Made by a program: the position numbers and the translations under genes
Notes under the pieces: model-generated
What the model was told of the DNA's origin: nothing
Seen by the model: the letters and a program-made list of their open reading frames with translations, nothing else
The model's database searches: none
Shown: in pieces, positions 1 to 64,000 of the stretch
Position numbering within the stretch: position 1 is the first letter of the stretch
Layout of the letters: each line of letters opens with the position of its first letter
NCBI GenBank assembly: GCA_016748015.1
Contig: JAAOMT010000543.1
Coordinates: 124,001-188,000 of the forward strand
From: Geosiphon pyriformis uo1
Lineage: Eukaryota > Fungi > Glomeromycota
Direction of reading: 5' to 3'
DNA: 64,000 bases

Positions 1-360
1 TCTGTGCTAAATACTGGGCTTTCATGGAGAAAAATGGGCTAATTCCATGTGATGGTTCTATCTCAGCTTCAGTTTTTGATTCTTCTATATTGTTTTCCTC
101 TGGTGTGGTTAGATTGTTGGGTGTTGCTGAGGCTTTTGGTGTTGGTTTTGGGTTTTGCAAGTCTTGTTTGTTTTTTTCTGGTATTGGTAACGAAATCTCC
201 ATTCATATAGGTGCTTAGTGTCATTTTGATTAGTCTGAATGACTAGTTACATATAGAAAAAGCATGATTCACACCTAATTTAAATCATTTGAATGGTGTA
301 TAGTACTAGGTTGCGTTTGGACTTCACTTATTAAAAAAATAAAATAAAAATAAAAAATAA
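1..360 (+). mobile_element. 3' end of LINE retrotransposon (ORF2 C-terminus, 3' UTR, A-rich tail)
   Basis: ORF 24-218 (MEKNGLIPCDGS...FFSGIGNEISIHIGA) aligns with the end of ORF 62243-62635 (MEKNGLISYDES...FFSGLDSVVLVYIDT). 219-335 matches the 3' UTR at 62636-62755 and is followed by an A-rich tail. Confidence 0.85.
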
Positions 361-3300
361 ACACAATTTTAAAAAGTAATATAAAAAAAATAAAAATATG
401 TGAAATTTTGTATAATAAGAAATATATATATATAATAGTAATATCAAAAAAAAGAAAACCATTTATAAATTCTTAGTTAGTTAAACAATAATATTCATAA
501 TATATTCTTTTCTTTAAAAATAATTTTTTATATCTTAAAATAGAATTATCTAAATATTAAATAAAATTATTATTTTATTATTTAATTTATGTTATTTTTT
601 TTATTAGATTAAAATTGTTATTTACTGATTTTCTTTGTAATTTATGCTAATAACATTTGTTACTTAATTACATAAGACCAATAACTCTTAATTATGATTA
701 TTAATAGGATACTAATTTTTTATTTTTTTTATTATTATTTTTATTTTACTTCTCTTTTATTTATTTTTGTTTTATGTTGTATACTAATTAATTAAAAAAT
801 TAAGTACTAAAATATTAACATTAAGAATAGCCTAAAAAAAACCCATGAAACAAGAATAAAACTTAAGAATAACTTATTAAAAAAACATAACTGCCAAATT
901 AAACCAGCCTTTACACTAAAAATAAATATTCAAAAAAACAACTATTAAGTAAATTTTTGTTTATTATACAAAAAACTCAACCAAAACCTTCAAAAATTAT
1001 TAATAATATAATTAGTTATTAAGCACCAAATTACAAGTTTGTTATTTATTCTAATGTCTCAAATAATTACTTATAATATTTAATACTCTTTATAAGATAT
1101 AATACAACAAAGAACAAGCACTAGTATTAACTATCTGAAAAAATAGCAGACCAAAAAATAATAGAAAAAAATTACTTAGGATTTATGAAATTTTTATTTC
1201 AATATTATCAAACTTACTTAAAGCTAACAAATAATTATTGACCAAAATTAATTTTTAATTTTTATATTAACAAAAAAATTGTATATTACTTAAAAAAACA
1301 AAAAAATTCAAATATTACTATTAAAATTTCTACAACAAACTATTATAACACACCAGTTTTTTACAAAATCATTGTTTTGTTCCAATAATTACAGAAATAA
1401 ATTATAAAATTAAAAAATACATCAAAGATTTTCTATCATCTTTACTAATAAAAAAAAGAAAAGTTACAAATTTTAGCAAAAGCCCCCAAAAAAATACAAC
1501 CATCTATCTAAAAAAGCCAAAAATTATTTTATTTATTAACTCATTATATTATTATATACTTAAAAGTATTATCAATATATTCTTAAGAATTATATTATTG
1601 TTAATTGTAAAGACACTTATAACTCAAATTTTATTTCAAAACAATTAGAGAAAATTATGATTATTGAGAATTTACAGTAATTATTTTGAAGAACTTAAAT
1701 TGTAACCAACAATGTCATCAGAACTTTAATTATTATCATTTTAACTTAATTTTAGATTCACCAGTAATTAGACAAATACTAATTTAAAAAAAAAATCAGT
1801 AATCAAAAAAATAATAAACAAAACCTAATTTCAAATAAACCAAAAATCCAAACTCTAATTGTTTAAACTTTAACAAATCTAAACAATTCAAATTTTACTC
1901 CTATTGTTAATAGCAACTTATCTCTAATTATCTGAATTAATTTTCTAATTGCATTAATAACTGCTTTTTAATAATCATTATAATAACTACTTATACCAAT
2001 GATCTATATGCTAATTGCAAAACTAGAAAAATTTATTGACAAAAAAAACAATGTTTAAGCATGGCTGAAAAATGTTGTAAAAGTTATTAGAGCCAATAGT
2101 TGAGTTAATTCTAAAGTATTTTAAGCCATTCTATATTTTTTATAAAATATTGCCAACTTATAATATTAAAGTTTGGTTAATAAGCCCCAAATCTTTAATG
2201 TATTTAAACAAAATTTCTTGCAGTATTTTAGCAATTAACACAGATTATTTTACAGTATTACAAATTTTGAATTAATTTATTCATAAATTATACAGTAGTT
2301 TGTTATAATAAGTATATCTATTATATTCAAATACACTCTAAGATACAGTCACTTATACTTAAAATTTTAAATTAGCTAAGTTCAAAACCAATTATACTCA
2401 AGTTGTAAATCTAATAATAAATAGATCATTTAAATTGAATTTAAAATTAAAACAATTTAGTAAATTAATTAATCAGAAATTAGAAAAATACTTAGTTAAT
2501 AATACAGCCATTTATTAATTTATTTAATGCTATAATAATCAAAAAAATTCAAATTGGTTCCAAAATCAGTCATATTTATTATTATTATCAAATCAATTAT
2601 GACAACAAAAAACACTAATTGTAAAACTAAAATGAGTAACCAACAATTAAAAAACCAATATTAAAACTCTAATTACCAGTTTCATATTCTGAATTATAAT
2701 CAGAATTAAAAATAATTTTAGTATCAAGTATTTTACCAGCCAATGATATAACAGTCATATATATATTTTTTATCTATTAAGTATTATAGTTTTAAGTATT
2801 TATTAATTATTACAGTTACAAGTAATTTATTAATTCCAACTAATTTAAATATCATCCCAAAATTTAACTTAATTAATTTCTAAAAACCAAAAGCTAAAAA
2901 TTATTTACACTTATTAAAATTAGAAATTAGTAATGATTTATATACTAATTGATTTTCAATTTATTAAACCAACAAATAAGATTATGCCAATGGAGTTTGG
3001 AAAGTAAGTATGCCCAAAACTCGAATTTTTAGAGCTATTTAAGTCTTTTAACTACCTTAGTAAACAACTTATTTAGCATTTTAAAAAATCCAAAAACACT
3101 ACTTATTAACAATATTTTATTAATAAATATCACAAAAAACAAATTACTTACAGTCATGTTTTTTTTTAAGCTAGAAAACTTAGTAGAAACATTATTATTT
3201 AGTAGAACTGTTTTTAATACCAAACCAATTATCACTATATATACTAATATTAAAGTTGATGATTATTCTATTAAGCTAATTTTTAATAGTGATTTAATAA

Positions 3301-4137
3301 ACAATATTATTACATAACAACTTATGAACTAATTAGATTACTAAGTTGATTAAGTTGTTAATGCCAAAATTATTATTGTTAATAGAATCACCAAGATTAT
3401 TAGTAAAATTGATAACTTTTCTTTTAAAATCAATAGCCTTATTGTACTAATCAAAGTTTTGATAATAAAAACTATCCAATACTAAGCTCTTATTAGTTAT
3501 AACTGGCTTACAAAAACCAATGCAATACTTAAATAAAATATTCAAAAGCTCTAACTAAATTATAATAGTCAGCAAAGTTAGATATTTGTTACTTATAATC
3601 ATTTTAAGACATATTTAAAAGAACAATATTAATAAATTGGAAAAAAAAAACCTACTTAGAAAGCATACTAAGTTTTTTGGACTAAAGAAAAACATAATAA
3701 ATTGTTGTTAGTACTTACTTAAAAAAAAAAGAGAAAAAAAAAAAAAAGACAAATTTTAAGTTAACACTTTTATAAACAAACCAGTTAATAGTTAATATAT
3801 TCATATTCGACATTAAAACCAAAAAAATAACCACTCTATATCTTACTTAAATACAAAAATTACAATAAAAAACTTTTATTTATGAAAGCTTGTATATTAC
3901 TAAAAAAAGAATATAAAATATATATCTGTTACTACTATAAAACTTGTTATTGAAAATACTTTGGATTACCAAAACAACAAAAAAAGTAAAACAATAAACT
4001 TTGTTTAGCTTGTAATAAAATTTTTTAGATAAAAAAATATAAAATAACATTTCTGGTTAAGAAAAAATATATAACAAATTATATCAATACACAATTTTTA
4101 TTAATAACTGAGTAAACAAAAAAATGTTAATAGATGT

Positions 4138-5156
4138 TGTTATTGGAGGTTTTTGGTCTTTTTTCTTGAATGTTGTAACTGTTTGTTGGTTGCAAATTTA
4201 CGTTTTCTAGAAGTAGTTGAACCTCCAGTAACTGAATTTATCTTCAAATTATCTCTTATAATTTGAACTGCTGGGCTTATAAGTGGAATGGCCAATTCTT
4301 TGCCAGTTACTTTATATAATTACATTGTAGTAAATGTCAACTCTTTCCCAGGAATTGCTCATCTGGAAGCTCACTAAAAATATGTGGTTACTTTGTTGTG
4401 AAAGTCAACTCTTCTACAGGAATTTTATCTGTAGGCTACCCTAATGATTGTAATAAAAAAAGAAAAGAAAAATAAAAAAAATGTAAAAAAAATAGGATTT
4501 TATCAAGGGAAATGTTTTTCTATCCAGGCCTGGAGTCACTAACAGATTACTGAAATTGGTAGTTAATCAATTTCAAAATGTTAGTTGTGTTGAGGGAATT
4601 TCAAGTGTAATAATTTTAAGGATTTGGTTTTCGAATATTTTAATTTTTATTTGATTTTGTAAAAGGTGATTTGTTCCAATTAAGATATTTGAAGTAAGTT
4701 ACTATAGTAAGATATATTTTCTTGAAGAAAAAAGCTCTTTTTTTATACAACTTGTTGTAGTACTAGTCTATGAACTTGCACTTTTTCTCTTTGCTCAAAT
4801 TTCGGCAAACTAAAGATACATTTTGATGAACTACAAGTTATTTCGCTGAACTATTAATTAATTTGGGTGAACTATTCATAATTTCGGCGAATTTCTATAA
4901 ATTTCGGCGAATTTCTTATAAATTTCGGCGAATTTCTGTAAATTTCAGCGAATTTTAGAATGTTATAAAGTTCAGAGTATTGTGTAATTTGATCATCCTA
5001 CTTTCTGTTATACTAATTGGATTATTTAATTGAATCATGATATGTAATAATTGATTAAATAATAAATGATAATTTGAAATGATATTAATATACTAATTAT
5101 AAGAATTATAAGGGTAATTTTTCTGCTAATTAATAGCTAAAATTCTACTGGTAACA
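4138..5156 (-). repeat. 3' LTR of B2
   Basis: TGTTA...GTAACA termini. Near-identical to 19889-20846 apart from a ~61-bp tandem expansion at ~4880-4955. Confidence 0.92.
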
Positions 5157-5159
5157 TAA

Positions 5160-5833
5160 TCTTTTTCTTAAGACTGAGCTCCATTAAAGTCCAAGCATTA
5201 TCTGTAATATTGAGATAGTGATCCAAAATAATTGAAGTAATCTGGTCTGAAAATTGTTGAAATTTCAGTTCTGTGAGTTTGTCAATGTATTGGACTTTTA
5301 TTGGTTGCAGTATTAGATTTTGTAGAACATTTTCACAAATTATAGAGTCTAAAAGCTGCTCTAAGTTTGTAGCAAGTGTTTGTTAGTCCAGCTGCTGTTT
5401 TGAATTCATTGTAGATTTGCTTTTGTATAGCTTCAGGAGTGAGATTTGTTGCTTCAAGTTCCAGTTTTCGTTCATAAAGTGTCTTTCCAATATGAAAGTA
5501 TTTATAGATAGGGGTGTATTCATTGTTCTGTTTATTGAGAAGTAGTAGAAGTTTTTGTTACATTGTAGCATTTGGTGAAATGTCAATAGGAACAATTAAA
5601 AGATTTTCTTCCAGTGCTTGCTTCAAAAGTCTTGGTAACCTATTTTCAGAGTGACTTCTTGTTTTTTTTCTATAGAGGTGATAGTTCTGTGAATAATTTG
5701 CTACTGGGGCTGTGGTTTTTTTCTGAATATAATTAATTTGACTTCTATTAATTATTATGGATAAATCAGAAAGTGTTTTCAAGGCTAACATTAACTTTTG
5801 GAATATTTGTTGAATATTTCGGAGAATAATCAT
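5160..5833 (-). pseudogene. B2 ORF3 (env-position accessory ORF, unknown function)
   Basis: ORF 5558-5833 (MIILRNIQQIFQKLMLALKT...) is homologous to B1 ORF 13821-14315. It lies between the pol remnant and the PPT. Confidence 0.75.
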
Positions 5834-5894
5834 AATAAAATTGACTAATTATGAAAAGAAAGAATAAAGAAAATTATTTTTGGATATGGAGTTT

Positions 5895-6222
5895 TTATTT
5901 GTTTTTGGGTTTATCTTTTGGGTCCATTTCAACTTGCCAGTATCCACTTTCCAGATCTAAAGTTGAGAAGAACTTGGCTTTTCTTAGAGCATTTAGCATG
6001 TCATCAATTCTTGGAAGAAGATAGACATCTCCAATTATAACACTATTTAGTTGTCTATAATCAACACAAAATCTGATTTTTCCGTTTTTCTTTTTAACTA
6101 AAACTACTGGTGAGGCCCAAGAACTTCTTGATAGTTGAATCAATCCGTTATTGAGCATTCTTTGGACCTCTTCTCTGATGAATTGGTACCTGGCAGGTGG
6201 CACTTGATAAGCTTGTTGACAT
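5895..6222 (-). pseudogene. B2 reverse transcriptase N-terminal fragment
   Basis: SSWASPVVLVKKKNGKIRFCVDYRQLN...FSTLDLESGYWQV, then an abrupt junction to the ORF3 leader. Confidence 0.9.
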
Positions 6223-7197
6223 TGTTACCATATGAAATTAGAGATATTATTTAGCATAAAATTATCTTATAATTCCTATCATTAATTAACATATATTATC
6301 ATTTCAAATTATCACTTATTACATTAGCAAAAATGTCCGAAATTATCATTTAATTAATAACCCAAATTGTACACAACACAAATGTAACCTAATTACGATG
6401 ATCAATCATGCAATACCCCAAACTATGTAACATTCAAAAGTTTGCCAAAATTTATAGAAATTCGCCGAAATAATTAATAGTTCACCAAAATATCTAATAG
6501 TTCACAAAAATAACTTGTAGTTCATCAAAATGTATCTTTAGTTCAGCGAAATTGTAGAAAATAACAAAGTTCAAGTTCATAAAATAGTGTTATGACAAGT
6601 TGTATAAAAGAAAAGCTTCTCTCTTTGAGAAAATGTATCTTACTTTAGATTTATCACTTAGAACCATTCCTATACACACAAAAAGAAATAAATATCAAAT
6701 AATTTGAAAAACCAAGTTCTTTAATTATTGCACTTGGAAAATCCCCAAAACCCAACTAACATTTCGAAATTAATTAGCTACTAATTTCAGTAAACTGTTA
6801 GTGACTTCAGGCCTAGATAGAAAACGTTTCCCTTGACAGAATTCTATTTCTTTTACATTTCTTTTATTTTTCTTTTCTTTTCTTTTTTTTCAATCATTAG
6901 GATAGTCTACAGACAAGATTTCTGTAGAAGAGTTGACTTTCACAGCAAAGTAACTATACATTTTAGTGAGCTTCCAGACAAGCAATTCCTGGGAAAGAGT
7001 TGATGTTTACTACAACATAACTACATAAAGTAACTGGCACGGAATTGGCCATTCCACTTATAAGCCCAGCAGTTCAAATTATAGGAGATAATTTGAAGAT
7101 AAATTCAGTTATTGAAGGTTCAACCACATCCAGAAAATGTGAATTCACAGCAAACAAGCATCAACAACATTTAAGAAAAGAGACCAAAAATCTCTGG
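6223..7197 (+). repeat. 5' LTR of B1
   Basis: Starts TGTTACCA and is collinear with 14519-15478. Confidence 0.92.
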
Positions 7198-7304
7198 NNN
7201 NNNNNNNNNNNNNNNNNACCAGACACAACAACTCTAGAGTATTACCAATCAATTTACACCCACTGCAAGCAAAGATTCAACATTCAGATGTGTATAAGAG
7301 ACAG
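7198..7304. other. Assembly gap (20 N, 7198-7217) and Nextera/Tn5 mosaic-end adapter (7286-7304)
   Basis: Exact 19-mer AGATGTGTATAAGAGACAG. Gag sequence present in B2 is missing at this point in B1. Confidence 0.95.
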
Positions 7305-10300
7305 CTCTGAGACAGCAGCAAACAAAGAAAACAACTCTGAAATAACTGAAGAAGAATCAATAGACAGTGGAAACAAAGAAGATAAAATGACAACAGACAT
7401 TGCAAAAATCCCTGAATTCAATAGAGAAGATATTAAGACCAGTCCCCAAGAATGGCTCGACCAAGTTACTAAAGCTGGAGATGCAAATGGATGGAATGCT
7501 GCCAGAATGTTAAGAACAATTCTTTACTTTCTTAAAGGAACAGCAGAAGAATGGTTTAAAAACTTGGCTGTCCCATTCAATGATTGGAATGCTTTCAAAG
7601 CAGCCTTTCTTGAACAGTTTACTGACAATAATACCTCTATCACCCTTCGTAATTGTTTTCGAAATATCAAACAAAAACCCTCCGAATCTGTTATGACTTA
7701 TATTGGGAAATTTAACAAACTTCTTAGATGAATTCGCCAACTCGAAACAAATGATTATTATTCTGATGCTCAAATCTTGGATTAATTTATCACTGGTCTA
7801 AAAGATAAACTAATTAAAAAAATTCGCCCACATGTACCAGAAGATTTAAACTCTGCCATACAGCATGTGAAAAGATACGAAATGGTCATGAAAGAGGCCA
7901 ATCGCACAAAACTTGTAAATTTGGCAATTGGAGAAACCAGCTCAGCAGCTGAGAAAAAAATTGACCAACTCACAAAGAAGGTTGAAAACTATTTCACCAA
8001 TCAACAACAGCAACCCCAAAGATATCAACCACCCCAAAGACAAAATCAAAATAACTTTGCACCACTTTCCAATAACCAGCCTCAAAATTGCCATTACTGT
8101 GGAATCTCTGGCCACTGGAAAAGAGATTGCAGAAAGCTACAACAAGACCAACAAAATAGGAGTAATCAATATTACCCTCCACCATAGCAATCTTATTATC
8201 AACCGCCACCACTAGCTTACTATCTACCAAGACCCCAATACCAAAATAACTATTATCAGTCTGCCCCACAGCCAATCCAACAGCAATACCAACAACCACT
8301 TACACAACATTATTAAGTACCTGCTCGAAGACTGCTTACACAGAATCAATTCACACCACAAAACCGATACCAAGTAAACAACAATAGAATCAGTTCAAAT
8401 AACCAATTGGTTTCTCGAAATTCCACTCAACCAAGACCCAACCACTACCATACTCAACCCAGTTATTTAACAATGCCAAAAGAACAGAATTTTCATCATA
8501 CTGCACCATTGGAAGATAGAGCTGCAGCACAACAACAAAACCCTTCCTATACTCTTACCACAATCCCACCAGCCAGAATTGCTGAAAACGCTAATCTTTC
8601 AGATATATTCCCTTTTGAATTCGAAGTAAATGAGTCGCCGTTTCTGCTTAGCAATGCAGTTGCCAATAAACAAAAAGCAATCATGGCTATGTACACTGAA
8701 GCAGAAGTCGAAGAAAAAACAATTCACTTGATCCTAGACAGTGGATCTGCCAGAAGCATTATCACCTACCAGTTAATGCAACAGTTGAAAAGAAATGTCG
8801 ACCGACCAGCTCAAACAGTAATCGTCACTGCCAATGGCATGAAAAAGACCCCAGTAGGAAAAATTGACAATTTTTCATTCACTCTTGATGGAATCACCAT
8901 TCTAGTCAAAGTTTTTATAATGGACACACCTCAGTACCAAGCTCTCGTCGGAAATGATTGGCTTTAAAAAGCCAATGCTAATCTGAATTGGGAAACACAA
9001 GAATTAACAATCTCCTACCAAGGACAACACGCCCGAGTACCTGCCACTTGTAGTACATTCAACAAACACTTTGAAAAAGCCCCAGCTTTTGAATTCGAAC
9101 TGGAAGAGGAAAAATCCCTCATTGAAACATTCATGGCTCTTAGATCAACATCCAACTGGGCCGATGAAATAGAACAAGAACATTTTACCCTGCACTCTGA
9201 ACCCAAAACCTCTAGATGGAATATCTCTTACTCAAAGCCTGAACCAAAAAAACAATGCCTCTATATTCCCCTTAAATGTAAGGACTGCCACAAAAAACTA
9301 TCGTTAATGGGAGCCTGCATTTCACCTGAAGAAGAATATGAAAATCATACTTGTTATTACTGCAAGGCTTGTCACAAAGAACGATGGGGCCATCTAATAA
9401 AAAGGAGCGGAAAATGAGACAACACCCCTTGTTTGACTTGTGGAGATATGCTACTGGAAGAATGCAATTGGATTGATGTAGCCATGAGAGGAGGAGTTTG
9501 CGATCAGACCTGCCAATATGCTTTATCAATTTCAGAAAAAGTAAAAAGAGGAACACCCTTTAATGCAGCATACAACAGTGCTCTCAACAAACTTTATCAC
9601 TACCTCCATGATGCTGAGATAATTTTCGACCTAGCAATGACATTAATTAATGGAGCTACTAAAGAAGATGTTCACCAAATGAAGGAAGCAAAATACATTG
9701 AATACACCATGGAATTAGCTGGATTTAATTACGAAGATGAAGTAGAAGTCTACCACCAAATTGCAAGTCACACCTACCCAACTCAAGAAGCTCAAATTCA
9801 ATGATTAGAGTAAATAAATATTAGGTTATGTGAAGAATGCATTATGCCTTGCGATGAACAGTGGTGTCCAGAATGCTATGCTCTTAGTATCTCTTTGCCC
9901 AGCAAAAATAATGAGAATGAAATTGAATTTGGAGAACCTGAAGCAACAGAAGAAATTGAAACAACACCTATCTATCTTATCGAAAATCAGCCTGTCTTAT
10001 AACTTAAATACTTCAACAACAACGGACAAGGAATAAAATCTGAAAAAGCACACGAAATTGATGTTGGATATGACCTAAGATATCCAGGCAAAGATACTCT
10101 TGTTCTCAAACCCAAATCTCTCACAAAAATCAACCTCAAAATTGCACTTAAAATCCCACCAAGAGCAATGGTTCAAATTACCTCTCGGTCTTTTCTGGCA
10201 AGCAAAGAAATCAATGTTAGAGGAGGAATAATTGATGCTAAATATACTGGAGACATTACAGTGATGCTTCAAAATGAAACTGACAAACCATTCAAGATCG

Positions 10301-13300
10301 AACATGCTGAGAAAATTGCCCAAGCTATTTACCTACCCTTAATCAACATTTCGGGTTTGCAACTAATCAATCAAAGAGAACAATTAGGAAAAAGCAATAG
10401 AGGAACCCAAGGTTTTGGTTTAACTGGACAATTCACAGTTCCAATTAACATAGCTCTTAACACACGGAACAAATCCCACCAGATTTTCAGACTTCCACAA
10501 CCGATTACCATTTCACCCTTTGGAGAACATCCAAAAATCTACACCTGCCCAAAGCCAACAACCACACAACAAATTTTTGAGTCCAATAAACAAGTCTGCT
10601 TGGAACATAATATTTCGATCCCAAACATTTATATTCCAGAAAGAACAAAGAAAGTCTGAGTTACTTTTTACAACCCCAATAATTACCCCATAATTTTATT
10701 AAATAATTTAGAAATTGGAGTTATTCACAGTAATATATTTCAACAAGAATTACCCCAAACAGTCCCCAATTTCTCTGAAATTATTGGACATTCCATACCA
10801 AAAATCAACCCAAACCCCAGCTCCAAAAACTACTATGTTGTTATGGAAAAACTATCTCAAATCAACATGGGACAACTTGAACCACAACAACAGACCCAGC
10901 TCAAAGAGCTAATTGTAAAATTTGCCAATATCTTTGCTGAAAACAACAATGACTTAGGAAGAACCAATTTGGTCCAACACCAAATTTATACAGAAGATAC
11001 CAAACCAAGAAGACAACAAGCATATCAAATTGCTCCAGAAAGCCACCAATTCATCTAAGAAGAAGTACAACGAATTCTTAACAATGAGCTCATCCAACCC
11101 TCTATGAGTCCTTGGGCTTCACCTGTAGTGCTAGTTAAAAAAAAAATAGAAAGATCTGATTTTGTATTGACTATCGACAACTCAACAGTGTTACAATTAG
11201 AGATGCCTACTCCCTTTCCCGAATTGATGACATGTTAGATGCCCTTAGAAAATCCAAATACTTTTCAATACTAGATTTAGAAAGTGGTTACTGGCAAGTT
11301 GCTATGGATCCTAAAGATCACCCCAAAACAGCATTCACCACCCAAGGCGGAAATTACGAGTTCAATGTAATGCCTTTTGGATTATGCAATGCACCAGCAA
11401 TGTTTCAGAGATTAATAGATGTTGTGTACCAAGAATTTCTTTGAAAATCAGTAGTCGTTTATCTTGACAATACTGATGTTTATTCTCCATCATTCGAATT
11501 ACACCTAAAACACTTGCGAGAAGTTTTTCAACGATTACAAAAAGCAGGACTAAAACTCAATATCAAAAAATGCTACTTTGGAAAAACAAGCCTGGTCTTC
11601 CTTGGTTATATCATTAGTAAAGATGGAATTAAACCAGATCCTAAAAAATCAGCATTGTCAAAAACTTCAAAACTCCTTGAAACACTACAGAACTAAGAGG
11701 ATTCATAGGATTAGCATTCTATTATCAGAAGTTTATCAAAGGATTTTTGGAAATTGCAAAACCCCTCAACCAGCTCACCACCAAAAAACGTTGAATACAA
11801 ATGGACTACCGAACACCAAAAAGCTTTTGAAATTCTCAAAGAAAAACTGACAACAGCTCCAATTCTCGCCTACCCGGATTTCAGCAACCGATTTCGACTA
11901 GCTACAGATGCTTTTTATACTGCCTTTGGTGCTGTCTTATCACAACTAGATGACAACGGAAATAAGCAAGTAATTGCTTATGCTAGCAGAACATTAAAAC
12001 CAGCTGAGAAAAACTACCCTGCCACAGAACTAAAAACAGCAGTCGGTAATTTGGGCCCTACACCACTTCAACCTTTATCTCAGGCCTAAAAAATTCAATA
12101 TTATCACTGATAATATTGGACTCAAATGGCTTCAGAACAAAAATACTCAGCTGAATGCAAAACAAACCTGATGGACAGAATTTCTAGCAAACTATCGATA
12201 CATAGTACATCACAAACCAGGAAAACTCCACACCAATATTGACTGTCTCTCCAGAATGAAACAAGATTAGAAAAACACAAAAACCAACACTCAACTTAAC
12301 CAACCAAAAGAGCCAACAAACAATGAATTCGGAAAACTACAATAATCTCAAACAATATTTGGAAACATTAACAATCCCAACAGATTGGTCTCCAGATGAA
12401 AAACATCGACTACAACAACAAGCCAAACAATATTTTCTACACAACAACATTATTTATTACCAAAATTTCAAAAACCCAGACAAACCATTCAGATTAATAC
12501 AAGAACAGAAAAAAGAGACTATATTATACAACATGCATTCAAATCCTTCATCAGCCTACTTTGGAAAAGACAGCACCACCCAAAGAATACTAGAATACTA
12601 CTTTTGGCCTCGAATGAGAAAAGACATTTACAAATATATCGAATCTTGTGATAGTTGTCAAAAAAGAGGAGAAACTTGCTCTACAGAACCTTTAAACCCA
12701 ATCAAAGTTGAACAGCCTTTTGACAGAGTTGGTATCGATTTAGTCAGACCACTACATATCACAAACCAAGGAAACTACTACATTGTAGTAGCCGTAAACT
12801 ATTTTACCAAATGGCCTGAAGCCAGAGCCATTCAATGGGCAGATGCAAAATCAGTAGCAAATTTCATCTACAAAGACATTATTTGTAGACATGGATGCCC
12901 AATAGAACTTTTATTTGATCAAGAAACACATTTCGTGAACAATTTAATCCAGGAAATTTGTGGACGATTTAATGTCAAGAGATCATTATCTTCACCCTAC
13001 CATCCACAAACAAATGGACTGGTAGAACAGTTTAATAGAACATTGTATGAATCATTAGCCAAAGTTTCAACCAATTTTGAGCAAGAATGGGATCTCTTTA
13101 TTCCATCAGTGTTACTAGCATATAGGACACTAAAACAAGATACCACAAAACACACACCATTTGATTTAACTTATGGAAGAATAGCAACGTTACCAATTAG
13201 TTTCACAGTAGAAACATACCCAGTACAACCAATCAATGAAAACAATTTCCAAGAAACACTGCAACGAAGAGCCTACACTCTGCTTAGCACATTGGAAGGA

Positions 13301-13708
13301 AAACAACAAATAGCAGCCACCCATATTGAACACTTCCAAGCTTAACAAAAAAAATGGCATGATGACAAATTGCCTCCAGTCACCAATAAATTTAAAATTG
13401 GAAACAAAGTTCTCTTACACAGAACTAAAGCTGAAAAACAATGGAGTGGAAAATTTGAAAATAAATGGGATAGACCATTCTTTATCCATGAAGTTTTAGG
13501 CAATGGATCATACAAGCTAAGACTTGATGACAAAATTCTAGCAAAAGTTGCACATGGAGATCGTTTGAAACACTATAATTCCAGAAACAATTCTGAACTA
13601 TTAATTCCACAAATTGGTACACATTCCCCTTTAATCAATCCCGAAGACATTCCCCGAAATTTAAAACCAATAGTTGTTATTGAACAGCCTTACAACTTGA
13701 ACACTTAA
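7218..13708 (+). pseudogene. B1 gag-pol polyprotein (Gag-CCHC, aspartic protease, Cys-rich region, dUTPase, RT, RNase H, integrase), disrupted
   Basis: CHYCGISGHWKRDC knuckle; LILDSGS protease; RT FSILDLESGYWQV and VMPFGLCNAPA; RH LATDA and VIAYASR; integrase HHCC remnant, GIDL and SPYHPQTNG; C-terminal GPF/SH3-like domain. Many stops and frameshifts. Confidence 0.93.
10040..10430 (+). pseudogene. dUTPase domain within B1 pol
   Basis: Motifs (A/V)GYDL, SRSFLA, GIIDAKYTG, KIAQAI and RGTQGFG occur in the canonical order of trimeric dUTPases. Confidence 0.9.
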
Positions 13709-13829
13709 TTTAAATTTATTATTATAGTTATCTTCTTATAATTTAGAAACAATTTCACAAAAACAAAACAAAAATAACATAAAAACTCATACACCAAAAA
13801 TAATTTTCTTTTATCTCAAATTGTTTATA

Positions 13830-14510
13830 ATGACTATTTCTCAAAACATTCAACGATTATTCCAAAAACTAATATTAGCTTTAAAAACAATATCCGAACT
13901 ATTCATTACTGTTACTGGAAACCACATTAATTATACTCAAACAGAAGTAGTTACAAATTTAGCCCCAAATCCACGAAAATATCACCCGTATAAGAAGAAC
14001 ACAAGAAATTATACTGGAATTCACCTGCCAGAATTTTTAAAACTTGCTTTAAGAGAAAATCTAATGCTCACTCCAATTAGTATTCCACCAAATGCTACAA
14101 TTCAACAAAGATTTCAACTGTGTCTTAATGAGAAAAACACTGAATATTCTCCAATCTATAAATATTTTTCACATTGGAAAAACACTCTACAAATGGAAAC
14201 TGGAACTTACAACAGCAAACCTCGCAAAAGAAGCTATTCAGAAACAACTCCACAACGAATTCAAGACAACAGCTGGATCAACAAACAGTTGCTACAGGCT
14301 CAGAGCTGCTCTTAAACTTTATAACCTATTCCACACCTGTGAAAATGTACTATAAAACCCAATTTTTCAACCTTTGAAGATTCAATACATTGGAAAGCTC
14401 ACAGAACTGAAATTTCAACAATTTTCAGACCAAATTTCTTCAATAATTTTGGATTATTATCTGGAAATGACAAACAGTACTTGGATTTCGATAGAGCTCA
14501 GTCTTGAGAA
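13830..14510 (+). pseudogene. B1 ORF3 (env-position accessory ORF)
   Basis: ORFs 13821-14315 and 14092-14355 join by a frameshift into one reading frame of a little over 200 aa that runs to the PPT. Homologous to B2 5160-5833. Confidence 0.75.
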
Positions 14511-14518
14511 GGAGGTTA

Positions 14519-15478
14519 TGTTACCAGATGAAATTAGAGATATTATTTAGCATAAAATTATCTTATAATTTCTATCATTAATTAGCATATATTATTGTTT
14601 CAAATTATCACTTATTACATTAGTAAAAATGTCCGAAATTATTATTTAATTAATAACCCAAATTGTACACAACACAAATGTAACCTAATTGCGATGATCA
14701 ATCATGCAATACCTCAAACTATGTAACATTCAAAAGTTTGCCAGAATTTATAGAAATTTGCCAAAATAATTAATAGTTCACCGAAATATCTAATAGTTTG
14801 CCAAAATATATTTTTAGTTCAGTGAAATTGTAGAAAATAACAAAGTTCAAGTTCATAAAATAGTGTTATGACAAGTTGTATAAAAGAAAAGCTTCTTTCT
14901 TTAAGAAAATGTATCTTACTTTAGATTTATCACTTAGAACCATTCCTATACACACAAAAAGAAATAAATATCAAATAATTTGAAAAACCAAATTCTTTAA
15001 TTATTGCACTTGGAAAATCCCCAAAACCCAACTAACATTTCGAAATTGATTAGCTATCAATTTCAGTAAACTGTTAGTGACTCCAGGCCTAGATAAAAAA
15101 CGTTTTCCTTGACAGAATTCTATTTCTTTTATATTTCTTTTATTTTTCTTTTATTTTATTTTTTTTTAATCATTAGGGTAGCCTACAGACAAAATTTCTG
15201 TAGAAGAGTTGACTTTCACAGCAAAGTAACTATACATTTTAGTGAGCTTCCAGATGAGCAATTCCTGGGAAAGAGTTGACATTTACTACAACGTAACTAC
15301 ATAAAGTAACTGGCATGGAATTGGCCATTCCACTTATAAGCCCAGCAGTTCAAATTATAGGAGATAATTTGAAGATAAATTCAGTTATTGGAGGTTCAAC
15401 CACATCCAGAAAACGTAAATTCACAGCAAACAAGCATCGACAACATTTAAGAAAAGAGACCAAAAACCTCCAGTAACA
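14519..15478 (+). repeat. 3' LTR of B1
   Basis: TGTTACCA...CAGTAACA, preceded by the PPT and followed by the TSD. Confidence 0.95.
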
Positions 15479-18400
15479 ACATTTTGGTGGAGCATCTCCT
15501 GTATGGATTTGATGTTGGACAATATCTGTTTTTCCCAAGTAATTGTTGTTTTTTGCAAATATATCTGCAAATTCAGCTATCAATTGTTTCAATTGTCTTT
15601 GTTGTTGAGGTTCTAAGGAACCCATGTTGATTCGAAAGAGTTTTTCTTCTAAAAAGTGGTAGTTTTCAGTAGTGAGAATGATATTTGAATTTGGGAGTAG
15701 AGTGTGTCTTACAATTTCAACGAAATTAGAGACAATTTGAGAGTTTTCATCTTGAAAAATATTGCTGTGTATGATTTCAATCTCTAGTTTGTTTAATAAG
15801 ACAATAGGGTAATTATTGGGATTGTAGAATGTAACTCGAAATTTTTTCATTCCTTTGGGAATATAAACATTTGGAATTGCGATTTCATGCTTCAAACAGA
15901 TTTGTTCATTGGATTCAAAAATTTGTTGTGTAGTGGTGGGTTTTGAGCAAGTGTAAATTTTGTGATGTTCTTCAAAAGGTGAAATGGTAATTGGCTAGAG
16001 AAGTTGTAAAATCTGGTAAGATTTATTTTGTGTATTAAGAGCTATGTTTACTGGAACTGTAAATTGTCCAGTTAAACCAAAACCTTGAATTCCTCTTTCA
16101 CTTTTTTCCAATTGTTCTCTGTTGTTTACTGATTGTAATCCCGAAATGTTAATTAAGGGTAAGTAAATTGCTTAAGCAATTTTTTCAGCAGATTCAATTT
16201 TGAATGGTTTGTTTGTCTTATTTTGTAACATGATAGTAATATCTTCAGTGTATCTTGCATCTATAACTCCTCCTCTAATATTGATTCTTTTGCTTGCCAA
16301 TGATAATCTGGAAGCAATTTAAACTATTGCTCCTGGTGAAATTTCAAGAGCAATTTTGAAATTGATTTTTGTTAAGGACTTTGGTTGGAGAACCAAAGTA
16401 TCTTTTTCTGAGTATCTTAGATTATATCCAGCATCAATTTCGTGTGCTTTTTCTGATCTGATTCTTTGGCCATGGTTGTCAAAATATTTAAGTTGTAGAG
16501 GTGGTTGCTTTTCAAGAAGATAGATGGGGGTGGTTGGTAATTCTTCTACTAGTTTAGATACTCCAAATTCGATTTCATTTTCATCATTCTCATCTGGCAG
16601 AGGAATGCTAAGAGCATAACATTCTAAACACCATTGGTCATCACAAGGCATAACATATTCTTCACACAATTGAATGTTTATTTGTTCTAATTGTTGAATT
16701 TGAGCTTCTTTGGTCAGATATGTGTGGCTTGCAATTTGGTGGTAGGTTTTTACTTCATCTTCATAATCAAATCCAGCTAATTCTATGGTATGCTCAATAT
16801 ATTTAGCTTCTTTCATTTGGCAGACATCTTCTTGGGTGGCTCTATTGATCAATGCTATTGCTAGGTCAAAAATTATTTTAGCATTATGAGGGTAGTGGTA
16901 AAGTTTATTGAGAGCACTGTTGTATACTGCATCAAATGGTATTCTTTTTCTGACTTTTTTCGAAATTAATAAAACATATTGACAGATCTGATCACATACT
17001 CTTTCTCTTATTGCTACATCAATCCAATTGCATTTTTCTGGTAGCATTTCTCCACAAATAAGACAAGAAGTTTTGTCCCATTTTTTACTTCTCTTTGGGG
17101 ATCCAAATTGTTCTCTATGGCATGCCTTGCAGAAGTAACAAGTGTGAGTTTCATATTCCTCTTCTGAGGAAATACAGACTCTCATAGATGAAAGCTTTTT
17201 TTTGCAATTTTTGTATTTTAGTGGAATGTATGGTGGTTCTTTTTGTGGTTCTGGTGTAGAATATCTAACTTTTTTCTATCCTCTTGATTTTTCAAAAATC
17301 TTTTGTTTTGTTTTCTCAGCCCAATTGAATGGTGATCCAAGAGCCATGTAGGTTTCAGTGAGTGGCATTTTTTTCTTTTCTTCAAATTCAAATACTAGAG
17401 CTTTTTCTAATCATTTGTTAAAAGTACCATAGGTTACAGGTACTATAGTATATTGTCTTTGGTATGAGATTTTAAGTTCTTGAGTTTCTCAGTTCAGGTT
17501 TGTATTGGCCTTGAGAAACCAATTATTTCCGACTAGAGCTTGGTATTGGGGTGTATCTATAACAAGAACTTTAACTGGAATGGTGATTTCATCAATTGTA
17601 AAGGGGAAATCATCAATTTCTCCTATTGAAGTCTTCTTCATACCATCAGCTGTGACAATAACTGTTTGAGCTGGTCTGTCTACGTTTTGTTTGAATTGTT
17701 GCATCAGCTGATAAGTGATAATACTTCCAGCTGATCCACTATCTAAGATTAAGCGAATGGGTTTTTCTTTTACTGTAGCTTCTGTGTACATAGCAGTAAT
17801 TGCTTTCTGTTCATTGACTACTGCATTACTAAGCAGAAATGGTGATTCATTTGCTTTAAATTCAAATGGAAATATATCTGACAGATTGGCATTTTGGGCA
17901 ATTTGAGCTGGTGAAATGGTGTGGTTGGAAGGATTTGATCTTGGTGCTGCAACTTTACCTTCAGAAAGTGTGGTTTGTTGAAAATCCGATTCCTCTGGTA
18001 TTGTAAGATAGCTGGGTTGAGTGTAATAGTAATTGGGTCTTTGCTGACCAGAATTTCAGGGAACCAACTGGTTATTTGGATTGATTCTGTTGTTGTTACT
18101 TTGCAATTGATTTTGGGGTATGAATTGGTTATGTTGAACCAATCTTCTTGTTGGTACTTGATATTGTTGAGTGGGTGGTGTCTGATATGGCTGAATTGGT
18201 AAAGATTGCTGATATTGTTGCTGCATTGGTTGTAAAGCTGGTGGATAGTAACTGTTTTGGTTTTGTGGTCTTGGTAAATAATAGGTTGGTGGTGGAAATT
18301 GGTAATAAGTTTGTTGTGGTGAAGAGTAACGTTGATTACTCCTGTTTTATTGGTCTCTTTGTAATTTTTTACAATTTTGTTTCCAGTGTCCTGGAATTCC

Positions 18401-19860
18401 ACAATAATAACAATTTTGAAGTTGGTTGTTGGATGGTGATCCAAAATTGTTTTGGTTGCATCATTGTGGTAGTTGATATCTTTGTGGTTGTTGTTGCTGT
18501 TGTTGTTGGTTTGTAAAGTAGCTTTCAACCTTTTTTGTGAGTTGGTTTATCTTCTTTTCAGCTGCTGAGCTGGTTTCTCCAATTGCAAGATTTACAAGCT
18601 TGGTGTAATTTGCTTCTTCTATTGCCATTTCATAGCTCTTTGCATGTCTAATAGCAGTTGCTAAGTCTGTTGAAGCATGTGAATGGACTTTTTTAATCAG
18701 TTTGTCTTTTAACCCTGCTATAAACTGATCCAGAATTTGAGCATCAGAATAGTAGTCATTGGTTTCCAATTGTCAGATTCATCTGAGAAGTTTGTTAAAT
18801 TTTTCAAGATAGATCATAACAGTTTCAGATGTTTCTTGTTTGATATTGTGAAAGCAGTTTTTGAGAGTGATAGAGGTATTGTTGTCGGTAAATTGTTGTA
18901 GAAAAACATCTTTGAATGCTTGTCAGTTTTCAAATGGTTCTTCTAAATTTTCAACCCATTCTCCTGCTGTTCTTTGAAGAAAGTAAAGAATTGCTTTGAG
19001 GATTCTTGCTGCAATCCAACTATTTGCATCTTCTGCTTTTTGAATTTTGTTAAGCCATTCTTGAGGACTGGTATCATTGTCTTCACCAGTGAATTCTGAA
19101 ATTTTTGCAATGTAAGCAATTGCCATTTCTTTTTCATTTTCTGTAATTTCTTTTGGTTTTGATTCAGTTTCTTCACTTTCCAAGCTTTCTGAATAATTAC
19201 TTTCGTTTTCCTGTAAGTAATCAATAATATTGGCACTTGTTAATATTGGTTTCTGCTGTTGAGTAGGGTTTCTAGATGACTGAAAATCTTCTGGTCTGGA
19301 GAAGTGGTTGAGTGGTGAATTTGGTGTTTGTGGTTGAACAAATGAAATTAGAAATAGTGTAATAGAAAGTGGTAATTTGACACTGGTTCCTTGTTCAGGT
19401 ATTTGCAAGTGTTTGGCAGTTGTCTTTTGTAGTGTTGGAGTGTTTAGAGTGGTTCTTGAGTATTGCTTCAATCTTTGTTTGCCTTTGTTGCTTGTTTCTG
19501 TCTCTGATTTAAAGTCAATAGAGTATTTAGACTGTACTGGGTATTTTTCTTCACAATACTCAATAATGTTAAAATTAAGTTCTTGGAAGTAGGTAGCAAG
19601 TGTTTCACTGTTCAGGTCTTCTGTTCCCAATTGTAAATAGTGCACTAAATTATTGTAAAGGTTGCTTCTGATTTCTAAAATGTTGTAGTTTTCAAAAAGA
19701 TAATTGTTGATGTGGTTTTCAATATATTGATATACTGATTTCTTGACAACTTCAATTCCGTCTGGAATGTTGAATCTTTGCTTGCAGTGGGTGTAAATTG
19801 ACTGGTAATACTCTAGAGTTGCTGTGTTTGGTGTGGTCGCCACTTTGAATTTGTTGTTGC
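15479..19860 (-). pseudogene. B2 gag-protease-Cys-rich-dUTPase portion of gag-pol
   Basis: ORFs 18923-19843, 18461-18769, 17489-17791 (LILDSGSAGS), 16319-17185 (ends HEIDAGYNL) and 15350-15895 are all homologous to B1. Confidence 0.92.
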
Positions 19861-19888
19861 TATGTTATTTCCATGAGAGAGCACCAAA

Positions 19889-20846
19889 TATTACCAGAGG
19901 TTTTTGGTCTCTTTTCTTAAATGTTGTCGATGCTTGTTTGCTGTGAATTCACGTTTTCTAGAAGTAGTTAAACCTCCAGTAACTGAATTTATCTTCAAAT
20001 TATCTCCTATAATTTGAACTGCTGGGCTTATAAGTAGAATGACCAATTCTTTGTCAGTTACTTTATGTAGTTATGTTGTAGTAAACATCAACTCTTTCCC
20101 AGAAATTGCTTGTCTGGAAGCTCACTAAAAATGTGTAGTTATTTTGTTGTGAAAGTCAACTCTTCTACAAAAATTTTGTCTGTAGGCTATCCTAATGATT
20201 GTAATAAGAAAAGAAAAGAAAAATAAAAAAAATGTAAAAAAAATAAGATTTTATCAAGGGAAACGTTTTTCTATCCAGGCCTGGAATCACTAACAGATTA
20301 CTGAAATTGGTAGCTAATCAATTTCAAAATGTTAGTTGTGTTGAGGAAATTTCAAGTGTAATAATTTTAAGGATTTGGTTTTCAAATATTTTAATTTTTA
20401 TTTGATTTTGTAAAAGGTGATTTGTTCCAATTAAGATATTTGAAGTAAGTTACTATGGTAAGATATATTTTCTTGAAGAAAAAAGCTCTTCTTTTATACA
20501 ACTTGTTGTAGTACTAGTCTATGAACTTGCACTTTTTCTCTTTGCTCAAATTTCGGCAAACTAAAGATACATTTTGATGAACTACAAGTTATTTCACTGA
20601 ACTATTAATTAATTTGGGTGAACTATTCATAATTTCGGCGAATTTTAGAATGTTACAAAGTTCAGGGTATTGTGTAATTTGATCATTCTACTTTCTGTTA
20701 TACTAATTGGATTATTTAATTGAATCGTGATATGTGATAATTAATTAAATAATAAATGATAATTTGAAATGATATTAATATACTAATTATAGGAATTATA
20801 AGAGTAATTTTCCTGCTAATTAATAGCTAAAATTCTACTGGTAACA
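19889..20846 (-). repeat. 5' LTR of B2
   Basis: Matches 4138-5156 and is adjacent to the PBS. Confidence 0.92.
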
Positions 20847-21213
20847 ATGTTATATAAAACAGAGCTTTTTTATAATTAAATAGTTATTTACACAATAAAA
20901 ATAAAATCTGAAGAATGGCAACTACCAAAGTCAAAGACATGTTTCTAAGCAAAATATTAGAAATTAAAACAACTTATTAGAATTTATTGAATTTATTCTT
21001 ATTTCAAATTTAAATATCTTTATTAATATTATAAATAATCTAAAATAATTTCACAAATATTATCAAAAGTTAGCACTTATATAAAAAAAACAAGAGCAAT
21101 ATTTAGAGCAATTAAATACTAGACTCTGTAAATATTGTTTAATTTCCAGTAATTTCAAATATTGTAATAAGTATAATTTTATTTACAATCTACTATTATA
21201 CATAATTTATTCA

Positions 21214-24200
21214 ATCTTCAAAATTTTATTAATTTAAGTACCACCACAAAATTCAACTTAAATGTTATCTAGAAGTCAAAGACTAAGAATTATGTATACT
21301 TAACAAAATTGAAGATCAGCAATAGTTATATACCAACCAATCTCCAGTTTATTACAATAGTTAACAGAATATGTCCAAGAAATTTGAAAACTGAATACAC
21401 CTAAAATCTGAATTCACAAAACTATTTAAGTATCTTAATAACTCCAGAAACCATCACATCTAATTCATCAAAAACCAAACAAAAACAACCACTTATTAAC
21501 AATATTTTATCTGCTACTATTATAAAAAATAAGTCACTCACTACTATATTTTTCTTTAAAATTAAAGAATTAGTAGCAATACCTCTTTTTAGTAAAGTTA
21601 TTCTTAATACTAAACCAATTACTACTATGTATATTAATACTAAAGTTGATAACCAACTTATCAAGCTAATTCTTAATAGCAAATCAGCAGACAGTATTAT
21701 TACTTAACAACTTATAAACCAATTAAGTTACCAAGTTAATTGTACCACCAGTACCAAAATCATTACAGCCAATAGAACAACAAAGATTTCAATTAATGAA
21801 ATTAACAACTTCCTTTTTAAAGTCAATGGCATCATAGTGCCAATAAAAATTCTTATTATAGAAGTCATCTAATACCAAGCTTTAATTGGTAATGACTGGC
21901 TGTTTAAGACAAATGTAGTATTCAATTAAATTATACAAGAACTACAATTCAGTCAAGATAATCAACATAATTGGATATTTGCTAATTGCAGTTATTTCAA
22001 ATCATCAACCACCTAATCACAATTACTAATTAAGTTTGAAAAAAAAATTAACAAACTTACCTGGGAAGTCTATTAAGTTTTATAAACCAAAGATGACCAC
22101 AATGAATTACTACCAATTCTAATTTGAGAAGAAAAAAAAAAGAACAACTTTAAGCTACTATTTTAATATATACTTTATATGCTACCATACTATCAAAACA
22201 ACCAAATTATTGTTGACTCAAACTAATATGTGTTAATTGTAACAAAAAATTGTTAATAATATGTGTATATTATAACAATAATAAAAAATGATCAATAACA
22301 ACCAAGTATTATTATCACTCATGTGTTCTTAAATGCTTTGGATGACTCAAACAACATGAAAAATAGAACAATAAGCCTTGCTTTATATATGAAATAACAT
22401 TCTTGAATAAAGAGAAACATACAATAAATTATGTTAATATACAATTTTAATCAATAATTGAGTATAAAAAAAAACTTTAATTAATACCATCTAGAAATAA
22501 ACACTTATATGTTTGAAAAGCTATCTACACAATAAACACAAGATCTAAAAAATGATGAGTATCAAAGTTAAAGGTATTTTAATCAATAAAATACTAAAAA
22601 TCAAAAATAACCTACTAATACTTTTTGAATCCAAATTTGTTCTAACTTTCAACATCTTCAATAATATTATGGACAATCTAAAACAATTTTATAAGCATTA
22701 TCAAAACTTAGCACTAACTAGGAAAGAACAAAAACAAAGACTAAAACAACTAAATATAAGACTGTGCAAATATTGTCTAATTCTCAATAACTTTAAATAT
22801 TGTAATAATTGTGACCTTATTTACAATCTACTATTATACATAATTTATTTGATCTTTGAAAAAAAAACCAATCAACAGCTGTACTTCAAAATCAAAATCA
22901 AAATTTAATTACAATTCAAACTTTAACAATAATAACAACCATGGTTTTAGTACCATTCACCATAATAACAATAATAATAACAAAAATTCAAATCTTGATA
23001 ACAATTTTAAACAATATATTATACTTTCAGATTTTTCAAAGAAGCAAAAACTAAAATAATGTAGTAATAATGACAAAAATATTATGTCAGAATGTGTACA
23101 TAATACTAATACAGGATTTGATTTCAGATACTTAGAAAAAACTGTTACCCAATTGAAATCTCATTTACATACCAGTATTGATCTAAAAATAACACTGAAA
23201 ATTCTAGCAACAACAATGATTTAATTAACTTCTAAATCTAATTTAACAAAAAAAATTAATATTAGAAGAAAAATAATTAATACAAAATATATAGAAAATA
23301 TTATTACAATACTACAAAATAACTTAAAAAAAGGATATACTATTGAACCAAATGAAAAAATAGCATAGGCAATATTTCTGTCTCTGGTAAAAATAGCTTA
23401 ATTAGTATTAATTAGAAACAAGGAAGAGTTAAAAATCACAGTAAAATAAATAAAAAGATTCAAATTAATAGATAGAATAAAAATACTAGTTAATATGGCA
23501 GAAAAAAAAACCATTAATAAGAGAGAAATTATCTCTACCAATCAATCTATTTTATTTTATTATATGACCAATATATATTAGTCATAAAAAAGAAGATAAA
23601 AGATTAACCCCAAATTTTTAAAGCAAAACCAATCATTTGTAAGTCAGGAGAGATTGCTATTACCAATCTCTATATATCAGCCAAAAGCCATAAACACATC
23701 AAGATTTCTATATATAATACAATTAAAGATACAATAAAAGTATCAAGTAGAATTACTATTGGATACTTAAGTACTGAAGTTAAAAACCAACTACTAACTA
23801 CCATTCCAGATTTTCTACAGCTTTGCAGATATGTAAATATTATATCACAAACCATATATAGACAAGAAAAATGTTATTTGCTATAACCAAAACAGTTAAA
23901 ACAAATAAACTTGAAACACTTAAATTCACTTTAGTATATACAACTCAAAATATTACTTAACAATTTTATTGACATTTTTGCCAATAAAAATGAATTTGAC
24001 AAAACTAACATTATCCAACACCAGATTAAAACTGGAGATACAATACTAATTAAGCAACAAACATATTGAGTACCACTAGCTAATCATGAAATCATCTGAC
24101 AAAAAATTAACTGGATGTTAAACAATGGGTTAATTCAATCATCAATGAGTTTATGGTTTTTATTAGTGGTACTTGTTTGGAAAAAAAACAGAAAAATCCA

Positions 24201-27200
24201 CTTTTGTGTGAATTATTGCAAACTCAACAGCATTATTTATAAAAACAACTATCTAACTCCACAGATCCAAGAATTATTTAATGTTTTTAGAAGAAAAAAT
24301 AGTTCTTAATATTAAATTTAAATAATAGTTACTAACAAATAGTAATGAATTCAGCTAATAAGAAAAAGATAGCATTTACCACCAAAAAAAAAATTTCGAA
24401 TTTGACATTATGTCTTTTGGCTTAACTAATGCTCCAGCCACCTTTCAATGGCTCATAAAAATAGTTTACACTAGATTACTATAAAAATTTGCAGTAGTCT
24501 ACTTAAATAACACTAATGTATTTTCAAAAACATTTGATAACTATTTATATTATTTTCAACAAATATTTAAAAGATTAAAAAAAGCTGAATTAAAATTGAA
24601 TGCCACCAAGTATTTCTTTGAAAAAACTGAATTCAAGTTTTTGGAACATATTATAAGCAAAAACAGCATTAAAAAATATCTAGATAAAATCGAAATAGTC
24701 AAAAACTTTCTAATACCAACAAATCTTATGGAATTAAGAGTATTCTTAAAATTTGCTAAATACTATTATCATTTTATCCAAAACTTCTCCAAATTGGCTC
24801 AATTATTTTACCAGTTTTAAACAAAAAACATTAAATATGAATGAACTGAAACACAACAAAAAGCTTTTAATATCTTAAAAAAAAAACTTATTTAAGCTCT
24901 AGTATTAATCTATCCAGATCATAACAAACTATTCATCATTATCACTAATGTATCTAATTAAGTATTAGAAGCTGTGTTGTTACAAAAAAAAGCCAATAGA
25001 TAAGAACATTTAGTGACATATGCCAGTTGAAGTTTAAGTCTAACTGAAAAAAACTATGAAACTCCAGCATTAGAACATTTAGCTATCTATTAGACTGTTA
25101 TTAAATAAAAAAAGTACTTAAGCCAAAAATTTGATGTATATACTAATTACAAAAGATTGACATTAATTTAAAAGCAAAAATTTGGAGACAATTACCATAC
25201 AAGATAGAAAATAGAACTTTTACTATTTAATTATATTGTACATTATAAAAAAGAAAAAAAAAACAGAAATGCCAACAGTTTGTTATAAATAAGACAAATC
25301 TAGGACATTTTAACACAAAAATATAACAAAAAATGAACACACAAAAATATTAACAACTTTAATATTATATCAATACTCAATAGTTCAAGAAAAAATTATC
25401 TCAAAAAAACAAAACTACATAAAACAACAATTAAAATATTTTATTATTTACTAAGATATACTATATTAAAAAAACAGAAAAGATTTAAACCAACTATTTA
25501 AAGTAATTACAAAATTAAAAAAAAACAATACTGTTCAACATATATATAGATTTAATAGCAGAACATTCTCATAAAAAAGCAATTATGAAAAAAACCAAAA
25601 AAAAATACTATTGGTTATTAATATATCCAAATATTATTTAATATGTTTAAAGTTGTGATACTTGTCAAAAAAAAAAGTAACAAAATTCAATAAACCAATA
25701 AAACCAATAAAAATAAGACAACTTTTTGATCAAATTGGAATTGACTTAGTCAGACCATTAATAATAACTAGTAAAAATAACTAATATATAGCAATAGTCA
25801 TAGATTATTTCACAAAATAGCCAAAAGTAAAAGCAATTCAAAAAGCAGATGTAGAATTTATAGCTGAATTTGTTTACCAAGATTTAATTTGCTAACATGG
25901 ATGTTTAAAAGAATTGTTATCAGACCAGAAAACTTACTTTATGAACAGAATATTAACAGGATTAAGTTAAAAATTCGGAATTAAGAAACTATTATCATTA
26001 CTATATTATCCATAAACAAATAGCTTAGTCAAAAAATTCAATAGAACAGCAACATTACTAATTTAGATAGAAGTCAATACATATTTAATTAAACCAATAA
26101 CAGAAGCCAACTTTTAAAAAACATTACTAAGAAAAACATATGACTTAATAAAAACTCTAGAAAACAAAAGACAAAAAGCAGTTAATAACATATAAAAGTC
26201 ACAAAAAAAACAAAAAAAACGACATAATAACTAATTATTAAATAAATTAGCCAAATTTAAGATTAAAAACAAAGTATTTTTATATTATATTAAAGCAAAA
26301 AAAAATTGAAGTGAAAAATTTGATTCCAAATGAAATAATTTATTTTACATTGAAGAAATCTTAGAAAATTAGAATATATAAATTAAGATAGAACAACAAA
26401 ATCTTAACCAAAGCAGTACATGATAATTGACTGAAATTATATCACAATATAGCATTATTATTTACTAATAATATTCTACAATTAAGAGTACAACAAATAT
26501 TAATCAAATTATATAAGATTTCACAAAATCTGGAACCAATTATAATTATTAATACAAATATGTTAAATTAATTAACCAGAATGATATATAAAAAACCAAC
26601 ATATAACAAAGACAATAATAAAGATAGAAATTACAGACAATATTCACTCATTTGCACGACAATTATTATAATTAATTTAACATTAGAAATTGAGTCTGGA
26701 AGTTACTATTAATAAACAAAAAATACAATATAAAAACAAAATAGTAAATTGAAAATCCTAAAGTAAAGAACAATACATCAAACATTATATATCAAGAAAT
26801 CTAATAGACAAAATAATGAAAAAAGTAGAGATATTAATACCAGATAAAAAATTCATCATAAATAATTAAAACCAATAAATACAATAAATTTCCAAAAACT
26901 TTTGTTATTATTGGTTAGAACAGAAACTAAATATCCATAACTTATACATGAATAAAACTAAAAAGATGTTTGACCCAATAATAGTACAACAAATTAAACA
27001 AGTCATGATAAAAAACAATCTATTTACATATACAAAAGTCATATATTGACTACAAATAAGATTTCAAAACAAACCAAAAATACTGTTATATCCAAAAATG
27101 AGTACAGTAACTATTAACTAACTGAAAAAATTAATCAATACCCAATTTAAAGAATTGCAAACCAGAATTACAAAAGCAATTCTTGAGAAAAAAGTTATAG

Positions 27201-28151
27201 AGCTAATCAAAAAAAAATTTAGGAAATTTAAGAGATTTAAGAGATTTTAATAAAGCTTAATAAAGCTTAATATTAAAAAAAAGAGAATAATATTATTCAT
27301 AGAAATTGAAATTATACCAAGTAGATAGAATAGCCAATCAGAAATAAGCATAATAACTGGAATTTCAAGATTTTTTTCAAAAAATTGCAGGATTTCAGAA
27401 TTTCAGAATTTCTTTTAAAGAAATTATAAGATTTCAAAGAATTTTATATAACATAAATTATGTATATATATCAAGAATATTAAAAGCAGAAAAAGTATTT
27501 AAACATATTTAAATTCAGTTCTGATTAGTTTAAAGAACAACATCTTTTTCTTTAAAAGATAGTTTTCTATAACTTGAAATAGAATTATACCAATATTAAT
27601 AAACTTATTTATTATTATGCAATCCATGTTATTATTAATTGATTAAGGAAATATTAATTAATTTTTTACTATTAATATTATATGTTAATAGAAGCCAAGA
27701 CTTAACCATATTAAAGCAATAGTTTTTGATTATAGCTATTAATATAATACTAATTTCATATTTCTTTTCTTGATTTTTTTTTATTTTTTTTAGTTTATTT
27801 TTTTGTTGTTACTAATTGATAAAAAAAAATTAAAGTGTTAAGTATTTAATATTAAAAATAGCCTGGTAAAAAATCTGTGAAACAAGAATAGAGAACTTAT
27901 AAAATTGAAGATAGCTTACCAGAAAAGCAAAACTGCCAGAAAAAATCAGCTACTACACTAAAAAAAATTTACAGAAAGAACTTCTGAGACAAGTATTAAA
28001 ATATCTATTGAATCTTTGTTTATTATACAAAAAACTCTACCAAAACTTTTAAATCACAAAAATCTTCAGAAACTATCATTATTAACAGCTATTAAACACC
28101 AAGTTACAGGTTTATTATTTGTATCAACAACCCAAATAATTATCTGTAATA
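21214..28151 (+). mobile_element. Gypsy family A copy A1b (late gag to 3' LTR 27291-28151), decayed
   Basis: Remnants of protease (~21600-21950), dUTPase (~23100-23470), RT (ORFs 24115 and 24596), RH, integrase and ORF3, then a purine tract and LTR. Collinear with 40711-46711. Confidence 0.8.
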
Positions 28152-28619
28152 TTAGTTATTAAATAAACTAATTAAATTCAAGATTAGAAACAAAGTATTT
28201 TTATATCATACCAAAGCAAAAAACAATAAAGTGAAAAGTTTAATCCCAAATGGAATAGTTCATTTTACATTAAAAAATTTTTGGGAAATGAAACATACAA
28301 GTTAAAATAAAACAACAAAATCTTAACCAAAGCAGCACATAGTGATTAATTAAAACCATATTACAATATAATATTATTATCAATCAGTAATATTTTACAA
28401 CTGGAAGTACAACAAATACTACTCCAACCAGATAAGATTCTACAATATCTGGAACTAATCATAATTATTAACACAAACATATTTAATTAATCTATTAAAA
28501 CAGTATATAAAAACATGATATATGCAACAAAAACAACAATAAAAAAATGAAAATCTCAGACCACATCTACATAATGACTTAACAATTATTCCAGATCATA
28601 AATCAACAACAATTAAATA

Positions 28620-28913
28620 TAAGGCAAATTGCAACAAAATTAGACAAAGTGAATATTTATTAATAAAAAGCTATTTATAATGTAACTGTAAAATTGATCA
28701 ATATAACTGATAACATTTTGAAAAGTAATAACAGTACTCATTCATAACTTATGGACCTGTTAATTTCAATGCTTACTTTATCATACCAGAATGTGATGAA
28801 TATAAACTATAACATGATTAATATAGAATTATCTCTATATATAAAAATATAAATATGAAATTAATTTACATTAAATCTACCATGGAACCCAAGAATTACA
28901 GCACTATTCGAAC
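28620..28913 (+). repeat. Left terminal inverted repeat
   Basis: Aligns along its length to the reverse complement of the right TIR. Differences are mostly transitions, plus one indel of about 14 nt. Confidence 0.9.
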
Positions 28914-29115
28914 TAAACGTCATTAATGCGTATCAACATGCGTGAATTTCTGCGCATTGATTATCATTGGTCACATTTTGCATCCAGGGAACAATCGTTA
29001 CATTGTGAAAGTTCCCAATAATACGTCATGGATTAAGACACTGATCAGCATTATATCACACTGCGCAGCACGTCTTTCCAACGAAAAAGTTTCGTCCTTC
29101 ACATCATAAAGAAAC

Positions 29116-31098
29116 ATGAGCACACCATACGATGACGCGAAGAAGGAGTATGATGGAGCTAAGGGGAAGTTGGAAAGGTTAGGAAATCTGAGGATAAGTT
29201 TGGCGGCTGAAGAATGGGGAAGCGAGAGAGAGAGGAAGAGGTGGATAGCGGAGAAGGAACAGCTGGAGCGGGAAGAAGAAGAGTTGAAAACGAATGTAGA
29301 ATACTGGAAAGGAGAAATGAAGAGGCTGACGACCTCTCAGCCAGGTAACGACTTTGTGACTCGGGCGTTGGGGACATAGCGTAATGTGTACATGGTTGTA
29401 GTTGGGGACATAGAACTGAAATTCATTGATGCTATTGTCTGCTCCTAGCCATCAGTTCAAAGCGGACACTTGATGATTTAGAACGCGAGTATGGTACTAG
29501 GATTGCAATACTTGAAGCAGAGCACAGGAAAATCAAATACACCATCACAGCAGCACGTGAAATTGGTGAATATGTCATAAGCGAAGCACAAGTAGATACA
29601 CAATACATTTTAAATCTACTGTCAACCTCAGGCAACGTGTCATTTGAAAAGCTGAAATTGCCAGTCAATTTTCATAAGCTGCCATGCACAAGTGAAAGTG
29701 ATCTCCAGGTGAAATTTGTGAAGTTGTTTCAATCATTGCCAGAACAGATGAAACCATGGGGAATTCGAGACACATCAGTTGAAGGCTATCTCAAGGATCC
29801 AATCGGAAAGATTGATTTTACGATAATTCAAGGGAACATGGTTTTATGGGTGCATGTTGTTTCTCTAATTGAAATTAAGTCTACTTTGAATAGCAAAACC
29901 AGTCACTGTGAGGCACTCGGGCAGCTCATAGACAGATTTACAACTATTTTTGACTTACAAAAAAATCGATCATTTATTATTGGAGCTATTTGTGGAGATT
30001 CACAAGTTGAATTTGTGTGGCAGAATCGAGAGAAGAACATCAAGCGATCAGACTTATTAGATCTGAGTTTTACCAGTCAAACAATAGGGATGAATATGCT
30101 TCTAAACATGGTGACTGCATCACAAATGCAGCTGGGGTATTCTCCACCTGAAGATTATAAGGCAGCAGTTAGCTCTGTTAGTCATTTCAGTCCTGAGTCT
30201 GTCCTTCGACCAGCAGTCAATGAACGGGGATCTTTTGTCCTTAGTGGATTTATGAATAACAATCATGTTATCCTCAAGGTTTGTGATGTTGATCATGAGA
30301 TAAAAATACTTCACCATCTTTGTGAATGTGATTTCATTCCCAAGGTTATCACATATGGAAACCTTCCAGAGAACAAAAAGTAGGTGTTGACTTTGTGCTG
30401 AGATTTTTATTGATATTAATTGTATATTAATATTTAATATTTAATGATGTAGATACATGGTAATGACACCTTTTGGAGAACATCTTGATGTTGTTAAGCA
30501 TGGCTGGCATGGAATTCTCAAAGCTTTTCAAGATGTTGCTGAAGCTATGAAGTTTGCAAATAACCATGGCATCCTACATCGTGACATTTCATATGGAAAT
30601 ATTGTATTCTATGAACAACATGGCTATCTCATAGACTGGGGTGTTGCAGTAGTAGGATCACCAGAAGTGGAAAATGCCTTAACTGGTACCATCCTGTTTT
30701 CCTCTGTAAAGGTTTGTCCCGTGATTCTTCAAATTGCATTATGTACATATTACTTGCAAACATATACCCTTTTCATTTTTCAGGTTACAACAAAATTGCA
30801 TGAGAACAAAAAGTTCACTCACACATTTGATGATGACATCGAATCTCTCTTTTATACATTTTTATATGTAGCATGTGATGGTGTGCTCAAGTGGAAGAAA
30901 GGTCTAGGAGGCATGGATTTTGTTGCAGCAATGAAGTTTTACACAGTATATGGAAACTTCAGTAAACAACTGAAGTATGTAAAGAATAATGAACTGCTCC
31001 CTTACTTGCATGGATTTCGTGACATCATTGTTTCCAATTGGACAGATAAGATGGCAATAGACATTGATGCAGTTATTAGGGTGTTTGACATTAAGTAG
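29116..31098 (+). CDS. Crinkler-like protein: coiled-coil header + PD-(D/E)xK nuclease-like domain + fungal-type (FunK1) protein kinase; 4 exons, 577 aa
   Basis: Exons 29116-29344, 29449-30379, 30453-30711 and 30784-31098, with GT-AG introns of 104, 73 and 72 nt, splice into one open frame. Nuclease-like KIDFTII...LIEIK. Kinase motifs VILKV, HRDISYGN, LIDWG, TGTILF and DDIESLFY. Confidence 0.85.
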
Positions 31099-31678
31099 CT
31101 ATTCAGCATGATACATGAGAGGAAGAGAACACTTTTTTAATTCTTTATCATGTGAATCGTGATTTTTTGCTTCTTCAGATGCAATGGTATAAACTTGCTG
31201 CCAAGTCCCATGATTAAAATTAGCATGTCTTAAATTTGAATGAATAAAGTGAGAAATGCAATTGCTCAAGAAATTAACTGTATAAATTGTCATCTCGAAC
31301 GAGGACACTCATGATTTACGCGTACGTAGTAAAGACAACAATAAAATACGGTCCTACCTCAATTGTACCACACCTCGAATATATCCCCGAAAAAGCTCCG
31401 TCCCTAAGTGGGGATATAAACGCGGTAGGACTGTACGTACGTAATAATAAAAGTGAAATTTTGCTTTCTCAGTAATTTCGAAATTAAACCATGTGATTAT
31501 ATTGATAACATATTAATATTGAGTGCGTATACGTATAAGTACACCCTCACATAGTTGCCAATTTCTTTTCGTTTTTGAAAATAGCTTATCACAAATAGTA
31601 ACAATAACAGACGAAAGAAATTCAGTAAAATAAACAAAACCATTGATGCATAAAATTAATATATAGGATTACCAGTAT

Positions 31679-33427
31679 ATGGAAAATTATAATTATAATG
31701 GTTTGACTGAATATGAAAAAGCAGTGCATTTCTTTGAGATAGGTTGCAAATGTGGTTGCTCAAAAATGATTCCGAGAGAAAGGTTTGCCGAATTACGTGG
31801 AGCGTTTCAAGCTCTCTCTAGACCCGAACAAGATATATTTTTAATGGCCCAGCTGAATGCCATGAATGGTGGAGAAATAACGGCTAGTCGACGTCTTAAA
31901 AATAAAACGCGTACCAATAAGCGAACGTTTTACTACTGAGATCGCAATACGCCACTTTGTCAGAAAACGTATCTCAATATGTTGGGAATTGGTCGCACTC
32001 GCTTCGAAAACGTCAGAAATCACCTAGCGACGAAGGTATCATACCGCGCGTTCATGGTAACATAAAACGAATGCCGCGATGGAAAACCAAAATAACCATT
32101 GATATAAACGTTGCTACTGCCGTAAAGAATTTTCTCGAAAACTATGCGGAAATTCATGGACTACCAAGTCCTGGTAGAAATGTCAATCGCATTACTCAAT
32201 CACTGACACTATTGCCAGCTGAAACGAGTTATAAATCAGTCTATCGTGATTTTATTGCTGGTCTCGAAAATGATAGCACGTTGCAGTTGTTAAAATATGA
32301 TGCGTTCCGCAAGTTATGGCACTAATTAACACCTTCTATTCAAATTATGAGTCCAAGAACGGATTTATGTGACACATGCCAACATTTTCGAAATGGATTA
32401 CAGTACAATGCTCGCAAGGAGGAAGAAGCAAGAGACTTATTAAAGAAATTCAAAGAACATCTAGTTAAAGCTAAATTAGAGAGAAATTATTACCATAAAA
32501 ATACGAAATTAGCAGAACAACAGAGAAAATTAGTAAATGAGCATTTTATAACAAGAGGTAAAGCCTATTGTAGCATTGACGCGACTGCTCATTATAGTTA
32601 CGATTGAGCACAAAACGTTCACGCCCCCCATTCCCGATCAACAAGTAAGTAAAATTTATTATCTTAGTCCGCGTAAAGTGCATTTATTTGGTATTCAAGA
32701 TGAAGCAGTTCGCGAACAAATTAATTACGTTCTCGATGAAGATGAAATAATTGGCAAAGGTCCTAATGGTACGCTGAGCATGGTATTCGATGGAATTAAG
32801 AGACTGAATAAAGGCGAAAAACATCTAAAGATTACTTGTGATAATGCGGGTGGTCAGAATAAAAATAATGCCACCATTTGATTTTACCTATATTTAGTAA
32901 TTTGCAGTTATTACGTAAGTATCGAATTAAATTTCATGGTACCTGGACATACCAAATTTAAGTGTGATGGTAGTTTTGGATTGATTAAAAAGCTTTATCG
33001 AAAAACAACAGTAGATTGTGTGGATCACATTGTTGAAGTTGTGAAAAAATCAAGTACAGCGGGATTAAACAAAGTTCAGTGCTATGAAAACGGCAAAGGC
33101 TTTCAATACTTAGATCTTAATTCCGTGTTGGGAATTTTTTTTAAGAAATTGAGTGGTTTACAAAAGTATCAGCATTTTCTATTTGAAGCAGCTCAACCTG
33201 GAGTTGTCAAAGCCCAGCTGGTTGCTAATGGTACTTATACTGAATTTAATTTGTTAAAAACTAAAAAAGCAAGTGTTTCTGAAATTACCAAAGAAATTAA
33301 GTCCTTTTCAATCCTAGTACTAACCCCTCCTCCTTTGGATTACAGAAGGCAAGAATACCTTTATCACAATATTCGTCCATTTGTCCGGGATGAATTCAAA
33401 GATATCACTTGTCCAGAACCAATCTAA
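31679..33427 (+). pseudogene. Sola2-like DDD transposase, intronless; two frameshifts, one TAA, three in-frame TGA
   Basis: CKCGC and LCQKTY N-terminal motifs; RVHGN; GLPSPGR; TDLCDTC; HYSYD*AQ; KGPN; CDNAGGQNKN; VPGHTKFKCDGSFGLIKK. Frameshifts at ~32035 and ~32630, TAA at 32323. Confidence 0.8.
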
Positions 33428-33477
33428 TCTACACTGCCAATAAATAAACATATTTATATTACCGAAGCTGTAGAAAT

Positions 33478-34463
33478 ATGAATAATCAAAACGAAATTGA
33501 TTCCCTTTACACTTTTATCAAAGAACAAGTCAAACTCAAAGGGAAAAAATTAAAAATCATTGCTGATTGAGATGAATGTTTACAATCTAGTAAGCCGTTT
33601 TTATTGTGAGAAGCTGGGAAGAAGAACCTATCTTTTTCAGAATATTTCAAGAAATTTTGAAAAAATTCCCAAATTGTTTATTCTACTACCTGTGGTTCTA
33701 GACTAAATAAAAAGGCATGAGAATATTCTTATGTTGACAAAGATGATCCAAATGAGAAAAAGAATATTGAAATGTTAGCTAATGGAACTTTAAAAAGAAG
33801 AATAAAAGCCAATCTAGAACCTCACTATAGTAATCTTCCCAAATTCTATGACTGAACCTTTTATCTTTCATTAGCCCAAGAATTATTGCAGGCTTTAAAA
33901 GAAGAACTAATTAGTGAATTAGTGATTGTCAGTGCTATGGTCAAAGGTCGGAAAAATGCTGAAAAAGGAAAGAAAGACAAATTCATTAAAAATTTTGCTA
34001 ATTTTTCTCAAAGCAGATTGGTTTTAATAAAAAGAGTAATTCCCAAAAAAAGTGAAGAAGAAAAAGGGGATGGCTATAAACCTACTCACTGAGATTACAT
34101 CAAAGAAAATATTCCTGATTTTGATATTTTTATTGATAATTCTCTAATCATTATTGAAGAAACTAATAAGTTATTACCTGATAAAACTTATGTTATACCA
34201 AATTACAAATGCAACCAAAATCTCAAAGCCTCCAACATCTATCATGTAACAATTAATACCACTGATTTAAAAGAAGGTGATTTTGTTATTGCTGCTTTAG
34301 AAATAAAAAATAACCAGTTAAAGAAAAAACTAAAATTTCTGCAAATACAGAGAGAAACAGTTGAGTTTTTTTGATGATAATTAATGGATTACTAATTTTT
34401 ATCTTAGTTGCTTTAATAGTTAAAATTACAATAGTGCAGAAAAAACATTTTAGAAAAAATTAA
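33478..34463 (+). pseudogene. Genetic-code-4 (TGA=Trp) HAD-superfamily-like ORF with probable C-terminal membrane anchor; likely of Mollicutes-related endobacterial origin
   Basis: ATG at 33478 followed by 300 codons with no TAA/TAG until 34378-34380. In-frame TGA at 33568, 33607, 33658, 33718, 33853 and 34090, and no TGG. Motifs IIAD(W)DECL, VIVSA and DFDIFIDN. A 1-nt shift near 34320 would extend it through (W)VFLMIINGLLIFILVALIV to TAA at 34461-34463. Confidence 0.8.
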
Positions 34464-34628
34464 AAAATTATTGACAAAACAATGACAAAGATCATATCAA
34501 GCTATTATTTTTCGTTCTTGGTAAATTCATAAGTAATTTGTCTTTGTCTAAATATTCTTAAAGAGTTTAAGTATTATTAATTTTAAAACATAGAGAGCAA
34601 TTTTTTTTTTCTTGTTCTTTTTTAAAAT

Positions 34629-34932
34629 GTTTCTAATGGTGCTATAATTCTTGGATTTTATAGTAAATTTAATGTAAATTAGTTTCATATATTTTATTTT
34701 TATATAGAGATAATCCTATATTAATTCTGTTATGATTTATATTTATCACATTTTGATATAATAAAGTGAATATTAAAATTAACAAGTTTATAAGTTATGA
34801 ATAAGCACTATTATTATTTTTCAAAATGTCATTAATTATACTGGTCAATTTACAGTCATATTATAATCAGCTTTTTATTTATGTTATATAATAAAATGTT
34901 CACTTTGTCTGGTTTTGTTGCAGCATGTCCTA
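34629..34932 (-). repeat. Right terminal inverted repeat
   Basis: Reverse complement of 28620-28913. Ends ...GCAGCATGTCCTA. Confidence 0.9.
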
Positions 34933-36329
34933 TACGAAAATTATTATCAATTATCAAACAATTTGTTATCAAAACACCAAAAAAATAGCCAAAGTCACCA
35001 CATATTAGCAACTACAGAACCAAACAAAGTACTGGTCAAATAAAATTATAGAAAAAGTAAAAAACAATTTTGAAAAAATATTGGTAATTGTTTTAACAGA
35101 AAAGTTAACTAAAAAAAACTAAAAACAATAAATAAAACAACTTTTTATACTATACTGTTATTAACAATTGGAACAAAAGCTGAATATTAAAGAATTATAT
35201 ATTAATAAATCCAAAAGAATATTCAATTGAGAAATAATACAACAGATTAAAAATTTTATTAGAAAAAAAATGAATTCTGTATTATATATTAAAACAATTT
35301 ATTGATTACATATCATATTTTAAAATTATTTAGAAATACTACTATACTTAAAAATAGAAACAATAACTATTGACCAATAGAAAAAAACAAACAATTTATA
35401 ATTTAAAGACATAAAAATCAGAATTAAACAAACAGTATTAGAGAAAAAAATAAGAGACTTAATTCAAAATGAAAATTTTAACAAAACTTAATATTAAAAA
35501 AGGAGATAATATTACTTATAGAAAAAAATACAAAAAAAAAAGTAAAAAAAACATATAAAAAAATAGATTAATAAGAAAATAGTATTTAATAAATAAGCAT
35601 AATATCAAAAAACTATGACACATTACTTAGTAATATACACATTGTTAGAAAATTAAAACACATTGCTCAGTAATGTACATATTGTTAAAAATTTAAAGCA
35701 TATTGCTTAGCAATAAGCATATTGTCAAAAAAATAATAGCACATTACTCAAAAATATATAAGATCTTATATAATGAAAATTATGTATATATAGCAAAAAT
35801 GTTAAAAACAGAAAAGAAACAATTCAGTTTAGACTAATTAGATAACAATATTTTTCTTTTTAAAAGATAGTTTTCTATAACTTAAAGTGAAATTATACCA
35901 ATATTAATAAACTTATCTATTATTATCCAATTTATGTTATTATTTATTGATTAAAAAAATATTAATCAATTTTATATTATTAATACTTTATGTTAATAAA
36001 AGCCAATAATTAACCATACTGGACTAATAGCTCTTAATTATGGCTATTAATAAGATACTAATTTCTTATTTTTTTTCTTGATTTTTTTTTATTTTTTTTT
36101 ATTTTTTTTGTTATTACTAATTTATAAAAAAAAATTAAAGTGCTGAGTGTTTGACATTAAATATAATTTGGTAAAAAACCTGTAAAACAAGAATAAAATA
36201 CTCATAAAATTAAAGATAGCTTATCAGAAAGACAAAACTATCAGAAGAAACTGGCCACTATACTAAAAAAAAATTTATGAAAAAAATTTTTAGAATGAAT
36301 ACTGAAATATTTATTGAATCTTTGTTTAT

Positions 36330-39300
36330 TGTTACTTATAGAAAAAAATAGTAAAAAAAACAGATAAACCAATAAGAAAATAGTATTTAATAGATAAACA
36401 CATTGCTTAGTAATATAAAACATTGTTAAAAATCATGGCACATTATTCAGCAATATGAGTATTGTTTGAAAAATAATAAAGCATTGCTCAAGAATATGTG
36501 TAATCTTATATAACTCAAATATGTATATATAGTAAAAATATTAGAAACAAAAAAGACAGAATTCTTAAATTAGAATCTCTAATTAGCAAAATACCTCTTC
36601 TTTCAAAAAATAGAATACTATAACTTAAAATAAAATTATCAATATCAATAAAATTACTTATTATCATTAATCTATGTTATTATTAATTAATTAATGAATA
36701 TTAATCACTCTTTTTACTATCAATACTTTCTGTTAATAATTATTAATACTTAATCATACTAAACTAATAACTCTTGATTACAGCTATTAATAAGATACTA
36801 TTTTTTTTATTTTTTTTTATTTTTTTTGTTTTGTTTGTTAATTAACTAACTGACTAAAAGAATTAAGTATTGAGTATTTTAAAATTAAGAATAGCTTGAT
36901 AAAAGACCCAAAAATAAGAGTATAGAACATGAAAATTGAGAATAGCTTATCAGAAAAGCATAACTGCCAAAATAAACCAGTTATCACACTAAAGAAAAAA
37001 ATTGATAAAATAATCATTCTGGAAAGCTACTAAAACAATTATTAAATTCTGTTTATTATACAAAAAACTTTACCAAAACTTTTAAATATTACTATACTAA
37101 TCAGCTATTAAGCATTATATTATGAGTTTTTTATTTTATCAACATCCTAAATAATTATTTGTAATATTTAGTGCTTTTTGTAAGATATAATCCAACAGAA
37201 AACTAACATTAACAGCAATTATCTAAAACAGTGGCAGAATTAGAAAAAATAGGAACAAATCACTTAAGATTTGCAAAATTCTTATTCTAATATTACCAAA
37301 ATTATCTTGAACTAACAAATAATAATTGGCCAACAGAATTAATCTTCAATTGTTATGTTAATAAATAAATTATATACTATTTAGGAGGCCAAAGAGATCC
37401 AAAATCTACTTTCAACAATTTTTTTATTAAACTATTTTAAAGCATTACACTTCTACAAAACTATTTATTTACACCATTAATTAGAAAAATAAACAAAAAA
37501 ATTGAAAAATACACCAAACAAAAATTTTCTATTATCTTTGTAAACAAAGGAAAAAGAAGATTACAAATACCAACAGGAACATAAAAACAGATACAACCAC
37601 TTATTTAGAAAAAACTAAGAGTTAATTTATCTATACATCTATTATATTATCATATACCTGGAAGTACAATTAACATAATATTAGCAGACATGTTTACAAC
37701 AACCATAAAAACATCATTAGCCAGAATTCCATTTCAAAATAAACAGAAAAAAACTAAACTATTAGGAATTTATGACAAATATTTTGAAGGATTTAATTTG
37801 TAACTAACAATATTATTAAGACTTTAATTACTACTATTATTACCAAATTTCAGAACTATTAGCCCTTGAAAATTAACCAACTTTGAGGAAAAAAAAATAG
37901 CAATTGGGAAATTAATAAACAAAATTCAATTCCAGAAAACACAGAAATCCGAACTTTGATTGTTTAAATTTAACAAAATTTGAACAATTCAAATCCTGTT
38001 TCTATTGTTCTCCAAAATTTATCTTTAATAATTGTGATTAATCTACTATTAATTAGTGCATAACAATAGCCACAAACACAACTTTAACAATTACCACAAT
38101 TTTAATTATTCTAACAACAATTGTTACAAATGACATATGTACTAATTATCAAATTAAAAAAGTTCACAGATAAAGAAGACAATACCCAAGCTTGATTAAA
38201 TAACATTAAGAAAGTAATCACCACCAATAATTAAGACAATGCCAAAACTTTACAAGCTATTCTCTACTTTTTTCAAAACACTGCTAATTCTTGATACCAA
38301 AATCTTATAAACAAACCACAAAATTTCAATGTGTTTAAAATCATGTTTCTGTAATATTTTAGCAATTATAACAGCATCAATTGCTTAATAATTAGTTTTA
38401 CTACTATCAAACAAGGAAATACCAAAGCAGTTATTACTTATTTGGGACATTTTCACAGAAATTTGCATTAGATCCAGGCAATTAAAGCTAACTATTTTAC
38501 AGTATTACAGATCTTAAATCAATTCATCTGAGAATTATGCAGTAGTTTGTTGCAACAAGTATCTTCAATGCATCCAAATACTCTCCAAAATACAATTATC
38601 TACACCAAAAATTTCAAATTAGCTGAATTAGAAACCAATTATACTCAAACCATAAATCTAGTAATGAATAGATTATCTGACCTAAATTTTAAACTGAAAC
38701 AATTTAGTAATTTAATTAACTAAAACCTAAAGTAATACTTAGTTAACAATCAAGCAATTTATTAGTTTCTACAATGTTATTATAATCAGAAAAACTCAAA
38801 TTGCTTTCAGAATTAACTGCATTTATTATTATTAAACAATCAACAGTGACAACAAAAAACACATACTTGTCACTATTGTAGTAAACAAGAACACTTACAA
38901 TCAGACTACCACACATGATTAAATAACTAATAATCGAAAAATCAGTATTAAAATCCTGATTACCAGTTCCAAACTTTGAATAATTACTCAAATTAAGATC
39001 AATAACAGTTCTATTACACCCCAATAACATAATAACTAATATATGTATCTTCAATCTATCAAACTTCAACACCTGTTATCTATCAACCACTACAGCCACA
39101 AATAATTTATCAAACTCCACAAATTCAAATATTGTCTCAAAATTTTACTTAAATAACACCTGAAAATCAGAGACTGAGAATCACTCATATGCAACAAAAT
39201 TAGAGATTGGCAATAATAATACATCTAGCTTATTAAGCCAGTCATTAGGATCATGTCAGTAGAGTTTAAAAACTGGGTACACTCAAAACCTAAATTTTCA

Positions 39301-40710
39301 AAGCTATTTAAGTCTCTTGGTTACTCCAAAAAACACCTTAACCAGTAACATAGAACTTAATAACAACATATTACCTGTTACCATTATAAAAGACAAATCA
39401 CTTGTAGTTATCTTTCCCTTTAAACTCAAAGAACCAGCAATAATGCTGCTATTCAGTAGAGCCATTCTCAATACTAAACCAATTACTGTTATGTATACTA
39501 ATACAAAAGTAAATAATCATTCTATTAAGTTAATTTTTAGTGAATTAGTAAACAGTATCATCACATGACAACTTATAAACCAATTAGGTTGTTAAGTTGA
39601 TCATGTTGTCAACACCAAAATTATTATTATTAATAAAACCATAAAAACTACAATTGGTAAAATTGAAAACTTTTTTTTTAAAGTCAATAGCATTATCATG
39701 CCAATAAAAGTTTTTATTATGGAAGCCACACAGTACCAAGCTTTAGTTAATAATAACTGGCTGTTTAAGACTAATGCTGTTTTTGATTGGAATACCCAGA
39801 AGCTTTAGTTTTTGTTAAAATGGTCAGCAAATTTGGGAATCTGCTATCTGCAGTCATTTTAAGACAAATATTATCCCAACATCACTAATAGAGTTTGAGA
39901 AAAAATAGAAAAAATCTACATAAAAAGCCTACTAAATTTTGTGGACTAAAAAAAAACACAACATATTACCACTCATATTAATCTGAAAAGAAAAGGAAAA
40001 AAGGAAGGAAAAAGCAAAAAAATTAATTTAAGCTATTATTTCTATTTATACTTTATATACTGTCATATCTTAGACCAACTACTATTAATTCAAGCTAATA
40101 TATGTTAATTGTGACAAGAAATTGTCAACAATAAATGTATACTATGACAACAATAAGAAATAGCCAATGACAAGTAAGTTCTATTGCCATTCATGCATCT
40201 TTAAATACTTTGGACAACCAAAAAAACAAGGAAAATAGAACAATAAATTATGTTTTATTTGTGAAGAAACTCTTTTAAATAAGGAAATATGGAATAACAT
40301 TTCTGATTATAGAGAAATATGCAAAAAATTGTGTCAATACATGATTCTTATAAGCAATTGAATAAACAAAAAAACACTAATAAACACTGTCTAAAAGAGA
40401 GTTGTACAATGTTTGGACAGTTGTCTATACAATAACAATAAAATCTGGAAAATAACAATTACCAAAATTAAAAGTACATCTTCAGAAGAAATAAAAACAA
40501 TTAAAAACAATCCACTAAAACCTGAAAAAACTATTTGGATTTTAAACTCTAATATTATCCTCAACATTATAGATCTGAAACAATTTTACAAATACTATCA
40601 AGGATTAGCATCTACTCAAAAAGAGCAAGAGCAATGCTTAGAATAGCTCAATACTTAACAATATGATTACTATTTAATTTTATGTAATTTTCAGTATTTT
40701 AATAATTGTA
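36330..40710 (+). mobile_element. Gypsy family A copy A2, 5' half (5' LTR 36330-37166, PBS, gag, protease, Cys-rich region)
   Basis: TGTTAC start inside the preceding LTR. Decayed PBS TTTAGTGCTTTTTG after the LTR. Protease remnant at ~39480-39800. Confidence 0.75.
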
Positions 40711-43700
40711 CCCAAAATGTCAAAAAAAGTAGAACAATGAACCATATCTCACTTGCAGCAAACAGTTGCTTGATAAAGGAATGTGGAATAATATTCCTGG
40801 GCAAAGAGAAACGTGTGATACTTCATGCCAATACATGATCCTCATCAGTGATTGAATGAGTTGTGGAATGTCTATTACTGCAGCCTGGCACCAAGCAATC
40901 AATCACTTGAATGGTATTTACATAACAAGAACAAAATCTGGCATATGGTCAATGCCAAAATCAAAGAAGCCATGCTTAGTGAAATTTTAGAGATCAAAAA
41001 CAACCCACCAGAACCAGTCGACATTGTTTTGATTTCCAATCTAGAAGCATTTTTAGATATTAAAACAGGTTCAAAAGAATTTCATGGACATTATCAAAAC
41101 TTAGCACCCACTAGGGAAGAGCAAAAGCAACACTTAAAACAGTTGAACATTAGATTGTATCAACACTGCTTAATTTCTTATGACTTTCAATATTGTAATA
41201 AGTGTGACTTTATTTACAATCCACCAATCTGCAAGATCTACATGATTTCAGAGGAAAAAAAACCAATCAGTCACTGTGCATCAAAATCGGAATCAAATTT
41301 TAATCCCAATTCAAACTCCGACAACAATAATAATGAAAACAATGATTTTAGTTTTATTTTATATAGTAATAACAATGACAATGATTTAGACTCAGATTCA
41401 AAATCCAATTTAAACTACAAACAATATATTGCACTCCTCAATCTCACCAAAAAACAAGAACTAAAATGGTTCAGTGATAATAATGAAGGTATTATGCCAG
41501 AACATATATATAATACTGATGCAGGATTTGATCTGAAATATCTAGAAAAAAATTTCATCAAATTAGAACTCCATTCGTACATCTGCATTAATCTCAAAAT
41601 AGCACTGGAAATTCTAACAACAATAATGGTTCAGTTAGTATCTAGGAGCAGCTTAGCCAAAAAGAGAATCAACATTAGAAGAAGAATAATTGATGCAGGA
41701 TACATAAGAAATATCATTGCTATGCTACAAAATGACTTAGAAAAAGCATATATTATAGATCCAAATAAAAAGATAGCACAAGCAATATTTTTGCTTTTGG
41801 TTAAGATAGCTTAATTAGTATTAGTAGAAAACAGAGAAGAATTAGGAATCACAGCTAAAAGGATACAGAAATTCAGATCAATGGGTAGAATAGATGTACC
41901 AGTTAATATGGCAGAAAAAAAAATTGTTGACAAGAGAAAAATTATCTCCATCTGTCAATTAATCTCCATTTTACTATATAACCAGTACATAGTAGTCATA
42001 AAAAAAAAGTGAAGGATCAGGTTCAAATTTTTGAGACAGAAGCAACACTTTGTGAATTAGGAGAAATTGGATTAATCAATTTACACATACCAGCCAAGAA
42101 TCATAATTACATAAAAATTCTTATCTACAACAATACAGGAAATGTTATCAGGATACCAGAAGGAACAACCATTGGATACTTAACCACTAAAATTGAAAAC
42201 CAACTGTCTAACATCATTCCAGACTTTTCACAACTTTGCAGATATGTGGATATTATATCACAAACAATATATGGACAAAATAAATGTTATTTGCTCCAAT
42301 CAAAACAATTAAAACAAATAAACATGGGAAATTTAGATCCACTACAACATATACAGCTCAAAATGTTACTTAACAATTTCAATAACATCTTTGTCAGCAA
42401 AAATGAATTTGGCAGAACTGACATCATCCAACATAAAATCAAGACTGAGGATGCAATACCAATTAAACAGAGAGCATACAGAGTACCACTAGCTAGCCAT
42501 GAGATCATTTGTCAAGAAATCAATCAGATGCTTAACAATAGATTAATTCAATCATTAATAAGTCTATGGTTATTACCAATAGTGCTAGCCTATAAGAAAA
42601 ATGGAAAAATCCGCTTTTATGTAGATTACTGAAAACTGAATGGAGTAACAAAAGAAGATAGTTATCTGACTCCAAAAATACAAGAACTGTTTGACAATTT
42701 TGGTGAAAAGAAATGGTTCTCGACACTAGACTTAGACAGTGGTTACTGGCAAGTAGCCATAAAACCAGAAAATAAAGAGAAGACAGCATTTACCATGTAA
42801 GAAAAGAATTTTGAATTTGAAGTTATGTCATTCAGCTTAATGAATGCTCCTGCCACATTTCAACAACTCATGGAAATTGTCTATATCAGACTACTATGGA
42901 AATTAGTAATCGTATATTTGGATGCCACCAATATATTCTTAAAAACATTTGATGATTATTTACATCATCTTCACCAAGTATTTGAAAGACTCAAATGAGC
43001 AGAATTAAAACTAAATGTTAACAAATGCTTCTTTGGCAAAACAGAGCTCAAGTTTTTGGAACATGTTATAAGCAAAAATGGTATCAAAACAGATCTGGAT
43101 AAGATCACAATAGTAAAGAACTTTTCAGTACCAACCAATTTGACAGAACTAAGAGCATTTTTGGGATTTGCAGACTATTATTACTGTTTTATCAAGGACT
43201 TTTCTAAACTGGCTCAGCCACTCCATCACTTACAAACTAAGAATGTAAAGTATTAATAGACAGAAACTTAACAAGAAGCATTCAACACATTAAGAAGAAA
43301 GCTTATTTAAGCTTTAGTGTTAATGTATCCAGATTACAGCAAACCATTTATCATCACCACTGATACATCAAGTCAGATATTGAAAGCAGTACTATCACAA
43401 AAAGAACCAAATGGAAGAGAACATCCAGTAGCTTACACCAATAGAAACTTAAGTTCAGCAAAAAAAAACTATAATACTCCAGCATTAGAACACTTAGCTA
43501 TCTATTGGGTTGTTATCAAATGGAAAGAATACTTGAGTCAAAAGTTTGATGTGTACATTGATTACAAAGAATTAACTTCAATCCAAAAGTAAAAATTTGG
43601 AGACAATCGCCATGTCAGATGGAAGATAAAACTTTCACTATTTAATTATACAGTACATTACAAAAAAGGAAAAAAAAACAGAAATGCTGATAGATTGTCA

Positions 43701-46700
43701 TGAATGAGACAAATCTAAAAAGACATTCTAACCCAAAAATATAACAAAAGATAAATATACAAAAATACCAACAACTTCAATATTATATAAATACTCAATT
43801 GTTTAAGAAGAAATTATCTCAAAAAAAACAAAGAAACATAAAACAACAATCAAAATATTTTATTAACCATCAAAATATACTTTACTGGAAGAACAAAAGA
43901 AATCCAAATCAACCAACCAGAGTAATTACAGAACCACAGAAAGAGACAATATTATTCAACATGTATTCAGATCCAACAGCAAGATATTTTCATAAAAAAG
44001 CAATCATAGAAAGAACCAAAAGAAGATACTATTGGCTATTAATGTATCCAGATATCATTTAATATGTTAAAAATTGTGATGCTTGCCAAAGAAGAGATGG
44101 AACAAAACCCAGTGAACCATTGAGACCAATCAAAGTAAAACAACCATTCAATCATATCGGAATTGACTTAGTTAAACCATTAACAATCACCAGCAAAGAC
44201 AACAGATATATTGCAGTAGCCATGAATTATCTCACAAAATGGCCAGAAGCAAAAGCCTTTCAAAGAGCAGATGCAGAATCCATTGCTGAATTCGTTCATC
44301 AAGATTTGATCTGTTGACATGGATGTCCAAAAGAACTATTATTAGATTAAGGAATGCATTTTGTGAATAGAACATTAGAAGAATTAAGTCAAAGATTTGG
44401 AATTAAAAGACCATTGTCATTACTATACCATCTACAAACCAATGGATTAGTTGAAAGATTTAATAGAATATTGTGTAAAGCAATTGTCAAAATCAGCCAA
44501 AAAAATCAAGACAAATGGAATTTGTTTATACCATCAGTATTATTTGCTTATTAGACAATGAAACAAGACACTACACAAGCAACACTATTTGAATTAGTAT
44601 ATAGTAGAACAGCAACATTACCAGTGGAGATAGAAATCAATACTTATCTAGTAGAACCAATAATCAAAGACAATTTTCAAGAAACATTGCTAAGAAGAAC
44701 ATATGACTTGATAGAAACTCTAGAGAACAAGTGACGAAAAGCAGCTAATAACATCTAAAAGTCACAAAAAAAACAAAAAGAAAGACATAATAACCAACTA
44801 CCAGATAAACCAGTTGAATTCAAGATTAGAAACAAAGTACTTTTACATTATACCAAAGCAGAAAAACAATGGAATGGAAAATTTGACCCCAAATAGAACA
44901 GACTATTTCACATAGAAGAAATTCTTAGAAATGGAGCTTACAAATTGAGATGGAACAACAAAATTTTAGCCAAAGCAGTACATGATGATCAACTGAAACC
45001 ATATTACCATATAGTGTTACCATCCACTAGTAAAATTCTACAATTAAAAGTACAGAAAATACTAGTCCAACCAGATAAAATTCTACAAGATCTGGAACCA
45101 ATCATAATCATTAGACCAAACACATAAGATTGAATAATAAAAAGAGTATATAAAGACATGGTAGACATAATGGAGAACTTCAGAAAAATGGAAATCATTT
45201 ATGACATCCATGCACTAGCACAATAACTATTCCAACTAATTCAATAACAGAATATAGAAATTACTATCAACTAACAAACCATTCGATACTGAGATATCAA
45301 AAAGATATCCAAATACAAAAGTTAAAGAAAAACAGAAAACATTATTAACAAAATGGTTCTGAAAATAAAATTAGCAATAGAAAAACCAATAAGTGTTACC
45401 ACATATTAAGAGTTAACCAAAGAAACTTAAAAATGGTGGATACATGAATTTCCAAGAAACTTTTGTTATTTTCACATGGGACAACACTTGAACATTTAGA
45501 ACTTATACATGAATAAAACAAAATAATTATTTGACACAACAATAATGCAACAACTAGAACAATTTGTGGAAAAAAACAATTTGACTGTATATACAAGAGC
45601 CATATATTGGCTACATACTAAATTTCAAGACAGACCAGACATCTTACTTAATCCAGAATTGGACTTCATTACAGTTAAGCAAATAGAAAAAATAACCAAT
45701 GCCCAATTTGAAAAATTACAGAACAGAATAACACAAGTAATTCTCAAAAAAAAAGTTCAAGAAATACTCAAAAATGGAGAATTAGAGTTAGGAGATTTGA
45801 GAGATCTTAACAAAGTTCAATATTAAAAAGGAGGAAATAATGTTACTTATAAAATATAAAAAGTATATTAGTATAAAAATTAGCCAATCAGAAGTAGCCA
45901 TAGTAAATGTAGAATTCCAGAATTCCTTTCAAAAAGAATTGCAGGATTCCAGAAATTTCAGGATTCTCATACAAGAAATCACAGGATTCCAAAATTCCAG
46001 GATTTTTCTTAAAAGAATTGCAGGATTCCAGGAATTGCAGGATTCCTGGTGTGAAAAATTAAGAAATTGAAGAATCTTAATTATGTATATATAGTGGTAG
46101 TGTTAAAAATAGAAAAAAACAGATCTAGTAGATTTAAGACCTCTCAGTTTAGATTTGATCTAAGCAACCTTCTATATCACAAATATTAATAAATAATTAT
46201 TCACTATCTCAATCCACTTTTCACTATCAACATTTCATGTTGATAGTAATTCATACTTAACTACACTAGAACAATAGCTTTTGATCATAGCTATTGATGG
46301 GATACTAACTTGAAAATTGCCTTGGCTTATTTCTTTATTTTTTTGTTTTCTTTTATTTTTTATTGTTATTTCTTTTGTTGTTTACTAATTTGATTAAGGA
46401 TTAAGTACTGAATTATTGACATTAAGAATTGCCTGATAAAAGACCCCTGCAAGTGGGTAGAGCATGTATAAAAATTACAGATTACTTACCAGAGGATTTC
46501 TGGTCACCAAGCCGAGAAAAAAATTGACAGAATTGCAATTTTAGAAGGTTACTGAAAACAACTATTGAATCTCTGTCTATTATACAAAAGACTCTACAAT
46601 AAAACCTTCAGATTAATAATATCTTCAGATACTAATGCCAACAGTCATCAATTAAACACCAAGTTACAGGTTTGTTATTTGTTTTGAGACCCCAAATAAT

Positions 46701-46711
46701 CACCTGTAACA
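40711..46711 (+). mobile_element. Gypsy family A copy A3, 3' part (Cys-rich, dUTPase, RT, RH, IN, ORF3, 3' LTR 45841-46711); best-preserved A copy
   Basis: ORFs 40852-41814 (DAGFDL, SRSSLA, IIDAGY, KIAQAI), 42009, 43056, 43317, 43799, 44120 (GIDL), 44354 (QTNGLVER) and 45545. PPT AAAAAGGAGGAAA. LTR TGTTAC...GTAACA. Confidence 0.88.
45158..45826 (+). pseudogene. A3 ORF3 (env-position accessory ORF)
   Basis: The reading frame runs from ATG 45158, with stops, to ORF 45545-45826 and ends at the PPT. Homologs occur in the other A copies. Confidence 0.7.
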
Positions 46712-49700
46712 ATGTATATACTAAATACAAAAAATTGACATTAATCCAAAAACAAAAATTTGGAGATAATTGTCATACAAGATAGAAAATAAAACTTTTA
46801 CCATTTAATTATACTGTATATTATAAAAAGAGGAAAAAAAATAAAAATATCAATAGTTTATCACAAATAAGACAAATTTAAAAACATTTCAACCCAAAAA
46901 TATAACAAAAAATGAATACACAAAAATATCAACAACTCCAACATTATATAAATACCCAACAGTTCAAGGAAAAATTATTTCAAAAGGAACAAACCAACAT
47001 AAAACAACAATTAAAATATTTTATTATTCATTAAAATATACTTTATTGAAAAAACAGAAGAAATCCAGATCAACCAGTTAGAGTAATCATAGAATTAAAA
47101 AAAAACAATACTATTTAGTATGTATTCAGATCTAACAGCAGAATATTTTCATAAAAAAGCAACTATAAAAAAAACCAGAAAAAGATACTATTGGCCATCA
47201 ATGTATCCAAACATTATCTAATATGTTCAAAATTGTAATGTTTGTCAAAAAAAAGGAGAAACAAGACCCAGCCAACCACTAAAACCAATCAAAATAAGAC
47301 AACTATTTGATCGAATTAGAATTAACTTAGTCAGATTATTGACAATAACCAGCAAAAACAACAAATATATAGTACTAGCCATAGATTATCTCACAAAATG
47401 GCCAGAAACAAAAGCAATTCAAAGAGCAAATACAGAATCTATAGCCAAATTTGTTTATCAAAATTTGATTTGTTAATATAGATGTCCAAAAAAATTGTTA
47501 TTAGATCAAAAAACTTATTTTGTAAACAGAATATTAATAGAATTAAGTTAAAGATTTGGAATTAAAAGACTATTATTATCATTATATTATTCACAAACCA
47601 ATAGCTTAGTTAAAAAATTCAATAGAACATTGTATAAAACAATAGTCAAGATTAGCCAAAAAAACCAGAATAAATGAGATTTATTTATACTATTAGTATT
47701 ATTTACTTATTAAACAATAAAACAAGATATCATACAAACAACATTATTTAAACTTGTTTATAATAGAGCAACAGTCTTACCAGTTGAAATAGAAGTCAAC
47801 ATATATCTAATTGAACCAATAACAAAAACCAATTTTCAAGAAATATTGTTAAGAAAAACATATAACTTAATAGAAACTTTGGAAAACAAAAGATGAAAAA
47901 CAGCTGATAATATTTAAAAGTCACAAAAAAAACAAAAAAACAACATAATAACCAATTACTGGATAAACCAGTTGAATTCAGGATTAGAGACAAAGTACTC
48001 TTATATTATACCAAAGTGAAAAAACAATGGAGTGGAAAATTTAACTTCAATAGAACAGATCATTTTACATTAAAGAAATTTTAGAAAATGAAGCTTATAA
48101 ACTAAGATAAGACAATAAAATTTTAGTTAAAGCAGCACATAGAGATTGACTAAAATTATATTACAATATAGCATCATCATTTATCAGTAATATTTCACAA
48201 CTGGGAGTACAATGAATACTAGTCTAACCAGATAAGATTCCACAAAATTTAGATTTAATTATAATTATTAATACAAATATGTTGAATTAATTTACAAAAT
48301 TAATATATAAAAACACCATAAACATAACAAAAACAACAATAAAAGATAAAAATACCAGACCACATCTATATGATGGCTCAACAATTATTCAAAGCAATAA
48401 ATTAACAGCAATTAGAAATAGAAATTGTTATCAATCACCAAACTCTTACTACTAGAACACTAAAAGAAACAGAAAAAAAAACTCCACTTTATACTAGTAA
48501 TTATGAAACCAAACAAATATTAATCAGATAAAATAATAGAAAAAGTGAAGAATACATTTAAAAAGATATTCATTATAGTTCCAACAAAAGAACTAACAAA
48601 AAAAATTGAAAACAATAGATGGAACAACTTTTAATACCATACTATTACTATTAGTTAGAACAAAAATGAATATTTAAGAGTTATATCTTAATAAAACCAA
48701 AAAAATATTCAATTAAGAGATAATACAAAACATTGAAAATATTATTAGAAAGAAAACAAACTCAACACTACATATTAAAACAATCTATTAACTACATACT
48801 ATATTTTAAAACTACTTAGAAATACTGTTATACTCTGAAATAAAAACAATAATTAGTGTTACCAATAGAATTTTAACTATTAATTAGCATGAAATTATTT
48901 TCATAATTCTTATTATTAATTAGTATATATTAGTATCATTTTAATTATTACTTATTATTTAATCAAATTATTAAATATTATTATTTAATTAATAATCCAA
49001 TTTGTATTATAAAAATTAAGATGATTAAACTATACAAAATTCTGAACCATTTAATATTCAAAATTCGCCAAAATTAGCAGAAATTGGCCGAAATAATCAA
49101 TAGTTTGTGGAAATAATTTGTAGTTTGTCAAAATATATCTTTAATTTGCCAAAATTAGAGCAAAAAAAAAATGCAAGTTCAAAAATTAGTACTACAACAA
49201 ATTGTATAAAAGAAGAGCTTTTCTCTTCAAAAAAATATATCTTACTTTAGATATTTTAATTAGAACAAATTATTTCTTATATATTTTTATAAAATTAAAT
49301 AAAAATCAAATATTCAAAAATCCAAATCTTAAATTATTCTACTTAAAACTCCTCAAAAACTCAACCAATATTATAAAATTGTTTAGCTACCAATTTCAAT
49401 AATCTGTTAGTGACTCTAGGCTTAAATAAAAAACGTTTCTTTTAATAAAATTCTATTTCTTTTATATTTCTTTTATTTTTTCTTTCTTTTCTTATTATAA
49501 TCATTAGGGTAGCCTACAGACAAAATTTCTGTAAAAGAGTTGACTTTTACAGCAAAGAAACTACACATTTTTAGTAAGCTTTTAGATGAGCAATTCCTAA
49601 GAAAGAGTTGATATTTACAATATAACTACAATAAAGTAATTGGCAAGAGATTGGTCATTTTATTTATAAGCTCAGCAGTTCAAATTATCTTTTATAATTT

Positions 49701-50775
49701 GAAAATAAATTCAGTTATCAGAGGTTCAATTACTTTTAGAGATTGTGAATTCACAACCAACAGATATTAACAACATTTAAGAAAAAAGACCAAAAATCTC
49801 TAGTAACATTATTAACCAATAGGAAAGAATAAACAAATTACAAGTTAAAAACATAAGAACTAAAGTTAAACAAATCATATTAGAAAGAGAAGTAATGAAT
49901 TTAATTTAAAGTAAAAATTTTGATAGAGTTTAATATTAAAAAAGGAGATAATATTACTTATAGAAAAAGAGTACAAGAAAAATAATAAGAAAAATAGATA
50001 AATCAATAAGAAAATAGTATTTAGCAAATAAGTACATTGTTCAGCAATGTGAAATATTGTCAGAAATTATGACACATTGCTTGAAAAATTACAGAGTATT
50101 GCTTGAGAATATGAGCAATCTTATATAACCCAAATTATATATATATAGCAAAAATATTAAAAACAAAAAAGACAGATTTTGTCTAAGAATTCTTTATTAA
50201 CATCACAATATCCTTTCTTTCAAAAGATAAAATATTATAACTTGAAGTGAAATTATCAAAAATTAATTAATCTCCTCATTATTAGCATTTCATATTGATA
50301 GCTATTAATACTTAATTATATTGAACCAATAGCTTTTAATTACAACTATTAACAGAACACTAATTCTTTAATTGTTTTGGCTTATTTTCTTTACTTTTTT
50401 TTTTTGTTTTTTTTTTTGTTTTGTTTTGTTGATTAACTAACTGATTAAAGAGATTAAATATTGAATATATTAACATTAAAAATAGCCTAATAAAAGATCT
50501 AGCAATATGTGTATAGAATTTGAAGATTAAAAATAACTTATCAGAAGGACATAACTGTTAAAATAAACTGGTTATTATGCTGAAAAAAAAATTCATAGAT
50601 TAACTATTCTAAAAGACTACTAAAACAACTATTAAATCTCTGTTTATTATACAAAAAACTTTACCAAAACCTTCAGACTACCAAAATCTTTAAATATTAT
50701 CAACACTAACCAATTATTAAGCACCAAATTATGAGTTTGTTATTTTACCAACACTCCAAATAATTACTTGTAACA
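46712..50775 (+). mobile_element. Gypsy family A copy A4, 3' part (RH end, integrase, ORF3, 3' LTR 49952-50775), containing a solo B LTR
   Basis: Collinear with 43550-45830. PPT AAAAAAGGAGA. LTR ends TGTAACA at 50775. Confidence 0.8.
48857..49808 (+). mobile_element. Solo LTR of Gypsy family B
   Basis: TGTTACCA...AGTAACA, homologous to the B1 and B2 LTRs. Flanks TTAG/TTAT (3 of 4 match). The host ORF3 continues across it. Confidence 0.88.
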
Positions 50776-52367
50776 GTAGTATATACAACAAAAGCAATAA
50801 TAAAAAAATAAAAATTCCAGACTACATTTATATAATGGCTTAACAATTGTTTTAGGCCATAAATCAATAACAATTAAATATAAAAATTATTATTAATTAT
50901 TAACCAATTTGTTATTAAAACACCAAAAAAGAAAAAAAAAATTTAAATCATTTCTTATTAGCAATCTCAGAATTAAACAAAGTACTGGTCAGATAAAATT
51001 ATAAAAAAAGTAAAAAACACTTTTAAAAAAATACTGGTAATTGTTTCAACAGAAGAGCTAACTAAAAAAAACTAGAAACAATAGATAAAATAATTTTCCA
51101 TACTATACTGTTATTATCAATTGGGACAAAAGCTAAATATTAAAAAATTATTTATTAATAAATTCAAAAGAATATTCAATTAAAAAATAGTACAACAGAT
51201 TGAAGATTTTATCAGAAAGAAAATAAATTCTGTACTATACATCAAAACAATTTACTAACTATATATCATATTTCAAAATTATTTAAAAATATTACTATAC
51301 TCAAAAATAGAAACAATAACTATTAACCAATAAGAAAAAATAAACAACTTATAATTTAAAGACATAAGAATCAGAATTAAACAAACAATATTAAAGAAAA
51401 AAATAAGAAACTTAATTTAAAATGAAGATTTTAACAGAGCTTAATATTAAAAAAAAAATATTATTACTTATAGAAAAAAGTACAAGAAAGAAAATAGGAA
51501 AAACAAATAAAAAAATAGATTAATAAAAAAATAGTACTTAGTAAGTAAGCACAATGTTAAAAAACTATAATATATTGCTTAGTAATATGTACATTGTTAG
51601 AGAATTAAAACATATTGCTCAGTAATGTACACATTGTTAAAAAATTGGTGCATATTACTTAGCAATAAGCATATTATCAAAAAAATAACAGCACATTATT
51701 CAAAAATGTGTAAGATCTTATATAATAAAAATTATATATATATAGCAAAAGTGTTAAAAACAGAAAAAAAACAATTCAGTTTAAACTAATTAGATAACAA
51801 TACTTTTCCCTTCAAAAAATAGTTTTTTATAACTCAAAATGAAATTATACTAATATTAATAAACTTATCTATTATTATTCAATTTATGTTATTAATTATT
51901 AATTAAAAAAATATTAATCAATTTTATATTATTAATGCTTTATGTTGATAAAAGCCAATACTTAACTACATTGGACCAATAACTCTTAATCACAGCTATT
52001 AACAAGATACTAATTTTTTATTTTTTTTTTTATTTTTTTTTATTTTTTTTTATTTTTATTTTTTTTATTGTTACTAATTAAAAAAGTGATTAAAATGCTA
52101 AGTAATTAACATCAAAAATAGCCTGGTAAAAAATCCAGGAACAAGGGTAGAAAACATAAAAATAGCTTATCAGAAAAGCACAACTGTCAAAATAAACTGA
52201 TCACTATACTGAAAAAAAAATTTGCAGAAGCAAACCAATAATTAAATTTTTGTCTATTATACAAAAAACTTAACCAAAACCTTCAAAAATTATCATTATC
52301 AATAGCTATTAAGCACTAAGTTACAAGTTTGTATTTGTATTAACATCCTAAATAATTACTTGTAACA
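50776..52367 (+). mobile_element. Gypsy family A copy A5, 3' fragment (ORF3 + 3' LTR ~51462-52367)
   Basis: Collinear with 28520-28619 plus 34935-36300. Ends TGTAACA. Confidence 0.8.
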
Positions 52368-55300
52368 GTATCTATAAATTTACTTTTTAATATTTAATAG
52401 ACAAAGTATTTAAATCAGTTAAAGAAAACTTTGTTCTAATTTATTTAAATAACATAATAGTATAGTTTAGTAGATATTGTTTTTTACTCAAAAATTTTAT
52501 TAAAACAAAGTAGTTGTCCAATTCTATTATTATGTTTAATTAAAAAAAAATTATTAATAATTAGATTGGTTTGGTTTAAAAAGATTGTATTATTATTAGA
52601 TAGTAAGTTTAAAAAAAGTATCAATGTTTTGATAATAAATTTTTTTATAATATTGTATATTATAATTAAATTTATTTAGATAGAATATTTAGCAAGTTAT
52701 TTTTTTGTGTTTTAGTTTTTTTTTGTTGTGCAATCAAACCAAAGCTTGGTAATTTGTTATTATCAAAAACTTTATATTAAAAAAATACTTATTCTAATAG
52801 CCAGTAAACTATATTACTGCTAAGTATTTTTGTTCTGTGATTGAATAATTATGTTTTATTAAAAAGAGAGATTTGCTAGCATAAGTTATAACATGTTTTT
52901 TACTATTTTTATCTTTCTAAGAAAAAACAATATCAAGTTTAAAGCCAAATATATTAGTATAAAAAATTAATTCAGATTAGATTGTTTGAAAATAAGTTTT
53001 GTGATTAGTTTTTTTTTAAGATCTTAAATGCTTTTTATTAATATGCACTTCAGTAATAATTGACATTTTTTTTGAGTAGTTAATTAAAAAAAAAGGCGAT
53101 TTTGAAGAAATTTTTAACAAATTTTCAATAATAAGAGGCCAAACCAAGAAAAAAACATAGTTTATGAATATTTATTGATTGTTTAATGTTCTAGATTTTT
53201 TTAATCTTAACTAAATCAAAGAAAATTCCATTTTTTGTAATAAAATAACCAAAAAACTAAGTGGATTAAAATTCAAAGAAAAATTTAATTAGGTTAATCT
53301 TAAGGCCAGTATTTTTAAGAAGATCAAAATTTTTTTGTAAAGATTTAAGATGTTTATCCCAAATTTTTGAATATATTTAACAGCAAAAAGAATATTTGCA
53401 CAAATAATTAAATTTTTATTTAATTTACTAGAATCAATTATACAAAAGAAATAGAAAAAATTCTAACTGTTTTTAAAAAGTTATTAAATTTAAAGAAAGA
53501 AAAATTGTAATCTACAATATGTATACTAATTTATTAGCTAAATATTTTAAAAAAACAAAAACAATTCAGAAAACTTTAGCTTATTATTATTAGTCTATTT
53601 TAGAAAAACATATTGCTGATTACATTAAAATCTGTAATATTTGTTAAAAAAAAAAACTCAATTACAAAAAAATATCTATTTAATTTTTTTTGCCAACTAT
53701 TTGACAAAATTAATATAAATATTGTTAAATTTTTAATAATAATTTCTATAAAAACAAATATATTATCATAGCTATTGATTATCTTACAAAATAAATAGAA
53801 ACAAGAACCATTTCAGATCAAACAGCAGTTTTAATAGCTAATTTTATTTATAAAAATATTATTTATTATCATAGTTGTTTAAAAAACTTTTATTTAATAA
53901 AAAAAAACTTTTTTTAATACACTAATTAAAAAACTTTATAGAAAAATAGAAATATGCTATAAACTTTTTTTTTTATTACTTTTAACTAAATGACTTAATA
54001 AAATATTTCAATAAAATACTATATAAAACCTTAACCAAAATCAGTAAAAAACAAATTTATAAAACTAAGTACTGTTTTTAATCTTGTTTATTTATAGAAC
54101 TGTAAATTATAATATAACAAATTATAAATCTTTTTATCTGCTCTATAGACAAATAATAACTTTATCAATAAAAATAATATTGAAATAATACTCTTTAAAA
54201 AAATTATAATAAGAAATTACAAAGATATTTTGCAAAAAAAATTTAATACTATTCTTAACTTATTGGTTAAAACATAAATAATAGTCTTTAAAAAAATAAA
54301 ACAATTTTAAGAAAAGCTTAAGAAAAAAAATTTATAAAATACTTTTTTAAAATATTAGTAAATTAATTTTAAAATACTACTTAAACAAAGACAATATTTA
54401 TAGTAATAAATTTTTTAATCAGTAATAAAAATTTTTTTTAATTAATAAAGTTTTGAATAATAGTTTATATATTTTACAAAATTAATATAAAACAATTTTT
54501 AATAATTATTTTGTTTATGATACATAACTTAAAAAATATTACAAATAATTTAATTGGTTATCTATTGTAATAATACTAGCCCAAATGATTAATAAAAATC
54601 AAAGATAAATAAATACATTATTTTTAAAACAATAATATTTTCAATTAATATAAACAATTATTTTCTGAATTAAAACATTTAAAATACTTTTTATACTTTT
54701 TATAAGTATTAAATTAAAAACTATTTAAATACTACTTTAATTATTGGAAAACAAATTATCATAACTGATAACAATAGAATACATAGTATTATTAAACCAA
54801 AAAAAACCACTATTAAAAGAAAAAAAATTGGTAATAAGATAAATAAATATATGTATAAAAGCATAACAACTATATTATTATCTTCTAATATATTTGGAAA
54901 AACAATTAAAAAAATCTTGCTTATAAACAAAAATTTATTAAATAAAAAACAACTAAAGCTTTATAATTAACTTAATAAAATTATAAAAGATATAAAACTT
55001 ATAAAAAAACAACTTCTAAGATATAAGTAAAAATTTTAAATATTATATAACTAAATATTTTCAAAGTTTTAATTATTGTTAAAAGAATCAAAACTTTTAT
55101 ATAAAAATTTGGTCTTTTGAATACAAAACTTATTTTATTTTATGTATTATATATTTTATTTACAAAAAATTTTACCAAACTAATTAGTTTTAAATTAGAC
55201 AACATTTTTTAATTAGAATATTTTATAAATAGTTTAATTTTGTCAAAGCTTAATTTCTTTGAAAAAAATAATATTATAATTAAAATCTATAGTTTTTATT

Positions 55301-55830
55301 AATTTTTTTTTTTTTATTAAGCTTTTAATGAGTGAAGCCCAATCACTTATTAATTATTATATAATTAGCTACTTTATTTTTAATAATAATTGTTAATTTA
55401 ATTAATAATCTAATTATTAATTTAATTATTGATTTGATTAATAATTTGATTATTAATCTAATTGTTAATCTGATTATTGACTATTTTTAATAGCTATATA
55501 ATTAATAAATTTTTTAGTTATAAAAGAATATAATTAAAATAATAAAATAAAACTCATTATTAATTATTTTTTTTTATATTATTATTATTTTTTTTACTTT
55601 CAAATATCTGAATATTTTGAAATAAAAGATTACTTGTTGGCATTTATATATATTTTATCTTTTTTTTTTCTTGATTTATATTATTAAAATTAGTCTAAAA
55701 AGTAATTGTTTGCTTTTGTAATTTATTTAATAAAGAAAGGATTAAAAAACACAATAATATTTTTATTAATTTTAAGAATTGTTAAGTTAAAACATAAAAT
55801 AATAATAGTGATATTATTTTGTTAACAATT
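52368..55830 (+). mobile_element. Very old Gypsy (family C) remnant: RT, inverted RT/RH block, integrase, possible 3' LTR from ~55271
   Basis: FVLIYLNNIIV (decayed YLDD) at ~52430-52460, minus-strand HVITYASK at ~52875-52900, IDYLTK*IE at ~53775. Extremely AT-drifted; the 3' boundary is uncertain. Confidence 0.55.
55303..55346 (-). mobile_element. 44-bp 5'-truncated LINE-type insertion with poly(A) and TSD
   Basis: Minus strand GTGATTGGGCTTCACTCATTAAA matches the LINE 3' end at 313-335 in 19 of 23 positions. T13 run at 55303-55315. TTATTAA on both sides. Confidence 0.65.
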
Positions 55831-55989
55831 ATAGATTATTTTTTTACTTTTAGATTTTCAGAAAAAATTTACCAAAAATTTTTTCTCTTGTCAATCTCTT
55901 AATTATGATGAGAGCAAAATTTTATTGAAGTTTTATTTAGTCTTTTCTCTTTTTCCCCTTGTTTCCTCTCTAATTATTTCTTTCAATTT

Positions 55990-57952
55990 TCTTTTTTTTG
56001 TTGTTATAGATCCAATAAGCATTTCTGTTAGTGGTTCTGGTTTAGACTCGACTGGTTTGAGAATTTGTTCGAATGTTAAAAGCAAGTATATAGAAAGTGT
56101 TTACTCCTGAAGTATATCTTATAAAAAGCCAAAGAAGTCTGTTGTTAGTGTTAGTATAATTGACTTATCTACTAGTCTATTGAATCTTATTGATATTGAT
56201 GTTTTTGATAAGAAGCCTGTAGTATTATGGAATAGCAAAGTTGGCAGTATTAATAGCAATGTAAACAGACTATCAGATGTCAAAAATATGACAAACACAG
56301 TTGCTAAGGAAACCAGTTATGCAGAATCAAGTAAAGATAATAATATAGATGATGCTACTCCAAGAAAAACTCGCACTCAAACATATGTACTGGGCAATTC
56401 ACCAAAGTAACCTGTTTTCAAACATATAGGTGACAATAATAAAGTGCTGGAACTTTTTTCTCATGTGATTGTTGGATTTAATTAGTTGCTGCCACTTGAG
56501 TTACATGTCCCAGAAAGACAGAGTTTCAATTTGACAAAATTTTTTGCACTTGATATTGAGCTTTTTGCAGTATCTGGCAAGTCAGTTAGTGATAAGTTAA
56601 TTTCAGTAAAAAAGTTTTTTTATCAAGTGGATGGTTTTGGAAAAGCTTCAACTTTCTCAAAGTTCTTAGGAATTATTAGATCATTTTTTACATCTGAATC
56701 AAATTTGAAAAAGGCAAGAAAATTGGCTGTCAGCGAAAATATTCTAGTTAATAATAATATTAGACAGATAAACAAATGCTTGGATCAGAAAATTGTCATT
56801 AAGGAAATTTCTGTCAATCTTCCCAAATCGGCTGTGGAATCTGTTTTTTCCAGGTTTGGCAAGATTGTGTCTATCAAGATGCAATTGGTTGGTTTGTAGC
56901 AAAAAGCTTTTATGAAGTATGAATCATCTGAATTAGCTGATTTGGTCACAGCTAAATAGTCTGTTTTCATGAGGAAAGACTCTGTATATGTGACAAAGAC
57001 AATTGATAACAAACAAATATAGATACTGAGAAATTATCATTGGGCTTTATTGTATACTCTCCCAATTGGTATCACAGTTCATGATTTGTCAAATTTGCTG
57101 AATTTATATGGTGAAAAGACTTGTATCATTGGTCATAATCTCAGTTCATATGTACATGATAGATGTGCAATTGTGTGTTTTGCTAATAAAGCATCCAAAT
57201 TGGCTGTTATTGGTTCTACTACAGTGTTTAAAGATATGAATTTACACTGAACTAGTCTCTCTTTGGCCTGCTGTGCATTGTACAAACAATTTGGTTACAT
57301 CTCAAGTAATTGTTCTTTGAGTGAGAGTTCAAATGTTTATGGTAGACAGATGGTGACTGCTCAAGATCAGATTTGTTTAGCCAATATATATAAGAAGAAG
57401 CAGTCCCTAATTGCCTGCCCAGTTTCTTTTGGTAGTAAAACTTGGGCCCAAGTTGTTGGTGGCTCTTCTTTATATGTGGTTCTTTTGTTTTTTTCTGGTA
57501 CTAAATTGTCTTTTGGTACTGGAATCTCTTTTGCAATCCTTGCTCCTCCTGGTAATTCTGACTTACATGACTGTTTGGTTTCTCTAAAACACTCTGTAGA
57601 GCTTCTGTCAGACCAAGTTTCTGGTATCTTAAAAAAGTTGAGCTTTGTTGAGTTGATGTCTTTGGCACTCTTACTTTTTATCGCCTTTTTTGTTGCTTCT
57701 GCATCTTTGAAGTTAGGTTTGAATTTGGATATGGCTGTGGATAATGTGCTGATGCCATCTGTTTCTCCTTTCACTGGTGTTAGTGTTGATATGTCTGGTT
57801 TCAGCTTTAGTAGTTCCAAGGTTCTGACCACTAAGGTGGGTGGTTTGGAGTCTAAAATAGTGGCATTAGATGTATTGGTTAATTCAGTTTTGGTGAGATT
57901 GAATTGTTTGTGTTCTGGCTTGGGTTTGTCATTTCTCTTTAATTTTCAATGA
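55990..57952 (+). pseudogene. LINE ORF1
   Basis: ORF fragments 56180, 56486 (RRM-like IVIKEISVNLPKSAVESVFSRFGKIVSIK), 57050 and 57263, with a decayed Cys knuckle and a C-terminal heptad region. Start approximate. Confidence 0.7.
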
Positions 57953-60900
57953 GTGATTTGATTTGGAAAATTGCCATATGCAATATTAGAAGTATAAACA
58001 ATTCTGTGAAACAGGCTGATATAATTTGTTGGCATAAAGAAGTAAACAATTTGATTTCTGTTGTTACTGAGACTAAGTTGAAGAATAAGATCTGTCTATA
58101 GATTATGAATAAGTTTGATGATGTTTGGGTCTTTAATTCTGATTTAAACTTTGGTCATTTGGGGTCTGGTGTTGAAATTATTATGAACAATTTGGTGGCA
58201 AGGCATGTGTGTAAGATTTCTGAGATACCTGGTTGGCTCTTTTCTTTCAAGTTACTCTTCAAAAATAAACTTTCTGTTTTAATTCTGGAGTTCTATACTG
58301 GTGTTTTTTCTGTGGTTCAATTTTTCCAAGCTAATAATATCAATTCTATGATTGCTAAAGCCATGAATGAATTCTCTTTCATTGTTTTGAGTGGTAACTT
58401 TAATAAGAATAGCTCCCATAAGTGCACTAGTTTCAAAAAGTGTTTGAATTTTGGTTTGGTTAATTCCTTAGGTAGGAGTTCTTATGTGAAAACACTGACA
58501 TGAACTAACTCTCAGGGTGTGGCTAAGACAATTAATTTCTTGTTCATTTCTTTAAACTTGGTTAATGCTATAATAGATTATGATGTATTTAATGTTGGGG
58601 AATTTTTTGATACTAATTATCAGACTGTTTTCATGTTGATGGGTTTGGGCAGATTGCTTGATATGTAGCTGAACTTCTTTCACAAACAAGTAAATAGGAA
58701 TTGTTGAAAATTTGATTACAAAGATGCAAATAATGTCAAATGGACCAAGTTTAAAGAGGATATGACAGTGAATGCTGCTATGTTTCATAACAAGTTTTTT
58801 GTGTTTGGGAAGCACTCAGACTTGGATGCAATGTAGAATACACTTCACAGAATGGTATGTTTATCAGTTGATACAGTTTTTAAGAAAAAATGGTCCAAAA
58901 GCTATGACAGTGTTTTTACAAAGAAATTATTAAGATTTCACAAGCTGGAGCTTTTGGTGTCTAAAATTATTAAGGCTTCTTATCTAGTTTTTAGTAAGAA
59001 GTTTGTGTCTTTGTTTATTAAGTGGCACAGTTTGGATGCAGTCAATGCCTCTGTAGTGAAGTTTCTCTTTCTTTTGGGTTTTTATTTTAACACTATTTGT
59101 TCAACTTTGGTTAAGGTTAGGAAGTCTTATCATTCTTCTAAGATGTCAAAATTGAAGCATGTTAGAGTTTCTTAAATCAGATTGTTAATTGATAAGAGGA
59201 TGGAAAGCTTTGAATTAAACAAGGTTTATACTATCAGGAGTGTATTAGAGTGTCTTTTTTGTAAGATTACTTTGAATCACCTAGTTGTTAATAACAAATT
59301 GGTTTTGGATTCTGATCTGGTTAAGGCCAAGATGGATGTGATTATGGAGGGGTGAACTAAAAAGCATGTGATGGTGACTGATATTTCTGATGACTGGTGT
59401 CACCAATATCAACCTTTGAAATATGTTTTTGATAATACTTTCTCTAATGTAATGTGTCTGATTGGTTTTGATAAGATGCACAGTGTGATTTTGAATCTGC
59501 CTAATGAAAAAGTAGTTGGTCTCTTTGGCATCTTAAATAAATTATGAAAACATTGTAACAAGTCAGTCTTGAATATGCTTTTAGTGCTTCTGAATTTTTG
59601 TTTGTGTTATGAGTCTGTTCCTGAGTCTTAGAAGAAAGCTTGGGTGTTAATAATTTCCAAACTGTATGAGTGAAAGAGAGTTCTTATAAATACCTATCCA
59701 ATTGTTTTGATTGAAATGGCTTATAAGATCCTTTTCAAAATTTTTTTAAACAAGATTTTTTTAGTATGCAGTGTTTTTGATGTTCTTAGAAAGAATAATA
59801 TTTCTGTTTTAAAAGGCACAATGACACAATCTCTTATTTTTGTAATTGGCTTAATTATTGAAAATGCTTTGGAAAAGAACCATGAACTATGACTTGTCTT
59901 GCAGAACATGTGGAAAACTTATGACTTTGTTAGATGGGAGCATCTTAGTAAAAGCTTAGTCAAGATAAAGATGTGTGATAAATCATTTGATTTTTTGGCA
60001 GTATTCACAACAGTCGGGTCAACAGAATTATGACTGATTTTGGATTAACAAGTGATTATTAGATGCATAATGATTTGAACCAAGGGGAGATATTTTCACC
60101 TCTTCTTTGGCACATATTTTATGATTCTTTGTTGTGTAAAGTCAAAAGGCAGGAAAGTGTATGTGGATACAGATTGAATTTGTATTTCATTGCCAGAATT
60201 GGTCGCTAGAATTTCAAGCTGGTTTGATATCTTTACTTGCTGCTGATGCATTTGTTGATAATACAATTTGGGTTGGTAGCAACCAAATTGCTACTCAGCA
60301 TATTCTCAACATTACTAATGAATTTTTTCAGTTCAATGACATTTCAATTAACAATGACAAGACTGTGACCATTCCTGTTAATTGCAGAGTTGCATGCCTT
60401 TTCTTGTTGATCAGTGGCCTGCCTATTTTTATTGCTAAAAAAGGGGAGTCTTATTGGTACCTAGGTATTTTTTTGTTTACTGAGGGCTTGTCAAAGCTTA
60501 GCTTGGCTAAGACTCATGTAGATGTTCATTTTTTTGCCAATTTTGTGTTAAAAAAAACTATCTCTAATAAACAGTTCTTGTATTTAGTGTTAGTGGTTTT
60601 TTTTCTGATTGTCAGCTATAGATCTCAATTTAGTTTTGTTCCTGTTAATGTGTATAATAAATGGGACACTTTAATTCACAAGAGCTTGAAATTCAAATCT
60701 GGTTTTCTACATGACTTCTCTAATAATGCATTTTATTATCTTTTATTGTATAATTTAAAGACTTTTAAACAAATTTATGCTGAAAGCAAGTCTACTTCCA
60801 TTGTTTGATTTTCGAATTCAATTGGCATTCTGGATTATTTGTTTGCATACAGATCACATGATCTGCAAGTGCTTAGCTGAAATTCTCACCATTCTTTGCT

Positions 60901-62635
60901 TTTTTCTTTTCATGTTAATATTAACTCATTAAATAATTTTTTGGCTGGTATAGTCCACATATTTTTGAAGTGTAATTTGTCTCTGGATGGTCTTGTGACT
61001 AATGTCTTTTGTTTTTAGAATGGTACCCTTTTGTCTTTTGTTTTTGGTGGTCTTAAGTTTTTCAAATATGTTTCTTCACTTTGGCAGTATGAAATTGCTT
61101 TTGCTAAGCAGCTTTGCAATTGTGCTGGTATAGTTTTTGATTGGAAAATGTTTAAATGGTGGAAAAAATTAGACCCACATGGCCTAATTCCTAATTGGTT
61201 CAAGCTTTCTGTTCATTTTCTTAATGGTGCTTCTTCTTCTTTTATTTGTTTACCTATTTTGGGGAGTGTTGATTCATTGGACATTCTTGAGTTTTATGAA
61301 TTTGGGATTATTTGTGACCATTTGTTGGGTGTTGATGCTGGTCACTTTTCTGTTTATATGGATGGTTCTCTTAGCAGTTTGGGAACTCCTGACATAAAGG
61401 CTAGTATGACAGTTTTCTTTGAGAATATTGGTTTAGGTTTGAGTGTTGAGGTTTCTGGATTGGTGTCCTCCACTATGGCCAAACTACAAGTTGTTGTTTT
61501 GGCACTTGAGTGTATTCTTTCTTCTAGTTTAGTTCACATTTTTTCAAACAGTCAGTCTGCTCTGGATGCATGTAAATTGGAATTGGATTTGTTGTGTCCT
61601 AATTTTTGAAATTGGTATTGAGTTGAGCATCATCACATCATGGGTGTCATTTGTAAAAAGAATTTGGTGGTTAGTTGGCATAAGGTTAAGGATTATTTAG
61701 GAGTCTTGGACAATGAGCATGCTAATGCTTTTGCAAAGGCTGCTTGCTTCTCTAATTGGTATTTTTCTTACTATATTGCTAATTGTTATATTAAAACTGG
61801 TAGTGGTATTGTTTTTGCTAATTCTAGACATTTTTTTCGTGATGTATTTTGGTCTGTCTATTAAGTATGCTGGAAGATTGGCTCTGGTTCTCGAGTTTTG
61901 GTAAACACTCTGTGTGCTGATATTAATTGATTTAAGTCATTTTTGGTGTGGTATTCTAATTTGCATTTGGCCTCTGGTTTTACTAATAGAAGTATTGCTG
62001 AAGCTTATACTAATTTTATGAAGGCTTTATATTACTGGCTTTCTGTTGTTGTTTACAAGTGTTTGTATGCCAAAAATTATCCAAATGTGATATGTTTGTT
62101 TTGTGAAGATATTGAGATCTCAAATCACACTTTCTTCTGCTTATTCAATTCTGATGTTTGTGTTCAGTTGTTGGACACCTATACAGCCAATTAGAGAGTG
62201 ATTTCTAGTCTGTCTTGTTCAGTTTCATGTATGTTATAGTGTTTGAGTTTCTGTTCTTCTAATGCTGCTGTGTGTGTGGCTTTGAGCAAGAGATTTGTCT
62301 TTAATGATTGGTATCAGAAGTCACTTTTTATTTTTAAAGATTCTAAAATTGTGGGTCGGATGGTTGTGAACTTTATGCGCAGATTTGGCCTTGTATTTAG
62401 AGAGAAGATTTGGTTGGCTCATGTCAAACACTGGGCTTTTATGGAGAAAAATGGACTAATTTCATATGATGAGTCTGTTCCGGTCTCAGTATTTGAACTT
62501 TTTTCAGTATTTTCTGTTGGTATAGTTAAATTGTTGGGTATTGCTGATATTATTAGTATTAGTTTTGGTTTTTGTAATTTTTGTCAGTTTTTTTCAGGTT
62601 TAGATAGTGTAGTTTTGGTTTATATAGATACATAG
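57949..62635 (+). pseudogene. LINE ORF2: AP-endonuclease, reverse transcriptase, RNase H, C-terminal zinc knuckle
   Basis: KIAICNIR, VTETKL and LSGNFN (APE); LQNMWKTYD, NQGEIFSP and FVDNT (RT); YMDGS, FSNSQ and WHKVK..DNEHANAFAK (RNase H); CLFC..EISNHTFFC. Confidence 0.9.
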
Positions 62636-64000
62636 TATTGTTCTGATCAGCCTGAATGGCTGGTTACATGTAGAAAATACATGATACATGCTTAGTTTAG
62701 ATTACTAAGTTGATGTATTGTACTAGATTGTGTTTAGATTTTACTCATTAAAGTAAAAAAAAAAAAATTTACAACTGTAATTTTTATGAAATTGATTATA
62801 TATATTAAATTTTTACTTATTTAATTCACTTTTTTATTGTAATTTTTTTTTTGATTATTTCTATTACTTTACAATTTTGTTTTTTTGCTATCTATTAACT
62901 TGTATTCTAATTTGTAACAATAATATAAAATAATTAATAAATAATTAATAATAATAAGTTATAATTATTAAAATTTAATAAAAGAGTATTTTTATAAAAG
63001 TTGTTTTGTAATTTAAGAAATATATATAAATAAAAATAGTTTTAAATAAAAAACAAAAAACTGTTTTTATCTTTAAATTAAAATTTTTGGTTTAATTTTA
63101 ATAAAACTTATTTTTTATTTAATATATAAATCTAAATATTGTTGTTGTAATTTAATTATAATTATTAACAAAATATTGATTTTTGATTTTTGATTTTTTG
63201 CTTTTATTAAAAACTAACTTGTAAAAAAAAATAATAATAAAAAATAATATTATAAATAGTTTAAAAAAAACATGTATACTATAAACATAAAATTAAATTC
63301 ATTAACAGTTTTGATAGTTTTTCAAAAAATTAAATAATACCAAAAAAATTTTATAACAAATGAAATAAGTTAAATATGTAATTATTAAAGCAACAAATTA
63401 TCAGAATCTTTGTTTTTTATAAAAGACAAAATTTTCAAATTGACAAATCTTTAAATATAACAGATTACAGTAAAGCACCAAATTACAGAAATCCATCCAG
63501 AAATATTATTTATAACAGCAACTATTAATGGTTGGATCTTACTTTATTAAGCAATAAGTTGGTACAAATTAACACTTTTTATTTTTTCAGTTGAAAAAGA
63601 TTAAGTTCTTGAAAATCAAGTGTACATTTTCAAGTCTTTAAACTGCTTGTAAGAATATTGATATGCACAAAGATCTGCCGAACAATGATCCTGAAACGTC
63701 AATAGTTGTAACATACAAGCCACCCATATCGGATGTATGGATGTATGTCCTTCACATCCCTAAATAAGCAATTGCACCCAAAATGGTGATGATTTTAAAA
63801 ATCACCAACCTAAGCGATTTTCCTTGGTTTTATCTAGCAATTTCTCTTTTCCTTCAGGCGGTTCTATTTGCTCTTTAAAATAAAAGAGCAAAGTAGAGTA
63901 TAAAAAAGGGACAAAATACAACTCATGGATGAATATGATTATTTATTAGCAGCTCTCGTGACTTTTCATGTTCTTTTTTGTCCGTTCACTAAAGTCGAAG

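Follow-up and report, generated by a model that had tools for sequence, protein, structure and literature searches.

Mollicutes-related endobacteria (MRE) live free in the fungal cytoplasm. They show within-host diversity, recombination, many mobile elements and horizontal transmission (PMC4916391), and kinase and LRR genes have been transferred repeatedly from Glomeromycotina to MRE (PMC10507103). The transposon family described here involves the same partners and the same gene classes. However, the transfer reports describe the arrival of genes in the bacteria but no vehicle for it, whereas here such genes are carried by a terminal inverted repeat (TIR) transposon that has copies in either genome, and the nuclear genome also contains bacterial-code sequence. 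Pack-MULE-type and other gene-capturing DNA transposons resemble this family in their TIRs, target-site duplication (TSD) and variable host-type genes. Unlike our family, which has its own transposase gene and includes a complete, expressed kinase without a parental copy, Pack elements lack a transposase and contain fragments of genes that are still present elsewhere. DUF7869 (PF25273) transposons encode a homologous transposase: the 660-aa Rhizophagus proteins are 43% identical to the one studied here, and the bivalve proteins 31-35%. These relatives are open in the standard code, whereas the clade of the present element is set apart by a long stem and has TGA as a Trp codon. The DUF7869 transposons of Rhizophagus and bivalves possibly belong to the Sola superfamily, which has been reported from Rhizophagus (PMC5751038).

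NUMTs and Wolbachia-to-host insertions likewise place foreign-code DNA in nuclear chromosomes, but they are not bounded by TIRs and TSDs, form no element families and decay neutrally, in contrast to the present family, which derives from lineages under purifying selection. In the sexual stages of Sordariomycetes, A-to-I mRNA editing corrects premature stop codons, mainly UAG into UGG, and such stop-correcting editing is not known to occur outside Ascomycota. In-frame stops at Trp positions of functional genes are common to that system and ours, but here UGA is the only codon concerned, and no sign of editing was observed. We are not aware of any nuclear transposon family that maintains its own genes in working order under a non-nuclear code, and a literature search for a nuclear family functional in such a code found none.

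Results

Structure and insertion site of the element

The window, which is the whole 64,000-nucleotide stretch of Geosiphon pyriformis DNA that was analysed, contains a genuine nuclear TIR transposon at 28620-34932 with three genes all in one orientation. Its features are as follows.

28618-28619, no strand: left copy of the TA target-site duplication; a single TA is found at the empty-site paralogs in the window
28620-28912, + strand: 5' terminal inverted repeat; inverted-repeat blocks I1, I2, I3 and I7; 44 genome matches
29116-31098, + strand: FunK1-type protein kinase cargo; exons 29116-29342, 29447-30379, 30453-30709 and 30782-31098; TAG stop
31290-31450, no strand: palindromic spacer stretch between kinase and transposase, an inverted repeat and possibly a small nested repeat
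31679-33427, + strand: DUF7869-family transposase pseudogene (PF25273), with frames and lesions assigned against 10 paralogs
33478-34463, + strand: ORF3, a predicted HAD-fold phosphatase-like protein with a predicted C-terminal membrane anchor, delimited by paralogs and code-4 homologs
34464-34630, + strand: conserved 3' subterminal region, 73-90% identical to 9 other copies and always located between ORF3 and the 3' TIR
34631-34932, - strand: 3' terminal inverted repeat, paired with the 5' TIR and also present in other copies
34933-34934, no strand: right copy of the TA target-site duplication, as indicated by the empty-site paralogs in the window

The TIRs are about 300 bp long, close to the roughly 290 bp given by an earlier sequence-only reading of this DNA, and are defined by four collinear inverted-repeat blocks with 76-85% complementarity between 28618-28912 and 34631-34934. 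The 5' TIR end motif, TRGG.CA..(T)GCAACAAAA..AGACAAAGTGAA, is kept in Gigaspora and metagenomic relatives, and TA adjoins TRGGGCATGC... in every other copy with readable ends. When the flanks are fused over one TA, they reproduce the length and order of the empty-site paralogs at ~48.4 kb and 50.85 kb of the window, which bears out the TA duplication and clean insertion described earlier. The insertion target is a repeated AT-rich sequence with four further copies inside the window; farther off, a dUTPase domain and a weak aspartic-protease match below the cut-off were seen, and nothing else. The host contig exceeds 385 kb. The sequence-only reading had raised the possibility of chimeric internal joints; the kinase-transposase joint is spanned by a 2431-nt zero-mismatch contig from a DNA run that may be the source sample, and the adjacency of transposase and ORF3 recurs at at least 10 loci. 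In the spacer, the depth of run X4 in the bin 31268-31456 is ~12 times that of its neighbours.

Cargo kinase gene

The cargo kinase is an expressed, spliced gene in the nuclear standard code. PF17667 matches two of its exons with 40.0 and 25.7 bits (cut-off 24.1), and the catalytic motifs 'HRDISYGN' and 'DWG' are present in the coding sequence. In run X3, which behaves as RNA, a 1342-nt contig matches the kinase at 100% with 29343-29446 and 30380-30452 spliced out, other contigs skip 30710-30781 at the third joint, and the 3' contig extends to 31245. All three introns are of the GT..AG type. The joined coding sequence is open over 577 codons with ten TGG and no TGA codons for Trp, in agreement with the earlier description of a spliced standard-code gene. 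The term 'effector-like', which that reading had applied to this kinase, does not suit it: neither a Crinkler domain nor a signal peptide was seen, and it is other copies of the element that carry Crinkler-kinase cargo. A search of the Geosiphon genome with kinase exon 2 returned only the exon itself, with no parental or second copy.

Transposase and ORF3 of the window copy

PF25273 matches 32882-33424 with 36.6 bits (curated cut-off 26), and homologs carry the same domain. The gene had been read as an intronless transposase with mixed Trp codons; the mixture is real, with three TGA (31937, 32605 and 32879) and two TGG codons at its Trp sites, but the gene is a pseudogene because of three lesions: 1 nt has been lost after 32034, CAA has become TAA at 32326, and 1 nt has been inserted near 32633. 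Paralog contigs show bases inserted or omitted at these lesions. X3 contigs additionally cover the 5' portion of the transposase, showing that nuclear copies are transcribed.

ORF3 begins 50 bp past the transposase stop and, as read earlier, uses TGA alone for Trp, with eight TGA, no TGG and no TAA or TAG among the 300 codons of 33478-34377. Two lesions are found here as well. The TGA at 33853 is CGA (Arg) in paralogs and thus a CGA-to-TGA change in the window copy, and a 1-nt deletion near 34348 throws the anchor (34349-34463) out of frame, the conserved anchor ending at 34463. With five lesions in total, three in the transposase and two in ORF3, the window copy is dead.

On fold and motifs, ORF3 qualifies as a predicted HAD-fold, tail-anchored phosphatase-like protein. 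The residues D27-W28-D29, K170 and D220-D221, which follow the HAD catalytic pattern DxDx(T/V), Lys, DD, are invariant across 16 ORF3 homologs, and the window ORF3 bears 'ADwDECL' and 'IFIDNS'. An AlphaFold2 model of the homolog P0125 has a pLDDT of 80.7, and the PDB matches listed for it by Foldseek are mostly HAD hydrolases, including deoxyribonucleotidases, with a probability of up to 1.0 and TM values of 0.33-0.60. A Pfam search of ORF3 (E up to 0.01) gave no HAD family, a PDB profile search was blank, and the Atlas features indicated NT5C/FCP1 only at 0.84.

The transposon family

The following family counts are lower bounds. There are at least 20 ORF3-bearing copies and at least 120 transposase matches, and the TIR of the window element is present at at least 44 places in the Geosiphon genome. 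The order TIR, transposase, ORF3, subterminal region, TIR is kept at at least 10 loci on large contigs, and the 50-bp spacing between transposase and ORF3 is repeated in at least 10 copies. Transposase and ORF3 are thus the conserved core of the whole family rather than endosymbiont DNA packaged by a Pack-type vehicle, as had been suggested. The transposase gene is present in the window copy and most other copies, and a related element has an LRR protein instead of the HAD-fold ORF3 as its 3' gene. The window copy and all other Geosiphon copies lie on nuclear contigs. From these comparisons, the window element is best classified as a decayed copy of what is most probably a TA-targeting cut-and-paste TIR family of Glomeromycotina.

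The cargo varies among copies. Other copies encode a Crinkler N-terminal domain with a kinase, and the other cargo ORFs of the family use TGG alone for Trp. Cargo is shared by L041, L042, L043, L045, L051 and L052, which implies mobilisation after the nuclear cargo had been acquired and hence the need for an active nuclear transposase. Transposase segments that are 98-100% identical between some copies point to recent activity. Older Geosiphon copies contain many TAA stops, and reading in the standard code leaves none of the Geosiphon copies open. Standard-code relatives whose TIRs match were not seen in this genome, and no tRNA gene was found within any element.

TGA as a tryptophan codon

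The sequence-only reading had noted mixed TGG and TGA in the transposase and called ORF3 alone a bacterial-code gene; the use of TGA for Trp extends to the transposase, and does so in several genera. Across Geosiphon, Ambispora, Gigaspora and two metagenomic hosts, the TGA:TGG counts at five conserved transposase Trp sites are 9:1, 3:6, 2:7, 8:2 and 7:2, and the relatives' predicted proteins have W at conserved transposase Trp sites. The TGAs at 'YYwD' and 'TIwF' are common to all Geosiphon copies compared, and the divergence of the copies is therefore younger than these TGAs. Among Trp codons, the TGA fraction is 0.61 for the transposase and 0.71 for ORF3; for Lys, Glu, Gln, Leu and Arg, A-ending codons make up a fraction of 0.64-0.96, and TGA stands to TGG in the same ratio as A to G at synonymous positions. 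Other stops at Trp sites amount to one TAG, from a Gigaspora copy in decay, and two TAA, from the likewise decayed L043 and L044, versus dozens of TGA, and a single Gln-to-stop change occurs in ~5,500 codons.

Substitution patterns reveal selection on this reading frame. Values of pN are 0.03-0.15 versus pS of 0.34-0.80 with same-genome copies included; within-genome copies differ mainly synonymously (pS 0.34-0.38, pN 0.03-0.05), and dN/dS is ~0.1. A neutral simulation leads to an expectation of 7-16.5 TAA or TAG codons, and no internal one was observed in intact copies. Within the core module TGA acts as a synonym of TGG for Trp, and strong purifying selection has kept the frame open in that state. 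A RIP-like hypermutated repeat was considered as a class for this sequence and rejected, given that TAG and TAA are not in excess at Trp and Gln codons and that selection is present.

The ordinary nuclear gene HSP70 is open over 643 aa with no stop. The base after the ten listed TGAs is G in seven, A in two, T in one and C in none; C after TGA is the leakiest read-through context. An A-to-G change at 31939 is absent among the X3 differences listed, although X3 contigs cover the site, which is a weak negative.

Links to the endobacteria

The proposal that ORF3 is of endosymbiont type agrees with the distribution of its family, which is otherwise found on code-4 bacterial-type contigs, and sequenced endobacterial genomes contain homologs of both ORF3 and the transposase. 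The ORF3 homolog KLL01966.1 belongs to Mycoplasmataceae bacterium RC_NB112A, a sequenced MRE. The contigs of five ORF3 relatives were read, and their contexts are code-4 and bacterial in type, comprising the MRE genome, phage-integrase contigs and one tRNA-Ser contig. The ORF3 types of Geosiphon group in a single clade, itself nested within other relatives. A fully standard-code ORF3 ortholog, which would have pointed to a fungal gene, was sought and not found; paralogs have TGG at some sites only. The GC3 of the 3' genes (0.21-0.29) is similar to that of MRE genes (0.22-0.28), versus 0.28-0.62 for the cargo of the same elements, and the LRR gene of the related element is 41% identical (E 3e-21) to MRE-type LRR proteins.

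In Candidatus Moeniiplasma MAG contigs (124.8 kb, 30% GC), restriction-modification genes flank the transposase, which has TGA at the same sites and is listed as I3273_02745 of Candidatus Moeniiplasma glomeromycotorum. This Moeniiplasma transposase, with an LRR-kinase gene 8 kb away, diverges first within the TGA clade, whose sister clade is the standard-code Rhizophagus and G. margarita group. Its identity is only 52%, a frameshift interrupts it, and it has no ORF3 alongside. The TIR motif was not found at this gene with up to 5 mismatches, and no complete TIR-bounded element was found on an endobacterial contig. The Geosiphon assembly yielded no bacterial 16S, and GTDB scans returned nothing, which carries little weight since the known MRE genome was missed there too.

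Discussion

In which genetic code is the core module of this family translated? The anatomy and multi-copy nuclear location of the element, the two-code pattern with its selection, the endobacterial transposase copy and the code-4 contexts of the ORF3 relatives that were read are the observations to be explained. We tentatively favor translation of the core module in a system in which TGA encodes Trp, most likely MRE, with a family that shuttles between MRE and the nucleus; we place this at not quite an even chance. The transposase would be of eukaryotic origin, and the family would persist by movement between endobacterial and nuclear DNA. The fuller scheme, which we put forward with more reserve, is one transposon in two genomes and two codes. 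Endobacterial ribosomes would make the transposase and the 3' gene, and the enzyme, made in or released from the bacteria, would cut and paste nuclear TIR-bounded copies, for which it would have to reach nuclear DNA. The 3' genes would be acquired during the bacterial phase and the 5' cargo during the nuclear phase; the 5' slot is occupied by intron-bearing nuclear-code genes (here the FunK1 kinase, elsewhere the Crinkler-kinase). Kinases and Crinkler-type genes would thereby pass to the bacteria and HAD and LRR genes to the nucleus, and the family would be a candidate vehicle for the known fungus-to-MRE kinase and LRR transfers and, more broadly, for fungus-endobacterium gene exchange. Against this reading stand the failure to find a complete TIR-bounded element on an endobacterial contig, the diverged and frameshifted state of the one MRE transposase, which has neither a TIR motif nor ORF3 nearby, and the cargo-sharing copies, whose mobilisation calls for active transposase in the nucleus.

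The X3 transcription of nuclear copies fits equally well with the main rival, a purely nuclear family whose UGA codons the fungus itself decodes as Trp. It might do so with an unusual tRNA-Trp or a suppressor, by efficient near-cognate read-through, or by turning UGA into UGG through A-to-I editing, perhaps at one stage only; the endobacterial copies would then be ordinary fungus-to-MRE transfers. We consider this rival unlikely but a serious contender. Every copy found is nuclear and has TSDs, including the cargo-sharing subfamilies; the RNA-like run has transposase-region contigs; the MRE transposase copy is degraded and lacks TIRs; and the documented direction of transfer is from fungus to MRE (PMC10507103). 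However, the cargo of the same elements never uses TGA (none of ten Trp codons here, TGG only elsewhere) and HSP70 has no in-frame stop, and cytosolic UGA decoding is therefore not general or efficient. Furthermore, the 3' genes have endobacterial composition and relatives in bacterial-type contexts. Under leaky read-through, each added TGA would cost yield, yet TGA:TGG tracks the synonymous A:G ratio and ORF3 has up to eight TGAs, none of the ten listed TGAs preceding C. Editing is disfavored, weakly, by the missing A-to-G difference at 31939, and no element has a tRNA gene.

The code-4 signature might instead be history only, left by an endobacterial module that entered the nucleus many times, is translationally dead and has moved, where it has moved at all, through the trans action of standard-code transposases unrelated to it. 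The five lesions of the window copy, the many TAA stops of older copies and the lack of any Geosiphon copy open in the standard code suit this account, which we nevertheless regard as improbable: the mainly synonymous within-genome differences would make each copy a separate recent arrival from a selected source, the nearly identical transposase segments speak for recent activity, and no Geosiphon standard-code relative with matching TIRs was seen. A one-off Pack-type capture, in which a single element took up endosymbiont DNA and a host kinase, would explain why the kinase is unique to the window copy, but it is very hard to credit when ORF3 sits beside the transposase at a 50-bp spacing in at least 10 copies, the element has its own transposase gene, the genome holds no parental kinase and TGA codons also occur in the transposase, in several genera. 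We give just as little weight to TGAs produced by decay, such as RIP-like G-to-A hypermutation of TGG, or to a fungus/endobacterium assembly chimera. Two window stops are indeed C-to-T changes (at 32326 and 33853), but the few TAG and TAA codons at Trp sites are confined to decayed copies, Gln-to-stop changes are nearly absent, and dN/dS and the expected number of TAA and TAG codons contradict neutral decay. The same pattern in independent assemblies of other genera opposes decay and chimera alike, and the long contig, the internal joint on a DNA-run contig, the spliced cargo and the many diverged copies oppose the latter.

Each reading that survives would be new, be it an endosymbiont-nucleus shuttle, a hidden UGA-to-Trp decoding in an early-diverging fungus or repeated arrivals of transposon-shaped endosymbiont DNA. 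Standard-code gene predictors split these genes or span their TGAs by false introns, which may have led to mis-sorting of such loci between fungal and endobacterial assemblies. For the kinase and LRR exchange between Glomeromycotina and their endobacteria, the shuttle that we tentatively favor would supply a candidate vehicle with defined ends, an enzyme and diagnostic peptides, and the question is now testable.

Results

The element and its insertion site

The stretch (G000:C673:124001-188000 in a 128-Mb assembly of 792 contigs) contains a transposon with terminal inverted repeats (TIRs) and three co-oriented genes, a cargo kinase followed by two core genes:

28620-34932, TIR transposon, cargo kinase at its 5' side
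31679-33427 (+), transposase
33478-34463 (+), ORF3, predicted HAD-fold phosphatase-like gene

The segments 28618-28912 and 34631-34934 pair as four collinear inverted-repeat blocks that are 76-85% complementary. The insertion target is a repeated AT-rich sequence with further copies in the window at 26300-27069, 44863-45313, 48021-48820 and 50780-51285 (68-84% identical), which served as empty sites. When the flanks of the element are joined via a single TA, the product is collinear with, and of the same length as, the uninterrupted repeat paralogs at ~48.4 and ~50.85 kb, and the element therefore spans 28620-34932 with a TA duplication. Thus, the TIRs and the TA duplication proposed in the sequence-only reading are confirmed. 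The TA adjoins the consensus end TRGGGCATGCTGCAACAAAACCAGACAAAGTGAAC in other copies as well, and the TIRs, the target-site duplication and the transposase domain (DUF7869, PF25273, matched by this copy) place the element among the DUF7869 transposons. Elsewhere in the window, at 40852-41811 and 15353-15895, lie an ORF with a dUTPase domain and another whose weak similarity to spumavirus-type aspartic proteases falls short of the curated cut-off; both may be remnants of retroelements close to the insertion.

A conserved core with variable cargo

A genome-wide search with the TIR, which that reading had proposed, located the left end (298 bp) at at least 44 places across the Geosiphon assembly; cargo differs among copies. 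The ORF3 region recurs at at least 10 other loci on large contigs with 67-94% identity, always between the transposase and the 3' TIR. A transposase piece has at least 120 matches in the genome and an ORF3 homolog of the type found in Mollicutes-related endobacteria (MRE, genetic code 4) has 26. Homology among the copies starts exactly at TATATATAGGATTACC..ATG ahead of the transposase, and the cargo upstream differs: a protein-kinase ORF in L046, a Crinkler N-terminal domain with a kinase in L049 and a 449-codon ORF of no recognised kind in L043. Six copies (L041, L042, L043, L045, L051 and L052) share cargo segments with 81-98% identity in their readable parts, 2.4-3.3 kb of the cargo region being N in L041, L044, L045 and L051; a cargo-bearing version was thus amplified. 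The cargo ORFs that were checked encode Trp by TGG only. At L053:4950-4993 and L065:4970-4993, a TIR-like end motif (…ACAAAACCAGACAAACTGAA…) lies directly ahead of the transposase start, which hints at a minimal element without a cargo slot (TIR, transposase, 3' gene, TIR) in this subfamily.

The element had been regarded as a one-off Pack-type capture. This view is abandoned because the transposase and ORF3 form a core at the other loci and the kinase lacks a parental copy, a search of the Geosiphon genome for a second kinase copy having found none. Unlike Pack-type elements, the transposon has its own transposase gene. The concern that the internal joints could be chimeric is also settled. 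The kinase-to-transposase joint is spanned by a 2431-nt zero-mismatch contig in DNA run X1, which may be the source sample of the window assembly, and the transposase-ORF3 joint is bridged by a rhizosphere metagenome contig. An assembly chimera is excluded.

Genes of the window copy

Two kinase exons, searched exon by exon, match Pkinase_fungal (FunK1, PF17667) above the cut-off. The joined exons form a 577-codon open coding sequence with HRD and DWG motifs, 10 TGG codons and no TGA. In run X3, a 1342-nt contig is identical to the window and skips 29343-29446 and 30380-30452, other contigs skip 30710-30781 as a third joint, and all three skipped intervals have GT..AG borders. Run X3 is labelled 'RNA? 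(probably DNA)' and was treated as RNA on the basis of these intron-skipping contigs; it thus behaves as RNA, and this kinase copy is transcribed and spliced. The gene is, as had been claimed, a spliced standard-code gene. A second X3 contig passes the kinase stop codon and reaches 31245.

Two side observations concern the cargo region. The depth of run X1 at 29189-29393, most of kinase exon 1, is ~2.6x that of the rest of the kinase gene, and an X1 contig links ~29393 to 31650 with a gap in the sequence between them; some other copies may share the 5' kinase piece without the kinase body. The spacer at 31290-31450 holds a long palindrome, which may be a small nested repeat; in run X4, from a closely related organism, its bin has ~12x the neighbouring depth.

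In this copy, the transposase differs from its paralogs by the loss of one nucleotide after 32034, TAA in place of CAA at 32326 and one extra nucleotide near 32633, and three of its Trp positions are TGA. ORF3 starts 50 bp past the transposase stop and has 300 codons with 8 TGA, 0 TGG, no TAA or TAG, and 28% GC. Of the eight TGAs, the one at 33853 corresponds to CGA (Arg) in the other copies, and the loss of 1 nt near 34348 shifts the frame ahead of the conserved hydrophobic C terminus (...VFWMIISGSLIFILVALVVKITIVQKKRFRKN in paralogs). At the transposase lesions, paralog contigs among the reads carry the matching inserted and omitted bases. Because of these frameshifts and stop changes in the core genes, this element copy is dead: its transposase and ORF3 are dead, and its kinase is not.

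TGA as a selected Trp codon

The core module has evolved as if TGA encoded Trp, and the cargo as if TGA were a stop codon. Wherever the core has TGA, the proteins of relatives from Ambispora, Gigaspora and metagenomes carry W (YYWD, PRWKTK, KLWH, YDWAQ and TIWFYL). At the DNA level, the Ambispora leptoticha copy has a 589-codon frame that is open only with TGA as a sense codon (2 TGA, 3 TGG), two other Trp sites are TGA in Gigaspora rosea, and two metagenomic contigs contain frames of 625 codons with TGA at two Trp sites (L054, a fungal contig) and 601 codons with 3 TGA (L065). At five conserved Trp sites in ten copies, the TGA:TGG counts are 9:1, 3:6, 2:7, 8:2 and 7:2, with a single TAG, in a decayed Gigaspora copy. 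Across ~5,500 codons, there are 1 TGA off the Trp sites and 3 TAA/TAG. The TGA share of Trp codons is 0.61 in the transposase, 0.71 in ORF3 and 0/10 in the cargo kinase; the core share equals the A-ending share of Lys, Glu, Gln, Leu(TTR) and Arg(AGR) codons (0.64-0.96). A nuclear HSP70 gene stays open, free of stops, over 643 codons.

The copies were compared by Nei-Gojobori counts with translation table 4.

Pairwise divergence of core genes
Most distant Geosiphon copy vs others, transposase: pN ~0.14, pS ~0.77
Other same-genome copies vs each other, transposase: pN 0.03-0.05, pS 0.34-0.38
ORF3: pN ~0.29, pS ~0.61

All Geosiphon copies compared have TGA at YYwD and TIwF, and the divergence of these copies therefore arose after the codons became TGA. 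When one copy is mutated toward another with the observed substitution spectrum, 7-16.5 internal TAA/TAG codons are expected and 0 are seen.

RIP-like decay was considered as a source of the TGAs and rejected. The Trp sites hold 1 TAG and 2 TAA, in decayed copies, against dozens of TGA, and a single Gln-to-stop change further disfavours such decay. Public gene models of Geosiphon, Ambispora, Diversispora and Gigaspora (P0010, P0015, P0085 and P0091) skip the TGA Trp-site stretches with introns that are apparently invented.

Relatives of the core genes in endobacteria

A full-length transposase search identified I3273_02745 of Candidatus Moeniiplasma glomeromycotorum, which is 52% identical and contains PF25273. 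TGA occupies the same Trp sites in this gene, a single frameshift splits it, and it sits between restriction-modification genes in 124.8-kb, 30% GC MAG contigs. A 673-aa LRR and protein-kinase gene (L063:18923-20944) lies 8 kb downstream of it. In a maximum-likelihood tree, all the TGA-bearing copies group in a single clade (support 100/99) on a stem of length 0.75, with the Moeniiplasma copy as its earliest branch. The sister group comprises standard-code 660-aa proteins of Rhizophagus and Gigaspora margarita, with bivalve proteins outside.

A word-based search with ORF3 returned Geosiphon self-matches only, and an exhaustive phmmer search returned 89 relatives. In Mycoplasmataceae bacterium RC_NB112A, an MRE of Racocetra, one of the relatives whose contigs were inspected forms the C-terminal domain of a 'uridine/cytidine kinase'. 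Others lie on code-4-called contigs of 32-35% GC beside phage integrase and once AIG1/LRR genes, one shares its contig with a phage capsid gene, and the closest outgroup is followed by a tRNA-Ser gene. At L059:8001-10260, L068:231-2458 and L067:859-946, on contigs of bacterial type, the neighbour of the ORF3-like gene is a phage-type integrase in two cases and a tRNA-Ser gene in the other, an arrangement expected of integrative-element cargo. Types A, B and C of Geosiphon ORF3 fall in one clade nested inside the ORF3 family, which suggests, as judged from the gene tree, that the gene was captured once from the bacterial side. The MRE relatives anticipated in the sequence-only reading thus exist for both ORF3 and the transposase, and bacterial contigs yielded no complete element.

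What protein does ORF3 encode? The DWD, K and DD residues are invariant in the family, and HAD hydrolases, deoxyribonucleotidases among them, make up most of the Foldseek PDB matches listed for an AlphaFold2 model of the homolog P0125 (pLDDT 80.7). No HAD family was matched in profile searches of Pfam and of PDB sequences, and the putative HAD assignment is based on the motifs and the predicted fold.

Related elements have other 3' genes. In L054, both TIR end motifs enclose a divergent standard-code Crinkler gene, the transposase and a 528-codon LRR gene (4 TGA, 2 TGG) with 41% identity (E 3e-21) to LRR proteins on MRE-type contigs. The L065 3' gene is of a third kind (6 TGA, 0 TGG). GC3 is 0.21-0.29 in the 3' genes, 0.22-0.28 in MRE genes, 0.27-0.39 in intact transposase copies and 0.28-0.62 in the cargo of the same elements.

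Several searches were negative or uninformative. A search for bacterial 16S in the Geosiphon assembly gave eukaryote-type matches only, and no tRNA genes were found in the window or in any of the elements. A tRNA-Trp pattern matched neither the CCA nor the UCA form and is thus uninformative. Pattern scans of GTDB species genomes with the transposase and the MRE protein P0173 found no matches, and as the known MRE genome was itself unmatched, these scans carry no information on endobacteria. In the Shine-Dalgarno and promoter comparison ahead of the starts, MRE genes also lack a Shine-Dalgarno sequence and all of the sequence is AT-rich.

Discussion

How can a nuclear transposon keep its core genes in a code other than that of its cargo? 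We tentatively favor a two-compartment life cycle, in which the core genes are translated in endobacteria and the family shuttles between them and the nucleus, at a likelihood somewhat short of an even chance. We infer this cycle because MRE read TGA as Trp, hold a basal transposase copy and have relatives of the 3' genes in their genomes or on contigs of the same type. The core would be translated in cytoplasmic MRE as the simplest system physically present that reads TGA as Trp. The cycle has three weak points: bacterial contigs yielded no complete element, the MRE transposase copy is distant and broken, and the cargo-sharing nuclear copies imply that transposase activity is needed in the nucleus. 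The main rival is that the fungus itself reads UGA as Trp by a novel route. This host decoding is the less likely reading, given that TGA is strictly absent from the cargo and that the TGA:TGG ratio is synonymous-like. It is still less probable that the code-4 signature is only ancestral and that all copies are now dead, and other readings share what likelihood is left.

NUMT-like and Wolbachia-like nuclear insertions resemble this family only in being foreign-code DNA. Our literature search revealed neither an account of a nuclear transposon maintained in a non-nuclear code nor one of a vehicle for fungus-endobacterium exchange. MRE reportedly recombine, spread horizontally, contain many mobile elements and are hyperdiverse inside their hosts (PMC4916391), and repeated transfers of kinase and LRR genes into them from Glomeromycotina have been reported (PMC10507103). 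Metagenomes of soil and rhizosphere from several studies (runs X7-X22) contain 10-17% of the 31-letter words sampled from the stretch under study, and in one rhizosphere run the transposase, ORF3 and 194 nt of the kinase have contig matches of 90-99% identity. The two-compartment cycle would explain this occurrence of element sequence in metagenomes. Furthermore, it would explain why same-genome copies resemble samples of a diverse selected population (pS 0.34-0.38) and why the Ambispora copy is no more distant from them (pS 0.40-0.42).

What the first reader, a model, noticed from the sequence alone, without database searches (positions are those of the whole stretch)
33478..34463. Hidden 300-codon gene in genetic code 4: probable endobacterium-to-nucleus transfer
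The ORF track shows only a 68-aa piece. With TGA=Trp the frame reads MNNQNEIDSLYTFIKEQVKLKGKKLKIIADWDECLQ...LISELVIVSAM...KPTHWDYIKENIPDFDIFIDNS..., with no TAA/TAG for 300 codons in very AT-rich DNA, six internal TGA and no TGG. DxD, S/T and D-D-like motifs fit a HAD-fold phosphatase or nucleotidase. One frameshift would add a hydrophobic C-terminal anchor with a basic tail. Exclusive TGA use, Lys/Asn/Ile-rich composition and no introns are Mollicutes-like. A standard-code nucleus could not translate it, so it is a molecular fossil.
Basis: partly seen in the sequence, partly recalled or inferred. Interest (0 to 1): 0.9.

Follow-up and report, generated by a model that had tools for sequence, protein, structure and literature searches.

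The report
Endobacterial code-4 gene in fungal transposon
A gene readable only in the genetic code of the fungus's bacterial endosymbionts (TGA = tryptophan) sits, already decaying, in the nuclear DNA of Geosiphon pyriformis as a passenger of a multi-copy transposon, and the transposon's own transposase is written in that same bacterial code.

Summary
Window 33478-34371(+) is a 298-codon frame with six in-frame TGA, no TAA/TAG and no in-frame TGG.

- **Genome:** Geosiphon pyriformis, nuclear contig.
- **Origin:** the ORF belongs to a roughly 300-aa family found in Mollicutes-related endobacteria (MRE). Members lie on the DhMRE chromosome and on dense code-4 bacterial contigs.
- **Fold:** HAD superfamily, closest to AphA and 5'(3')-deoxyribonucleotidases.
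- **TGA sites:** five of the six are conserved Trp positions. The sixth (33853) is a copy-specific CGA-to-TGA change.
- **Decay in this copy:** a 1-nt deletion cuts off the C-terminal membrane anchor, and motif IV reads DN instead of DD.
- **Context:** this is not a lone transfer. It is the 3' passenger of a 6.3-kb TIR transposon (28618-34934), with at least 18 copies of the ORF in the genome.
- **Transposase:** the DUF7869 transposase also has TGA at Trp codons. All 34 full-length relatives carry 2-6 in-frame TGA, yet dN/dS is 0.04-0.17.
- **Relatives of the transposase** sit in MRE chromosomes.
- **RIP is excluded as the source of the Trp-site TGAs:** TGG-to-TGA is frame-specific.

Other first-stage notes flagged related code-4 transposases elsewhere in this genome.

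The parts
28618..28912 (.). Left terminal inverted repeat (about 295 bp) of the transposon. TATA lies just outside both ends and may be a 4-bp target duplication (not verified).
   Evidence: Inverted repeats I1-I3 pair with 34631-34934. Sequence of both ends. Only this stretch of the 5' half is repeated in the genome, at least 30 times at 76-92% identity.
29385..31098 (+). 5' cargo: a FunK1-type fungal protein kinase-like gene in two open pieces, written in the standard code (7 TGG, 0 in-frame TGA, prefers AAG). It is unique to this copy.
   Evidence: PF17667 hits at 5.9e-06 and 2.7e-13. Codon counts. No other genomic match to this DNA.
31661..31681 (+). Short inner inverted-repeat motif overlapping the transposase start codon. 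Its partner lies inside the right TIR.
   Evidence: Single match with 1 mismatch, 0 expected by chance. The same pair flanks transposase plus 3' genes in soil contigs L109 and L110.
31679..33427 (+). DUF7869 (DDE-type) transposase with TGA at conserved Trp codons. This copy also carries at least two frameshifts, so it is dead.
   Evidence: PF25273 match. Its pieces lie in different frames. Intact 559-612-codon code-4 ORFs exist in other copies. The five Trp columns are mosaic TGA/TGG.
33478..34371 (+). The finding: ORF2, a 298-codon code-4 frame of an MRE-specific HAD-superfamily family (probable membrane-anchored nucleotide phosphatase).
   Evidence: frame. (homologs). (fold).
33853..33855 (+). 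Copy-specific CGA (Arg) to TGA change. It is a stop in the nuclear code and Arg-to-Trp in code 4.
   Evidence: Sister copies read CGA or CGT. One contig each from runs X1 and X22 reads C at 33853 (table 3).
34141..34143 (+). Motif IV second Asp replaced by Asn (GAT to AAT) in this copy. The DD pair is invariant in the family.
   Evidence: alignment (sister copies have GATGA, the window has GATAA). Invariant D201 and D202 in A2.
34345..34463 (+). 1-nt deletion near 34348, followed by the displaced C-terminal transmembrane anchor and basic tail (frame +2, TAA at 34461-34463).
   Evidence: Extra A behind 34348 in 4 contigs of X1 and 1 contig of X22 (table 4). Full-length homologs end in the same kind of anchor.
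34464..34934 (-). Right end: a remnant of a small ORF that starts inside the TIR, plus the right TIR (34631-34934). The small ORF is homologous to an MRE gene lying just upstream of a PemK/MazF-like toxin gene.
   Evidence: Small-ORF homologs in L090 and L105, and at DhMRE 6632-6811 (55% over 60 aa) next to a PemK/MazF-like frame.

Best explanation
ORF2 is a decayed nuclear copy of a gene family native to Mollicutes-related endobacteria (Ca. Moeniiplasma type), which read TGA as Trp.

**Likely function in the bacterium (inferred from fold, motifs and fusions).** The protein is a roughly 300-aa HAD-superfamily phosphatase. It has the four HAD motifs (DxD, Ser, Lys, DD) and a C-terminal membrane anchor. 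Most likely it dephosphorylates nucleotides as part of nucleotide scavenging.

**State in Geosiphon (shown).** It lies in nuclear DNA as the 3' passenger of a 6.3-kb TIR transposon of the DUF7869 family. The standard-code nucleus cannot translate it. The window copy is also damaged in code 4 (Arg codon to TGA, DD to DN, and a frameshift before the anchor), so here it does nothing.

**How it got there (inferred).** The transposase of the element is also translatable only in code 4, yet it is strongly conserved. The lineages that leave these nuclear copies therefore appear to be maintained where TGA is read as Trp, that is, in the endobacteria. Nuclear copies would then be insertions that decay after arrival.
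For: **Frame and its statistics.**

**Host.** The genome is Geosiphon pyriformis (P0003 = KAG9283966.1). The contig runs beyond 500 kb (a tRNA match at C673:510761), and the window on it holds an LTR retroelement and a FunK1 kinase. Tubulin exons have no in-frame TGA.

**Family.**
- A profile search found 232 clusters, many of them 285-340 aa with a C-terminal anchor.
- Three encoding contigs are dense and bacterial, 32-35% GC. Every gene on them has TGA outnumbering TGG and ends in TAA or TAG. They carry phage integrase, ParA and PemK.
- The family has a hit on the DhMRE chromosome, with at least 3 copies there.
- No match was found in the other 200 genomes sampled from that order.
- DhMRE carries a tRNA with a UCA anticodon.

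**Fold.**
- AF2 model with pLDDT 85.
- The Foldseek top hits are almost all HAD-superfamily enzymes.
- VIA Z 11.5 to AphA, rmsd 3.5 A over 181 residues. Z about 9 to deoxyribonucleotidases.
- Invariant D26, D28, K152, D201 and D202; S139 is nearly invariant.
- Family members are fused to HIT and uridine-kinase domains.

**The TGAs are a codon-level feature, not a mutational one.**
- In the transposase, in-frame Trp sites read TGA 26 times and TGG 7 times. Fourteen out-of-frame TGG sites read TGG 201 times and TGA 7 times.
- ORF2 shows the same pattern.
- The TGA/TGG ratio matches the other NNA/NNG codon pairs.

**Purifying selection with TGAs in place.**
- ORF2 dN/dS is 0.27-0.76 across pairs, and 0.35 for two copies that share the TGAs.
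- Transposase dN/dS is 0.04-0.17.
- All 34 full-length transposase ORFs carry 2-6 TGA.
- The Trp columns are mosaic TGA/TGG.

**Transposase relatives inside MRE chromosomes.**

**Transposon-linked ORF2s are polyphyletic within the MRE family.**
Against: - Every copy of the nuclear-type transposase clade whose surroundings could be read lies in fungal nuclear DNA. None lies in a bacterial contig.
- The MRE-chromosomal transposases form a separate clade, 54-59% identical. The proposed bacterial reservoir of the nuclear-type element has therefore not been seen.
- The 5' cargo genes of these elements carry only TGG (0 TGA against 5-11 TGG). Long residence in a code-4 genome would not predict that.
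- DUF7869 was not found in DhMRE or in 200 other genomes of its order.
- No sequence model recognises the family: Pfam gave no hit and a PDB profile search gave E 0.19. The function rests on fold, motifs and fusions only.
Confidence: 0.8

Rival explanations
1. RIP-like or deamination-driven hypermutation of a standard-code fungal transposon gene turned TGG into TGA. The code-4 appearance would then be a mutational artefact.
For: Heavily degraded copies (L021, L022, L024, L026) are full of G-to-A and C-to-T changes. The window's own CGA-to-TGA and GAT-to-AAT changes are of this type. Another first-stage note reports RIP-like decay in this genome.
Against: - The TGG-to-TGA change is confined to the reading frame (26 TGA against 7 TGG in frame; 7 against 201 out of frame), including an untouched out-of-frame TGGGA.
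- Lightly changed copies show no TGG-to-TAG and no CAA-to-TAA.
- dN/dS is well below 1 with the TGAs already present.
- Bacterial homologs carry TGA at the same Trp sites.
Confidence: 0.03
2. The element is a purely nuclear transposon whose transposase and 3' genes are translated in the fungal cytosol, with UGA decoded as Trp (efficient near-cognate read-through, a suppressor tRNA or a stage-specific recoding). The 3' genes would have been captured from endobacterial DNA.
For: - All nuclear-type copies with readable surroundings are in fungal nuclear DNA.
- The transposase is under strong purifying selection.
- The 5' cargo in the same elements is strictly standard-code.
- Relatives occur in Ambispora and Diversispora annotations.
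Against: - Up to 12 TGA per gene would leave essentially no product by ordinary read-through.
- The base after the window's and sister copies' TGAs is G, A or T, never C. By general knowledge, C is the read-through-favouring context.
- TGA and TGG flip freely at every Trp column, like synonymous codons.
- Tubulin genes show no in-frame TGA.
- No tRNA lies in the window.
- No copy of the MRE tRNA(UCA) was found in the genome (a weak test).
- Clear relatives of both genes live in true code-4 bacteria.
Confidence: 0.12
3. The ORF comes from the mitochondrion or a mitochondrial plasmid (fungal mitochondria also read TGA as Trp), that is, a NUMT-like insert.
For: Code 4 is shared by fungal mitochondria, and the sequence is AT-rich.
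Against: - Homologs sit among ribosomal, restriction-modification, ParA, PemK and integrase genes of bacterial contigs and on the DhMRE chromosome.
- All listed genomic matches lie at positions far into their contigs (tens of kb to over 2 Mb) and beside the transposase. None is on C202 or C402, the small contigs with clustered tRNAs or a bacterial-type SSU match.
Confidence: 0.02
4. Assembly chimera or contamination: endobacterial reads were wrongly joined into a fungal contig.
For: Published work reports MRE contigs inside Glomeromycotina assemblies (PMC10507103, PMC11423566). This assembly has N gaps in the repeat copies.
Against: - The ORF lies 50 bp after the transposase stop, inside an element bounded by TIRs that recur at least 30 times.
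- At least 18 copies sit on contigs beside fungal repeats.
- The same architecture appears in independent metagenome contigs of 26-119 kb with intron-split or typically eukaryotic genes.
- No true bacterial 16S is in the assembly.
Confidence: 0.03

Closest known systems
Endosymbiont- or organelle-to-nucleus DNA transfer (NUMTs/NUPTs, Wolbachia inserts in arthropods and nematodes; general knowledge)
   Same: DNA of an intracellular bacterium ends up in host chromosomes, cannot be expressed as it stands, and decays.
   Different: Here the bacterial gene arrives inside a discrete TIR transposon of eukaryotic type, in many copies, rather than as a random fragment. The difference in genetic code makes the origin legible and the copies untranslatable. 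The mobilising transposase itself is written in the bacterial code.
Fungus-to-MRE horizontal gene transfer (MGMT, PknD/LRR kinases; PMC10507103)
   Same: The same partners (Glomeromycotina and their Mollicutes-related endobacteria) and the same kinds of genes (kinases, LRR) surround these elements.
   Different: The published direction is host to bacterium, and no vehicle is named. The library searches and the three papers read turned up no transposon with code-4 genes in fungal nuclei.
AphA class B acid phosphatase and 5'(3')-deoxyribonucleotidases (HAD superfamily, DDDD group)
   Same: Same Rossmann-like HAD core. Best structural matches are Z 11.5 (AphA) and about 9 (cdN/mdN). The DxD, Ser, Lys and DD motifs are conserved.
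   Different: No sequence model recognises it. It has a long insert between motifs I and II and a C-terminal membrane anchor. So far it is restricted to MRE and the elements derived from them.
Gene-carrying TIR transposons (Pack-MULE-like transduplication; bacterial composite transposons; general knowledge)
   Same: Terminal inverted repeats enclose a transposase plus unrelated cargo genes that differ between otherwise close copies.
   Different: The cargo comes from two genomes with different genetic codes: standard-code fungal-type genes at the 5' side and code-4 bacterial genes at the 3' side.
RIP / repeat-directed C-to-T hypermutation in fungi
   Same: Old copies accumulate G-to-A and C-to-T changes and stops.
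   Different: It does not explain the Trp-site TGAs, which are frame-specific and shared with bacterial homologs.

Membership tests
Gene written in genetic code 4 (TGA = Trp) | In-frame TGA falls at positions where homologs have Trp | tested here: met
   Five of six sites (DW-DE, LLW-E, FW-E/K, W-EYSY, W-DYI) align with Trp in copies and homologs that use TGG or TGA. The sixth, at 33853, is Arg in sister copies.
Gene written in genetic code 4 (TGA = Trp) | TGA behaves as a synonymous codon: frame-specific, mosaic with TGG, purifying selection persists | tested here: met
Mollicutes-related endobacteria (Ca. Moeniiplasma-type) gene family | Members encoded in bona fide MRE genomes among bacterial genes | tested here: met
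   DhMRE chromosome NZ_LN828718.1, at least 3 copies. Dense code-4 contigs L065-L067. No match in the other 200 genomes sampled from the order.
Mollicutes-related endobacteria (Ca. Moeniiplasma-type) gene family | Direction of transfer is bacterium to nucleus, not the reverse | tested here: inconclusive
   The nuclear copies carry the bacterial code, and the transposon-linked ORF2s fall in at least 3 places within the family tree. Both point to bacterium-to-element capture. The tree is unrooted, however, and many members have unknown surroundings.
HAD (haloacid dehalogenase-like) superfamily | Rossmann-like HAD core fold | tested here: met
   AF2 model of homolog P0007, pLDDT 85. Foldseek top hits are almost all HAD-superfamily enzymes. 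VIA Z 11.5 with rmsd 3.5 A over 181 residues to AphA. The model is of a bacterial homolog, not of the broken window copy.
HAD (haloacid dehalogenase-like) superfamily | Motifs I (DxD), II (S/T), III (K) and IV (DD) | tested here: met
   D26, D28, K152, D201 and D202 are invariant and S139 nearly invariant in A2. The window copy keeps I-III but has DN in motif IV. Their clustering in the model's active site was not inspected.
HAD (haloacid dehalogenase-like) superfamily | Match to a curated sequence model (Pfam HAD or NT5C families) | tested here: not met
   No Pfam hit for any piece or for full-length homologs. PDB profile search gave E 0.19 only. It is a member by fold and motifs only.
Nucleotide phosphatase (class B acid phosphatase / 5'(3')-deoxyribonucleotidase-like) | Phosphatase activity on nucleotides | not testable with these tools
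   Indirect only: the nearest structures are nucleotide phosphatases, and family members are fused to HIT and uridine-kinase domains.
DUF7869 TIR DNA transposon | Terminal inverted repeats enclosing a DUF7869 transposase, present as a repeated element | tested here: met
   TIRs. PF25273 matches. At least 30 TIR copies, and left/right pairs 5.4-6.9 kb apart on several contigs.
DUF7869 TIR DNA transposon | Target-site duplication proving insertion by transposition | tested here: inconclusive
   TATA flanks both ends in the window, but it is a palindrome in AT-rich DNA. Flanks of other copies could not be fetched.
Sola2 superfamily (the label given in a first-stage note) | Sola2-specific catalytic motifs and termini | not tested
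   Only the Pfam DUF7869 assignment was obtained.

The most novel reading that the evidence does not exclude
A family of eukaryote-type DDE (DUF7869) transposons lives across two compartments of one symbiosis. Its transposase and 3' genes would be translated in the Mollicutes-related endobacteria (code 4). Its 5' genes are kept readable for the fungal cytosol (standard code). The element would move repeatedly between bacterial and nuclear DNA, picking up genes from both. It would then be the physical vehicle for the long-noted gene exchange between Glomeromycotina and their endobacteria, and the first mobile element carrying genes written for two genetic codes.
Probability: 0.3. Interest if true: 0.95.

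Novelty: new variant of a known kind. Interest (0 to 1): 0.8.

Why it matters

Here the code difference acts as a built-in label. It shows that bacterial-code genes have entered fungal chromosomes many times. They arrive on a discrete transposon, and that transposon's own enzyme has been kept functional for a very long time in a TGA = Trp setting.

This turns an open question (how DNA moves between the two partners, and in which direction) into testable predictions:
- the element should be found in endobacterial genomes;
- the transposase should act on the 295-bp ends;
- nuclear copies should be untranslated.

It also has two practical consequences. Standard-code gene callers will break or mis-splice these loci in Glomeromycotina assemblies. 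The work also defines a new HAD-type family specific to these unculturable bacteria.

Tried and rejected
- **Pfam** on ORF2 pieces, on longer stop-free pieces from other copies and on full-length homologs gave no family.
- **PDB sequence profile search** gave nothing usable.
- **Rfam and tRNA scans of the window** found nothing.
It was redone with A2.
- **DUF7869 in DhMRE and in 201 genomes of its order:** none found.
- **ORF2 family in the 5 genomes of the DhMRE family:** only DhMRE has it.
- **Bacterial 16S in the assembly:** only weak matches (393-536 bits over 1533 model positions), which I take to be eukaryotic or organellar SSU. The endobacterial genome is therefore not in G000.
- **tRNA family search of the genome:** only 63 of about 7500 candidates were scored, so no census of tRNA-Trp was possible.
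- **MRE tRNA(UCA) against G000:** no match, a weak test.
- **Reads:** all runs are kept as contigs. They show that relatives occur in rhizosphere and soil metagenomes and in one metatranscriptome. They cannot show transcription, strand or editing, and no A-to-G at a TGA site was listed.
- **Pfam on the large 5' ORFs of soil contigs:** only one kinase hit.
- **Nucleotide search of the element against DhMRE:** only the conserved ORF2 motif matched.
- **Literature:** four library searches and three papers read gave no description of code-4 transposons in fungal nuclei. The 2015 PNAS MRE genome papers and the Geosiphon genome paper were not found among the search results.
Full report
**1. The observation**

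- From the ATG at 33478 the + strand reads 298 codons to 34371.
- In-frame TGA lie at 33568, 33607, 33658, 33718, 33853 and 34090. TGA-TGA-TAA follows at 34372-34380.
- There is no TAA or TAG and no in-frame TGG, although six TGG occur out of frame.
- The stretch is 28% G+C. None of 20000 shuffles avoided an in-frame TAA/TAG.
- Under the standard code only a 68-aa ORF appears.
- Of the 29 long TAA/TAG-free frames in the window, this is the only one with 8 TGA and 0 TGG.

**2. Whose genome, and is it nuclear?**

- A protein model built over another copy of the element is KAG9283966.1 of Geosiphon pyriformis. The assembly has 128.3 Mb in 792 contigs.
- The contig runs beyond 500 kb (a tRNA match at C673:510761). 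The window on it holds an LTR retroelement with gag, protease, dUTPase and integrase, and a FunK1 kinase.
- Intergenic DNA is 14-20% G+C.
- Tubulin exons are open, use TGG and have no in-frame TGA. The host therefore uses TGG for Trp.
- No genuine bacterial 16S is in the assembly.

**3. Anatomy of the element**

- ORF2 lies inside an element bounded by roughly 295-bp terminal inverted repeats at 28618-28912 and 34631-34934.
- Between the repeats, in order: a FunK1 kinase-like gene; a DUF7869 transposase (31679-33427); ORF2, which starts 50 bp after the transposase stop; and a remnant of a small minus-strand ORF that begins in the right repeat.
- A 21-nt motif overlapping the transposase start pairs with a motif in the right repeat. 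The same pair flanks transposase plus 3' genes in soil contigs.
- ORF2 has at least 18 copies in the genome, at 34-88% amino-acid identity. Every copy examined lies next to the transposase.
- The repeat occurs at least 30 times, and left/right pairs lie 5.4-6.9 kb apart. The kinase cargo is unique to the window copy.

**4. The TGAs are not a mutational artefact**

- In a 20-copy alignment of the transposase, the two in-frame Trp sites read TGA 26 times and TGG 7 times.
- Fourteen out-of-frame TGG sites read TGG 201 times and TGA 7 times. These include an intact out-of-frame TGGGA in 16 of 16 copies.
- ORF2 behaves the same way.
- Lightly changed copies have no TGG-to-TAG and no CAA-to-TAA.
- In ORF2 the TGA/TGG ratio (6/0) matches other purine-ending pairs: AAA/AAG 35/9 and GAA/GAG 22/2. 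The kinase cargo in the same element has 0 TGA, 7 TGG and prefers AAG.
- Diverged copies use TGG at some of the same positions. L019 and L028 do so at the first Trp, and L006/L017 at the last. TGA and TGG therefore alternate like synonymous codons.
- RIP-like decay is real in old copies, but it does not account for the Trp-site TGAs.

**5. Relatives of ORF2**

- A profile built from stop-free pieces found 232 clusters. Many are 285-340 aa with the same N-terminal DW-DE motif and a C-terminal hydrophobic anchor plus basic tail.
- Apart from the Geosiphon model, the members looked up come from metagenomes.
- Three encoding contigs were fetched. They are dense and 32-35% G+C. Every gene on them uses TGA far more than TGG and ends in TAA or TAG. 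They carry phage integrase, ParA, PemK, DDE_3 and AIG1/LRR genes.
- The one hit among species-representative bacterial genomes is the chromosome of the endosymbiont DhMRE of Dentiscutata heterogama. It holds at least three copies and a tRNA with anticodon UCA.
- The other 200 genomes sampled from that order have no match.

**6. Fold and likely activity**

- An AlphaFold model of homolog P0007, built with alignment A2, has mean pLDDT 85.
- The Foldseek top hits are almost all HAD-superfamily enzymes.
- In the second-look alignment the best matches are:
  - AphA class B acid phosphatase: Z 11.5, rmsd 3.5 A over 181 of 208 residues;
  - deoxyribonucleotidase-like proteins and human 5'(3')-deoxyribonucleotidases: Z about 9-10;
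  - the T4 Pnkp phosphatase domain: Z about 8.8.
- D26, D28, K152 and D201-D202 are invariant in A2, and S139 is nearly invariant. These correspond to HAD motifs I-IV.
- Some family members are fused to HIT or uridine-kinase domains.
- No curated sequence model matches. The family is therefore a new sequence family of the HAD fold. A membrane-anchored nucleotide phosphatase is an inference.

**7. The transposase shares the code**

- Intact copies are 559-612 codons long, with five conserved Trp columns.
- Across 83 ORFs from Geosiphon and soil contigs, those columns read TGA/TGG 29/14, 19/28, 23/29, 66/7 and 41/39.
- All 34 full-length ORFs carry 2-6 in-frame TGA. None is free of them.
- dN/dS is nevertheless 0.04-0.17, at dS from 0.2 to saturation. 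This includes two copies within Geosiphon (dS 1.06, ratio 0.08).
- ORF2 pairs give dN/dS 0.27-0.76 overall. The value is 0.35 for two copies that share all Trp-site TGAs.
- Relatives of the transposase sit inside endobacterial chromosomes:
  - in two Ca. Moeniiplasma glomeromycotorum MAGs, between restriction-modification genes;
  - on a 39-kb contig among ribosomal protein, PNPase, ThiI and tRNA-synthetase genes.
  - In both, the Trp codons are almost all TGA.
- In a tree, these form one clade and the nuclear-type copies (Geosiphon, Ambispora, Diversispora, soil contigs) form another, split with 100/100 support.
- Every nuclear-type copy with readable surroundings is in fungal DNA. Neighbours include HLH, Mob1, LSM, Crinkler and intron-split malate synthase genes.

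**8. Cargo dynamics**

- In soil contigs the layout is constant, but the cargo is not.
  - **5' side:** large ORFs with 0 TGA and 5-11 TGG, or kinase-like genes.
  - **3' side:** different TGA-rich genes (3-12 TGA, 0-3 TGG).
- A second 3' gene family also has a DhMRE homolog.
- The small ORF in the right end resembles a DhMRE gene lying just upstream of a PemK/MazF-like toxin.
- Transposon-linked ORF2s fall in at least three separate places in the family tree, which indicates repeated capture.
- Within Geosiphon no two copies are closer than about 94%. Combined with the low dN/dS between copies, this looks like repeated arrival from evolving source lineages rather than a burst of copying inside the nucleus. 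That is an inference.

**9. State of the window copy**

- Position 33853 is CGA in sister copies and in one contig each of two other runs.
- Motif IV reads DN.
- A 1-nt deletion near 34348 separates the anchor from the ORF.
- The adjacent transposase has at least two frameshifts.
- The copy is dead in either code.

**10. Reading**

- **Shown:**
  - the ORF is real;
  - its family lives in Mollicutes-related endobacteria;
  - it has a HAD fold;
  - it lies in nuclear DNA on a multi-copy TIR element;
  - both it and the transposase evolved with TGA as a sense codon.
- **Inferred:**
  - the source lineages are maintained in the endobacteria;
  - nuclear copies are inert insertions.
- **Main difficulty:** the nuclear-type element has not been seen in a bacterial contig, and its 5' genes are strictly standard-code. 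This leaves room for nuclear UGA decoding (about 0.12) or for a two-way shuttle (the novel case).
- Mitochondrial origin, RIP and assembly chimera are each poorly supported (see rival explanations).

**11. Known or new**

- Published work describes host-to-MRE transfers and MRE contigs contaminating fungal assemblies (PMC10507103, PMC11423566).
- The library searches and the three papers read turned up no report of code-4 genes on a eukaryote-type transposon in fungal nuclei. The key 2015 papers did not appear among the search results.
- Other first-stage notes of this scan flagged the same element, its transposase, a Sola1-like code-4 transposase and a TGA-bearing toxin-antitoxin fossil elsewhere in this genome. 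Only the first two were checked here.

Noticed in passing
window 7021-14315 (+): Degraded LTR retroelement with gag, aspartyl protease, dUTPase and integrase domains, broken by TAA/TAG as well as TGA. A second dUTPase-bearing frame lies at 40852-41814.
   Followed up: partly
window 16319-19864 (-): Three abutting TAA/TAG-free frames (319, 357 and 506 codons) form a roughly 1180-codon frame with 7 in-frame TGA and no Pfam match for the two pieces tested. This may be another element with TGA-bearing ORFs.
   Followed up: no
L194:9234-10990 and L197:9100-10747 (MRE chromosomal transposases): Both endobacterial transposase genes switch frame at the same A-rich run between the N- and C-terminal halves. 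This could be a programmed frameshift of the IS kind, or a homopolymer error.
   Followed up: no
window 34464-34934 (-); DhMRE 6632-7300 (L161): The right end of the element, including part of the TIR, encodes the start of a small protein 55% identical to a DhMRE gene that lies directly upstream of a PemK/MazF-like toxin frame. The transposon end itself therefore seems to be built from endobacterial DNA.
   Followed up: partly
window 31679-33445 versus runs X2-X20: Rhizosphere and soil metagenomes from 12 further coded studies (P2-P12, P14) hold 6-28% of the exact 31-mers of this stretch. Where runs were laid (X2, X21, X22), nearly all the depth is on the transposase part and almost none on ORF2. 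Near-identical transposase sequence is therefore widespread outside Geosiphon.
   Followed up: partly
P0002, P0042, P0055, P0017 (ORF2-family members): Family members are fused to HIT, uridine kinase/PRK or LRR domains. P0001 is a tandem duplication of the domain.
   Followed up: partly
G000 contig C202:239-10491: A small contig with clustered tRNA genes, repeated about 9.8 kb apart. It is probably the mitochondrial genome or a tandem artefact.
   Followed up: no
L109:5105-6236: A 403-nt perfect-type hairpin (94% complementary arms, 326 nt apart) lies just beyond the right end of a soil-contig element. A similar structure is at L115:6346-7382.
   Followed up: no
L196:8995-9345 and L199:8140-8601: Crinkler-domain genes lie just upstream, and LRR-fragment genes just downstream, of nuclear-type transposase copies in another fungus from JGI sample 3300063414.
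   Followed up: no
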